Part shown: one piece after another, positions 1 to 64,000 of the stretch
Position numbering within the stretch: the first letter of the stretch is position 1
How the letters are laid out: every line of letters starts with the position of its first letter
Origin: an uncultured delta proteobacterium
Lineage (GTDB): Bacteria; Myxococcota; UBA727; VGSZ01
Assembly (NCBI GenBank): GCA_963775425.1
Contig: CAVZJB010000003.1
Coordinates: 1 to 64,000 of the forward strand
DNA: 64,000 bases
Reading direction: 5' to 3'
Translations under genes and position numbers: made by a program
The notes under the pieces: model-generated
What the model was told of the DNA's origin: nothing
The model's database searches: none
What the model saw: the letters and a program-made list of their open reading frames with translations, nothing else

Positions 1-743
1 TTGTAGATGACCGCCTGACGATGAAGCGGGATGTGGTCGGCGTGCTTCGACACCAACACGTGCGCGAGGAACCCCGGCTCGACCATCGCCTTCGGGATCG
101 TACGCTCCGGCACGTCGGCGATGAACACTCGGCGCGCGAGTGGCGCGCGCCCGAGCGGCGGAGCGCCGGCGATCGTCGCCAGCGGCGCATCAACGGGCGC
201 AGGCGCCGGCGGTGCGGGCTCCACCCCGGCGGGCGCGGCGTACTTCTCACGCACAACCTCGATGCGCACGATCGACGCCGGCTGCCGCTCGACGAGCTGC
301 GTGACCTCCTCACCGATCTTCTCCAGCTTCTCGCCGCCGGGGGCGAGCCGCTCCGGCGGAAGCAGCACGAGGCGGCGAAGCGGCAGATCCTCGAGCTCGA
401 GCTTGCGCCGCCCCTGGCGCGCGGGCTTCGACGGTTTGTCCGCGTCGTCGTTCTTCGCAAGCGCGGCCTTCGCCTCGTCGAGCGCCTTCTGCGCTTCGTC
501 GGCGGCGGTCTCGTCGCCGGCCTGAAGCCGGCCGATCGCCGCGAGGAACTCGATGAGCGGCAGCTCCGCCTGGGCCTGCGCGTTCTTCATGCGCTCGGCC
601 TTCGGACCGAACACCTGCCGCTTCAACAGCTCGTGTTCGAACAAGAGCTTGTCGTACGCCTTCTTCAGCGCCTCGAGCATCGCCACCGTTTCGAGGTGGC
701 GTGCGCGCAACGCGTTGAGATCGACGGCGAGCTCTTCGGCCAC
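1..743 (-). CDS. tnpC: IS66 transposase TnpC, N-terminal part (truncated by window edge)
   Basis: Read manually from GTG at 743: VAEELAVDLNALRARHLE...LLKRQVFGPKAER, the leucine-zipper/FG-x-K-x-ER motif of IS66 TnpC; directly downstream of tnpB. Confidence 0.88.
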   Translation of the reverse strand, partial: MAEELAVDLNALRARHLETVAMLEALKKAYDKLLFEHELLKRQVFGPKAERMKNAQAQAELPLIEFLAAIGRLQAGDETAADEAQKALDEAKAALAKNDDADKPSKPARQGRRKLELEDLPLRRLVLLPPERLAPGGEKLEKIGEEVTQLVERQPASIVRIEVVREKYAAPAGVEPAPPAPAPVDAPLATIAGAPPLGRAPLARRVFIADVPERTIPKAMVEPGFLAHVLVSKHADHIPLHRQAVIY

Positions 744-751
744 GTCATGAT

Positions 752-1144
752 CTATCGCCGTGGCGTCGGGGTTGGCGAAGAAATCGACACTTTCGCGCGC
801 GCCTCGCGCACGATCTCTCGCGTCGTCGCACGCTTCTTCGCGCCGTCGAGGATCGCCGCCAGTTGGCGGGCGTCGACGGACACGCTCGCCACCCCATCCT
901 TCGCCACGGGCAGCGTCACGCGATAGCCGGCGTCGAGCCGCGTGTAGAGCAGGCACCACTGGTGCTCTGTGCGCCAGAGTAGCTTCGCGCGATCCTTGCG
1001 CGCGTTGGCGAAGGCGTAGACGACGCGCCCGACGGCTGCGTCCTGCTGGAACCTGTCCGCCACGGCCGCGACCAAGCCGTCAATCGAGCGGCGCATGTCG
1101 ATGGGCGCCAGCGCGACGACGATACGAAGACCGGCGGGGATCAT
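752..1144 (-). CDS. tnpB: IS66 accessory protein TnpB (Orf2)
   Basis: MIPAGLRIVVALAPIDMRRSIDGL...FANARKDRAKLLW matches the DMRxxxDGL and F-N-x-x-x-D-x-x-K-L-L-W motifs. Confidence 0.9.
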   Translation of the reverse strand: MIPAGLRIVVALAPIDMRRSIDGLVAAVADRFQQDAAVGRVVYAFANARKDRAKLLWRTEHQWCLLYTRLDAGYRVTLPVAKDGVASVSVDARQLAAILDGAKKRATTREIVREARAKVSISSPTPTPRR

Positions 1145-1464
1145 CGGCGCTCCGCGGCGGTGAGAACGCGGATGAGTGCGTCCTCGCAGAACGACATCGG
1201 CACGCGCACGACGCGGCCGTTGGTCAGCGCCACTTCGATGCGCTCGCCGGCGGCCTCGACCAGGACCGGCTCGATCTCGACGAACGCCGGCTCCGCTCGA
1301 GCGAGCGCTCGCGTCGGCCCATCCGAGCGTCCGAGGAACCAGCGCCACCACGACAGCGTCCTCGCCTTCACGCCCTCACGCGACGCGAACTCCGCGCAGG
1401 ACAGCCCACTCTTCTGCCACCGCGCGACGCGACGCGCCCACGAGGCCCTCGACTCCCTCGCCAT
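1141..1464 (-). CDS. tnpA: IS66 accessory protein TnpA (HTH)
   Basis: WARRVARWQKSGLSCAEFASREGVKARTLSWW and FVEI...IEVALTNGRVVRV; 4-nt overlap with tnpB. Confidence 0.88.
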   Translation of the reverse strand: MARESRASWARRVARWQKSGLSCAEFASREGVKARTLSWWRWFLGRSDGPTRALARAEPAFVEIEPVLVEAAGERIEVALTNGRVVRVPMSFCEDALIRVLTAAERR

Positions 1465-1534
1465 GCACCACCTCCGCGCGCGCGACTACCGCGGCGAGGT
1501 GGCGCCGCGAGGACGTACTTGGCCGGCCGGATAC

Positions 1535-2098
1535 CACGTTGTGCCACCGGAGCGCGAGCATCTCGCCGAGGCGCAGGCCCGCGTCGCCGCCGAGGAGCAC
1601 GAGCAGCTCCGCGCGCCCGCCGACCTTCTTGGCGGCGGCGAGGAGGCGCTCGTAGTCGTCGACGTCGTAGAACGGGCGCTCGCTGCCGTGCCAATTCAAG
1701 AGCTTGATGCTGCAGGGCAGGGTGTCGATGACGCCCCACTCCACGGCCTTCTTCAGCATGACGTTCAAGACCGTGAGCGTGTTGTTCACGGACTTGGGCG
1801 ACAGGTGCGCGAGCCTGGCCTTGAGCTTCTGCACGTCGGCGTTCGTGATGTCGTCGAGGCGCGGGTCCCCGAGGAGCGGCACGTGGTACGTGCGCAGGAT
1901 CTGCTCTTTGTTCCAGATGGTGCTCGGCTTCTGCCGCTCGGCGCGGCAATGCTCTTCCAGGTACCGCTCGCGAAACTCGGAGATGCGGGGTGCCGGCGGC
2001 TTGTCGATGACCTCCTCTGCTGTCGAGGCCCTACCCGCGAGCAGCCGCTGTCGCTCGCGCGCCTCGCCCCACTTGCGGGCGGCCGACAGCGACGACAC
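1535..2098 (-). pseudogene. Tyrosine recombinase/phage integrase fragment interrupted by IS66
   Basis: SAM-like core (KSVNNTLTVLNVMLKKAVEWG) and box I (DAGLRLGEMLALRW), then homology ends at the IS66 end; no clear start upstream. Confidence 0.85.
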
Positions 2099-2266
2099 GG
2101 GAGCGACGATGCGCTCTGTCCGGCACTGACGTCCCTGGCGCCGGCCGCTCCGCGGGCGGCGGCCGGCACGCGCTCCCTGTGGGGCTGCGCCCTGGGCCCG
2201 ACAGAAATCTCCGATTTTCGGTCCGGATGAACGCGGTCTCGCGCCAAAGTCCGGGGGTCGCGGATA

Positions 2267-2292
2267 TGGCGTCCCCCTGCGGGATCCCGTGT
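2267..2292 (-). other. Degenerate tRNA 3'-end fragment (tRNA-Glu-like), probable att-site remnant
   Basis: Plus strand TGGCGTCCCCCTGCGGGATCCCGTG; the reverse complement ends GGGGACGCCA (acceptor stem plus CCA); TTCGA loop missing; next to an integrase. Confidence 0.55.
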
Positions 2293-2341
2293 GCCCCGCA
2301 CTTCAACTGGGCCCGGTGAGGTGGCAAGCTCGGCGGCGCAT

Positions 2342-5300
2342 ATGCCCACCATCCCCAAGAAGCTCGTCGTCGCGCAGGTTGAAAAGAAGGTCGACGTGCG
2401 CCACGTCGAGGACGTCGGCGCGGTCGGGACCGTGAAGGCCGTCGGCGACGCCGGGAAGGCCGCGCCGCCCGGGGACCGCTTCGTCGGCAACAACGGGGAG
2501 GCCGCGGTGCCGCCCGCGCCGCCGTCCAAGCGCGCGATGCACCCGCAGCTCCAGGTGCAGCACAAGGTCGAGGCCAAGGGCGAGCAGCAAGTCGAGCAGC
2601 AGTACAGCGACTGGGCCAAGAAGTACGACGTCGACACCGCGTCCTACGGCTGGTCCGCGCCGCAGACGCTGCTGTCGCGCCTCACGGCCACCGCCCCGCC
2701 CACGAGCAGCCAACGCGTCCTCGACGTCGGCGTCGGCACCGGGCTCGCGTCGGTCCCGTATCTGGACGCGCGCTCGCAGGTCACCGGCGTCGACGTCTCG
2801 CAGGAGATGCTCGCCGAAGCGAAGGACAAGCACCCCGAGTTCCACCACCTCGACCGCTACAGCATCGACGACCCGCTCGAGACCGCGGGGCTCAAGCCCG
2901 GCACGTTCGACGTCGTGCTCTCGTCCGGCGTGCTGCACTTCAGCAAGGATCTGAAGAAGACCCTCGGCGAGCTCGACCGCGCGCTCGCGCCCGGCGGCAC
3001 GCTCGCGTTCACCTTCATCCCACCGCAGGATCGAAAGTTCGGCGCCAACACCACGCTCAACGACATCGACGGCGTGAAGGCGCACCTCGAGAAGCTCGGG
3101 CTCACGCTCGTGCACGACGAGGAGTTCGTCGCGTACCACGACAAGGGCAAAGCCGATGATCCCGTGCGCTACGCGCTGGTCGTCGCCAAGAAGCCCGGCG
3201 AGACACCGGCGGTGCCGGCGTCGCTCGACCGCACCGCCAGCGTCGATCGTGCGCGCATCGCCCGCCTGATCGGCACGCCGCTCGTCGACGGGCCCGCGAG
3301 CACCACCTGGGTGCCCGCGAACGATCCGCGCATCGCCGCGCAGTCCAAGGCGCTCCTCGACGCGATGCACGCGCAGCTCGCGGCCGGTGGCGACGTCGAT
3401 CTCGCGAAGATCCCGTTCCCCAGCGTCACCGCCGAGAGCGCCCGCCAGGGGTCGCCCGGCGTCGACGCGCTCGTGGTGCTCGCGCACCCGGACGACGAGA
3501 GCGTCTACACCGGCGGCACCGTGGCGGCGCTCACGAGCGCGGGCAAGAGCGTCTCGCTCGCGGTGGCCACCGACGGCGGCGGCGGCCGCGGCGGCAACGC
3601 GGCCGAGCTGCAGAAGAAGCGCGGCGACGAGCTGCAGAGCGCCCTGTCGGCCCTGGGCGTGACGTCGCTGTCGACCCTCGGCTTCAACGACATCGGCAAG
3701 TACAAGGACATGCACCGGAGCGAGCCGCTCACGGGCGGTGACACGCTGCGCACGTGGGGCTTCGACGCGCTCGTCGAGAAACTCGTGAAGCAGATCCGCA
3801 CCGAGCGGCCCGGCACTCTGCTCACCTTCGACTCCACGCGCGATCCGAACTTCTCGCTGCACGGCCACCACATGGCGGTGGGGAGCGCAGCGGCGGTCGC
3901 CGTCGCGCTCGCCGCGGACCCAAACGCGTTCCCCGATCAGTTGAAGGGCGGCCTCAAGCCATGGGCCGTGCTCGAGCATGACGTCGTCATCCCGAGCGGA
4001 ACGCCGGGCGGGCGACAGGTCACGGTCCAGATCGATCCGCAGGCGAAGCGCACAGCGTTGCGCGCGCACGCGTCGCAGAGCTTCTCGCTCGAGCGCGCCA
4101 TCAAGGATCCCGGCGTCACCGAGACGTGGCACACGTTCCAGTCGCGCGAGCCCACGCACCTCCTCGACGACGTCAAGGTGCACGCAGGCACCACCACGAT
4201 ACCGCTGGCGTCCGGAGAGCCGGCGCTCGCCACGCGGCTCCGCGACGGCGACCCCGCTGTGCAGAAGCTCTATCACGCGCGTCCCGTCGAGCAGGTTCAC
4301 GCAGAGACCACCAAGCGACCCATCGCGCGCAAGGAGATCGCCGCGCTCATCACCAAGCAGATGACCGCGCTCGGTCCGCTCACCGGCCCGCAGAAGAAGA
4401 ACCTCGAGCGGCTCCTCGACGAGGGCACCGGCGTCGTCGTCACCGGCCAACAGACCGGCGTCCTCGGCGGCCCGCTCTACTCGCTGTTCAAGGCCCTCGG
4501 CGCCGTAAACCACGCGTCGGCGCTCAGCGATCGCGGCGTGCCCGCGGTCCCCGTCTTCTGGCTCGCGTCCTACGACTCCGACCTCAAGGAAGTGCAGGAC
4601 ATGAAGGCGGTGGGCGCGGGGGATTCCGAAGACGCTCAGCCTCGGCAATCGCATCACCGAGCGGCCCGTGGGCAACGAGAAGCTCGGGCCCGGCGTCACC
4701 AAGATGCTCGACGAGCTCAAGGCGGTCCTCGAAGAGACCCACGCCCCGCACATGGACGCGGCGCTCAAGCTCGCGCACGAGTGCTTCACGCCCGACACCA
4801 CGTTCGCCGCGGGCTTCTCCAAGCTCATCTTCGAGCTCACCAAACAACAAGGGCTGTTGATCCTCGACCCCAACGCGCGCGAATTCTCGTCGCTGGCGCG
4901 GCCGGTGCTCGAGCGCGAGCTCTTCGCGCCCACCACCTCGAAGACCGCGATCGACACCGCCAACGAGCAGCTCGACGCGCTCGGCCTCAAGCCCCAGGTC
5001 CACGGCGGCACCGACCGCCTCAACGTCTTCTTCGTCGACGACGTCGGCAAACGCGTGTTCTTGAGCCGCGCCGAGGACGGCGGCTTCACCACCGGCGGCA
5101 CGCCCGCCAAGCTGAGCGCCGACGACGTGAAGAAGATGCTGACGACCACGCCCGAGCGCTTCACGCCGAGCGCGCTGTTGCGGCCCGTCGTCGAGGATCA
5201 AGTGTTGCCCACGCTGACGTACGTCGGCGGGCCGTCGGAGGTCTCGTACTTTGCGCAGATCGGCGGCGTCTACGACTGGGCAGGCGTGCCGATGCCGCAA

Positions 5301-5984
5301 GTGCAGACGCGGCCGTCGTTCGCGTTCGCGAACAAGAAGGACATCGCTGCGCTCGAGAGCGCGACCGGCCTCGGGATCGACGCGCTCCTCGCGCACGACG
5401 CGCCGCTCGCGATCCTCGGGCGCGCCGGTCTCACGCCGGAGGTCCGCGCCGCGTACGACACCCTCGACGCCGCGCGCGCCGCGGCCGGCGCGGCAGCGGC
5501 CGAAGCGGAGAAGCTCGCGAACGCACACGACTTCCCGTCCCTCGCCGCGCTGCAGAAGTCGGTCGCCGCGGAGGTCGGCGCCGCGCTCGACGGCGTGCTC
5601 GCGGCCGTGCGCACGGCGGGCCTCGAGCGCTGCGACAAGGGCGTCACGTTCGGGCGCGACAAGATCGGGAAGATGCTCGAGGGAATCGAGGCCGACATCG
5701 AGAAGGCCAAGAGCAATCCGGGCTACACGCCGCCGTCGGCCGCGTTCGGGCGCGTCGCCCGCGAGCTCGCGTCCCTCGACGCTCAAGCCGTGAAGGTCGG
5801 GCGCCAATCGCGCCCCGACCTCATCGGCGCGTTCCACAAGCTGAGGCCGGGCAACGAGCCGCAGGAGCGCACGATGACCATCGTGCAGCTCGTGGCCGAG
5901 CTCGGGCTCGACGCTGCGGACACCTTCGTGTCGCTCGCGCAGGTCGGCAAGCCCGGGCGCACGCTCGTGGCGGTCGACGGGTAA
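2342..5984 (+). CDS. bshC: Fusion: class I SAM methyltransferase + PIG-L deacetylase (BshB-like) + BshC cysteine-adding enzyme; +1 frameshift at G5 run 4618-4622
   Basis: VLDVGVGTG (SAM motif I); AHPDDE...HGHH (PIG-L); TGQQTGVLGGPLYSLFKA and PVFWLAS, then in the next frame PERFTPSALLRPVV..LPTLTYVGGPSEVSYFAQ and PQER (BshC). Removing one G joins the frames into ~1213 aa. Confidence 0.85.
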
Positions 5985-5986
5985 CG

Positions 5987-7381
5987 ATGTCGAAGCTCGC
6001 GTCTCACCCGCGCCTCGCGCCGCCGGCGATCCTGCCGGCGAAGCTCGGCCTCGCGACGACGACCACGACGACGGGGACCACGGGAGGGGCGCCCGTCGCT
6101 GCGCTCGATCAGTTCGCTTTCGCGCGCATCGACGAAGACCGCAGCACCCTCACGCGTGCGTTCCACAAGGCCGCGGCCAAGGCGGCGATCAAGGAGCAAG
6201 CGTTCACGGTCGCTGCGCCGTTGAACATCGGCGTCCTCTCGCTCGGGGGCATGGGGGGCAGCGCCAGCGTCGCGCGGACCGCGGCCGAGGGCCTGCAAAA
6301 GGCGGGGCACCACGTGCACATGATGACGAGCCACGGGGCCTTCTGGAATGACGCCGCCGCGCACCCCGGCATCAAGCTCGCCGAGATGGGCGTGCCGGAG
6401 TCGCCCAAGGAGCCGGACGCGTCGTGGGTGGGGCCGCTCACGGAACAGATCGTCGCGTATGCGCGCGAGAACAAGCTCGACGTCATCAACGTGCACTACT
6501 GCACGGGTATGCTCGAGGCCGCGATCGCCGCGAAGGAGATCCTCGCGAAGGAGGGCCACAAGCTCGGCGTCGCGGCGACGCTCCACGGCACCGACGTGAC
6601 GACGTGGGGGCGCTCCGCGAAGCACGGGCCCGCGCTCGCGGCGCAGTTGCAGAAGTGCGACCAGGTGTCGGTGGTCTCGCATGTGCTCGCGGATCAGGCG
6701 AAGCAAGCCTTCGGGCTGTCGTTCGAGCCCACGGTCATCTGGAACTCCATCGATCGCACGCGCTGGAACCCGACGCAGTGGTCCGACGTCCGCAAGCGCA
6801 TCGCGAAGGACGGCGAGGTCATCCTCTGCCACGTGTCCAACCTGCGCGCGGTGAAGCGCCCCCTCGACGCCGTGGACACGCTCGCGAAGGTGCGCGCCGC
6901 GGGGATCCCGGCGAAGCTCATGCTCCTCGGCGACGGGCCGCTTCTTCAGGACGTCTACGAGCGCGCGGCCGAGCTCGGCGTCGACGAGTACATCATCCCG
7001 ATGGGGCGCATCGATCCCGAGAAGCTGCCCAAGTACGTCGCCGCGGCGGACATCAACCTCGTCACCAGCGAGAACGAGAGCTTCTGCCTCGCGGCGCTCG
7101 AGGCGTGCGCGTGCGGCGTGCCCACCGTCGGCACCCACTGCGGCGGCCTCGACGAGGTGATGGGCAAGGTCGACCCCGGCGTCGATCGCACGTCGCGCTT
7201 GCTCGTGAACATCGGCGACAGCGACGGGATGGCGAAGAGTTGCATCAGCCTCGTGAAGAACAAGGCGCGGTACAAGCGCGTGCAGAACCAATGCCTCGGC
7301 CTCGCGCACAAGGCGTTCCCGCGCGACCTGCAGGTGCAGGGGTACCTGACGCTCGTCGACGATGCGCAGGCGGCCCGTTAG
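5987..7381 (+). CDS. bshA: BshA-like GT4 glycosyltransferase (GlcNAc-malate synthase) with N-terminal extension
   Basis: GGSASVA..GHHVHMMTS, LDVINVHY, TLHGTDVT, HVSNLRAVKR, SENESFCLAALEACACGVP all match BshA motifs; ATG 2 nt after the bshC stop. Confidence 0.88.
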   Translation: MSKLASHPRLAPPAILPAKLGLATTTTTTGTTGGAPVAALDQFAFARIDEDRSTLTRAFHKAAAKAAIKEQAFTVAAPLNIGVLSLGGMGGSASVARTAAEGLQKAGHHVHMMTSHGAFWNDAAAHPGIKLAEMGVPESPKEPDASWVGPLTEQIVAYARENKLDVINVHYCTGMLEAAIAAKEILAKEGHKLGVAATLHGTDVTTWGRSAKHGPALAAQLQKCDQVSVVSHVLADQAKQAFGLSFEPTVIWNSIDRTRWNPTQWSDVRKRIAKDGEVILCHVSNLRAVKRPLDAVDTLAKVRAAGIPAKLMLLGDGPLLQDVYERAAELGVDEYIIPMGRIDPEKLPKYVAAADINLVTSENESFCLAALEACACGVPTVGTHCGGLDEVMGKVDPGVDRTSRLLVNIGDSDGMAKSCISLVKNKARYKRVQNQCLGLAHKAFPRDLQVQGYLTLVDDAQAAR

Positions 7382-7386
7382 CCAAC

Positions 7387-7422
7387 GCGCCCGAGCCGGC
7401 TCGCGTGCCCTTCAGTTTTTTT
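7387..7422 (+). terminator. Possible intrinsic terminator between convergent genes
   Basis: Palindrome CGAGCCGGCTCG within a GC stem, followed by a T7 run. Confidence 0.4.
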
Positions 7423-7424
7423 CT

Positions 7425-8885
7425 TCAGTTCCTGCAGCGCGAGGTGAACGCACGCAGCAGGTTCTGCCGGGCGAACTGGTCCTCACGGAACGACCACAGA
7501 TCGAACTTCTTCTCGGTGTCGACCTTGCCCTTCGCGGGCAGCTTGATGGCGCAGTACCACCCGAGCCCGCGGGTACCCACGACGAGCTTCTCCCCGACGT
7601 TCGCCTCGATGCCGTTCACGTTGGCACCGGCGGGGATGAACCAGCTCTTCTTCTCGCCGGGCGTCTCGAGCTTCTTCGGCGGGAGCTGGCGCGGGTCCCA
7701 GCCAAGCTCACCGCCCTCGTCACCGACGCGCAGCGTGGCCACGAACCCGATCTCGGGGTTGCCGTCGACCTTGCCGTCGTTCTTCGGCAGCTTGTTCTCC
7801 ATCTCGACGACCCAACCGCCGCCGGGCGTGTCGGGCCCGTCCTCGACGCGGCTGACGACGATGTGCGGCGGATCGAAGTCTGTCTTCAAGCGCGCTTCTT
7901 CACCGCGGTAGACCACCGGCTTGAGCTCGTCGTTGAGCGCCTTGCCGTCGGGCCCGAAGAACTGGACCTTGTTCATCTTCTCCGCGCGCTTCTCCTCGAC
8001 CTTCGCGTGGTCGAAGAAGTCCGCGGCCACCTGGTCCGACGAGATCTTGAACTTCTTGAGATCGACCTCGACGGTGCCCTCGGCCGGCAACGGGATGTTC
8101 ACGCTCCCGTAGCCGCGCACGCCGGCGCGCAGCTCGCGGCCCGCTTGCGCGATGACGCCGTAGTTGCCGCTGGCCTCGATGCGCTGCATCGCCGCCGAGT
8201 CCTTGTCGGGGCAGGCCATCGACTCCAGGCCGAGGCCGGAATTCTTCTGCGCGCCCTCGAAGACGCACGTCCCGATCCACGGCGTGTCGCCCTTGTTCTG
8301 GAAGCGCACCTCCCAGTGCGACAGCGAGCCACCCTTGCCCGGCACGGCGGTGACGCTGACCGTGCCCGCGCACGGTGGGCCCTTCCTCTTGGCGGCGAGG
8401 AGCTGCTCCACGCGCGCGCGGATGGCGTCCTTGCCTTGATCGAGGTGCAGCTTGTTCTGCGCCTGCGCCGCATAGCTGCGCATCGACGCCGTGCTGTGCG
8501 CGGCCTCGTTGCCGTACCACTGGAAGTCCTTGAAATCGATCTCGATCATGTCGCCGTCGAGGGGCGGGAGCTCGACGGTGGTCACCGCCGCGCCGCGCAG
8601 ACCGACGCGCAGGAGCGCACCTTCCTGGATGGTGACCGAGCCGCCGTTGCCCTGGTGCGTGTAGACGTCGCCGTACTTGAACGCGAGCCGGCTGCCGTCG
8701 TTCGGGTTCACGGGCAGCCCGTGGCCGTACTTCACGTGGTCGTCGTGGACCCTGAGGTTCTCCTGCCCCTTCTGCAGGACGTTGTGCGTCACGCCGATCT
8801 CGCGATCGCCCTCGTTGACGACGAGCATCTCGTACGTGCGCTCCTTCTCGTTGGGGACGATGAAGACCTTGCCGCGGATGGGCAT
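7425..8885 (-). CDS. Hypothetical protein, three-module beta-rich family (paralogue 1)
   Basis: Clear similarity to 29583..31022 and 31120..32634 (YGH, LRVGLRG, GLGLESM, GNYGV, GVRGY, GLGW); TGATG coupling to the upstream gene. Confidence 0.85.
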   Translation of the reverse strand: MPIRGKVFIVPNEKERTYEMLVVNEGDREIGVTHNVLQKGQENLRVHDDHVKYGHGLPVNPNDGSRLAFKYGDVYTHQGNGGSVTIQEGALLRVGLRGAAVTTVELPPLDGDMIEIDFKDFQWYGNEAAHSTASMRSYAAQAQNKLHLDQGKDAIRARVEQLLAAKRKGPPCAGTVSVTAVPGKGGSLSHWEVRFQNKGDTPWIGTCVFEGAQKNSGLGLESMACPDKDSAAMQRIEASGNYGVIAQAGRELRAGVRGYGSVNIPLPAEGTVEVDLKKFKISSDQVAADFFDHAKVEEKRAEKMNKVQFFGPDGKALNDELKPVVYRGEEARLKTDFDPPHIVVSRVEDGPDTPGGGWVVEMENKLPKNDGKVDGNPEIGFVATLRVGDEGGELGWDPRQLPPKKLETPGEKKSWFIPAGANVNGIEANVGEKLVVGTRGLGWYCAIKLPAKGKVDTEKKFDLWSFREDQFARQNLLRAFTSRCRN

Positions 8886-10732
8886 CACTCGCCCCCAGGG
8901 ATGCGCTGCTGCGAATAGACCACGCCGGCCTGCTCGGGCAGCTCGGCGCCGAACGCGTGCGCGACGGCGTCATTGGGTTGCTGCGGCGACGGTGTGAAGT
9001 ACAGCGGCGGCATGTGCCGCACGGTGCCCTTGCCCTCGATGCCGAGCACGGACCCGGCGCTGACGACGCACCGTGCGAGGTTGACGTTCGCGTTCGCCGC
9101 GCGATCGACCTCGGGCCCGACGGCGGTGATGGTGACGCTGAAGCGCTTGGGCACGTTGTCGAGCGTGAAGGTGGCGCGCTCGCCCTTCTTCGACAGCGAG
9201 ACGGTGCGGTGCACGGCGCTGCCGTCCTCGTTCTTGATGTCGACCAGGAGCGCGTGCGCGCCGTTGTTGCGCGCGTTCACGACGACGTCGACGTTGCCGT
9301 CGGCGCGCACGTTCTTGACCTTGATCCACACCGACGGCGGCGTGAGCTGGATGTTGCGCACCGCGTGCACGGGGTAGGGGTCGATGCGCTTGTTCACGTC
9401 GGCGTCGAGCTCCGCGAGCGCGGCCGTGAGCGGCGCGACCTTTTGCTCGGCGGCGTCGAGCGCCTTGTTGTCCGCCGGCTTGTCGTACGACAGCTTGCCG
9501 ACGTTGGGCGCGCCCTTGGCGGTGGCGTCCACGGCGGCGGCGATCTTCTGCGCCCAGTGCTTCACGTTGAAGCCCGCCGCGGCGCCGCACGCCTCCGCGT
9601 AGTCGACGAGCTGGGCCTTGAGCGCGCCGCTCTTGAGGTCCACGAGGCGCTGCACGCGCTCGTCGAACGCGTCCTTCTTGGGCCGCTCGACCGCCGCGGC
9701 GGCGTCGAGCGCGGCGCTCCGCTGCTGCACGAGCTGCGCGAGCGGCTGGAGCTGCTTGCGGGCATCGGCGGCGGCGAAACCCTCTTTTTCGCGCGTCTCA
9801 TCGAGCAGCGCCTCGCAGAGCTCGTGGACGTCGCCGCCGGGGAGCGCCTTGTCGTCGATGCCGGGGAGCAGCGCCTTGCCCTCGGCGACCCTGGCGTCGA
9901 CGGCCTCGGCGTCGGCGAGCACCGCGCGGATCTCGCCCTGCACGGCGACGAGGTCGCGCGCGTTCGCCTCGAGCTGGATCGCGGGCTGGAGGGCAGGGGC
10001 GAGCTTCGCGGTCTCCTGCTGCACCAGCGCCGTGATGGCCTGCAGGTCCGCGGGGCCCACGTCGGGCTTGTTGAGGAGCGCCCCGAGCTCCTTGTCGACG
10101 GCGGCGCCGATGGCGTCGAGCGCCTTGTCCACGGCGGCGAGCGCCTTCTTGGCACCGGGCACGTCCTTGGCGCGATCGGTGATCTGCGCGAGCTGAAGGC
10201 GCGTCTGCTGGAGCGGCCCGTCGTTGAACGCGGTGACGACGGTGCGCAACTGCTCGCGCTGCTCGTGCGCCGCGTGCTTCTTCGCGAGGTCCGCCTCGAG
10301 CGCGCGCAGCGCGATCATCGAGACGGCCTTGTTGGTGATGACGTCGCCGGCGTCGTCCGAGATGACGCGCGCCTCGACACGCACCTTGAGCCCGTCGTGC
10401 TCGGCCTCGAAGGGCTGCCCCGGCTTCACGGTGCCCCTGGCAGCGAGCGGGTGGTACTTGCGCCAGGCGACCGCGACCTTGTCCTCGCCGACGAGGCGCG
10501 CGATCACGCGCTCCTCCGCGTGCCCGTGGCACTTTTCACAGCCGTCGGTGCCGTCTTCGCCGTGGCACTGGTAGTTCTGCGCCTGCGACAGCACCACCTT
10601 GGTCGCGTCGCCCTCGACGCCGGCCTTGGGATCCGCGGCGTTTTCGAGGATCTGGTGCGCCAGGACGTCGGGGTCGGCGTCGCCTTTGCGCCATACGTAG
10701 GTCACGACGTGGAGCTTGTGTTGCACCGGCAT
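8885..10732 (-). CDS. Hypothetical protein: N-terminal domain with Cys/His cluster, long helical/coiled middle, beta-rich C-terminus
   Basis: Protein-like composition from ATG 10732; CHGEDGTDGCEKCHGH; TTGACA-17nt-GACCAT upstream. Confidence 0.75.
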   Translation of the reverse strand: MPVQHKLHVVTYVWRKGDADPDVLAHQILENAADPKAGVEGDATKVVLSQAQNYQCHGEDGTDGCEKCHGHAEERVIARLVGEDKVAVAWRKYHPLAARGTVKPGQPFEAEHDGLKVRVEARVISDDAGDVITNKAVSMIALRALEADLAKKHAAHEQREQLRTVVTAFNDGPLQQTRLQLAQITDRAKDVPGAKKALAAVDKALDAIGAAVDKELGALLNKPDVGPADLQAITALVQQETAKLAPALQPAIQLEANARDLVAVQGEIRAVLADAEAVDARVAEGKALLPGIDDKALPGGDVHELCEALLDETREKEGFAAADARKQLQPLAQLVQQRSAALDAAAAVERPKKDAFDERVQRLVDLKSGALKAQLVDYAEACGAAAGFNVKHWAQKIAAAVDATAKGAPNVGKLSYDKPADNKALDAAEQKVAPLTAALAELDADVNKRIDPYPVHAVRNIQLTPPSVWIKVKNVRADGNVDVVVNARNNGAHALLVDIKNEDGSAVHRTVSLSKKGERATFTLDNVPKRFSVTITAVGPEVDRAANANVNLARCVVSAGSVLGIEGKGTVRHMPPLYFTPSPQQPNDAVAHAFGAELPEQAGVVYSQQRIPGGE

Positions 10733-10741
10733 GCAGCCCTG

Positions 10742-10770
10742 ATGGTCGAGGTGGGCGTCCGGTCTGTCAA
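10742..10770 (-). promoter_or_regulatory. Candidate sigma70 promoter for the 10732 gene
   Basis: Minus strand TTGACA, 17-nt spacer, GACCAT, 9 nt, ATG. Confidence 0.45.
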
Positions 10771-10836
10771 GCAATAGGGATCGCCTGGTGACCCGCGCCA
10801 AAGTGCGTCGCTCGCGGGTAGTGGTAGCGTACCCAC

Positions 10837-11583
10837 GTGCCGAAGATCCCCGCCTTCCAGGTCCGCATCACCGACATCAGCAACGGGTCGGTGCTCGTCG
10901 ACAAGAAGTTGACCGACGGCCCCACCAACGACGAGCGCAGCCTCGTCGAGCACCGCTACGGCGCCGACTGGGAGCGCGTGCGCGTGCGCCACAAGACGGA
11001 CGAAGGCGACATGAAGGTCGTCTTCCGCTGGCTCAACGGCGGCAGCTACGTCACCGAGGAGAAGGACGCCCGGATCGACGCGCCCGTCGAGGTGCAAAAG
11101 CCCAACGGCGCGCGCTTCCGCGTCGACGTGCTCGCCATCCCCGAGTCCGAGTGGAAGGCCGCGGAGGCGCTCGAGTTCAAGGCGCCGAAGGTCACCATCA
11201 CCGGCGACGGCAACGGGTGGCACATCATGTTCGAGCCGCAGCAGCGCCCCTGCGTGTGCACCGTCGCCGTCGACGGCCACACCAAGCCCGAGGCGCTGCC
11301 GTCCATCCCGTTCACGAGCGCGATGCAGCACAAGACCGCCACGCTCTACCTCAAGAAGGGCGAATTCGGCGCCGCTGACGCCGCCATCATCCGGCTCGGC
11401 GTGCGCGGCGCGGGCATGGGTGTGCGCGTGAAGCTGCCGGCGGGCACCGGCAGCGTCGAGGTCGCGCCCGACACCTTCGACCGCTCGGGCACGCCCAACC
11501 CGCAGATGCTCCAGGCCGCCTACGTGCAGGCCAAGTACCAGGAGAACGCCGCGCTCATCGCCCAGCGCGTCGTGTATCGGTAG
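10837..11583 (+). CDS. Hypothetical protein carrying one copy of the RLGVRG beta module
   Basis: PKVTI..GWHIMF...IRLGVRGAGMGVRVKLP..GSVEV; TAGCGT box 6 nt before GTG. Confidence 0.78.
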   Translation: MPKIPAFQVRITDISNGSVLVDKKLTDGPTNDERSLVEHRYGADWERVRVRHKTDEGDMKVVFRWLNGGSYVTEEKDARIDAPVEVQKPNGARFRVDVLAIPESEWKAAEALEFKAPKVTITGDGNGWHIMFEPQQRPCVCTVAVDGHTKPEALPSIPFTSAMQHKTATLYLKKGEFGAADAAIIRLGVRGAGMGVRVKLPAGTGSVEVAPDTFDRSGTPNPQMLQAAYVQAKYQENAALIAQRVVYR

Positions 11584-11588
11584 GCCGC

Positions 11589-13067
11589 GTGCGCATCCAC
11601 GCGAAGAAGGCTCCGGCCCCGATCGCCCTGACAACGAAGCCGAAGACCCCGCCGCCCACGACGACGGAGTCGCCCGGCGTCGTCGACGCGCCCGCGCCGA
11701 AGGCCACCCATGCGCTCTCGCTGGCGGGCTGGGGCGCGTGGGTCGCCGCGCTCGCGCCGCGCGGACCGCAGCCGTTCCTCGAGCCCGCCGCCGTCGACGC
11801 GCGCATCGCGGCTCTTGCGGGGCAGGGCGTGCACATCGACGAGATTGGTCGCTCGCGGGAGGGGCGCGCGATCCACGCGGGCACCGTCGGGCACGGTCCC
11901 GTCGTCATCACGGTGATGGCCGGCGCGCACCCGGACGAGCCCACAGGCACGCTCACCGGCCTTCACCTCCTCGAGAAGCTCGGGACCGATCCGCGCTTCG
12001 CGCCGCTGCTCGAGCGCATCACGCTCCACGTCGTGCCCCAGGCCAACCCCGACGGCTCCGCGCGCAACGCGGCGTGGTTCTCGTCGTGGCCGGACCTCGA
12101 GAGCTACTTCAAGAACGTCGCCCGCGACCTGCCGAAGGACGACGTCGAGTTCGGCTTCCCGGACGGCCCGTCCCGAGCACCGGGCGAGGTGCGGCCCGAG
12201 AACCGCGCGCTCGCGACGTGGCTCGACGGCATCGGCCACGTCGACCACCACGCGAGCTTGCACTCGATGTTCCTCGGCGGCGGCGCGCTCTTCCTCGTCA
12301 CCGCCGACGAGCTCAAGCCCGACACGCCTTCGCCGCACGCGCCCACCCTGCGCTTCCTCCTCGACGAGGCCGACGCGGTCGCCATGCCGCTCCACGACAA
12401 GGACCGCATGGGCCAGAAGGGCTTCTTCCGCCTCGGGGCCGGGCTCCAGACCGCGCCCACCGCCGAGGCGATGAAGGCCTTCTTCGCGGGGCAGGAGACG
12501 GCGCAGGCGTTCCTGCTGAACTCCATGCAGTACGTCGCCCAGAACGACGGCTGCCCGTTTTCGCTCGTGAGCGAGATCCCCCTCGTCTACGACCCGCGGA
12601 TCTCCTCGCAGAAGGTGACCGGCGTCACGCGCGCCGCCGCCGAGGCAGCGCTGGCAGACGGGCTCCTGGCCGTGGCGGATCGCCTCGACGCCTTCGCGGT
12701 CGGCCTCCCCGACATCCAGGAGCGGCTGCGGTCGATGCGCAACGCGGCGAAGGCGCAGAAGGCCGACCTCGGGCGCTACGGCGACAAGCCGGCCACCGAG
12801 GGGATCCTGGTCGAGAACGACCTCAACCTGCTGCGGCGCGAGGCCACGCTGCTCGCGGGGATCGTGCGCCGGCTCGACGGCGGTCCCCAGGCGGATGAGG
12901 CCGGGGAGCGCCTGAGCGCGCTGGTGGACGAGATCCGGGCGCGGTTCGAGCTGAAATTCCCGCCGGTCGACGTGCAGATGCGGCTCCAGATCGCGGCGGT
13001 GCTCGCCGGCGCCCTCGACGGCCCACCCCCCGTTTTGCCCGCGCCAACCTCGCGGTCGACCGGCTAG
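11589..13067 (+). CDS. M14 zinc carboxypeptidase-like protein with P/T/K-rich leader
   Basis: IGRSREGR, AGAHPDEP (HxxE), VVPQANPDG, SLH motifs. Confidence 0.82.
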   Translation: MRIHAKKAPAPIALTTKPKTPPPTTTESPGVVDAPAPKATHALSLAGWGAWVAALAPRGPQPFLEPAAVDARIAALAGQGVHIDEIGRSREGRAIHAGTVGHGPVVITVMAGAHPDEPTGTLTGLHLLEKLGTDPRFAPLLERITLHVVPQANPDGSARNAAWFSSWPDLESYFKNVARDLPKDDVEFGFPDGPSRAPGEVRPENRALATWLDGIGHVDHHASLHSMFLGGGALFLVTADELKPDTPSPHAPTLRFLLDEADAVAMPLHDKDRMGQKGFFRLGAGLQTAPTAEAMKAFFAGQETAQAFLLNSMQYVAQNDGCPFSLVSEIPLVYDPRISSQKVTGVTRAAAEAALADGLLAVADRLDAFAVGLPDIQERLRSMRNAAKAQKADLGRYGDKPATEGILVENDLNLLRREATLLAGIVRRLDGGPQADEAGERLSALVDEIRARFELKFPPVDVQMRLQIAAVLAGALDGPPPVLPAPTSRSTG

Positions 13068-13076
13068 AAGGAGAAC

Positions 13077-15134
13077 GTGCCGCGCCTTGGTCCGCTCCCG
13101 GGAATTTCCGTCGGTCTTGTGACCAAGACCGCCGTCGAGGCCACGTCTCCATCCGCCGCCGCCCAGGACCTCGAAGGGCTCCTCGACAAGCCGGACGTGT
13201 GGTCCGGCATGGCCGCGCCGGCGCAGTCCGCCCAGGCCCCGATCCCCCCGCAGGCGCCGGCGTCCGCCGACGCGCTCCGCGACCGGGCCGAGGTCCTCGA
13301 GCGCCGCCTCGAGTCCACGCTCCGGGCCCTGCGCAAGGAGGCCGGCGGCCGCGCCTCGCCCGCCGCCACCCGCGTCCTCGGCCAGGACGCGCTGCGCCTC
13401 CTCGTCGAGGTCATGGGCACCCGCCGGCTGGCCGCCCTCGTCGACGGCGCCGCCGCTCAGCAGAAGGGCCCGCTGGCGCTGCGCACGCGCGGCGACGCCG
13501 GCGTGGCCGCGCTCCTTCAGGGCGCGCTCGCGTCCTCGCGCCCCGACCGCCACCGCGCCATCGTCGCGCTCCTGCTGTCGTCCCCGGACCTGGCCCAGGG
13601 CGGCGGCGACAAGGCGAAGGACCTGACGGAGCCCGAGCGCCGTGCGCTCGCCGACATCCTCGGCAGCCTCGATCCGTCGTACGGCGGGTTCCTGCGCGAG
13701 AAGCTCGCCACCGGCGCCAGCATCCAGGAGGTGCGCCACCTCCTCGCCGAGCGCCTGGTGCCGGTGACCCTCGACGTCGCCCCCGCCGCCGACGCGGAGC
13801 CGGGGAAGGCCGCGGGCCTCAAGTTCGACCTCGGCATCAACAAGTGGGTGCAGAACGATCGGAGCTGGCGCTACGAGGTGCGGCTCGCGCAGATCTTCGA
13901 ATACGTCGTCGACGGCGTCATCGACGGGCGCGAGGAGCTCAAGGCGCGCCTGCTCGCGTCGTCCATCGATCCCACCACCGGTGACAGCGCCGTCGACGAA
14001 AAGACCGTCTCCGCGTTCGTCGACGATCTGCACGCGGCGCTCCTCAGCGACGATCCGGTCGTGCGCAAGCTCCTCGATCAGCGCTTCGACATGATCTTCT
14101 CGACGACGGACGGCGGCGACACCGCCGTGGCCGCGCTCTGGGAGCTCCCGGTCCGCGCCACCGCGGACCTGTTCGCGGCCATGACCGACAGCGGCACTCT
14201 CGACAAGCTCCACGGGATCGCCGAGACGGCACGCGCGGCCGACAAGAAGCGCCTCGACGACATCAAGCGCTCGCTCGGCGGCAAGCTCGACAAGTACGTC
14301 GGTGTTCCTCGTCGTCACAAGCGCGCGCACGCGGCGCTCATCAACATGGGGCTCGCAGGGCAGAGCGTGGCCGAGATGGGCAAGGACGGCGGTGTCCTCC
14401 CGCGCAGCAAGACGCTCCTCGACGCCAAGGTCATGAAGGAGCGCTACGCCGACGCCGACAACCTCAAGATGCGCTTCCTCATCTCGAGCGAGATGGAGAT
14501 GATCGTCCTGTCCGACGCCGACTTCGAGGCGGTCGTGAAGAAGTACGGCTTCCCGCCGAACCACGAGCTCCTCAGCTACAACCTGCCCATCGCGTGCAGC
14601 GGCTACGTCACCGTCGATCGCGGGCGCGTCGTCGGCCTCGAGGACGACGGCGTCATGCTCAAGGGAAAGCTCCCTGAGGGCTTGCCGCCGGCCATCGAGG
14701 TGCTGCGCGCGCGCGGCTTCGATCTCGACGAAGCGAGCATCGAGAAGAGCTCGCACGTCCTCGACTTCGAGGGATTCAAGGTGCTCGCCGGCGAGCCCGA
14801 CCCCTCCGCTCACGGCGCTGTGCCCGGCGGCTCCGCGGCCGACATCCAGAAGGCGCTCGTGTCGTCGCCGCACGTGGAGCGCCCGGCGCTCGCGGTCGCC
14901 GTGGTGCGCCGCGCGATCGAGGAGGAGATCGCCAAGGGAGCCGACGAGGCCACGGCGCGCGCGCGCGTGGTGCCGTTCCTCGCCGAGGCGCTCGGGGGCC
15001 TCCACATCATCAACACCTCGCGCAAAGACTTCCGCGAGGGCCGGCTGCCGCAGCACCTGAACGAGTCGAGCGATCTGCACATCGACGCCTCGCTCGTGGA
15101 GCACCTCGTGCGCCTCGTGAAGGTGGGCGCATGA
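13077..15134 (+). CDS. Hypothetical protein, 685 aa, low-complexity leader
   Basis: AAGGAG SD before GTG; continuous with flanking genes (ATGA overlap at 15131). Confidence 0.75.
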   Translation: MPRLGPLPGISVGLVTKTAVEATSPSAAAQDLEGLLDKPDVWSGMAAPAQSAQAPIPPQAPASADALRDRAEVLERRLESTLRALRKEAGGRASPAATRVLGQDALRLLVEVMGTRRLAALVDGAAAQQKGPLALRTRGDAGVAALLQGALASSRPDRHRAIVALLLSSPDLAQGGGDKAKDLTEPERRALADILGSLDPSYGGFLREKLATGASIQEVRHLLAERLVPVTLDVAPAADAEPGKAAGLKFDLGINKWVQNDRSWRYEVRLAQIFEYVVDGVIDGREELKARLLASSIDPTTGDSAVDEKTVSAFVDDLHAALLSDDPVVRKLLDQRFDMIFSTTDGGDTAVAALWELPVRATADLFAAMTDSGTLDKLHGIAETARAADKKRLDDIKRSLGGKLDKYVGVPRRHKRAHAALINMGLAGQSVAEMGKDGGVLPRSKTLLDAKVMKERYADADNLKMRFLISSEMEMIVLSDADFEAVVKKYGFPPNHELLSYNLPIACSGYVTVDRGRVVGLEDDGVMLKGKLPEGLPPAIEVLRARGFDLDEASIEKSSHVLDFEGFKVLAGEPDPSAHGAVPGGSAADIQKALVSSPHVERPALAVAVVRRAIEEEIAKGADEATARARVVPFLAEALGGLHIINTSRKDFREGRLPQHLNESSDLHIDASLVEHLVRLVKVGA

Positions 15135-18100
15135 CCATCCGCGGGCCCAGGAGCACCCTCACACCGCCGCCGCTCACCTCGAAGGGCGCGGCCAAGCCTT
15201 CGACGACGTCCAAGCCGACCGCCGAGGAGCTGCCGGCGGCGCCCGACACCGACAAGGACGTGTTTGGCGGCATCGCCGAGCGCCTGCAGATCACGGCCGC
15301 GGCGTGGGACAAGCAGGGCGCCGCCGCCGTCGACGCCGAGCTCGCCAAGCTCGCCACGGACGCGCGCGTGCTCTCCGATCACGTCGAGGGCGGCGCCGTC
15401 GCCACGCCGCTGTCCCGCGGGGTCGGCCGCGGCGTCCTCGTCAACACCGCCGCCGGCGCCGACAAGGCGCGCGCCGCCGGCAAGCCCTACGTCCTCGTCG
15501 TGAAGCAGCTCACGCCCGCGCTCTTCGAAGCGGCGATCGGCGCGGAGGCCCTCATCGTCGTGGGGCGCAAGAGCGACGCGTCGCGTATCGTGAAGGCGCT
15601 CGGCAAGCCCGCGGTGCGCACGGCGAAGCTCGAGGAGCCGCTCGGCCGTGAGGTCATCGTCGACGGGCAACGCGGCCGCATCGCTCCCGGGACGAGCGTG
15701 GTCGTCGCCGGGAAGGCGGACCCCGCTGTGCAGGCGCAGATCGACGCGCTCCGTCACAAGCATGGGCTCACGGTCACCGCGCAGGCGAGCACCGTGGACA
15801 AAGTGAAGGAGGCGCGGCTCTTCGGCGCCGATCGCCTGCGCATCGACGGCTTCGCGCTCCTCGCCGGCACGCGCCCCATCGCGAACGTGCGCCGCTACCT
15901 GCTGGAGACCGAGGCCGCCCCGCGGCGCGCGGCGCTCGAAAACGTCATCGCGCTCGCGAAGCCCGAGGCCAAGAAGCTGCTCGAGGCGAGCGGCGCGCTG
16001 CCCGCGACGTTCGTCCTCGGTGATCAATCGCCGCAGTCGTTCTTCCCGTCGAGCCGCGAGGGCCTCGCCAAGCTCGCGGCAGAGCTCGGGCTCCCGCCGC
16101 AGCTCGTCGCCGAACGCACCGCGGAGCTCGGCGCCGGCAACTCCAAGCTCGGCCTGCGCGGCGCGCGCTGGGCCGTGAAGGACCCGGACCTCTTCGCCGG
16201 TTGGGCGCGCGCGATCTTCGAGGCCTGGGCCGACGGGGCCGAGAGCGGGCGGCAGCCGGGTCCGCTGCGCATCGAGATCCCCAACGTCGCGCTCGGCGGC
16301 GAGATGGCGCTCGTGAAGGCGCGGCTCGAGCAGGAGCGCAAGATCGTCGAGGACGAGTACGGCATCGCGCTGCCCGTGAGCTACGCCGCCGGCATCGACA
16401 CCGCGCGCGGCGCGCTCTCCACCGATGAGATCTCGCAGCACGTCAGCGCGGTAGCGTACGGCGCGTCCGAGCTCACGGAGACGCTCTACGCGATCTCCCG
16501 CGACGACGCCGAGCAGTACCTCCCGAAGATGCTGAAGGACGGGCTCTTGCCCGCGGATCCGTTCGCGGCCATCGACGTCGACGCGTTCGGCAAGATGGTG
16601 CGCGTGGGCCAGTACCTCGCGGGCGAGACTCCCAACGCGTTCCCCGCGTCCCTCTCGGGCCCGCAGGCGATGACGGCCAACGGCATGTTCGTCGCCGCGC
16701 AATCTGGTGTGCGCGACATCGTGGTGCCGTCGTCGTCCGCGCTGCTGGCGCGCATGCTCGACGCCAGGGTGCAGACGGCGCTCAAGGCCACGGCCGGTGT
16801 GCTGGTCCCGAAAGCCGGGCTACGCGACACGCCCACCAAGCTCTTCGATCTGCTCGTCTCGCGGAACGACACCGTGAAGAAGGGCGGCACGCAGAAGGTG
16901 CCCGAGGGCGTCACCGCGCTCGAGCACGTCGAGCGTCTCCAAAAGCAGGTCGAGGCCGGCAGCATCAGCACCGCGGACGCGCTCCTGAGCGTGCCTCCGA
17001 ACATCGTCGATCAGCTCAGCAAGCCCGTCGTGGATCCGGCGGCGCAGGTGGCGCCGCTCTCGAAGGGCATCGCCGCGTCCCCGGGATGTGGTCAGGGGCG
17101 CGTCGCGCTGTCCAAGGAGGCCGCGGCGGAATTCGCGGCCGCGGGCGAGCCCTACGTGTTGATCGTGAACGAGGTCCACGCCGACGAGGTGGAGGCGACG
17201 CGCAAGGCGGCGGGCCTCGTATCGGTGCGCGGCGGCAAGACGAGCCACGCGGCGATGATTGCGAGCAACTCCGAAGTCCCGTGTGTGATGGAAGAGAAAG
17301 TCCAGATCAACCTCGACAACAAGACCGTCGGCGTGGGCAAGAGCCGCGTGAAAGAGGGCGACTGGATCACCATCGACGGCACCAAGGGCCAGATCCTCCC
17401 CGGCAAGGTGCCGCTCCTGAACCCCACCAAGTCGACGGCGTTCGCGTCGCTGATGAAGTGGGCGGACCAGCACCGCACGCTCGACGTGCTCGCGAACGCC
17501 GACACCCCGCAAGAGGCCGCGACCGCTTTCGCGCGCGGCGCCAGCGGCGTCGGCCTCGTGCGCAGCGAGCACATGTTCTACGAGGCCGACCGGCTGCTCG
17601 CGTTCCGCGCGGTGATCCTCTCGGACATCGGCAAGCGCCCCGCCGAGCTGGCAGCGCTGGAGAAGGCCCAGACCGACGACTACACCGCGCTGTTCAAGGC
17701 CGCCGGCGACAAGAAGGTCGCGGTGCGTCTGCTCGATCCGCCGCTCTACGAGTTCCTCCCCACCAAGCCCGCTGAGATCAAGGAGCTCGCGCATTCGCTC
17801 GGCGTGGCGCCGGAGCAGCTCGCGGAGCGCATCAGCGGCGCGCAGGAGGTCGACTCCATGCTCGGCATGCGCGGCGTGCGCCTGGCGCTCACGCGCCCGG
17901 ACATCGAGGCCATGCAGGTCCGCGCCCTCGCGCGCGCGTACGTCGAGGCGTCCAAGGAGGGCCCGGTCGCGCCGCTGCACATCGTCGTGCCGCAGGTCAG
18001 CGCCGCCGCCGAGATCGTGGCGGCCAAGCAGCGCATCCTCGACGTCGTCGCCGAGGTCGAGAAGGAGAGCGGCACCCAGATCCCGGTGAAGCTCGGCAGC

Positions 18101-19717
18101 ATGATCGAGACGCCGCGCGCGGCGCTCGAGGCCGGCGCCATCGGCGCCATCAGCGACTTCTTCTCGTACGGCACCAACGACCTCACGCAGGGCACGCTCG
18201 GCTACGGCCGCAACGTCGCCGCCAAGTTCATCCCGGAGCTCATCAAGTCGAAGGCGCTCACGGCGGATCCCACCGAGAGCCTCGACGACAAGGGCGTCGT
18301 GAAGCTCATGCGCGTCGCGGAATTCCTCGGCAAGGACGCGAACCCCGACCTCTACGGCGGCATCTGCGGCGGCCAGGCGGGCAATCCCGCGTCCATCGAC
18401 TCGGTGCAGGCCGCCGGCCTCAAATACATCTCGGTGTCACCGGGGCAGGTCGCGAAGGCGCGCCTTGCCGCCGGCCAGGCTGCGGTGAAGGCGTCGCAAG
18501 GCCGCGGCGCTGACGTCGACGGCGGCCACGCCACCCAGATCACCGCGGAGCTCATGCGCAGCTTGAGCGCCATCCGCACGCTGCCGACGGACGCGTCGCA
18601 GCAAGGCAGCGTCGACCTCGTCGAGCTCTACCTCCGTCAGGCCACCAGCGCGGTGCGCGCCCTGCGGCGCGCCAACGCGTCCCCCGCCGTGCTCGAGCCG
18701 CTCATGCGGTCCGCCGCGGAGGCGCGCGAGGTGCTCGACGCCGATCGCCTCGCGCGCGCGCTCGCCGCCGAAGCCGCGGCGCTGCGCGCGGACGTCGCGA
18801 AGCCGGGCGTGACCCCGGGGCGGGCCGCGACGAAGGCGCTCGACGCCGCCACCGCCGCCGCGCACGAATTCGGCGTCGCGGCCACCGAAGCGCTCAAAAA
18901 GCCGCGCTCCAGCCGCAACGAGCGCAACATCGCGTCGTTCGCATGGAAGGCGCTGCGCGCGTTCGAGGATGTGCGCAGCGCGTTGATCACGGGCGGCGCG
19001 CTGCCGGCGTCGCACCGGTTCCACGCGCGGCTGTGGCACCACAACGACGGCTGGGACAACCAGCACTACACGAACGCCGGCCCGAAGCCGGGCGAGAGCA
19101 TGACGGCGTTCATGGGTCGCGCCGCGCATGAATTCCTCGACGACAACGGGCTCGAGGTCCAGCTCGCGGGGTTCCCGTTCGACAAGCTCCCGAAGGACCG
19201 CCCCGTCATCCTCGCGGTGGCGCATCGCTCCGGTGCCATCGACCGCTTCGTCACGATGGGCTCACTGCCCATCGGCAAAGACGACGAGCTCATGTACGTC
19301 GTGCGCAAGGACAGCCCCTACGACGTCATCGCGAAGAAGAGCTTCGCCCCGGCCGACAACCCCATCCTCGCGCCCGAGAGCGCCACCGAGCTCATCGCGT
19401 CCGCGAAGGACGGGTTCGCGCACGGCAAGCGCGTGCTGCTCACCTACCCGCAAGGCACCGGCACCATCGCCGGCGAGTCGCGCTACCCCGCGTCGTCCGT
19501 GGTGCGCCTGGCCATCGAGAGCGGCGCCGTGATCGTCCCCGTGACGACGTCAGACAGCTTCGACACGCGTCCCTTCGACGGCTCCGAGCTGTTCCTGCGG
19601 ATCCACGATCCCATCGACCCCCTCACGATCGACGGCGCCGACGCCGCGTTCGTCGAGAAATACGTACACACCGCACTCCAGTACGAGCTCACCAACGGCT
19701 ACCGCGCCAAGCTCTAA
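15131..19717 (+). CDS. Tandem PPDK-like (His swivel + PEP/pyruvate barrel) x2 fused to a PlsC-like acyltransferase; no ATP-grasp domain
   Basis: Second copy has ASPG, GGKTSHAA, ITIDG, ANADTP, GVGLVRSEHMF, RLLDPPLYEFLP, MLGMRGVRL, MIETPRAAL, FFSYGTNDLTQ, GICG; first copy degenerate; C-terminal HRSGAID and YPQGT. Confidence 0.85.
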   Translation: MTIRGPRSTLTPPPLTSKGAAKPSTTSKPTAEELPAAPDTDKDVFGGIAERLQITAAAWDKQGAAAVDAELAKLATDARVLSDHVEGGAVATPLSRGVGRGVLVNTAAGADKARAAGKPYVLVVKQLTPALFEAAIGAEALIVVGRKSDASRIVKALGKPAVRTAKLEEPLGREVIVDGQRGRIAPGTSVVVAGKADPAVQAQIDALRHKHGLTVTAQASTVDKVKEARLFGADRLRIDGFALLAGTRPIANVRRYLLETEAAPRRAALENVIALAKPEAKKLLEASGALPATFVLGDQSPQSFFPSSREGLAKLAAELGLPPQLVAERTAELGAGNSKLGLRGARWAVKDPDLFAGWARAIFEAWADGAESGRQPGPLRIEIPNVALGGEMALVKARLEQERKIVEDEYGIALPVSYAAGIDTARGALSTDEISQHVSAVAYGASELTETLYAISRDDAEQYLPKMLKDGLLPADPFAAIDVDAFGKMVRVGQYLAGETPNAFPASLSGPQAMTANGMFVAAQSGVRDIVVPSSSALLARMLDARVQTALKATAGVLVPKAGLRDTPTKLFDLLVSRNDTVKKGGTQKVPEGVTALEHVERLQKQVEAGSISTADALLSVPPNIVDQLSKPVVDPAAQVAPLSKGIAASPGCGQGRVALSKEAAAEFAAAGEPYVLIVNEVHADEVEATRKAAGLVSVRGGKTSHAAMIASNSEVPCVMEEKVQINLDNKTVGVGKSRVKEGDWITIDGTKGQILPGKVPLLNPTKSTAFASLMKWADQHRTLDVLANADTPQEAATAFARGASGVGLVRSEHMFYEADRLLAFRAVILSDIGKRPAELAALEKAQTDDYTALFKAAGDKKVAVRLLDPPLYEFLPTKPAEIKELAHSLGVAPEQLAERISGAQEVDSMLGMRGVRLALTRPDIEAMQVRALARAYVEASKEGPVAPLHIVVPQVSAAAEIVAAKQRILDVVAEVEKESGTQIPVKLGSMIETPRAALEAGAIGAISDFFSYGTNDLTQGTLGYGRNVAAKFIPELIKSKALTADPTESLDDKGVVKLMRVAEFLGKDANPDLYGGICGGQAGNPASIDSVQAAGLKYISVSPGQVAKARLAAGQAAVKASQGRGADVDGGHATQITAELMRSLSAIRTLPTDASQQGSVDLVELYLRQATSAVRALRRANASPAVLEPLMRSAAEAREVLDADRLARALAAEAAALRADVAKPGVTPGRAATKALDAATAAAHEFGVAATEALKKPRSSRNERNIASFAWKALRAFEDVRSALITGGALPASHRFHARLWHHNDGWDNQHYTNAGPKPGESMTAFMGRAAHEFLDDNGLEVQLAGFPFDKLPKDRPVILAVAHRSGAIDRFVTMGSLPIGKDDELMYVVRKDSPYDVIAKKSFAPADNPILAPESATELIASAKDGFAHGKRVLLTYPQGTGTIAGESRYPASSVVRLAIESGAVIVPVTTSDSFDTRPFDGSELFLRIHDPIDPLTIDGADAAFVEKYVHTALQYELTNGYRAKL

Positions 19718-19736
19718 CGGAGCCGAGAGACCCACC

Positions 19737-22700
19737 ATGCGCATCACGCAATCAGTCGTCGTCGGCGGACCCAAGCATCTCGCGGGGCACCTCAAGCAAG
19801 CGGTCGAGGACACCGTCGACGAGCTCTTGCGCACCAGCCCAGACAAGGGCGTGCTCGTCCCCTCGCGCGACACCGCCACGGGCTTCCGTGTCCTCGAGCT
19901 GAAGGACCGCCACGTCGATGACGGCTTCGTCATCGAGAAAGAGCGCGCCGACGACGTCATCGCGCCGGCGCCGGAGCTCCTCGCGGCGCTGAAGCCGATC
20001 GCGTCGCGTCGCGCGTTCGTGCCCGAGGTGCATTCGCAGGTCCTCGATCGCAACATGCGCTTCCTCGTGTCGCTGCCGCCGAGCTTCGACGCGAAGAAGG
20101 CGAAGAGCTACCCGGTGGTGCACGTCCTCTCCGACGACAAGACCATGGCGTCGCACCTCGTGAACGGGAAGCTCAACGAAAAGCTTTCGCGCGAGCTGCG
20201 GGAGCGCGGGCTCGAGGACGCGATCGTCGTCGTCAGCGAGCGCATCGAACGCTACGGCGATCGGGATCGCATCAACGCGCGCGGGAAGGCCGCCCTCGGC
20301 ACCGACGTGCAGTCCTACCTCGTGAAGGCCTTCGGCGCGTCGCCGAAGATCGACGCCACGCTCGTGCTCCCGAACCTCACCGACTACCGCGCCCCCATGC
20401 ATGACGGCGCTCCGCCGCTTCGGAGGGAGGATCGCTCGTCATTCATCAGCGATCAGCGTACCCGTGAGGAGGATCCGAAGCCGCGACGCGGCCTCCTCGG
20501 CTCCATGGTGTCGCTGTTCATGGACGACGAGCCCAGGCGGAGCCGCGACATCGAGGAGTCCTCTTCCTCGTCGTACTCGTTTCGTCGCGACGATTCCGAG
20601 CGGAGCTTCTGGAAGAAGCCGAGCTGGGACGGCGCGGTCGTCGTCGCCAGCAGCGGTGGTGACCGGCCGAAGGTCACGCAGGCGTCGTCGTGGGACGGCA
20701 AGGTGCGCGCCTCCAAGCTGCCCGGCGCGGACTTCTTCTCGCCGCTGCGGGACCGCTCGTCCGCCGGCGTCGCGGTCGCCGGTCTCGCGTCCAAGATCGC
20801 CGACGACGTCGTGCCGTATGCGGTGGTCGTGCCGAAGGGCTTCGATCCCAAGCGCAAGTACCCCGTCGACGTCGTGGAGGCGGGCTCCGCCAACCTCAAG
20901 GACGTCGTTCGCAAGCTCGGCGCCGCCCAGCTCGACATCGGTGATCGCATCGTGATCGTCGCCGATACAAAGAGCTTTTCGAAGAAGGGCCCGACCGCGT
21001 TCGCGGACCACGTGAAGTACGAGCTCCTGGCCACGGTGTCGGATCAGCTCCCGATCGATCTCGGCCGCGTCCACGACGCGCGCTCCCTCGGCAGCGACCC
21101 GGGCAAGTGGGCCGCCCGCATCCAGGAAGCGCCGCGCACGGCGGTCAAGAGCGCCGGCGGCCCCGTGGTGTTCTCCGAAGGGTCGTGGGTCCGGACCGCG
21201 CCCACCCTCGACTACGAGCGCTCGTTCCCCCGCGTCGGCTGGGGCGTCAAGGGCGACAGCGCCATCCCGCGCGAGATGCAGAAGCAGCCCGCGGATCACG
21301 GCACCATGTTCGTCCCCGTCATCGACAGCAAGGCGGTGGACAAGCCCTTCCGCGCCGGCGTGTATCTGCCGCCGGGCTACGATCCGTCCTCGTCAGAGAA
21401 GCTGCCGGTCCTCGTGATGCTGCCGGGCAAGGGCGGCTCGCTCGAGCAGTGGATGAGCGCGGGGAACATCACACCCAAGCTCGACGAGCTCATGGGCGGC
21501 GACGCGCAGAAGATGATCGTCGTCATCCCCGACAAGACCGACAGCCTCTGGTACGACTACGACAAAAACGGCGACGCGTCCGTCGGCGACAAGGGCAAGC
21601 GCAACTACGAAGGCTTGCTGATGGACGAGATCCTCCCGTTCGTCACGAAGACGCTGAACGCGGACGCGAGCAAGATGTCGATCGCCGGCATCTCGCGCGG
21701 CGGCTTCGGCGCGATGTCTCTCGCGGCGCGACACCCCGGCACGTTCCAGGCCGTCAGCGCGCACTCGGCGGTGCTCGCGCTCGAGCACACCGGCGGCGAG
21801 CTCGGCAAGGTGGCGAGCGGCGAGATCAGCAAGCACCTCGGCCCCGTCAACGATCCCATCTGGGCACAGGTGAACCCGCTCGATCTCGTTCAGAGCGGCA
21901 AGCTCAACGGCCGCGGAGCCGCGGGCGGCAAGGCGCCGCGCGTGCTCGTGGACATCGGCGCCGACGACCCCTACTTCATCGACGACAACCTCGCCTTCGG
22001 CCGCGCCCTCGCGGACAAGAAGGTCCCGTTCGAGATGCACATCTACGGTGGCGACACCGACAAGAAGCACAACTGGGACACGTGGGCGGCGCTGCTGCCG
22101 TCGTGGATCGCGTTCCACCAGACGACCTTCGGCAAGGCCGGCAAGGTCGCGCTGAAAGACGTGGTCGACGTCACCGACATGGTGAAGGTCGATCGGGACG
22201 CCGCGCGCCACAAGCTCGAGAAGGATCTCGCGAAGCGCATGGACGCGATCGGGCGCGCGATCCCCTCGCTCACCGACGACGAACGATCGCGCGAGGTCAT
22301 CGGCTACTCCGAGGGCCGGCGCAGCGTGTACCGGCCGCTGGCGCAACTGCAGGACGGCATTGACGACGCCAAGCGCGAGCTCGCGGGCCTCAAGGGCAAG
22401 CCGCTGCACGTGCTCGAAGCGCGCGTCTCGCGCCTCGAGGGCCGCGTGGGCGAGCTGCGCGAGCGCCTCGAGCGCGGGCGCCGATCGATCATGGGCTCGA
22501 CACCTCCGCCGGTGCGCGCACTGCCGGGCGCCATCGAGAAGCTCCCGGGCGACGTGCAGGCGGATCTGAAGGCCGCCATCGCCGAGGTGCCGGAGCTCGC
22601 GAACCCGCTCGCGAAGTTGGCGACGATCCGCCCGAGCGTCTTCGTCGGCGTCGACGAGATCACGGGCGTGAGCTTCGCGAAGCAACTGCGCACATTCGTG

Positions 22701-23531
22701 AAGTCGGGCGTGTTCAACCCGGACAAGGAGTCGCGCGGGATCGCGGAGTTCATCGATCGCATGGCGGAGCGCCGCTATGACTGGCGTCGTGGCGGCTTCT
22801 CCAACGCCGTCACCGCGACGATGAACACGATCTTCAACCACCCCGGCATCGTGTTGAACCTCACCACTGCGTCGCGCGAGGGGGAGACGCTCGAGTTCCC
22901 CACGTTCTACGCCGGCGATCCCGCGACCCGCGTGCGGCCCATGGGTGACCTCAAGGCCGCGTTCTCGCGCGTCGACGAGACCGACAGCGACATGGGCGGC
23001 CTCCCCGGCGCCGAGCTCGGGTACGAGCGCGCGATCCTCCGCATCGTCCGCGACGTGCTCTGCCCGCCCAAGAGCTCGATGCCGGACCACCGCGCGTTCG
23101 GCCAGCGCACCAACATGCCGGTCGCCGAAGGGCTCGCGAAGCTCCGCGGCCGCGAGGTGCTCTACGGCTACGCCATGAAGATCAAGACCGGCGATGACCT
23201 CGTCAAAGCCGTCCAGAGCCAGGGCAAGGAAGGGCTGGCGATGTCGGACATGAAGCTCGGCTACAACGGGCAGCTCGTGGGCATCCACTTCCCGGTCTTC
23301 TACGACTACGACGAAAAGACCCGGACCATCGAGATGCAGCACTGGGGCGCCGGCGCCACGCGCCTCAAGGTGGACGGCCTCCAGCTCGACGACGTCGGCG
23401 TCTACTACGAGCCCACGGCAGGGATGCAGGAGTTCCTGACGCCCGAGAAGCAGAGCAACTGGGACGCGATCCGCGCCGCCCGGGAGGGCCGCGAGCCTTC
23501 GCGGCGCCGGTCCTGGCTCGACGACGACTGA
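19737..23531 (+). CDS. Large esterase-family alpha/beta hydrolase with two degenerate upstream copies and an unknown C-terminal domain
   Basis: VYLPPGY...LPVLVMLPG, AGISRGGFGA (GxSxGG nucleophile), DIGADD, HNW; two earlier LPPSFD/VPKGFD..YPV starts. Confidence 0.82.
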   Translation: MRITQSVVVGGPKHLAGHLKQAVEDTVDELLRTSPDKGVLVPSRDTATGFRVLELKDRHVDDGFVIEKERADDVIAPAPELLAALKPIASRRAFVPEVHSQVLDRNMRFLVSLPPSFDAKKAKSYPVVHVLSDDKTMASHLVNGKLNEKLSRELRERGLEDAIVVVSERIERYGDRDRINARGKAALGTDVQSYLVKAFGASPKIDATLVLPNLTDYRAPMHDGAPPLRREDRSSFISDQRTREEDPKPRRGLLGSMVSLFMDDEPRRSRDIEESSSSSYSFRRDDSERSFWKKPSWDGAVVVASSGGDRPKVTQASSWDGKVRASKLPGADFFSPLRDRSSAGVAVAGLASKIADDVVPYAVVVPKGFDPKRKYPVDVVEAGSANLKDVVRKLGAAQLDIGDRIVIVADTKSFSKKGPTAFADHVKYELLATVSDQLPIDLGRVHDARSLGSDPGKWAARIQEAPRTAVKSAGGPVVFSEGSWVRTAPTLDYERSFPRVGWGVKGDSAIPREMQKQPADHGTMFVPVIDSKAVDKPFRAGVYLPPGYDPSSSEKLPVLVMLPGKGGSLEQWMSAGNITPKLDELMGGDAQKMIVVIPDKTDSLWYDYDKNGDASVGDKGKRNYEGLLMDEILPFVTKTLNADASKMSIAGISRGGFGAMSLAARHPGTFQAVSAHSAVLALEHTGGELGKVASGEISKHLGPVNDPIWAQVNPLDLVQSGKLNGRGAAGGKAPRVLVDIGADDPYFIDDNLAFGRALADKKVPFEMHIYGGDTDKKHNWDTWAALLPSWIAFHQTTFGKAGKVALKDVVDVTDMVKVDRDAARHKLEKDLAKRMDAIGRAIPSLTDDERSREVIGYSEGRRSVYRPLAQLQDGIDDAKRELAGLKGKPLHVLEARVSRLEGRVGELRERLERGRRSIMGSTPPPVRALPGAIEKLPGDVQADLKAAIAEVPELANPLAKLATIRPSVFVGVDEITGVSFAKQLRTFVKSGVFNPDKESRGIAEFIDRMAERRYDWRRGGFSNAVTATMNTIFNHPGIVLNLTTASREGETLEFPTFYAGDPATRVRPMGDLKAAFSRVDETDSDMGGLPGAELGYERAILRIVRDVLCPPKSSMPDHRAFGQRTNMPVAEGLAKLRGREVLYGYAMKIKTGDDLVKAVQSQGKEGLAMSDMKLGYNGQLVGIHFPVFYDYDEKTRTIEMQHWGAGATRLKVDGLQLDDVGVYYEPTAGMQEFLTPEKQSNWDAIRAAREGREPSRRRSWLDDD

Positions 23532-23651
23532 CGCGCTGCGGCATCGGCCGGATCCGCGGGTATGCGACATGTCACCCTCGCGCGCACATCTTCCGGCAAC
23601 GGCCCGATACATCACTCACGGCGCAACCCCCCGCGCGCCTTGGAGGATCTC

Positions 23652-24059
23652 ATGCCGTACAACGTCGCCGCGAACCGCGCTCCCCGCCACGTGAACAGGG
23701 CCGACGACTGCGGCTGCAACCTCCCCAAGGTCGACGTCGGCATCAGCATCCGCGCGACCAAGACCGAGCTCGGCCGCGGCGAATGGACGGTCCAGTTCGC
23801 CAACAGGGAGTGCTTCCCGGTCTTCCTCACGATGGCGAGCGGCGACGCCGCCCACGGCCACGACGGCCCCGCGGAGGACTTCGACACCGAGTGCCGCGAC
23901 CTCAAGGTGTGCCCCGGCGAGACCGCCAGCATCAAGATCCCGCGCTGCGGCAACGGCGTCGAGTACAACGCGCCCTTCCGCGTGACCGCACGCAACCAGC
24001 GCGCCGCCGTCGTCGGTGAGCTCAAGGGCGAGTTTCCCCGCGACGCGCGCGGCTGCTGA
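23652..24059 (+). CDS. Small Cys-rich beta protein (135 aa), possible single-module relative of the RLGVRG family
   Basis: GGAGG SD at 23642, ATG 23652; WTVQFAN and FRVTARN. Confidence 0.7.
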   Translation: MPYNVAANRAPRHVNRADDCGCNLPKVDVGISIRATKTELGRGEWTVQFANRECFPVFLTMASGDAAHGHDGPAEDFDTECRDLKVCPGETASIKIPRCGNGVEYNAPFRVTARNQRAAVVGELKGEFPRDARGC

Positions 24060-24099
24060 GCCGTCGCCAAACGCGGCCCCGCGGCGCTAGAAGTGGTGC

Positions 24100-27000
24100 A
24101 TGAAGGTGCGCCACTTCGGCCTCCCGCCGACCAGCCTGCTCGGGCGCACGCCCGCGGTCGCTCCGGGCGAGGTCACCGAGGGGGGCGGCACCCAGATCTC
24201 CAAGACCGGGGACGTCGGGCTCGAAGGCGGCGCCCTCACGTTCCCGCGCGGCGCCGAGGAGCTCTCCGCCAAGGCCAAGGCCGAGCGCGGGCGGGTGCTC
24301 CTCGAGACCCTGCGCGTCGACGGCGGCGGGGCCTTCGGCGGCAAGGTCAAAGGTGGCGTCGACGTCGGCGCGTCGCTGCGCGCCTACCTGCGGTCCCTCG
24401 AGGTCGCCCAGGTCGCCACCGAGCGCGGCGCCACCGCGGCGGTCACGGAATTCGTGGACGGCCTCGACGTCCCCGAGGACATCCGGCCGCTGCTCGGGCT
24501 CGCGGTCGACTCGCATGAGATCCCGGCCGCGCTCGGCACCCTCAAGCAGCACGAGAACGACGCCAACACCAACCCCATGTGGCAGCGCTGGCAGCACGGC
24601 GACGCCGCCGTGCACACCGTCACCGACGAGACCGTGCGCAAGTGGTTCACGCAGTGGCGCGCCGGCAACGATATGAACGGGTACCTCAACTACGGGGACC
24701 CCAACTTCAAGGTCGGCGTCTTCCGCTTCTTCGCACGCGCGAAGGAGCTCGGCATCAACGTCGTCGCCAACAACTACGCGGGATATCTCGCGCAGCTCCC
24801 CGCCACCGACGACACGGCCAAGACGCTGCACCGGTTCGCGCGCGCGTTCGGCATCGACCCCGCCACCATCAACCTCGGCAACCGGCCGCTGTCGGGGTGG
24901 AGCGGCGCCGGTCGCGCCGCGCGCGCGGTGCACGGCTCTCCGCTCGGGCGCGAGGCGAAGTGGCTGAACAAGGCCGCGGAGTGGCAGCAGGCGTTCGCGC
25001 GCGGCGACGTGAGCACGCTCAAGATCAACGACGCGTCGCTGCGCGTGATCGTCGCCGCGAACCTCCTGCGCGACCCGCACTCCTTCGTCTACGGCGCGCC
25101 GGCGCAGATGAAGAACGGCGGCCTCCTCCTCGTGGCGCGCGCGAAAGAGCTCGGGCTCAACGTGCCCGTCGACATCAACGTGCTCACGAACCTCGCCACC
25201 CACGCGCCCGGCAGCGTGGAGAACGCGCGCGCCATCACGCGGCTGGGCCGCGCGGTCCACCTCGACGCCGGCCACCTCGCGCTCGGTGGCAAGCCGGTGG
25301 CGGAGTGGCTCGGCGCGTCGCGCGCACCGCCGCCGGGACGGAAGGGCGCGCTCGGCACCACGGCGACGTGGGAAGGCCAGCCCAACTACAACGCGCTCTA
25401 CGCCGCGGCGCAGCAGCAGCCCGCGTCGGTGCGGTCGATCACCGACGCCACGCTCGTGAAGTGGTTCGGCGCGTGGGGCCCCAACAAGGATCTCCCCGCG
25501 TACCACGGCACCGGCAACCCCGAGAGCCGCGTGTCGTTCGCGCTCTGGTGGGCGCGCGCCAAGGAGATCGGGCTCCCGGGGTCATGCAACCCGGCCTCGA
25601 TGCAGCAGTACGCGAACACGCTCCCGGAGACCGCCGACGCCGCCAACGCGCTGCGACGGCTCGGCGCCGCGTTTGGCTTCTCCCCCGAGCAGCTGATGCT
25701 CGCCGGGCGCACGCCGGTGTCGACGTACCCGCGCCGCGGCTACGCGGCTGCCGCGCTGACGCTGCCGGCGCGGCCCGTCCTCGGCGCCAACAGGTTCACC
25801 GCGACGCAGCTCGAGGGCGCGTTCGTCGAGGGCGACCCCAAGCTCTTCACCGTCGACGACGCCACGTTGAAGCGGATCCTCGAGAAGCACCCGGGCCTCG
25901 CGACCTTCCAGCAGATGAACGCCGACCGCGCGTGGCAGCTCGGTGCGCTCAATCTCGCCGAGCGCTCCCTCGCGTTCGACGGCATCACGCCCGCGCAGGC
26001 GCAGGAGCTCATCCGCGCGGTCCCTTACAAGCTCCTCGATGACGACGTCGTCTGCGAGCGATTGGCCACGCTCGCGTGCCGTGCGGGGTTGGCGGCCGGC
26101 GCGGTCGCGCTCAGCAACGGCACGATGCTCGCCGCGCACGCCACCACCAAGCCGCACGTCGAGAAGCTCGACCGAATCCTCGAGGGGACGAGCGCGGCCG
26201 TGCCCGCGCGCAGGCCGGCGAAGCTCGACGAGGTCGGCGGCCTCGCCGCTGCCGGGCCGCTCGGCGACACGGCGGGGCCGCACACCACGTACTGGAACCA
26301 GAAGAACGTCGCGTTCCTCAGCGCGAGCGATGATGCGCTGCGCGCCGAGTTCATGGGCTGGGGCGACTTCAACTCGTGGCTGCCCCACTGGAACAACGAC
26401 CCGCGCTTGATCTCGTTCGTGGCGCGCATCGCGGAGCTCAACGACGGCAACCCCGCCGCGGCGTCGGTGGTGGCGACGAAGGCGTGGCTCGGGCAGCAGC
26501 CCGTGCCCGAGATCTTCGGCACCGCCGACGCACTCCCGCGTGTGTTGCGCGCGGCGCGCGCCGCCGGCGTCGATCCCGCCACGGTGAACGTGCTCTCCGG
26601 CGGCAAGCCGGTGCCCCTCCTCGAACACCCCGCGCTCGCGCCGCTGCTCGAGGGCTCGGCCGCCGACGTCGCCGAGCGCGAGGCCGCGCTCAAAGCCGAT
26701 CTCGCCATGCTCGACGCAAGCTCCAAGGACGGCGCCAAGCGCCACGCCGCCGAGCGCGAGGGCGCCGTGTTGCGTTTGCTGAGCGTCACCGACCCCGAGC
26801 ACGAGATCATCCACGGGCTCGATGAGCTCCTCGCCGCCGGATTGAAGGCGCTCAGCGACGGCAAGCTCGAGCGCGTGGATCTGCGCGGCGTCCCCGAGAA
26901 ACACCGCGCGCGGCTCCTCGAGACCGCGTTCGCGCGCGACGAGCACCCGGCCGTCATCGCGCTGCTCGCGGGCGTGTTCTTCCATGTGGACGCGAGCGCC

Positions 27001-29168
27001 ATCGAGGCGCTGCTCCTCGAAAAGGGCCACCTGCCGAGCGTCGCCAAGGAGATGGGTGCGATGGCGGCGTCGCTCCAGGAGCGCTCCGCCGCCGACATCG
27101 CGTTCGCGGCCATCGGCGCCGGCAAGGATCCCCCGAGCTCCAAACGCTCGGGATGCGCGCGTGGCTCCTCGAGGGCGCGTCCGCAGGCGGCCCCGCTCCC
27201 GCGGCGATCACCAAGCGCCTGCACGCGGCCGACACCGACCCGGAAGCGTTCTGCGTCGCGCTGCTCGAGCTCGCGGCCGCGGGGGCCACCTCGCCGCAGC
27301 GAAAAGCGTCGCTGATGGGCATCGTCCAGAAGGCCATCGACGCCGACGAGGTCGGGCGCGATCGGATCCTCGCGGACCTCTCCGACGAGGTGAAGGCGGG
27401 CCTCGACGCCACCGCTGTGAAGGCCGCGGCCGACGCCGTGCAGACCTTCCTCGGCGCGAGCCCCGCGGACGCGCCGGCCGCGAAGGCCGCGCTCTCGGCC
27501 GCGCTCGGCGCCGCGTCGTGGGTCGACGATCCCAACGTCATCGCCAAGGCCGCGCTCGAGGCCGCCCTGCAGCACGACCTGCGCTTCGTTGCGCCGCTCG
27601 GGCAGGTCGATGTGGACGCCGGCGGCATCGCGGGCAAGCCGTGGCAGACGCGGCTCGCGAAGAAGATCCCCACCGTCGAGATCGCGGGCATCGCCCTGCC
27701 GGTGGAAGGCAAGGCGCAGCCGCTCGCGCTGCCCATGGCCGACGACGGCGCCGGCAAGAAGAACCTGCAGCAGCTCGCCACGCGGTGGCTCGCGCGCCGG
27801 CCCGTCAGCGTGGTGGGCGCCGACGGCCCGGACGCCGTGCGGGCGCTCGCGCGCGCCACGGGCGCAGCCCTCGTCGACGTCGTCATCAAGCCCGACACCA
27901 GCGTGCACGATCTGTTCGGCGCCGGCGGCGCCATCACGAAAGCGATGGACGCGGGCGCCGTCGTGCACATGCACCTCGAGGGCGCCGCGTGGCCCGCGGG
28001 GCTCGGCCAGGCGGTGATGTCCGCGGCCGCCAAGGCGCGGTTGATCGCCACCGGCCCGGCGCTCGCCGGATTCCCGGCGCTCACGCTCGCGCCGCTCGAC
28101 GAGGCGTCGGTCGCCGCACACCTGCACGCGCTCGGCGTCGCCGACGAGGCCGCCGTCGCCGGCGTCGCCGCCGCGTTCCTCGACGTGCGCGCGCTCGCCC
28201 GCGGCGGCGGCGCGGGCGATCTCGACGAGACGGCGTTCCCGCTCGCGCTCCTTGACCGCATCGCCGCGCGCCTCACGAAAGGCGGCGGTGAGATGCAGGA
28301 GGGCGACCTCTACCGCGCGCTCGACGACGTGCTCGCCCGCCGCGTCTCCGGTGACGCGCGCGGCGCGGTCACCGAGGTCATACAGGCGCATGCGCGACCG
28401 AGCGTCGACGCGGACGAGGCGTTCGGCGCCAGCGGCAAGAACGCGACGATCGCCGGCGCGCGCTTCGCGGTGGTTGGCACGCCGGCCGAGGCATCGGCGC
28501 TGCCGGCGCTCACCGGCGCCGAAAAGGACGAGCTCCGCGCCGCCGCGACCGCGCTCGAGCTCGGCGAGCCCGTCGTCGCGGATCCCGGCATCGCCGAGCG
28601 CGTGGGCACCCTCTACGGCGCGCTCACCGGCCGGGACGTGCACGTGCACCTGCTCCACGCCAACAGCAAGCCCGAGGACGTGCTCGGTGAGGCGGGCAAG
28701 GACGTCGTCGCCGTGCTGCACGACTTCACCGCCGCGCCGCCGGAGACGCAGGCGGCGCTGTGGGCGGCCGCCGCCGAAGGGCGCGTCCGCATCGTCGCCG
28801 CCGACGCCGCAGGCGTGATGACGTCGGACGGCGTGGTCCTGCGCGAGGGCCCGATGAGCGCCGATGATCAGAGCGAGCGCCTCCAGCTCCGCGCGCGCGA
28901 GCTCGGCGTCCCCGAGGCCGTCGCCGACGGGATGAGCGACTTGAAGAACGAGCTCGACGCCATGGTGAACCGCGGCGAGCTGCACCCGCTCGTCGACATG
29001 AGCGCGTTCCGCGACCTCGAGAGCGCACTCGAGCTCATGGCGCAGCTCGGCGGCGCGATGTCCACCATCGACGCGTTCGTCGCGGCGGCGAGCGCGTCGT
29101 ATCCGATGAGCACGCCCGAAGAGCAGCAGATGCTCGAGGACACCGCGCGGAGGATCGCCGAACCATGA
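24100..29168 (+). CDS. Giant protein (~1690 aa): five helical repeats + degenerate AAA/midasin-like C-terminus; -1 frameshift at C5 run 27130-27134
   Basis: ORFs 24100..27315 and 27153..29168 join if one C is added (GAT CCC CCC GAG CTC CAA ACG CTC GGG ATG); ARAKE(L/I)G repeats. Confidence 0.72.
24570..26625 (+). repeat. Five ~135-aa intragenic protein repeats
   Basis: VTDETVRKWF / INDASLRVI / ITDATLVKWF / VDDATLKRI / ASDDALRAEF, each followed by an ARAKELG-like and an AFGIDPATI-like motif. Confidence 0.75.
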
Positions 29169-29599
29169 GCGCCGCGACCACCACCACCGCCGCGCGCGTC
29201 CTCGCCACCGCCACCGCGCCCGCGTTGCTCTTCGCCGCGCGCCCGGAAGACGACGACGCCGGCGTCCTCGACCTGCGCACCACCGATCTGCCCGCCAGCG
29301 ACGTCATGGTGCGCAACGAGGTGCGCCGCCGGTGGCGCGCGGCCGAGAAGCTCGTGGTGCGCATCGACGAGCACCCGACCGCGAGCGTGCAGGCGCTGCT
29401 GCTCGAGCTGTCGCGCCGCGAGGTGCGGTTGACGGCCGATGAAGTCGAGCGCTTCGACGCCAACCACACGGTGCTCGTGAAGACTGCCGCGCCTACGCCG
29501 CCCGCCAGCCTCGTGCGCTTCTTCCCGATCCGCTTGCGCGCCGAACCATCCGCCGCATCGTTCCGAGCTCACGGGAGTGCCCATGCCCGTCGCCGGTAA
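29165..29599 (+). CDS. Small hypothetical protein
   Basis: ATGA overlap with the upstream stop; fills the gap in the operon. Confidence 0.55.
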   Translation: MSAATTTTAARVLATATAPALLFAARPEDDDAGVLDLRTTDLPASDVMVRNEVRRRWRAAEKLVVRIDEHPTASVQALLLELSRREVRLTADEVERFDANHTVLVKTAAPTPPASLVRFFPIRLRAEPSAASFRAHGSAHARRR

Positions 29600-31022
29600 G
29601 GTCTATATCGTCCCGATCCCCGACGAGAAGAGCTGGCAGCTCATCGTGCACAACACGGGTGATCGCGCGTTCGGCGTCACGCAGAACATCCTGCCCGCGA
29701 ACAACCCCGATCTCGCGGCGCACGACGACCACGTCCTGTACGGACACGGCCTCGGCGTGAACGCAGGCGCCGTCAGTTGGCAGAAGTTCGTTGCCGGCGA
29801 CAAGTACACCCACCAGGGCAACAACATCTCCCACACCGTCGACGAGAGCTGCTTCCTGCGCGTCGGCTTGCGCGGCCTGGCACAGAAGACCGTGAAGCTC
29901 CCTGCGATGGACGAGGGGCCGCTCGAGCTCGATCTGGCGGAGTTCCAGTGGTACGGCGGCAACGCCGCGACCGCGACCCCACAGAACAACGATTGGGCCG
30001 GCTCGCGACCGCGCGCGGCCAACGCCAGCGACGGCCCCGCGCTCCTCCAGCGCGTGCAAGAGCTCATCGCGCGCGGGCAGACCAACGGCGTGAAGTGCGA
30101 AGGCAACGCGTCGGTGGTGGCCGTGCGCGGCGACGACGGTGCGCTCTCGCATTGGGAGGTCCGGTTCGAAAACGAGAGCGATCAAGCGTTCATCGGCACG
30201 TGCGCCTTCGTGGGCGCGCAGAAGAACGACGGGCTCGGCCTCGAGGCGATGGGTGTCCCGAACAAGGGCTCGCAGGCGATGCAACGCATCGAGGCCCACG
30301 GCAACTACGGCGTCGATGCGACGCCGGGCGCGAAGCTGCGGCTCGGCGTGCGCGGCTACGCGTGGATTGAAGTGCCGCTGCCCAAGGACGGCCAGGTCGA
30401 CATCCCGCTGAGCAAGTTCAAGATCGACGCACGCCAGATGTCGCCGGAGTTCTTCGACAAGGACGCCGTCATCGCCAAGCGCGACGAGAAGGTCGCAAAG
30501 GTGCAGTTCTTCGAGGGCGGAAAAGCGATCAACAAAGAGCTCAAGCCCACCCTGTGGAAGGGTGATCAAGCGCGGCAGAAGTCCACGTTCGACGCTCCGA
30601 AGCTCGTCGTGAAGGCGGTCGCCGACGGCAAAGAAACGCCCGGCGGCGGATTCGTCGTGGAGCTCGAGAGCCGCCTCGCGGAATTCGTCGACGACGAGCG
30701 CGCGGGCTTCGTCGCCGCCATTCGCCTCGCGGGCGCCGACGTGGACTCCGACGCCGCGCGCCAGCTCCGACCCAAGAAGCTCGAGTACCCCGGCGCCAAG
30801 GCCGCGTGGTTTCTGCCCACCGGCACCGACTTCGGCGGCGTGAAGGTCGCAGCGGGCGTCGACCTGCAAGTGGCCACCAAAGGCCTCGGCTGGCTCGCGT
30901 CGGTGCCGTTGCCGTCGAAGGGCACCGTGGACACCGACAAGAACGACGACGTGTGGGGGCTCCGCGAAGATCAGGAGTCCAAGCGCATGCTGCGCCAAAG
31001 CTACGTGCAGCGCATTCGCTGA
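29583..31022 (+). CDS. Hypothetical protein, three-module beta-rich family (paralogue 2)
   Basis: MPVAGKVYIVP..HDDHVLYGHGL..YTHQG..LRVGLRG..FQWYG, closely matching 7425..8885; GGGAG SD. Confidence 0.85.
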   Translation: MPVAGKVYIVPIPDEKSWQLIVHNTGDRAFGVTQNILPANNPDLAAHDDHVLYGHGLGVNAGAVSWQKFVAGDKYTHQGNNISHTVDESCFLRVGLRGLAQKTVKLPAMDEGPLELDLAEFQWYGGNAATATPQNNDWAGSRPRAANASDGPALLQRVQELIARGQTNGVKCEGNASVVAVRGDDGALSHWEVRFENESDQAFIGTCAFVGAQKNDGLGLEAMGVPNKGSQAMQRIEAHGNYGVDATPGAKLRLGVRGYAWIEVPLPKDGQVDIPLSKFKIDARQMSPEFFDKDAVIAKRDEKVAKVQFFEGGKAINKELKPTLWKGDQARQKSTFDAPKLVVKAVADGKETPGGGFVVELESRLAEFVDDERAGFVAAIRLAGADVDSDAARQLRPKKLEYPGAKAAWFLPTGTDFGGVKVAAGVDLQVATKGLGWLASVPLPSKGTVDTDKNDDVWGLREDQESKRMLRQSYVQRIR

Positions 31023-31119
31023 GGGCACGCGGCACGAGGAACAGGCCACGCGTGGAGCACGATGGTGTCGACGTGGAGAGGCCCTGCCGCTCGCCCGCCC
31101 ACGGTGCTAATGTCGACGT

Positions 31120-39702: not shown

Positions 39703-41429
39703 GCGGCCTCCGCCGTGAGCTGGGAGGCCACGATTTCCGCGTAGGTGGGGCACGACGCGCGCAGCTCGTCGTGCGTGCCGCGGCCGACGACGGCGCCGTG
39801 CTCGAGGACCACGATCTGATCCGCGTCGACGATGGTGGCGACGCGCTGGGCGATGATGAGCACGACGGCGTCGCGCGTGACGTCCTTGAGCGCGCGGCGC
39901 AAGCGGGCGTCGGTGGCGACGTCGAGCGCCGAGAAGGAGTCATCGAAGAGGTACACCTGCGGGCGACGGATGAGCGCGCGCGCGATGGCGAGGCGTTGCC
40001 GCTGGCCGCCGGAGACGTTGGTCCCGCCTTGCGCGATGGCCGACTCCAGGCCCTGCGGCATGGCGGCGACGAAGTCCTTGGCCTGCGCGATGTCGAGCGC
40101 TTGCCACATCTCCTCTTCACTCGCGTCGGGCTTGCCGTAGCGCAGGTTGGACGCCACCGTTCCCGAGAAGAGGTAGGTCTTTTGCGGCACGACGCCGATC
40201 CTGCTCCACAGAGTGTCGGGGTCGATGTCGCGCACGTCGACGCCGTTGACGAGCACGCGCCCGCTGGTGGCGTCGGCGAGCCGCGGGATGAGGTTGACGA
40301 GGGTGGTCTTGCCCGTGCCTGTCGAGCCCACCACCGCCACAGTCGTCCCCGCCCGCACGCTGAACGAGATGTCCTCGAGGACGGGCTTGCCCGCCCCGGG
40401 GAACGAGAAGCCGACGTGATCGAGCTCGAGCGAGGTGCCGCCGGGCAGCTCGGTGACACCTGCCGCCGGCGCCAGCACCGACGGCCGGGTGTCGAGGACC
40501 TCGCGGATGCGTTCGCTCGACGCGGCGGCGCGCGGGACCATCATGAGCATGAACGTCGACATCATCACGGCCATGAGGATCAGGATGAGATAGGTGAGGA
40601 ACGCCGTGAGGGAGCCGATGGGCATCGCGCCGCTGTCGACGCGCCCGCCGCCGAACCAGAGCACGGCCACGGTGGCCGCGTTCATCACCAGCATCACCGC
40701 CGGGAAGATGGCCGCCATCCAGCGTCCGACGGCGATCGCGACGGCGGTGAGGTCCGTGTTGGCCTCCGCGAAGCGCTCGCTCTCGAAGCGCTCGCGAACG
40801 AAAGCGCGCACGACGCGGATGCCGCTCGTCTGCTCGCGCAGCACCTTGTTCACGACGTCAAGCCGCTTCTGCATCAAGCGGAAGCCCGGCACCATGCGCG
40901 TGATGATCAACCCGATCATCAGCACCATGATGGGGACGACGGCGGCGAACAGCCATGACAGGCCGACGTCCTCGCGCAGCGCCATGACCACCCCGCCGAT
41001 CATCGTGATGGGCGCCGAGATGAGCATGGTGAACGTCATCAGCACGAGCATCTGCACCTGCTGGACGTCGTTGGTGTTGCGCGTGAGGAGTGACGGCGCG
41101 CCGAAGCCCGCCACCTCCCGCGACGAGAACTCCAGCGCACCCTTGAAGATTGCTGCGCGGAGGTCCCGGCCGAACGCCATGGCGGTGCGCGCCCCGAAGT
41201 AGACGGCGACGATGGTGCACGCGGCCTGGAGCAGCGAGACGGCCAACATCACGCCGCCGGTGCGCAGGATGTAGCTCGTGTCGCCGAGCAACACGCCGTG
41301 ATCGATGATGTCGGCGTTCAAGCTCGGCAGGTAGAGCGACGCGATGGTGCCGACGAGCTGCAAGCCGACGACGGCGAGCATCTCCCGCCAATAGGGCCTG
41401 AGGTACTCCCGCAGGATTCGCAACAGCAT
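39699..41429 (-). CDS. Heterodimeric ABC exporter, degenerate-site subunit
   Basis: GSTGTGKT, SGGQRQR, FDDSFSALD, IAQR. Confidence 0.93.
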   Translation of the reverse strand: MLLRILREYLRPYWREMLAVVGLQLVGTIASLYLPSLNADIIDHGVLLGDTSYILRTGGVMLAVSLLQAACTIVAVYFGARTAMAFGRDLRAAIFKGALEFSSREVAGFGAPSLLTRNTNDVQQVQMLVLMTFTMLISAPITMIGGVVMALREDVGLSWLFAAVVPIMVLMIGLIITRMVPGFRLMQKRLDVVNKVLREQTSGIRVVRAFVRERFESERFAEANTDLTAVAIAVGRWMAAIFPAVMLVMNAATVAVLWFGGGRVDSGAMPIGSLTAFLTYLILILMAVMMSTFMLMMVPRAAASSERIREVLDTRPSVLAPAAGVTELPGGTSLELDHVGFSFPGAGKPVLEDISFSVRAGTTVAVVGSTGTGKTTLVNLIPRLADATSGRVLVNGVDVRDIDPDTLWSRIGVVPQKTYLFSGTVASNLRYGKPDASEEEMWQALDIAQAKDFVAAMPQGLESAIAQGGTNVSGGQRQRLAIARALIRRPQVYLFDDSFSALDVATDARLRRALKDVTRDAVVLIIAQRVATIVDADQIVVLEHGAVVGRGTHDELRASCPTYAEIVASQLTAEAA

Positions 41430-41539
41430 CTACGTCGCTCCGGGCCGCGACCATAGTCGCCGGAGTCGGCAACACCAAGGGGACCAGCGCGCGACTCCAC
41501 TTCCCTCTCCGCCCTGCTGCCGCGCTACGCTCGCGCCCG

Positions 41540-42481
41540 ATGGACTCCATGCCCGATGACATCCGCGACGCCGTCGCGCGCGCCTTCCCAGGCGACGCCG
41601 TCGAAGACGTCGAGCGGCTCGGCGGTGGCCGCTCAGGCGCTCACGTCTTCGCGTTTCGCGCCGGCGGGCGCGCGTTCGTCGCCCGCGTGAGCGCAGGCTA
41701 CACGCGCGCCGGTCGCGCCCAGGCGCCGCGCGAGCTCGCTTGCATGCGCGCAGCCGCCGGCGCGGCGCTCGCCCCGGCGGTCATCGCCGTCGACGAGGAC
41801 GCGGGTGTCGTCGTGCTCGAGCGCTTCGAGGGCGCGCCCTTCAAGCGCGACGACGAGACCATCCGGCGATTCGGCCGCGCGCTCAGAGCCCTGCATGCGG
41901 TGACGCCGCCGTTTCCTGCGCTCCCGCCGCTCGGCGACCTCGTCGCGATGGTGGACGATGTCGTGCGTGCGGCCGGGGGCGCGGGCGTAGCCCCCTCGAT
42001 CGCCGAGACGATGAAGCTGCTTTCCCCTCGGGCCGCTGAAGGCGCGACGCTCGTGTCGTGCCACAACGATCTCAACCCGACGAACATCCTGCTCGGCGAG
42101 GACCGCGTGGTCTTCGTGGATTGGGAGTCGGCCGGCGCGGCGGACCCCTGGTTCGACCTCGCCGTCGCGGGGGTCTTCGCGTGTCCCGGCGACGCGCACC
42201 GCGCGCTGCTCATGGAGGCGTACCTCGGCCACGCGCCGTCGGCGGACGAGCGCGCGCGTGGCGCGCTGTTCCGTGTGCTCGCGCTCGGCTACTACGCCGC
42301 CGCGCTGACCCTCGTGGCACATCGGCATGGGCAGCGCGTCGACGACGCCGAGGCGGAAGAGCTCGGCGTCGTGCTCCGCGCCATGGGGACGACACCGCCG
42401 CGCGTCGTCGCCGCCACGCTCGCGCGCGAGATGCTGCGACTGCGCAGCGAGCTCCCCGGGGAAGCCTCGCCGACTTCGTAG
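41540..42481 (+). CDS. APH/choline kinase-family phosphotransferase
   Basis: LGGGRSG, CHNDLNPTNIL, VDWE, DPWFDLA. Confidence 0.88.
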   Translation: MDSMPDDIRDAVARAFPGDAVEDVERLGGGRSGAHVFAFRAGGRAFVARVSAGYTRAGRAQAPRELACMRAAAGAALAPAVIAVDEDAGVVVLERFEGAPFKRDDETIRRFGRALRALHAVTPPFPALPPLGDLVAMVDDVVRAAGGAGVAPSIAETMKLLSPRAAEGATLVSCHNDLNPTNILLGEDRVVFVDWESAGAADPWFDLAVAGVFACPGDAHRALLMEAYLGHAPSADERARGALFRVLALGYYAAALTLVAHRHGQRVDDAEAEELGVVLRAMGTTPPRVVAATLAREMLRLRSELPGEASPTS

Positions 42482-42514
42482 GACCGACGGCCATCGCGCC
42501 GGAGTGAGGGGCGC

Positions 42515-42926
42515 GTGTTGTCGAACGCTTGGCCGCATCCATTCCACCCGAGAGACTGGTCGTCGATTGCGGAGCTCTTCGAGGAGCTCGCCGTCGAGAA
42601 CCCTCAGCTTCTGCACATGGCGCGTGTCGCGGAGAGCGTCATCGACTCGCGCAGCACCGATTCTGATCGCGGGGTGTACGTCGCTGCAAGACCTCGTCGT
42701 CGCACCGATGCCGATCCCGGAGCCGCCCCTGGAAGTCGTGGTGGTTCGAGCGCCCGGCTCGCTTCGCGCGCCCAAGCCCGGCGAGGTCATCGTCGAGCAC
42801 CTCTCGCACACCGGGAACAACGACGTCATCGCGCGTCCGGTCGCCGACGCCGTGCCCTTGTTCTGGCGTTTCATCATCGAGAAGCTCGGGGTTCATCCGG
42901 CGGCAGCACCCGTCGAGCGCACATGA
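42515..42926 (+). pseudogene. Small hypothetical gene split by a +1 frameshift near 42660
   Basis: SNAWPHPF...IDSRST continues in the next frame as LIAGCTSLQDLVV...PLFWRFIIEKLGVHP; GAGGGG SD. Confidence 0.5.
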
Positions 42927-43007
42927 CCGTCGTCGGTCGGCCAGTCTGCCTCGGGGCTTGTGTGCCTCTGATGCCGGGCTATGACGAGCGCGCGGGAGAC
43001 GCGGACC

Positions 43008-43210
43008 ATGACAATCGACCTCTGGACGCTCGTCGCGGCCGTCGGGCTGACCTGGCTTCTGATTATCGTCGCGGCGACGCCCAACCTCCTCGCGAGCCCC
43101 GCGTGGTCGCTCGGCAACCGCGAGCAGGCGTGAAGGTGCTGCGCACGGTCGCCTGGGCGGTCTCCGTCGGCGGGATGGTCGTCATCGTCTGGGGCATGCT
43201 GGCCGCCTAG
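43008..43210 (+). pseudogene. MAPEG-family gene with its centre deleted
   Basis: N-terminus MTIDLWTLVAAVGLTWLL..GNRE joined out of frame to C-terminus LRTVAWAVSVGGMVVI; the middle (RAHxN..E) is missing. Confidence 0.6.
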
Positions 43211-43243
43211 ACCCGGCGAGGGGCGACCGCGCCGGACAGACCG

Positions 43244-44062
43244 TCAGCGCGGGCGGAATCCGATGGTGCGGGACACCGAGAGCGGCTGCTTCGCCGGGGG
43301 AAACAGGAGCCCGCGAATCACGTTGCGGGTGCAGCGGGCGAGGTGCGTGGACGCCGTGCCACGGCCTTGGGGGACGACGCGCGCGTGACGGACGTCGCCG
43401 CGCACGCCGACGGTGAACGAGATGGTGAGGCTCTCGCGCAGCGTCGCGTTCGTCTTCGAGGCGCGCTCATAGCAGGAGCGGAGCGCGTTCGCGCTCTGGC
43501 GCATGACGCGCTCGACGGTGGCTGTGTCCACCACGCCGTCGAGGCGCTCGTCGATCGGCGCGTTCACCCGCACCGCCGTTTTCGGCGCAACGAGGGGGGC
43601 CGTCGCGCCGACCCGATCGAGCCGTTGGAGGAACGCGTCGTTGTTCAGGGCGGCGAGGAGCGCCGCGCGGCCCAGGTGATGGGGGCGCGCCGTGCCCGGC
43701 CGCGGCGCGGGTGCGGGCGCTTCCGCGGCAGGCGCCGGCTCGTCGGGGGCAGCAGCAGCCTCGGGCGCGGGGGCCTCGGGCGCAGGGGCCTCGGGCGCGG
43801 GGGCCTCGGGCGCGGGGGCCTCGGCTGCGAGCGCCGGGACGTCCTGCGCGGCGACGACGGGCGGCGCATCGTTCAGCGCGGGGCGTGTGAGCGCCGCCGC
43901 CGGCGCGACGCGAGCGGGGGCAGCGGAGCGGCGCGCCGCGAACGGCGACGAGAGCACAAACGCGACCACTGCCAGGGCGAGCCCGGCCCCGAGCGCGCAC
44001 AAGGTCGCCGAAGGGCGCTTGTGCACGTCGATGACGTCGATGGCGAAGTCGAGGCCGCTCAT
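43244..44062 (-). CDS. AgmX/PglI C-terminal (TonB-C-like) domain membrane protein
   Basis: TM helix, PEAPA linker, LRSCYER...ISFTV..GDV..LARC..FPP; GGAGGT SD. Confidence 0.78.
   Translation of the reverse strand: MSGLDFAIDVIDVHKRPSATLCALGAGLALAVVAFVLSSPFAARRSAAPARVAPAAALTRPALNDAPPVVAAQDVPALAAEAPAPEAPAPEAPAPEAPAPEAAAAPDEPAPAAEAPAPAPRPGTARPHHLGRAALLAALNNDAFLQRLDRVGATAPLVAPKTAVRVNAPIDERLDGVVDTATVERVMRQSANALRSCYERASKTNATLRESLTISFTVGVRGDVRHARVVPQGRGTASTHLARCTRNVIRGLLFPPAKQPLSVSRTIGFRPR
43757..43826 (-). repeat. 15-bp tandem repeat encoding (APEAP)n
   Basis: GCCTCGGGCGCGGGG repeated ~4 times. Confidence 0.8.
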
Positions 44063-44250
44063 ACCTCCGAGATCGGCCGAGGAGGCTCGGTCCTGAACCC
44101 GGATCCGCAGCCGGCGGATCGAGGCGCACGCCACGCGAGCGACGTCATTCTGAGCAGCTCTCTCCATGCCCGCGCGTCAAGGATCCGGCGCCTGCGGCCG
44201 CGACGATCGACACGGGTGTGTCGCCGGAGCCGAACGGCAGCGCGTGCCGA

Positions 44251-44772
44251 TCACGAGGCGCCGTCAGGAGCGCCAGGCCGCCGCGCCACGAGCGCGACGA
44301 GCTTGTCGAGCTGCCCGTCCCAGCCCATGGTCTTCATCTTCGTCCAGTGCGCGTCGTGCATCGACGTGATGTTCACGACCACGCGCGTGCCGCCGCCGTC
44401 GAGCGGCCACATGTCGACCGTGGTCTCGTTCGTGTACGGGTCCACGCCGGGGACGAAGTCGACGGCGCCGTGCCACGCCAGGCGGCGGTGCACCTGGACG
44501 TCGTCGTAGTCGCCGCGGTCGTGGGTGGTGACGGCGACGCCCGTGGACTTCAGGTAGGCGATGATCTCCGGCTCCACCGCGGTCATCGCGATCTCGAAGC
44601 CGCCGCCGACGCGCACCTCGATGCGTGTGACCTCGGAGCGAAAGCCGTCGGGCCCCCACCACCTCTCGAGGCCGGCCTTCGTCGTCCACATCGGCCACAC
44701 GCGGGCGACGTCCGCGCGCAGCTCCCGCTCCAGGGCGATCAGCTCGCCTCTCATCGGGTGCTCGTTGTTCAC
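44251..44772 (-). CDS. SRPBCC (AHSA1-like) domain protein
   Basis: VWPMWT..LERWWGPDGF..EVRVGG..GWDGQLDKL; coupled to ArsR. Confidence 0.88.
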   Translation of the reverse strand: MNNEHPMRGELIALERELRADVARVWPMWTTKAGLERWWGPDGFRSEVTRIEVRVGGGFEIAMTAVEPEIIAYLKSTGVAVTTHDRGDYDDVQVHRRLAWHGAVDFVPGVDPYTNETTVDMWPLDGGGTRVVVNITSMHDAHWTKMKTMGWDGQLDKLVALVARRPGAPDGAS

Positions 44773-45101
44773 TCGTCTTCCTCCAATGCTCGCTCCAGGC
44801 GGGAGAGGCGATCGCTCCACGTCCTCCGCAGGACGTCGATCCACGTGGCCGCGTCCTCGAGGGGCTTCGGGTTTCGCGACAGCCAATGCTCGCGGCCGGC
44901 GCGCCGGCGCCTCACGAGCTGCGCGCGCTCGAGGATGCGGATGTGCTTGGACACCGAGTTCAGCGAGATGTCGAACGGCGCGGCGAGGTCCGTGACGCGC
45001 GCCTCGCCCTTGCCGAGCCGAAGCAGGATCGCCCGCCGCGTAGGATCCGCGAGCGCGTGCAGCGTGAAGTCGAGCTTCTGGGCGGCGCCGGCCATATTCA
45101 T
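44769..45101 (-). CDS. ArsR-family transcriptional regulator
   Basis: ALADPTRRAIL..VTDLAAPFDISLNSVSKHIRILERAQLV..GRE. Confidence 0.92.
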   Translation of the reverse strand: MNMAGAAQKLDFTLHALADPTRRAILLRLGKGEARVTDLAAPFDISLNSVSKHIRILERAQLVRRRRAGREHWLSRNPKPLEDAATWIDVLRRTWSDRLSRLERALEEDE

Positions 45102-45205
45102 CCTTTAGGATGAATATGGCGATCGTGTCAAGCGGTGGGCGAAAGCACCCTGCGCGCGTGCCGCGAGGAAGGCAGCCGTGCGCGCCGGCGATCGACACGC
45201 CTAGG

Positions 45206-46261
45206 ATGCTCGCGTCCCTCGAGGTGTCCGTGATCGCATCGCCCGCCCGCTCCCACGTCCTCCTCTTCGCCGTCGCCGCCGCGCTCTCCGCCGGCGCCGC
45301 CATGATCTCCTCCTGTGCGCTGCCGCCTCCACAGCACGCGGACGGCGAGGGCGAAGGCGACGCAGGCGAAGGCGAAGGCGAAGGCGACGCCGGCGAAGGC
45401 GAAGGCGAAGGCGAAGGCGACGCCGGCGAAGGCGAAGGCGACGCCGCTGAAGGCGAAGGCGAGGGCGACGCCGCTGAAGGCGAAGGCGAGGGCGACGCCG
45501 GTGAAGGTGAAGGTGAAGGTGAGGGCGAAGGCGAGGGCGACGCCGGACCGGCCGTCGACGTCATCGTCGGCGTCGGCTACGGCGGCATCCGCATCCTCTC
45601 CGTCGATCACGGCGAGCATTGGTGCGAGAGCGCCATCGACGATCCCAACGGCGGCGACGATCCGCGCCTGTTGCGCGAGGTCACCACCGGCGACGGACAG
45701 TTCGTCGCCGCCGGGTGGGACCACCTGTACGTGTCGCAAAACGGCTGGGCCTGGCAGGACGTGCTCGGCGGAAACGGCACCCCCACGGGACAGTGGATCG
45801 GCGGCATCCGCTATGACGGCGTCGGCACCTGGCTCTCCTGCGGCGGCTTCGGCACCGCCATGCGCTCCTCCGACGCGCGCGCCTGGCAGAGCATCGACTA
45901 CCCAGGCACCGCCGCCGGCCGCGAGCTCGCGTTCGGCAACGGCGAGTTCGTCTGCAGCGACGACGGCGGCTGGCAAGCGACCTTCGACGGCGGCGACACC
46001 TGGCAGAGCGTAGCGGGCAGCGGCCGCGTCGAGTTCCGCGACGGCGCGTTCCAGCAGGACGACGGCGTCACCCCCGCCTTCGGCGTCAACGTGCGCTACG
46101 ACTGGCCCACCGGCGTCGCGGTCTCTGCGCAGGGCGGCGGCTTCCAGATCAAGTTCGCGCCGCGGGAGCCCATCGAGCGCTTCGCGTTCATGAGCGTGAG
46201 CGCCGCGGCCTTCGCCGTCGACACGATGCCGTCGACGTTGCGCCAATGCCTCGGCCTCTGA
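45206..46261 (+). CDS. Putative lipoprotein with (GE)n linker and BNR/Asp-box-like propeller; start uncertain
   Basis: ISSC lipobox-like; GEGEGD repeats; SVDHGEHW, SQNGWAW, SSDARAW, TFDGGDTW. Confidence 0.72.
   Translation: MLASLEVSVIASPARSHVLLFAVAAALSAGAAMISSCALPPPQHADGEGEGDAGEGEGEGDAGEGEGEGEGDAGEGEGDAAEGEGEGDAAEGEGEGDAGEGEGEGEGEGEGDAGPAVDVIVGVGYGGIRILSVDHGEHWCESAIDDPNGGDDPRLLREVTTGDGQFVAAGWDHLYVSQNGWAWQDVLGGNGTPTGQWIGGIRYDGVGTWLSCGGFGTAMRSSDARAWQSIDYPGTAAGRELAFGNGEFVCSDDGGWQATFDGGDTWQSVAGSGRVEFRDGAFQQDDGVTPAFGVNVRYDWPTGVAVSAQGGGFQIKFAPREPIERFAFMSVSAAAFAVDTMPSTLRQCLGL
45343..45545 (+). repeat. Low-complexity (Gly-Glu)n/GEGDA coding repeat
   Basis: GGCGAA/GGCGAG hexamer tandem array. Confidence 0.9.
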
Positions 46262-46368
46262 AAAGCGACGCGCGGGACACGCCCGCGCCCTGGCGTGTTC
46301 TGCGCATCGTGCGGCATCGTTCTGCGCCACCACGCGCGGCTTCCGTGACAGCGCCTTGATCGGTGTTC

Positions 46369-48261
46369 CTAGGTGCCGGGGCGGTGCTTGAGCCGCTGTT
46401 CCCACGACGCGTGGTACGCGGGGATGCGGTGGCGCCCGAGGCCCACCGGTTGCGCGAGCAGGTCCTTGGACTGCGCGAAGGTGTTTTCGTGCATCCACTC
46501 GTGCGCGGCCGAGTCCTTCGTCGCCTGCTGCGGCGGCACCTCGAAGGTGCCCGCGAGGTACTCGGTGTCGCGCAGTCCCTGCCAGCCCTCCTCCTCGGCC
46601 AGCCACGGCTTCCCCTCGGGGATCTCCGTGACGTACAGGGCCACCTTCATGCCCTCCCTGGCCACCGTGCCGGAGACGGCGTCGAGCGCTGCGTTCTTCG
46701 CCTTGTCGTGCGACGGGTTCGGGAAGTCCGTGGGCTCGACGACCTTCACACGGAACTGCACGTAGCGGCCGCCGATGAAGTATGCGTGGCGACCGTAGAG
46801 CTGGTGCTCGTGGAAGGCCTGCTTGTTCGCTTCGCTGCAGGCGTCCTGCGCGGACTTGATCTCGCCGATGCGTTCGAACAGCTCGCCGTTGGCGATGCCC
46901 TCGCCGAGGAAGCGCACGAGCCGCCCTGGGGTGGAGTCGGCGAGCGTTCCGTCGGGCGCCGTGGTCAAGCGCTCGGTGAACAGCGTGTGCTTGCGCGCGG
47001 TGTTGGCGTGCGTGGTCTGGCCGGCGTTGGCCGTGATGTCGAGCACCTGCCTGGCGGTGCCCTTGTCGAGGCTGCCCTCGAGGGGGAGCACGATGCGCAC
47101 GCCGGGCTGGTGCGGCTTGGAGTCCGGCTCGTCGGGGTTGGTCTGGCTGCCCGAGACGCGAATCATCCCGCCCTTCACCACCTTGCCGAACAGATCCTTG
47201 ACCCAGTCCGGTGCGGCGTCCGCCGTCTTCATCGTGACGTCACCGAATTCGACGCCCTTGGCGTGGTTGCCGCGCGCGAACGGGCACGTGGCGCCTCGCT
47301 TCTTCGCCGTCTCGATGATGGCCTTCTGGATGTTGTCGAGCCCCGGCAGCACCTCGTGGTTCCACTCGTCGAAGAAGCCGGTGCAGCCGCCCCGAGGGTG
47401 CTCGACGCCGTCGCTGGCTTTGAGCTGGCCGCTGTCGCCCGTTGTCAGCTTCTTGAGCGCGGGGTCCGCGAGGAGCGCCTCGCGGTCCGCCGGCGACGCC
47501 TTGAGGATGCCGCGCTGCAGCAGCATGACGACGATGTCGGCGGTGGCCGGGTCATGGGTGCCGGCGGCGGCCGCCGCGAGCTTCTTGGCGTCCCCCGCGG
47601 CCAGCGGGAGGTCGAGCTTGGGGAACTTGAACGCGCTGAACCCCGTGTGCGCGTAGTTCTTTGCGTCTTGATCGGCCTTGCGCCGATAGGACTCGTAGAC
47701 CTGCAGCGTGCGGGCCGCCTTCTTCACCGCGGCGGGGCTCGACGACACGAGCGCCTCGACGAGCGCCGCCGCCACCTTCTCCGCCGGCACGTCACCGCTG
47801 CGAACGCGCAGCAGATCGCGCGCGGAGGGGACGGACTCGAGGGGGCCCCTGGCGCTGGCGCCGAAGACCTGGGCCGTGGATCGCGCGTGCGCGGTAAAGT
47901 CCTGGCCGTTCCCCTTCACCCCGAGGCTCTCGACGTCATCGTTCTTGCCCGCGCGCAGGCCGAAGAGGCCGGCCGCGTCGTGGCCGCCGTCGGCGGCGTG
48001 GAAGGCGGGGGCGTGGTCGCTGCCGGTGGTGGCCGCGGTCTTCTTGTCGCCGCTCGCCTCAAAGAGCGCGTCGAGGCCGTGCTCGAAGGCGAGCGCCGCG
48101 GCCGCGCGGAGCTGGCCGACGTCGACGCCGCTCTTCTTGCTGAGCGCTTCGGCGGCGCCGGCCTCGCCCTTGGCCACGGCGGTGAGCGCGCCGCGGAGCG
48201 AGTCCGGGTCCCGTCGCGCGAGGCGGGTGAGTGCGGTGCGGGTGTCGGTGCTGATGGTCAT
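46369..48261 (-). CDS. Catalase-related heme protein with ~300-aa N-terminal extension
   Basis: RGNHAKG (distal His), IRVS, DITAN, C-terminal RHRIPAYHAS (RxxxY proximal Tyr). Confidence 0.72.
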   Translation of the reverse strand: MTISTDTRTALTRLARRDPDSLRGALTAVAKGEAGAAEALSKKSGVDVGQLRAAAALAFEHGLDALFEASGDKKTAATTGSDHAPAFHAADGGHDAAGLFGLRAGKNDDVESLGVKGNGQDFTAHARSTAQVFGASARGPLESVPSARDLLRVRSGDVPAEKVAAALVEALVSSSPAAVKKAARTLQVYESYRRKADQDAKNYAHTGFSAFKFPKLDLPLAAGDAKKLAAAAAGTHDPATADIVVMLLQRGILKASPADREALLADPALKKLTTGDSGQLKASDGVEHPRGGCTGFFDEWNHEVLPGLDNIQKAIIETAKKRGATCPFARGNHAKGVEFGDVTMKTADAAPDWVKDLFGKVVKGGMIRVSGSQTNPDEPDSKPHQPGVRIVLPLEGSLDKGTARQVLDITANAGQTTHANTARKHTLFTERLTTAPDGTLADSTPGRLVRFLGEGIANGELFERIGEIKSAQDACSEANKQAFHEHQLYGRHAYFIGGRYVQFRVKVVEPTDFPNPSHDKAKNAALDAVSGTVAREGMKVALYVTEIPEGKPWLAEEEGWQGLRDTEYLAGTFEVPPQQATKDSAAHEWMHENTFAQSKDLLAQPVGLGRHRIPAYHASWEQRLKHRPGT

Positions 48262-48328
48262 GCGCGCCCCTCGCACTCTAGCGCCACGCCGGGCGCTTTG
48301 GCGGAGCGCGGCGGCGGGGGGCCGAACG

Positions 48329-48573
48329 CTACGCGGCGCCGTCGCCGATCCAGGCGAGGGCCTGCAGGAGGACGTCGGGGAGCTTGGCGATGGACGCGAG
48401 CTTGGAGATCTGGCCGCCGAGCGCGTCGACGAAGAGGGCCGCCGAGGCCTTGTCGAGGTGCCCGTGGGCGGCGCCGAGGAAGCGCAGGTCGAGCGCCGCC
48501 AGCGCCTCCAACAGCGGCGCGAGCTCCCCTTTGTCCTCGAAGAAGCAGAAGTCGGACAGGCGCAGCCGGCGGA

Positions 48574-48577
<4 letters not shown>
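48329..48577 (-). CDS. Small hypothetical protein
   Basis: GTG overlapping the upstream stop; helical, protein-like composition. Confidence 0.45.
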
Positions 48578-48837
<260 letters not shown>

Positions 48838-48892
48838 GGGGCTTGACATAGACCGTCTTTCGCCGGCGCACACGCGGGCGTAAGCGACGCCC

Positions 48893-49357
48893 GTGACGTC
48901 GCGCACGCTGCGCCTGCGCATCGAGCTCGTCCCCGAGCCGCTGTGGGGCCGGAACCTGCGCGCGCTCCTGTCGCCCGGCGCCTGGCAGAAGCTGCGCAAG
49001 AAGCTCATCGCCGAGCGCGGCCTCACCTGCGCCATCTGCGGCGCCGTCGAGGAGAGCGCGAAGAGGATCCACGCCCACGAGGAGTGGAGCTACGACACCA
49101 CGCAGACCCCCGCGGTGGCGCGGGTCAGCCGGGTGGAGCTGGTCTGCGCGAGGTGCCACGCCGTCGAGCACTTCGGCCGCCTGCGCCGCCTGTACAAGGA
49201 CGGCAGGCTCGAGGAGCGCGTGCTCGAGGACGTCATCGCGCACTTCTGCGCGGTCAACGAGGTCGACGTCGACGCGTTCCTCGCGCACGAGGACGAAGCC
49301 GTGCGCGAGTGGCGCCGCTTGAACCGCGTCGCCGACTGGATCGTGGACCCGGGGTGA
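48893..49357 (+). CDS. HNH endonuclease-like protein
   Basis: IELVP..W..NLR, CAICG, HAHEEW, CARCHAVEH. Confidence 0.8.
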   Translation: MTSRTLRLRIELVPEPLWGRNLRALLSPGAWQKLRKKLIAERGLTCAICGAVEESAKRIHAHEEWSYDTTQTPAVARVSRVELVCARCHAVEHFGRLRRLYKDGRLEERVLEDVIAHFCAVNEVDVDAFLAHEDEAVREWRRLNRVADWIVDPG

Positions 49358-49454
49358 GACGGGCGCGAAGGCGCCGGCTCGGCGGCCTGGGCCGCGCGTG
49401 TCCACGCTGCGCGCGCGCTTGCTCGCCGCCGCCGGCTCCCCCGACAATGCGCGC

Positions 49455-50093
49455 ATGGTGAAGCTCGCCGCCGTCGTCCTCGCGCTCTGCTCCAGCGCCG
49501 CCCTCGCCCACATCGAGCTCGTGCAGCCGCAGCCGCGCTACGCGAACACGCTCGGCGAGGTGAACAAGAACTGTCCCTGCGGCGGCGGCGGCGGCGGCCA
49601 GACCTGCACCGCCGGCGTCACCAGCGATCCCAACCGCGACGAGTCGCGCGCCACCGCCGTCGCGCCGGGCTCCACCATCACGGTGAAGTGGAAGGAGACC
49701 ATCGATCACACCGGGCGCTTCCGCATCGCCTTCGACGACGACGGCGCCGACCTCGCCGACTTCAACGCCAACATCCTCGCCGACATCGCCGACCCGGCCA
49801 ACACCACCGGCGACAAGTCCGCGGAGGTGACCCTGCCGTCCACGCCGTGCGACAACTGCACGCTTCAGCTCATCCAGGACATGAACGGCGACGACGTCGA
49901 CGCCGTCGCCGACCCCACCGGCGACCCCACCTACTTCCAGTGCGCCGACCTGGTCCTCAAGGAAGGCGCGCCCACCGATCTCGGCGGCGGGTGCGCTGCC
50001 GTGCCCGGAGCGGCGCCGTCGGTGTGTGCGCTCGCGCTCGCCCTGTGCGCGCGCCGGCGGCTCACGCGATGGGATCGCCGACGGCGCGCTTGA
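49455..50093 (+). CDS. Secreted LPMO-like (SCE4755-type) protein with MYXO-CTERM-like tail
   Basis: Signal peptide cleaved before His (ALA|HIEL), PCG, ETIDHTG, PCDNCTLQLIQ, YFQCAD, GGGC-TM-RRR. Confidence 0.82.
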   Translation: MVKLAAVVLALCSSAALAHIELVQPQPRYANTLGEVNKNCPCGGGGGGQTCTAGVTSDPNRDESRATAVAPGSTITVKWKETIDHTGRFRIAFDDDGADLADFNANILADIADPANTTGDKSAEVTLPSTPCDNCTLQLIQDMNGDDVDAVADPTGDPTYFQCADLVLKEGAPTDLGGGCAAVPGAAPSVCALALALCARRRLTRWDRRRRA

Positions 50094-50691
50094 GCGGGTT
50101 GAACAGCGCGCCGCGGCTCCATTCGCGCTCGCAGAAGTACGCGAGCAGGAGGCCGCCGGCGACGTCGATGGAGTAGTGGCCGTGCGCGAGCAGCAGCCCG
50201 GCGCCGACGACGACGGCGAGCGCGATGAACATGCGCCGCAGCCATGGGGCGCGTGCGCCGTCGGTGAGCAGGACGAACAGCAGCGCCATCGCGACGTGCC
50301 CCGACGGGAACATGCCGTGTTGCACGATGGGAAAGACGAACGCGCCCGCGCCCTGGGCGTCGGCGAGCGGCGTGAGCACCATGAGCCCCGCGCGGAGGAT
50401 GTACATCACGGAGAACACCGACAGCGTGCGCGGCAACTGCTCGGGGACGGAGAGGATGGTGTACGCGAGGAACGCGACGAGGCCGACCACGAGCGCCGCG
50501 GCGACGGCGTAGCGCGCGCCGGACACGTAGGGCAAAAGCTCGAACAGCGTATCGCGCGGTGCAGGCCGGTCGGCGTGGCGCGCGGTGATGAAGGCGTTTC
50601 CCCCGAGCGAGGCGACGGCGGCGGCGGCGACCAGCAGGAGGGAGACGGCGAACGCCCGCGCGGCCGCGTTGCGCCGGAGCTCGACGTCCAT
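50062..50691 (-). CDS. PAP2/sphingomyelin-synthase-like membrane protein
   Basis: FPSGH and HYSIDV motifs; about six TM helices. Confidence 0.8.
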   Translation of the reverse strand: MDVELRRNAAARAFAVSLLLVAAAAVASLGGNAFITARHADRPAPRDTLFELLPYVSGARYAVAAALVVGLVAFLAYTILSVPEQLPRTLSVFSVMYILRAGLMVLTPLADAQGAGAFVFPIVQHGMFPSGHVAMALLFVLLTDGARAPWLRRMFIALAVVVGAGLLLAHGHYSIDVAGGLLLAYFCEREWSRGALFNPLKRAVGDPIA

Positions 50692-50698
50692 GACGCCG

Positions 50699-51142
50699 TC
50701 AGCTTCCCTCGAACCCGGGCCACGGCGCGAGCACCTTGGCCTCGGCCGCAATGTGCTCCTGCACCTCCGCCGCGAGGTGCGCGACGCGCGACACCAGCGG
50801 GCAGTCGTCGGCGTCGCCGCAGGCGGCGTTCACGGCGTCGACGGCCGAGACGAGCTTCAGCGCATCGACGGCCCACGCCTCGGACTGCTGCGGCCGGCAG
50901 CGCGCGCCCGACTCGAAGGCGGGGAAGAGGTGAGCCTCCTGGACGCCGCAGTGCTCCTGCAAGCGCTCGTCAAGGAGCGCGACGGCGTCCGCGAGCTCTT
51001 CGAAGTCCCGGCGCGCGCGCAGGAGCAGCCGGAGCACCGCGACCTCGTCCTCGAAGGCACGGTGGTAGCGCTCGACGAGGAACTCAATCTCGATCCCCCG
51101 GCTCCGGCGTACCCGGGTGGGGCTGCTCACCGCGTCGAACAT
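50699..51142 (-). CDS. Hemerythrin-like (HHE) protein, degenerate
   Basis: ERYH, EHCGVQEAHLFP, EHIAAEAKVL; GAGGAG SD. Confidence 0.65.
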   Translation of the reverse strand: MFDAVSSPTRVRRSRGIEIEFLVERYHRAFEDEVAVLRLLLRARRDFEELADAVALLDERLQEHCGVQEAHLFPAFESGARCRPQQSEAWAVDALKLVSAVDAVNAACGDADDCPLVSRVAHLAAEVQEHIAAEAKVLAPWPGFEGS

Positions 51143-51415
51143 GTCGGTCTCCTCTGGTTTTTCGCGCCGGCAGTTTCGAGAAGCGTGCCACCGCTGATCC
51201 GCGGCGGGCGGCACCCGCGCTGCGGCGCCGTGGGGACGAACACACATGCCGTGTGCCGGATGCCCCACGGCTGTGCCGCGTCCGCCTGACGGCGGGGGCG
51301 CGCCGCGCATGGCCGGCGGCTTGCTTGATGCCTTCCGTTCAGCGGAGCCCTCGATGCCGTCGGAGAAAGCAGAGCCGTCGCCGTTCACCGTGCTGTCCCT
51401 CGCCGGGGCCGCGTC

Positions 51416-53872
51416 ATGATCGCGCAGCGACGGCCCCCCGCGCAGACGCCGGCGCCGCGGGAAGACGCGGGGCTCACGAGCGCTCGTGCTGCGCAGCTCC
51501 TCGAGGTGCACGGCGAAAACGCCATCACCGCCGAGAAGCGCACGTCGCCGCTCAGGCTGCTCGCCGGGCAGCTCAAGGGCGCGCTCGTTTGGTTGCTGGT
51601 GGGCGCCACCGTGCTGTCCGCCGCGCTCGGCGAGGTGCGCGACGCCGTCGCCATCGCCGTCATCCTCGTCGTCAACGCCGCCATCGGCTTCTTCCAGGAG
51701 CTGCGCGCGGAGAAGGCAATCCTCGCGTTGTCGCGGATGGCCGCGCCGCACGCGCGGGTGGTGCGCGACGGCGCCGTCGTCGATGTCGCCGCGGCCGCCG
51801 TCGTCCCCGGCAATCTGCTCGTGCTCGAGGCCGGCGACGTGGTCGCCGCCGACGGCGTGGTGGTGTCCGCGAGCCGGCTCAAGACCAACGAGGCCGCCCT
51901 CACCGGCGAGAGCGTGCCGGTGGACAAGCGCGTCGGCGAGGAGCCCGTCGATGCGCCGCTCGCCGAGCGCCACGGCCGTGTCTACGCCGGCACGGCCGTC
52001 GCCGACGGCAGCGGCCGCGCCGTGGTCGCCGCCACCGGCATGAAGACCGAGCTCGGCAAGATCGCCGCGCTGCTCACCCAGACCCACGACGAGGAGACGC
52101 CGCTGCAAAAGCGCCTCGAGCGCGTCGGGCGCACGTTGCTCGTCCTGTGCACGGGGATCGTGGTGCTCGTGGCGGCGGTCGGGCTGTGGCGCGGGACGCC
52201 GCCGCTCGAGCTCTTGATGACCTCGGTGTCGTTGGCGGTGGCGGCGGTGCCCGAGGGGCTCGCCGCCATCGTCACCATCGCGCTCGCCGTCGGCGTGCAG
52301 CGGATGGTCGCGCAAAACGTCCTCATCCGCCGGCTGCCGGCGGTGGAGACGCTCGGCTGCGCGACGGTCATCTGCACCGACAAGACGGGCACGCTGACGA
52401 CGGGCAGGATGCGCGTCCGCGAGGTGTGGGCCAAGGATCGAAAGCGGACGCTGCGCGTCGCCGTCGCCTGCTCCGACGCCGAGCTGTCCGCCGACGGCGA
52501 CGGCGGCACCGGCGACCCCACCGAGGTCGCGCTGCTCATCGCCGCGGCCGAGGACGGCACCGCGCGCGCGGACGTCGAGCGGCTGGAGCCGCGCATCGAG
52601 ACGCACCCCTTCGACGCCGAGCGCAAGCGCATGAGCGTGTTCCGCCGCGTCGAGGCCGGCCCCGGGCGGTTGTACGTGAAGGGCGCGCTCGAGCTGCTCC
52701 TCCCGCTGTGTCGCGAGGGGACCACGGGGGCCGTCGAGGCGAACGCCGACATGGCGGAGCGCGGGCTGCGCGTGCTGGCCGTCGCCGTCGGCGACGACAA
52801 TCAGGAGCGAGACCTCGAGCTCGTGGGCCTGGTCGGCATCGCTGACCCGCCGCGCACCGAGGCGGTGGACGCCGTGGCGCACGCGCGCAAGGCCGGCATC
52901 AAGACCATCATGATCACGGGCGATCACCCCGCCACCGCCGCCGCCATCGCGCGCGAGCTGGGCATCGTGCGCGACGGTGACGACGTCAAGGAGCTCGTCC
53001 ACGCCCGCGCTACGCCCGCGGAGAAGCTCGCGCTCGTGCGGGAGGAGAAGGCCAAGGGGCAGGTGGTGGCCATGACCGGCGACGGCGTGAACGACGCCCC
53101 GGCGCTCAAGGAGGCGGACATCGGCATCGCCATGGGCAAAGGCACCGAGGTGACGCGCGAGGCCGCCGACATGATCCTGGTCGACGACAACTTTGCGAGC
53201 ATCGTAGCCGCCGTTCGCGAGGGCAGGGGCGTCTACGACAACATCCAGAAGGCGCTGGTCTACCTGCTCGCGGGGAACATCGGCGAGCTCGCTTTCATGT
53301 TGCTCGCGTCGGCGCTCGGCGCGCCGTTGCCGCTCACGCCGCTGCAGTTGCTGTGGATCAACCTCGTCACCGACGGCCTGCCCGCGCTGGCGCTCGTGTT
53401 CAATCCGACGGACCCCGACGTGCTCGGACGCCGCCCGCGGCGCTTCGACGAGCAGATGCTCGGCCGGCCCCAGTGGACCGCCATCGTCCTCACGGGCATG
53501 GTGACGGCGTCGGTGGCGCTGGGCGTGTTCTTCTGGGCGCTGTCCTCGCGCGACGTCGCCACGGCGCGCAACCTCGCGTTCTCCACCATCGTCATCGGCG
53601 AGCTCCTGCGCGCCTTCGCCGCCCGCTCGACGAACAAGGTGTTCTTCGAGACCCCCGTGTTCGGAAACGTGCTCCTCCTCGGCGTCGTGCTCGTGAGCGT
53701 GCTCTTGCAGCTCGGCCTGCACTTCATGCCGTTCACCGCGCAATTGTTCAATCTGCGCGCGCTGACGCTCGAGGACGGCTTGCTCAGCGTCGGCCTCGGG
53801 CTCGTCCCGGTCACCGTGGTCGAGCTCAGCAAGCTCGCCCGCCGCGCGTTCGCCGGAGACAGGCCGCGGTGA
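51416..53872 (+). CDS. P2-type cation-transporting ATPase
   Basis: LTGES, VPEGL, DKTGTLT, KGA, DPPR, TGD, GDGVNDAPALK, NLVTDG. Confidence 0.96.
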   Translation: MIAQRRPPAQTPAPREDAGLTSARAAQLLEVHGENAITAEKRTSPLRLLAGQLKGALVWLLVGATVLSAALGEVRDAVAIAVILVVNAAIGFFQELRAEKAILALSRMAAPHARVVRDGAVVDVAAAAVVPGNLLVLEAGDVVAADGVVVSASRLKTNEAALTGESVPVDKRVGEEPVDAPLAERHGRVYAGTAVADGSGRAVVAATGMKTELGKIAALLTQTHDEETPLQKRLERVGRTLLVLCTGIVVLVAAVGLWRGTPPLELLMTSVSLAVAAVPEGLAAIVTIALAVGVQRMVAQNVLIRRLPAVETLGCATVICTDKTGTLTTGRMRVREVWAKDRKRTLRVAVACSDAELSADGDGGTGDPTEVALLIAAAEDGTARADVERLEPRIETHPFDAERKRMSVFRRVEAGPGRLYVKGALELLLPLCREGTTGAVEANADMAERGLRVLAVAVGDDNQERDLELVGLVGIADPPRTEAVDAVAHARKAGIKTIMITGDHPATAAAIARELGIVRDGDDVKELVHARATPAEKLALVREEKAKGQVVAMTGDGVNDAPALKEADIGIAMGKGTEVTREAADMILVDDNFASIVAAVREGRGVYDNIQKALVYLLAGNIGELAFMLLASALGAPLPLTPLQLLWINLVTDGLPALALVFNPTDPDVLGRRPRRFDEQMLGRPQWTAIVLTGMVTASVALGVFFWALSSRDVATARNLAFSTIVIGELLRAFAARSTNKVFFETPVFGNVLLLGVVLVSVLLQLGLHFMPFTAQLFNLRALTLEDGLLSVGLGLVPVTVVELSKLARRAFAGDRPR

Positions 53873-53876
53873 AGGT

Positions 53877-53917
<41 letters not shown>

Positions 53918-54080
53918 TTCGCAGCTCTTCCGCGCCGTGACGAATCGATGTGGGACGCACGGCGCGCGGCTCGGCTGATCGTCCGAGGAGAACAACGGCG
54001 CCGTTCGAGGGCCGAAGACATGAGCTGCAAGCACGGTGCGGCGCATGGACGGGCGCGCGCGTCGGGTTGCGGAGCGGAAG

Positions 54081-55571
54081 ATGGCAGACAAGTCGTCGTC
54101 GACGCCGGCCGGACAAGGCCGCGTGCTCGTCGTTGTCGTCGCAAGCGTCACGGCGCTCGCGGGCGTGGTCGATGCGTGTCAGTGCGAAGAGCCGTTGCAG
54201 CAACTGCTCGGCGTCGTGCGCGGCCGCCTCTGCGACGACCTCACGGGCCGGCCGCTCGCGGGCGCGGTGATGGAGCTCGCCGGCCAGACCGCCACCACCG
54301 GCGACGACGGCCGCTACGTGTTCGACGGCGTCGCCGTCGGCCCCGCGCGCGTCACCACGCGCGTCGACGATCGCCGCTTCGACGTCTTCGTCACGTCGGC
54401 GGAGCCGGCGCTCGTCGACAATCCCGCCTGCCGCGCGATCCCCGAGCTCGTCACCGGGCGCATCGAGGGCCGCGTCTGCGACACCGCGCGCGGCGGATGG
54501 CTCGCCGCGGCCCTCGTGCGCGTCGCGCCCGACGGCTTCGCGCCGCAGGAGACCTTCACCGACGACGATGGCCGCTTCTCGTTCGACGCCGTGCCCCCCG
54601 GCGCGCAGGTGGTCGACGTCGAGGCACCGGGCTTCTCCCACGGCTACCCCGTCGACGTCGTCGCAGGCGACGTCGTCACCGTCGACGCCGTCGAGGGCTG
54701 CGACCCCGCCGTGCCGCAACAGGGCGCGCTCGAGGGCGTGTTCTGCGGTCCCGACGGCGGCGCGCTCACAGGCGCCACGGTGAGCGCGCTCGACGTGTCG
54801 ACCACCACCGACGAGACCGGCGCGTTCGCGCTCTCGCCGCTGCCGGCGGGCCCGGTCACGCTGCACGTCGGCGGCCCCGTCGACGTCGACGTCGACGCGC
54901 TCGTGCGCCCCGGCGCGTCGACGCCGGTGCCCACGCCGTTCGCCTGCGCGCCGCCCCCGGCCAATCCGCCGGCCAATCCGCCGGCCAATCCGCCGGTCGA
55001 TCCGCCGGCGAGCGGCGCGCCGGCCGATGATCCGCCCCCGACACCTGGGGCCTGCCCGCCGGGCGTGGTGCGCCAGTGCTACTCCGGCCCCGTCGGCACG
55101 GTGTTCGTCGGTGACTGCCACCCGGGCACGCAGAGGTGCGGCGACGACGGCACCTTCGGCCCGTGCACCGGCGAGGTCACGCCCCGCTTCGACGTCCCCG
55201 AGGACGGCTTCGATGAGGACTGCGACGGCTTCGACGCGTCGTGCGCCGACGTCGAGGTGGCCCAGTCGATCCTCCTGTTCGGCGACTGCCTCGACGTCAC
55301 GTGCCCCGCTTCGGCGCCGTTTCCGACGGGCTGCGCGGTGTTCTTCACGCCCGGCGATGACCGCGGCTGCGTCGCCAACGCGCCGGGGCAGTCGAGCGTG
55401 TACTTCCAGGCCGGCGACGAGTGCGACGCGGGCTTCGTGACGGGGACGCTGTTGTGCTCGGCGTTTTCCCAGTGCGTCCCGCGCTTCGGCCTCGACGCGC
55501 TCAACTGCCCCATCAACAAGCCCGTGCCCATCTACGGGCCCACGCCGGACTTCTGTCCCGACACGCACTGA
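54081..55571 (+). CDS. Exported protein with three carboxypeptidase-regulatory-like (prealbumin-fold) repeats and a Cys-rich C-terminus
   Basis: Three G-x-V/L-C...T-D-x-x-G-x-F modules, PANP linker, DGFDEDCDG motif. Confidence 0.78.
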   Translation: MADKSSSTPAGQGRVLVVVVASVTALAGVVDACQCEEPLQQLLGVVRGRLCDDLTGRPLAGAVMELAGQTATTGDDGRYVFDGVAVGPARVTTRVDDRRFDVFVTSAEPALVDNPACRAIPELVTGRIEGRVCDTARGGWLAAALVRVAPDGFAPQETFTDDDGRFSFDAVPPGAQVVDVEAPGFSHGYPVDVVAGDVVTVDAVEGCDPAVPQQGALEGVFCGPDGGALTGATVSALDVSTTTDETGAFALSPLPAGPVTLHVGGPVDVDVDALVRPGASTPVPTPFACAPPPANPPANPPANPPVDPPASGAPADDPPPTPGACPPGVVRQCYSGPVGTVFVGDCHPGTQRCGDDGTFGPCTGEVTPRFDVPEDGFDEDCDGFDASCADVEVAQSILLFGDCLDVTCPASAPFPTGCAVFFTPGDDRGCVANAPGQSSVYFQAGDECDAGFVTGTLLCSAFSQCVPRFGLDALNCPINKPVPIYGPTPDFCPDTH

Positions 55572-55608
55572 GCGAGCTCCGCGGGGGAGGACACCCGAGG
55601 AGAAGACA

Positions 55609-56036
55609 ATGGTCAGCATCAACACCGCGAACCGCATCCCCCGCGCCGGCGTCGTCGACGCGCACAGCCAGGTCGACGAAGTGCGCCGGCAGGGCTCGAC
55701 GACGACGACGGCGCCGCAAGACTCGTTTCAGCGGCCCACGGCGCCGGTGCGCCCGGCGACGCAGGGGCAAAGCGGCCTCGGCGGCATCCTCGGCAGCCTC
55801 TTTCAAGGCCTCTCGGGGATGCTCGCCCGGCTCGGGGCAACAAGGGCGCCCTCCTCGCGGGAATCCTGAACGTCGTCGGCGGGCTCCTGCAGCAGATCTT
55901 CGGTCAGGCGGGCGCGTCGTCGTCGCCGTCGTACGCGCCGTCGACGCCGGGCGCTTCAGGGAGCGCGCCGCCGATGCCGAGCGTGCCCTCGAACGCGGTG
56001 AGCCCGTACGACCCCAACCGGCCCTACGAGCCCTGA
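55609..56036 (+). CDS. Small Gly/Ser-rich amphipathic protein; frameshift at G4 run 55834-55837
   Basis: GAGGAG SD; adding one G joins ...SGMLARLG to GNKGALLAGILNVVGGLLQQIFG...YEP stop. Confidence 0.6.
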
Positions 56037-56085
56037 TCGGCCGCGCGTGTCCCCGCGGCCGGCGAGGCGCGGTAGCATCCGGCCC

Positions 56086-57990
56086 GTGAGAAGCATCGCC
56101 CTCGTCGTCGCCGCCGTCGCCGCGGCCTCCTGCGCGCCGGACAAGACCGTCGTCGACTTCACCGTGCCCACGGGGGATCCCACGGCGAAGTTCCTCGACA
56201 TGCCGTGGCCCTCGGACGTCATGCGCGTCGACGGCGGGCTCGACCTCAACGAGGTGCCGAACCCGTTTTCGTCGTCGTCGCTCGAGGACGTCATCCGGCT
56301 GTTCGCCACCAACACCGCGTACCCGGCCACCGGCACGCTCTACTTCCGCGTCGCCGGCGGCGTGGACGAGGGCTCGTTGCCGCCCGATGCCGCCGCCTCG
56401 CTCACCGACGGCTCGTCCATGTTCCTCGTCGAGACCGACACGCTGCGACGCGTGCCGCTCGTGTGGAAGCAGTTCGCGAAAGGCACCTCGTTCCTCCCGC
56501 CGGGCACCGTGGCGGCGCAGCCGCTGCTCGGTGCGGTGCCGCACGGGCGCTTCGCGCTCGTCGTCACGTCCAACGCGCGCGCCAAGGACGGCAGCGCGCT
56601 CGGCGCGTCGCCCGACCTGCGCGCGCTCCTCACCTGCCAGCCGCTGCCCAAGGACGCGCGCGCGGTGGACTGCGCGCCCTATCAAAAGCTCGCCGCAGAC
56701 CTGGGGCTGCCCGCCGAGAGCATCGCGCTCGTTCAGATGATCACCCCGGAGGACAGCTCCAGCGGCCTGGTCGACGCCGCCGACGTCGTGCGCGAGCTCG
56801 GGCCGCCGGCGGCGACGGGCTTGTCCCGGCGCTCGTCGTCGCCGTCGTCGAGCTACGTGATCTACGACGGCGTCGCCGGCATCGCCCAATTGCAGGCGGG
56901 GGTCCCCCCCTATGACACGCTCGACCCCAACTACGTGAGCGGCGGCTTCGTGCTCGGCGACGACGGGCGCCCCGTGGTGCAGCGCATCGAGGAGGTGCCG
57001 TTCCTCGTCACCGTGCCGACGCAGCCGCCGCCGCCCGGCGGCTACTGCGTCGTCATCAACGGCCACGGCACCGGCGGCGACCTCGAGAGCGGGCTCGGCA
57101 GCGGGCCGAGCGCGGAGGCCTTCCAGATCGCGCAGGCCGGTTGCGCCATGTTCGCGATGTCGGAGCCGCTGCACCGCACGCGCGCCGGGTATCGCGAAGG
57201 ACAGGAAGAGGTCCTCACCTTCAACTTCTTCAACCCCGTCGCCGGCCGCGACAACTGGCGGCAGTCGGCCATCGAGAAGGTGCAGCTCGTGTCTTTGGCG
57301 CAGGCCCTCACCATCCCGCCGTCGGTCACCGGCGGCGCCGCCGTGCGCTTCGACGCGGACCACATCGCGTACTTCGGCCACTCCCAGGGCGGGATCACCG
57401 GCGCGTTGTTCGTCGCCGTGGAGCACCGCATCGCGGGCGCGTTCCTCTCGGGCGCGGGCGCCGGTTTCCAGGCCTCGCTCGTCGAGAAGGTCGATCCCAC
57501 GTCCATCGCCGACATCCTGAAGGTGGTGCTCGATTTCCCGTCCGACAGCGACGAGGACATCGACCTGTTCCACCCGGTCATCACGCTGCTGCAGTCGTGG
57601 GTGGATCCCGCCGATCCCATCAACTACGGCGATCTGTGGAGCCGCCGCCAGGGGCGTGTGCCGCACCTCGTGATGACGTCGGGCCTGCTCGACACGTTCA
57701 CGCCGCCGCGCTGCCACGGCGCGTTGGCGGCCGCCTTCCACCTCCCCCTCGTGGAGCCGGTGAGCGAGGACATCGACGTCCTCGACGTCCTCGGCATCGA
57801 GCCCGCACAGCCGCCCATCGAGGGGAACTTCGAGACCGTCGACGGCGGCCAGGTCACCGCGGGCGTCCTGCAGTATCCGAACGACGGGCACTTCGCCGTC
57901 TTCGACAACCCCGACGCGCAGAGCGCCATGCGTACCTTCTTCACCACGCTCCAGCAGGGCGCGCCCATCGTGCGCGTCAACCAGGAGTGA
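56086..57990 (+). CDS. Lipoprotein alpha/beta hydrolase (extracellular lipase-like)
   Basis: AASC lipobox, PWPSD, HGTGG, YFGHSQGG, DPINY, D and H catalytic candidates. Confidence 0.85.
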   Translation: MRSIALVVAAVAAASCAPDKTVVDFTVPTGDPTAKFLDMPWPSDVMRVDGGLDLNEVPNPFSSSSLEDVIRLFATNTAYPATGTLYFRVAGGVDEGSLPPDAAASLTDGSSMFLVETDTLRRVPLVWKQFAKGTSFLPPGTVAAQPLLGAVPHGRFALVVTSNARAKDGSALGASPDLRALLTCQPLPKDARAVDCAPYQKLAADLGLPAESIALVQMITPEDSSSGLVDAADVVRELGPPAATGLSRRSSSPSSSYVIYDGVAGIAQLQAGVPPYDTLDPNYVSGGFVLGDDGRPVVQRIEEVPFLVTVPTQPPPPGGYCVVINGHGTGGDLESGLGSGPSAEAFQIAQAGCAMFAMSEPLHRTRAGYREGQEEVLTFNFFNPVAGRDNWRQSAIEKVQLVSLAQALTIPPSVTGGAAVRFDADHIAYFGHSQGGITGALFVAVEHRIAGAFLSGAGAGFQASLVEKVDPTSIADILKVVLDFPSDSDEDIDLFHPVITLLQSWVDPADPINYGDLWSRRQGRVPHLVMTSGLLDTFTPPRCHGALAAAFHLPLVEPVSEDIDVLDVLGIEPAQPPIEGNFETVDGGQVTAGVLQYPNDGHFAVFDNPDAQSAMRTFFTTLQQGAPIVRVNQE

Positions 57991-58002
57991 TACAACGCCC
58001 GC

Positions 58003-59106
58003 ATGCGCATCGCCGTCGCCGCTCTCGCGCTGCCCCTCGTCGCCGGCGTCGCCTCCCCGGCGTGGGCCGACGTCGGCGTCGTTGTGAAGCTGGTCGGACA
58101 GGGCCTCGATCCCGCGGCGGCCAGGAGCGTCGCGAGCAACATCGAGCAGGCCGTGAAGACGCGGGTGGTCCCGCTCGGGGCCAGTGACGCCTGCGACGTC
58201 GCCGACGAGAGGGCGCCCTGCATAGAGCCCCTGGTGGCGGCGAGCCCCGACCGCAAGGACATCGACGAGGTGGCCGTGGTGGTCCTCGAGCGCCGCGCGC
58301 CGGGCGCCACGCACATGAGCTTGCGCGTGGTGCGGAGCGAGGATTGGAAGAAGACCGCGCTGAAAGTCGAGGGGGACGTGCCCGACGTCGACTCCACCAA
58401 CGCGGCCAAGGGCATCGTGCGCCAGGTCTTTGATCCGGGGCGCTACACCGGCCGCCTCGTCGTCGAGGGGGCGCCGGCGCGGGCGGAGATCCTCGTCGAC
58501 GGTCTCGCCGCGGAGCCGCTGGCCGTGCTGAGCGTGGGGAAGCACCACGTGCTCGTCGTGTCACCGGACGGCACCGCGTTCCAACAGGACGTCGTCATCG
58601 CCTACCAGCAGCACACGCGCCTGCCGGTGCCCGCGCTCGGCGACAAGGCCGCCGGCCCGCGGCCCACCTGGCCGTTCTTCGTCGCCGACGCCGTCCTCGC
58701 CGCCGGCGTCGCCACCGCCGTCATCGGCGCGCTCGTCGAGGAGTACAGCGTCCGTGCCAACGCCGACGTCGGCAACAACATCGACGCGTGGTCACTGCAC
58801 GCGCGCGACACCGTCGGCTTCCTCCCCAAGGGCGATCAGGACCCCGCGTGCCCTCCCAGTCCCAAGACCGGCGCATGCGACAAGGGGAGCGCGTGGACGA
58901 CGTACGGGCCGGCGTCGGCCGGGGGTGTGAGCGAGCCTGCGCACTTCGCGATGACGGCGGTGGCGCGGCAGAACGAGCTGAGCTGGCGCGCGGGAGAGAC
59001 CGCCGCCATCACCAGCATCATCGTCGGGTCCTCCGTCGCCGTCGCGGGCGGCGTCGCGGCCATCGCGACCTTCGTCGCCGCCCAGCCCGACGAGGCCGCG
59101 CAGTGA
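58003..59106 (+). CDS. PEGA-domain exported/membrane protein
   Basis: Signal peptide (AWA|D), GRLVVEGAPARAEILVDG...GKHHV, C-terminal TM segments. Confidence 0.75.
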   Translation: MRIAVAALALPLVAGVASPAWADVGVVVKLVGQGLDPAAARSVASNIEQAVKTRVVPLGASDACDVADERAPCIEPLVAASPDRKDIDEVAVVVLERRAPGATHMSLRVVRSEDWKKTALKVEGDVPDVDSTNAAKGIVRQVFDPGRYTGRLVVEGAPARAEILVDGLAAEPLAVLSVGKHHVLVVSPDGTAFQQDVVIAYQQHTRLPVPALGDKAAGPRPTWPFFVADAVLAAGVATAVIGALVEEYSVRANADVGNNIDAWSLHARDTVGFLPKGDQDPACPPSPKTGACDKGSAWTTYGPASAGGVSEPAHFAMTAVARQNELSWRAGETAAITSIIVGSSVAVAGGVAAIATFVAAQPDEAAQ

Positions 59107-59672
59107 AGATCTACACGCGCACCGGCGACGCCGGTGAGACGGGCCTGTTCGGTGGTGAGCGCGTGCAGAAGGACGACGCCCGCGTCTGCGCGTACGGCGC
59201 GGTCGACGAAGCCAACGCCGCGGTGGGGGTGGCCGCGGCCGCGCCCGACACCCCGCCGGAGATGCGCGAAGAGCTGCTGCACGTGATGAGCGATCTGTTC
59301 GACATCGGCGCCGAGCTGGCGACGCCGCCGGCCGCCGGGGAGAAGCTCGGGGAGCGCCTCGCGTCCGCCGTCGACGACGCGCGGGTGCGGGCGTTGGAGG
59401 CGAGCATCGACGCCGTCGACGCCGAGGTGCCGCCGCTGTCGACCTTCGTGTTGCCGACGGGCACGGACGCGGCGGCGCGCCTGCACGTCGCGCGTGCCGT
59501 GGTGCGGCGCGCCGAGCGCGAGGTGGTCTCGCTCGCGCGCAGCGTGGCGGTGCGCCGCGAGGTGCTCGTGTACCTGAACCGCTTGAGCGACACGCTCTTT
59601 GCCTGGTCGCGCCTGTGCAATCACCGCAGCGGCGCGGGTGACGTGCCGTGGCGGCACCGCCGCCCCAAATGA
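59103..59672 (+). CDS. pduO: PduO-type ATP:cob(I)alamin adenosyltransferase
   Basis: KIYTRTGDAGET, YGAVDEAN, DLFDIGAELA, RRAER, YLNRLSD. Confidence 0.93.
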   Translation: MKIYTRTGDAGETGLFGGERVQKDDARVCAYGAVDEANAAVGVAAAAPDTPPEMREELLHVMSDLFDIGAELATPPAAGEKLGERLASAVDDARVRALEASIDAVDAEVPPLSTFVLPTGTDAAARLHVARAVVRRAEREVVSLARSVAVRREVLVYLNRLSDTLFAWSRLCNHRSGAGDVPWRHRRPK

Positions 59673-60475
59673 GCTCGACCGCGGCGCAGATCGACGAGGC
59701 GGCGCGCATCCTGCGCGAGGCGAAGCGGCTCGTGGTGTTCACGGGCGCGGGCGTGTCCGCGGAGAGCGGCATCGACACGTTTCGCACCGACGGCGGTCTG
59801 TGGGAGCGCTACCCGCCCGAGGAGTTCGCCACCCCCGGCGCCATCTTGAAGATGCTCGCCACCGACCCCGCGCGCGTGGCGCGCTTCCTGCGGGACGTGC
59901 TCGAGCCCGTCGCGCGCGCGCGCCCCAACCCCGGGCACGAGGCGCTCTCCGTCATCGAGGAGCGCGTGCGCGAGCGCGGCGGCGACGCCGTCGTCGTCAC
60001 GCAGAACATCGATCGCCTGCATCAGGACGCGGGGAGCCGCTCCGTGCTCGAGGTGCACGGGAGCCTCTTCGACCTCGTCGACGACGAGGGCTTGCCCCGC
60101 GGCAGGCTCGAGCGCGCCGACCTGAGCCGCATCGCAGAGCGCCTGGCCAAGGCCGAGCGCGGGCTGTTGAAACGCAGCCGCATCGTCGCCGCGCTGTCGC
60201 CGCTGTTGTCGGTGCGCCACCGGCCGAACGTGGTGCTCTTCGGTGAGGGGCTCCCCGAGCCCGCGTGGAGCAAGGCCGTCGAGGCCAGCCGCCGCGCCGA
60301 CGCCATGCTCGTCGTGGGCACCTCGGGCGCCGTCTACCCCGCGGCGTCGCTCACGGAGGTCGCCGCCGAGGCGGGCGCCCGCCTGGTGGGCGTCGGGCCC
60401 GAGCGCGGGGACGCCGACGTGTGGCTCGAGGGCAACGCGGGCGTCCTGCTGCCGGCGGTGGCTGCGCTCGGTTGA
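59669..60475 (+). CDS. cobB: Sir2/CobB NAD-dependent deacylase lacking Zn-binding cysteines
   Basis: TGAGVSAESGI.TFR, TQNID.LH, VHGS, RPNVVLFGE, VGTS..VYPAA. Confidence 0.9.
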   Translation: MSSTAAQIDEAARILREAKRLVVFTGAGVSAESGIDTFRTDGGLWERYPPEEFATPGAILKMLATDPARVARFLRDVLEPVARARPNPGHEALSVIEERVRERGGDAVVVTQNIDRLHQDAGSRSVLEVHGSLFDLVDDEGLPRGRLERADLSRIAERLAKAERGLLKRSRIVAALSPLLSVRHRPNVVLFGEGLPEPAWSKAVEASRRADAMLVVGTSGAVYPAASLTEVAAEAGARLVGVGPERGDADVWLEGNAGVLLPAVAALG

Positions 60476-60660
60476 GCCCCCGCTCGTGCCGTGACGCGGC
60501 GCGTGCACCTGCGGTGCTTCGCCCACCCCGCTGGGCCTCCTGGAGCGCGCGGCGGGATCGACGCCGCGCGCGAAGACGTCGCCGCGGGCGGCCCGGCCCC
60601 GAGAGCGTCGGCGCTCGGGGGCACGAGCGATGCACACCCCGGCGGCGCAAGGAGGTCTGC

Positions 60661-64000: not shown

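Follow-up and report, generated by a model that had tools for sequence, protein, structure and literature searches.

A candidate bacillithiol-type cassette built on a methyltransferase-deacetylase-BshC fusion gene, with a frame break in the BshC domain

The closest described relative of the system reported here is the bacillithiol pathway of Bacillus subtilis, B. anthracis and Staphylococcus aureus, in which a GT4 GlcNAc transferase (BshA), an LmbE/PIG-L zinc deacetylase (BshB) and a cysteine-adding enzyme (BshC) act in that order; according to an excerpt of PMC5790435, nobody has yet reconstituted the reaction of BshC. A methylated variant, N-methyl-bacillithiol (N-Me-BSH), and the class I SAM methyltransferase that works with BshA/B/C-type enzymes in Chlorobaculum tepidum, NmbA (CT1040; CtNmbA is named as PDB 9RI2 in PMC12719100), are likewise established in the excerpted parts of PMC6282198 and PMC12719100. 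Finally, mycothiol is made by MshA/MshB/MshC/MshD through a GT4, an LmbE deacetylase and cysteine ligation on a GlcN scaffold, with inositol as the aglycone.

Within the window (i.e., the whole 64,000-nucleotide stretch of DNA analysed), positions 2342-7381 probably represent a member of a rare, conserved cassette that would carry out bacillithiol-type chemistry by means of fused enzymes. One gene (2342-5984, + strand) joins BshC to a PIG-L/LmbE deacetylase and, N-terminal to both, a class I SAM methyltransferase, and is followed by a BshA-like GT4; fusions of this kind form a genuine, though rare, family, and our literature searches found no publication on the methyltransferase-PIG-L-BshC fusion. 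The cassette shares the three families and their logical order with bacillithiol synthesis and a class I SAM methyltransferase with the NmbA pathway, but it carries the BshB-type and BshC domains in one polypeptide together with the methyltransferase, and some relatives have the GT4 fused on too. It also shares the GT4, the LmbE deacetylase and a predicted cysteine ligation on a GlcN scaffold with mycothiol synthesis, but is without an MshC-type (CysRS-like) ligase and without MshD, and the MshA profile gives its GT4 47 bits. The features are as follows.

3..2098, - strand: IS66 element plus integrase gene, upstream at the contig end (Pfam)
3-743, - strand: IS66 transposase fragment (Pfam)
752-1144, - strand: IS66 Orf2 (Pfam)
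1376-2098, - strand: integrase gene, with the N-terminal SAM-like domain alone kept (Pfam)
2342..4624, + strand: 5' part of the fusion gene, frame 2 (translation, Pfam, NCBIfam, coding score)
2672..3016, + strand: class I SAM-dependent methyltransferase core, aa 111-225 (Pfam Methyltransf_11/12/25/23)
3470..3901, + strand: PIG-L/LmbE-type zinc deacetylase domain (PF02585, 73.6 bits; own-genome match 3470-3901)
4220..4624, + strand: N-terminal piece of the BshC domain (TGQQTGVLGGPLY..., ASYDSD at 4565; PF10079 profile 12-146, aa 627-756; TIGR03998 profile 6-137)
4618..4625, + strand: site of the single extra base, +1 shift (sequence, homologue alignment, codon-usage flip, frame-switch detector)
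4626..5984, + strand: 3' part of the fusion gene, frame 0 (PF10079, TIGR03998, P0002 alignment)
5987..7381, + strand: BshA-like GT4 glycosyltransferase, 464 aa (Pfam GT4 domains, TIGR03999, PDB matches, subfamily alignment)
33034..34620, + strand: paralogue P0013, 528 aa (homologue and own-genome comparison)

A single stop-free frame spans 2231/2291..7381 (+ strand), within which ~4625-5985 is Arg/Ala-rich out-of-frame text. The correct reading of the fusion runs in frame 2 from the ATG at 2342 to ~4624 and then in frame 0 from 4626 to the TAA at 5982-5984, while the GT4 gene has a fresh ATG at 5987 and a stop at 7379-7381; codon-usage log-odds trained on the organism's own genome are positive from 2342 on, with a clean frame flip at ~4620. 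The 5' part begins with a low-complexity N-terminus (~85 aa), continues with the methyltransferase and the deacetylase, and ends ~135 aa into the BshC domain; it is 76% identical to residues 56-774 of the closest intact homologue, P0002. The 3' part encodes the remainder of the Rossmann-like BshC domain (to ~5312) and a helical C-terminal region, and is 78% identical to P0002 residues 769-1224 with zero further lesions. The first-pass annotation had proposed three domains in one polypeptide with a BshA-type GT4 next to it, and the Pfam/NCBIfam matches and intact homologues agree; all the motifs it cited were located as well (LDVGVGTG at 2720, AHPDDE at 3482, HGHH at 3860, ASYDSD at 4565, HYCTG at 6494). 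The "usual" forms it gave for comparison are only approximate (e.g., AGEDHD in B. subtilis BshC, HYAIPHA in B. anthracis BshA, and His110-x-Asp112-His113 in BshB, as given in an excerpt of PMC4101496).

The methyltransferase domain (Methyltransf_11/12/25 match at aa 126-223) has an intact SAM motif I (2720-2743), and the AF2 model of 2594-3256 has a pLDDT of 89.8. Foldseek matches this model to generic natural-product methyltransferases (RebM, AtmM, PMT), and the best PDB sequence matches are METTL27 and PE N-methyltransferase. A relationship to NmbA, which is encoded by a separate gene, was considered and rejected: CtNmbA (9RI2) is absent from the best 60 of 124 PDB sequence matches and is not among the Foldseek matches listed for the model. 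That is, neither the sequence nor the fold of the fused domain specifically resembles NmbA, which leaves N-methyl-bacillithiol as no more than an analogy.

The deacetylase (Pfam match at aa 377-520) carries AHPDDE and SLHGHH, and the zinc motif is kept, with H394-E398 and H521-H524 invariant in all seven full-length fusions (HXDD plus H being the LmbE metal motif in the excerpted part of PMC4101496). It is not a BshB1/BshB2 equivalog, scoring far under both NCBIfam cut-offs; among solved structures, MshB (1q74, ~8e-7) is the closest to it in sequence, and it has Leu at the position of BshB Arg109, a malate-binding arginine, and His at that of BshB Asp112 (BshB residues from the same excerpt). 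Since the Arg109 equivalent is missing, malate as the aglycone is unproven. The paralogue P0013, 43% identical to the fusion, has a degenerate methyltransferase-like N-half that has lost the glycine motif and a PIG-L domain that looks intact, with no BshC or GT4 beside it; its closest relative, in L045 (an Archangiaceae MAG), has a BshA-like GT4 after it.

The BshC domain matches TIGR03998 in two pieces (95.6 and 191.0 bits; cut-off, 265.8), the second of which also matches Rossmann-like_BshC in frame 0 (PF10079 profile 165-379, 137 bits). Intact homologues exceed the equivalog cut-off of 265.8 (P0002, 298 bits; P0010, 336.8 bits), and the best solved relative is BshC (4wbd). The departure of ASYDSD from the usual motif, pointed out earlier, is present, but it is confined to the subclade of the window, where Ser replaces His of the (E/Y)DHD motif, rather than being family-wide; more distant fusions have ASYDHD or similar. 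Among 4593 BshC relatives at E<=1e-3, just 30 reach 1e-30, the top ones being mostly fused. In the BshC tree, the fused domains fall on one side (47 fused rows, two label changes), with a weak separating branch (SH-aLRT 65).

The GT4 (identical to P0041, a 464-aa protein on record for the same contig) has an N-terminal extension of ~80 aa common to its closest homologues. Its best PDB matches are all BshA (3mbo at 1.3e-44, 5d00, 6d9t); TLHGTD is retained, as are the donor-side motifs. It scores 245.6 bits against TIGR03999 (BshA; cut-off, 273.7), the three cassette GT4s tested all fall below this cut-off (244-256.6 bits), and a canonical myxococcal BshA scores 385. In the subfamily alignment, the acceptor-side loops of the N-domain differ from those of canonical BshA, reading LGG[ML]GGS vs. 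YPxxGGS and HYAxG[LM] vs. HYAxP[HN]. Hence, judging from scores and loops, the gene first called BshA encodes a BshA-type GT4 that belongs to a sister group of BshA.

Intact fusions of 990-1250 aa are present in Myxococcota MAGs, Calothrix-type cyanobacteria and Competibacteraceae, and in every case the same GT4 comes next. Nine intact homologues (991-1224 aa) contain PIG-L plus BshC, and eight of them (P0002-5, P0009-11, P0014) also contain the methyltransferase; P0015 is PIG-L plus BshC alone. Our locus counts cover the 24 strong loci out of 40 returned, which come, by record title, from 12 cyanobacteria, 9 Myxococcota or "Deltaproteobacteria", 2 Competibacteraceae and 1 unclassified host. 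Both fusion parts are present in 21 of the 24, and a same-strand BshA-like GT4 lies downstream in 21 of the 24, the other three stopping at a contig edge; it is immediately next in 20 of these 21 and ~5 kb away in L030. The proposed pathway unit of fusion plus GT4 is, in other words, conserved. Natural four-domain fusions (methyltransferase-PIG-L-BshC-GT4) also exist: P0084 (1434 aa), P0179 (1360 aa), and ORFs of L036 and L042 (1440 and 1495 aa). An MFS transporter gene, 48-58% identical across phyla, follows the GT4 in 16 of the 24 loci, a dedicated partner that distinguishes the cassette from bacillithiol synthesis. The conserved unit comprises 2-3 genes, with no further biosynthetic genes common to the loci.

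As assembled, the copy in the window cannot encode a complete cysteine-adding domain. The extra base lies within gcGGGGGaTTccg, where a G run occupies 4618-4622 and TT 4624-4625, so the shift falls inside the BshC domain; the window reads KAVGAGD before the break and PKTLSLG after it, vs. KAVGSGDPKPLSLG in P0002. The correction of "one G" suggested earlier holds as to a single extra base, but the P0002 alignment at the site means that the base may be G or T. We lean towards a genuine mutation that inactivated the gene very recently: the cassette lies next to a truncated integrase and IS66, the cassette-type MFS gene of 16 of the 24 loci was not found in this genome (best MFS there, 26-33% identical), and homopolymers of at least 5 are not enriched in candidate frame-switch zones (39/173 vs. 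932/5000 random segments), which does not clearly point to homopolymer error. An assembly or consensus error, with the organism encoding an intact 1213-aa protein and the pathway running, carries considerable weight too, although we do not favor it. This is the only lesion across 3.6 kb, with strong coding signal and 76-78% identity to P0002 on both sides and no stop or second shift found on either side by coding profile and P0002 alignment. The extra base falls in a G5 run or TT, and 8.26 Mb in 18 contigs resembles long-read data (the sequencing type being our inference). A genome-wide detector found 173 candidate frame switches in these 8.26 Mb, including the 4618-4625 site, which could be residual indel errors; the detector is unvalidated and therefore weighs strongly neither for nor against error.

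From the domain content, fusion, conservation, synteny and frame break described above, we infer the following catalytic steps and product for the cassette. The GT4 (5987-7381) would transfer GlcNAc from UDP-GlcNAc to a small hydroxy-acid-like acceptor, malate or other; the PIG-L domain would take off the acetyl group; the BshC domain would join cysteine to the freed amine; and the N-terminal SAM methyltransferase domain would methylate the product or an intermediate, either on a sugar hydroxyl or, as the analogy to NmbA would suggest, on the cysteine amine. In most other hosts, the conserved MFS pump encoded beside the GT4 would probably export the compound. The most likely product would be a methylated Cys-GlcN-aglycone of the bacillithiol type.

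That this product is N-methyl-bacillithiol itself, the GT4 using L-malate and the fused methyltransferase being a non-homologous replacement of NmbA on the cysteine amine, we consider unlikely. N-Me-BSH and NmbA are established, BshC-domain homologues pass the equivalog cut-off, the best solved GT4 relatives are BshA with TLHGTD and donor-side motifs retained, and the methyltransferase PDB matches include amine N-methyltransferases (PE N-MT, 8ys9; phosphoethanolamine N-MT, 4krh). However, the GT4 is under the BshA cut-off with changed acceptor-side loops, the deacetylase is without the Arg109 equivalent, and the top Foldseek matches are sugar O-methyltransferases (RebM, AtmM; E-values barely apart from many others). 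The conserved MFS pump and glutathione-making hosts also suggest another role. Of the assembly line first envisaged, for N-methyl-bacillithiol or a new low-molecular-weight thiol or glycoconjugate, the conserved pathway unit stands, but a relationship of its methyltransferase to NmbA does not. A tailored glycoconjugate (secreted natural product, lipid or cell-surface sugar) rather than a free thiol, with the BshC-like domain ligating a non-cysteine, is improbable: the hosts produce many natural products, the MFS is similar to metabolite exporters (e.g., MxcK), the window's subclade has the non-canonical ASYDSD, BshC chemistry has yet to be reconstituted and the host genome yielded no BSH-dependent redox genes, but the unit is just 2-3 genes with no other shared biosynthetic genes, its BshC-domain homologues score as equivalogs, and all three core steps fit the BSH reaction order.

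In the host genome, we found no second BshC and no canonical BshA. The host also differs from bacillithiol systems in that its glutathione synthetase GshB is over the cut-off, whereas our searches gave no YtxJ or BrxA/B bacilliredoxin and no YpdA over the cut-off. Because the hosts make glutathione, the product of the cassette is less likely to serve as the main redox buffer than as a thiol that is accessory or secreted, or as a metabolite that binds metals.

The first-pass annotation had read the start of the window as a methyltransferase, a PIG-L deacetylase and a BshC fused in one polypeptide and followed by a BshA-type gene. This reading was confirmed, with all of the motifs it quoted present and in place and with each domain recovered by Pfam and NCBIfam models. 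No Rfam family reached its gathering score in the window, and a scan of 1900-7700 returned no promoter-like sites and terminator-like sites at chance level only.

Features at the start of the window (domains from Pfam/NCBIfam; aa, amino acid positions in the first coding stretch)
3-743, minus strand: IS66 element at the contig start, transposase fragment
752-1144, minus strand: IS66 element, Orf2
1376-2098, minus strand: integrase gene next to IS66, N-terminal SAM-like domain only
ATG 2342 to ~4624, plus strand, frame 2: first coding stretch of the fusion gene
aa 111-225, plus strand: class I SAM methyltransferase
aa 377-520, plus strand: PIG-L/LmbE deacetylase
aa 627-756, plus strand: BshC, first third
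4626 to TAA 5982-5984, plus strand, frame 0: second coding stretch, remainder of BshC (profile 155-382)
ATG 5987 to stop 7379-7381, plus strand: third coding stretch, GT4 glycosyltransferase, BshA the best model by far

The integrase looks like a gene truncated by the IS insertion, and this arrangement at 3-2098 probably explains why the contig ends here. As assembled, the window's copy of the fusion gene is interrupted and could be an island gene in decay. On the plus strand of this ~70% G+C window, a single frame stays open from 2231 to 7381; translated out of frame, ~4625-5985 gives Arg/Ala-rich nonsense. Codon-usage log-odds, trained on the host genome's own long ORFs, are positive from 2342, flip frame at ~4620 and flip back at ~5990. 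One extra base at 4618-4625, within GGGGGATT (junction 4616-4628, gcGGGGGaTTccg), interrupts the Rossmann-like domain of BshC; with one base fewer, the gene would be intact and encode 1213 aa. If the extra base is real, the gene would be a pseudogene, or at most give a methyltransferase-deacetylase stump with ~455 out-of-frame residues after it that lead into the frame of the GT4. The closest intact homologue, P0002 (1224 aa), is 76-78% identical to the fusion gene on both sides of the break, and in the alignment it has ...KAVGSGDPKPLSLG... where the window has ...KAVGAGD / PKTLSLG.... The extra base may be a G, as the first-pass annotation assumed, from the G5 run, or instead a T; a DNA alignment of the break region with the related loci L026 and L038 did not reveal which.

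Because the rest of the 3.6-kb fusion gene is free of stops and shifts, the lesion is either very recent or an assembly error. We consider a real mutation slightly better than an even bet. To an error we give somewhat less than an even chance. Two observations lean toward real decay, namely that the cassette (fusion plus GT4 gene) starts 240 bases from the integrase gene with its N-terminal domain alone, itself abutting IS66 at the contig end, and that the MFS gene accompanying other cassettes is absent here. A home-made, unvalidated detector of same-strand coding-frame switches, of which three earlier versions missed the known site and the fourth finds it, returned 173 candidates in 8.26 Mb, the known break included. 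Homopolymers of at least five bases occurred in 39 of the 173 switch zones vs. 932 of 5000 random segments, which only shows that there is no obvious homopolymer-error signature and, because the detector is unvalidated, settles nothing between the two explanations. Programmed frameshifting was rejected, as homologues read through in one frame. The same detector marked two more candidate switches in the window, at ~27116-27177 (plus strand) and ~26547 (minus strand). Two ORFs, at 24100-27315 (1071 aa) and at 27153-29168 (671 aa), share 163 bases in different frames; neither has a Pfam match, and they could represent a single broken gene or a pair that overlaps.

Intact versions of the fusion exist elsewhere. 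A protein search with the first stretch found PIG-L and BshC together in nine intact proteins (991-1224 aa), eight of which also have the methyltransferase, and brought up two-domain methyltransferase-PIG-L proteins of ~630 aa as well. A locus scan using one genome per species returned 40 loci, and the analysis covers the 24 strong ones (L026-L049); the remaining 16 (L050-L065) are weak PIG-L matches, mostly from Actinomycetes MAGs. By record title, the 24 loci comprise 12 cyanobacteria (hosts include Calothrix sp. PCC 7716, NIES-4105, C. parasitica NIES-267, Dulcicalothrix PCC 7102, Scytonema, Richelia and Scytonematopsis), nine Myxococcota/'Deltaproteobacteria' MAGs, two Candidatus Competibacteraceae MAGs and one unclassified MAG. 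Both halves of the fusion are present in 21/24 loci. A BshA-like GT4 lies downstream on the same strand in 21/24 as well, the other three ending at a contig edge before that place; it follows the fusion directly in 20 of these 21 and stands ~5 kb away in L030. Among 40 relatives of the host genome, only one, G001 of the same family, had a strong match (identical to L026), and the distribution is therefore patchy; in one same-order genome of this set, BshC adjoins a PIG-L gene.

Fusion can go further still. Pfam searches of nine BshC relatives found all four domains in P0084 (1434 aa) and P0179 (1360 aa), in the order methyltransferase, PIG-L, BshC, GT4, and a BshC-GT4 arrangement in P0074, P0078 and P0089, which may be N-terminally cut. 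Likewise, one open frame spans fusion and GT4 in L036 (5995-10317, 1440 aa) and L042 (5815-10302, 1495 aa). Rosetta-stone fusions of this kind are strong evidence that all four activities belong to a single pathway. Comparing the flanking ORFs all against all added one more conserved gene, for a 12-helix MFS transporter, located directly after the GT4 in 16/24 loci and 48-58% identical across phyla. The transporter belongs to the drug/metabolite-exporter type, its best matches being weak ones to the models MxcK, Bcr/CflA and Tet. The window, L026, L038 and L045 have no MFS gene after the GT4, and a close copy is absent from the window's genome, where the best MFS is 26-33% identical. In L045, from an Archangiaceae MAG, the BshA-like GT4 (7587-8848) is divided over two frames, with the change at ~8351; to judge by its name, the contig comes from a long-read assembly.

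Among 1.84 billion representative proteins, the BshC part has 4593 relatives at E<=1e-3, of which only 30 stand at E<=1e-30, with the top ranks mostly taken by proteins of at least 990 aa and canonical BshC (~540 aa) coming next at 100-130 bits. A rapid maximum-likelihood phylogeny of the BshC core took in 92 rows. Besides the window, these were 19 loci, 27 fused proteins from databases and a random draw of 45 out of 104 stand-alone proteins; 20 odd-length proteins, plus 12 of 163 candidates with partial coverage, were left out. All 47 fused rows fall on one side of the tree, along with one 535-aa protein, and the fused/stand-alone label changes 2 times vs. ~31 in shuffles; the branch parting the two groups has weak support (SH-aLRT 65). 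The window and P0002 form a pair (support 99), which joins P0003 and L026/P0004 (98). Sequences from cyanobacteria and Competibacteraceae group in a single well-supported clade (99) that lies inside a set of rows labelled, where a label exists, as Myxococcota. This topology, whose root is not established, is compatible with transfer out of Myxococcota-like donors. The composition and codon usage of the window's cassette are those of its host, and hence the cassette is not a fresh import from a low-GC donor.

For the BshC part, the closest solved structure is B. subtilis BshC (4wbd, 2.7e-33), and intact homologues exceed the 265.8-bit cut-off of TIGR03998, the BshC equivalog (P0002 298 bits, P0010 336.8 bits); the window's domain was scored as two frameshift-split pieces, with 95.6 and 191.0 bits, both under that value. 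The B. subtilis BshC blocks GQQxGxxxGPxYxxxK, (A)xEDHD and RPxxQ/E..xPTxxxxxGPxE are all found in the window with one departure, ASYDSD. This departure had been noticed in the first-pass annotation, correctly as to the motif itself and only approximately as to the usual form, since B. subtilis BshC has AGEDHD rather than ASEDHD. Within the window's subclade, ASYDSD is shared by P0002 and P0003 and P0004 has ASYDAD; more distant fusions have ASYDHD, ATQDHD or ASHDHD.

The GT4 is of BshA type without being a BshA equivalog, so that the earlier identification holds at the level of closest structures and fails at that of the curated model, where the window scores 245.6 bits against a cut-off of 273.7 (TIGR03999) and the loops differ. 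The other two cassette GT4s tested also fall below it (P0043 244, P0055 256.6 bits); a canonical myxococcal BshA, P0062, reaches 385 bits. The five best solved relatives are all BshA (3mbo at 1.3e-44; 2jjm, 6d9t, 6n1x and 5d00 at ~1e-40), with the next structure family at 1e-7. In the protein search, cassette-linked GT4s (222-849 bits) were set apart from canonical BshA (<=164 bits). An alignment of the subfamily located the differences: cassette GT4s keep TLHGTDVT, HVSNxRxVKR and the donor-side motifs and have two insertions, but do not match the canonical N-domain loops YPxxGGSG and HYA(I/V)P(H/N)A. In place of these, LGG(M/L)GGS occurs in 10/10 cassette-linked GT4s and HYA(V/A)G(L/M) in 8/10 (HYCTGM in the window, HYGCGL in P0061), whereas YP/LP..GGS and HYA(V/L)P(H/N) are kept in all five canonical sequences, giving the loop consensus HYAxG[LM]xEA for the cassette vs. 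HYAxP[HN]A. In GT-B enzymes such N-domain loops face the acceptor, and malate as the acceptor is therefore not assured.

The deacetylase domain retains the HXD1D2+H metal motif (AHPDDE at 3482, the last His of HGHH at 3860), both elements being invariant in 7/7 fusions. It scores 36-48 bits on the BshB1, BshB2, MshB and Mca models, all far under their cut-offs (BshB1/BshB2, TIGR04001/TIGR04000, 35.7/46.4 bits vs. 182.5/195.25; MshB, 48.3 bits). In PMC4101496, the zinc motif of the LmbE superfamily is described as His2-Asp with D1 as general base, Arg53 and Arg109 are given as substrate-binding residues of BshB, with Arg109 implicated in GlcNAc-malate binding, and roles are likewise given for His110 and Asp112. 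At the equivalent places the fusion has SLHGHH, in which His110 is kept, Arg109 is replaced by Leu and Asp112 by His; the near-invariant Arg of DGGGGR may be a candidate counterpart of Arg53.

The methyltransferase has an intact SAM motif I (LDVGVGTG) and matches Pfam Methyltransf_11/12/25. An AF2 model of 2594-3256 (17 sequences, pLDDT 89.8) matches class I methyltransferases at E ~1e-13. The sugar O-methyltransferases RebM and AtmM rank first, but dozens of other class I enzymes have nearly the same E-values. By sequence, the closest solved proteins are METTL27, a bacterial phosphatidylethanolamine N-methyltransferase and phosphoethanolamine N-methyltransferases. The first-pass annotation had linked this domain to NmbA, the N-methyltransferase of N-methyl-bacillithiol, whose C. 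tepidum structure is given in PMC12719100 as PDB 9RI2. That link was not borne out, as the domain shows no specific sequence or fold similarity to CtNmbA beyond the shared class I SAM fold. 9RI2 is absent from the best 60 of 124 PDB sequence matches and from the Foldseek matches listed, its inclusion in both searched libraries being unconfirmed, and on these grounds of sequence and modelled fold the fused methyltransferase is, as far as can be judged, not an NmbA orthologue.

The host genome (8.26 Mb, 18 contigs, 94.55% complete) contains no other BshC and no canonical BshA; YtxJ/BrxC and BrxA/B (PF06491) gave no match, and nothing exceeded the YpdA cut-off (best 166 vs. 339.9 bits). GshB, the glutathione synthetase, is just over its cut-off (299.8 vs. 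299.05 bits), and cyanobacteria and gammaproteobacteria are glutathione organisms too. Glutathione-containing hosts, together with the conserved pump, suggest that the product is an accessory, possibly exported compound and not the main cytoplasmic redox buffer.

Beyond the fusion, the host has two PIG-L genes. One of these, P0013 (33034-34620, plus strand, 528 aa), is 43% identical to the fusion and joins a methyltransferase-like N-terminal half without the GxGxG SAM motif to a PIG-L domain in which AHPDDES and GLHGHH are preserved; no BshC or GT4 lies beside it, and its closest relative, P0012 in L045, is followed by a BshA-like GT4. P0013 might be a conjugate amidase (Bca/Mca-like) or a spare deacetylase. 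Two large minus-strand genes converge on the cassette (7425-8888, 487 aa; 8885-10774, 629 aa), with no Pfam or NCBIfam match and nothing usable from the ESM Atlas. They are ruled out as BshC-like (8885-10774 against the fusion profile, hhalign probability 0.3); a homologue 37% identical to the 629-aa protein lies directly after the BshA-like GT4 in L045 (8912-10702, on the strand of the GT4). Further along the window, a 1528-aa PEP-utilising-enzyme protein (15131-19717, plus strand) with mobile and PEP-binding domains mid-protein precedes a 1264-aa esterase-domain protein (19737-23531, plus strand), both with long unannotated regions.

Building on domain content, fusions, synteny and the frame break, which were observed directly, the cassette would, by homology, work along the lines of the bacillithiol and N-methyl-bacillithiol pathway. 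That is, the GT4 would convert UDP-GlcNAc to GlcNAc-O-X, the PIG-L domain would deacetylate this product, the BshC domain would add cysteine, the methyltransferase domain would methylate the conjugate and the MFS pump, where present, would export it. The cassette differs from a plain bacillithiol pathway, however, in that its GT4 and deacetylase fail the equivalog tests and bacillithiol partner proteins were not found in the host organism, and from the N-methyl-bacillithiol pathway in its methyltransferase, which appears unrelated to NmbA. A bolder reading, to which we give a confidence well short of even, is that the fused cassette (methyltransferase-BshB-BshC and a BshA-like GT4, sometimes one four-domain protein and in most cases accompanied by an MFS pump) forms a pathway sufficient in itself and horizontally mobile, which moved between three phyla as two to three genes and serves to make a new methylated, exported low-molecular-weight thiol or metal-binding Cys-amino-sugar in glutathione-containing Gram-negatives. 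Automatic annotation already labels such proteins 'BshC' or 'LmbE deacetylase/methyltransferase'. Our literature search turned up no account of BshB fused to BshC or of a fused methyltransferase, and the words 'fusion' and 'fused' do not occur in PMC6282198 or the NmbA preprint; Supplementary Dataset 1 of PMC12719100 (species with BSH pathways) might already count fused proteins.

If the cassette works in all three phyla, BshC would have to take its activated cysteine from a metabolite that is universal, and the fused enzymes would then offer a direct route to reconstitution of the BshC reaction. According to PMC5790435, this reaction, cysteine addition to GlcN-malate, has never been reconstituted, even with the canonical enzyme; a BshB-BshC or four-domain fusion, if functional after inter-phylum transfer, would be a convenient, self-contained test system for it. 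In the cassette, bacillithiol-type chemistry appears packed into one or two proteins together with a methyltransferase, and most hosts add a conserved pump. Bacillithiol-type thiols have been regarded as the redox buffer of bacteria without glutathione, made by three separate enzymes. The glutathione-containing hosts and the pump described here point to another role, which may be that of a secreted thiol, metal handling or detoxification.
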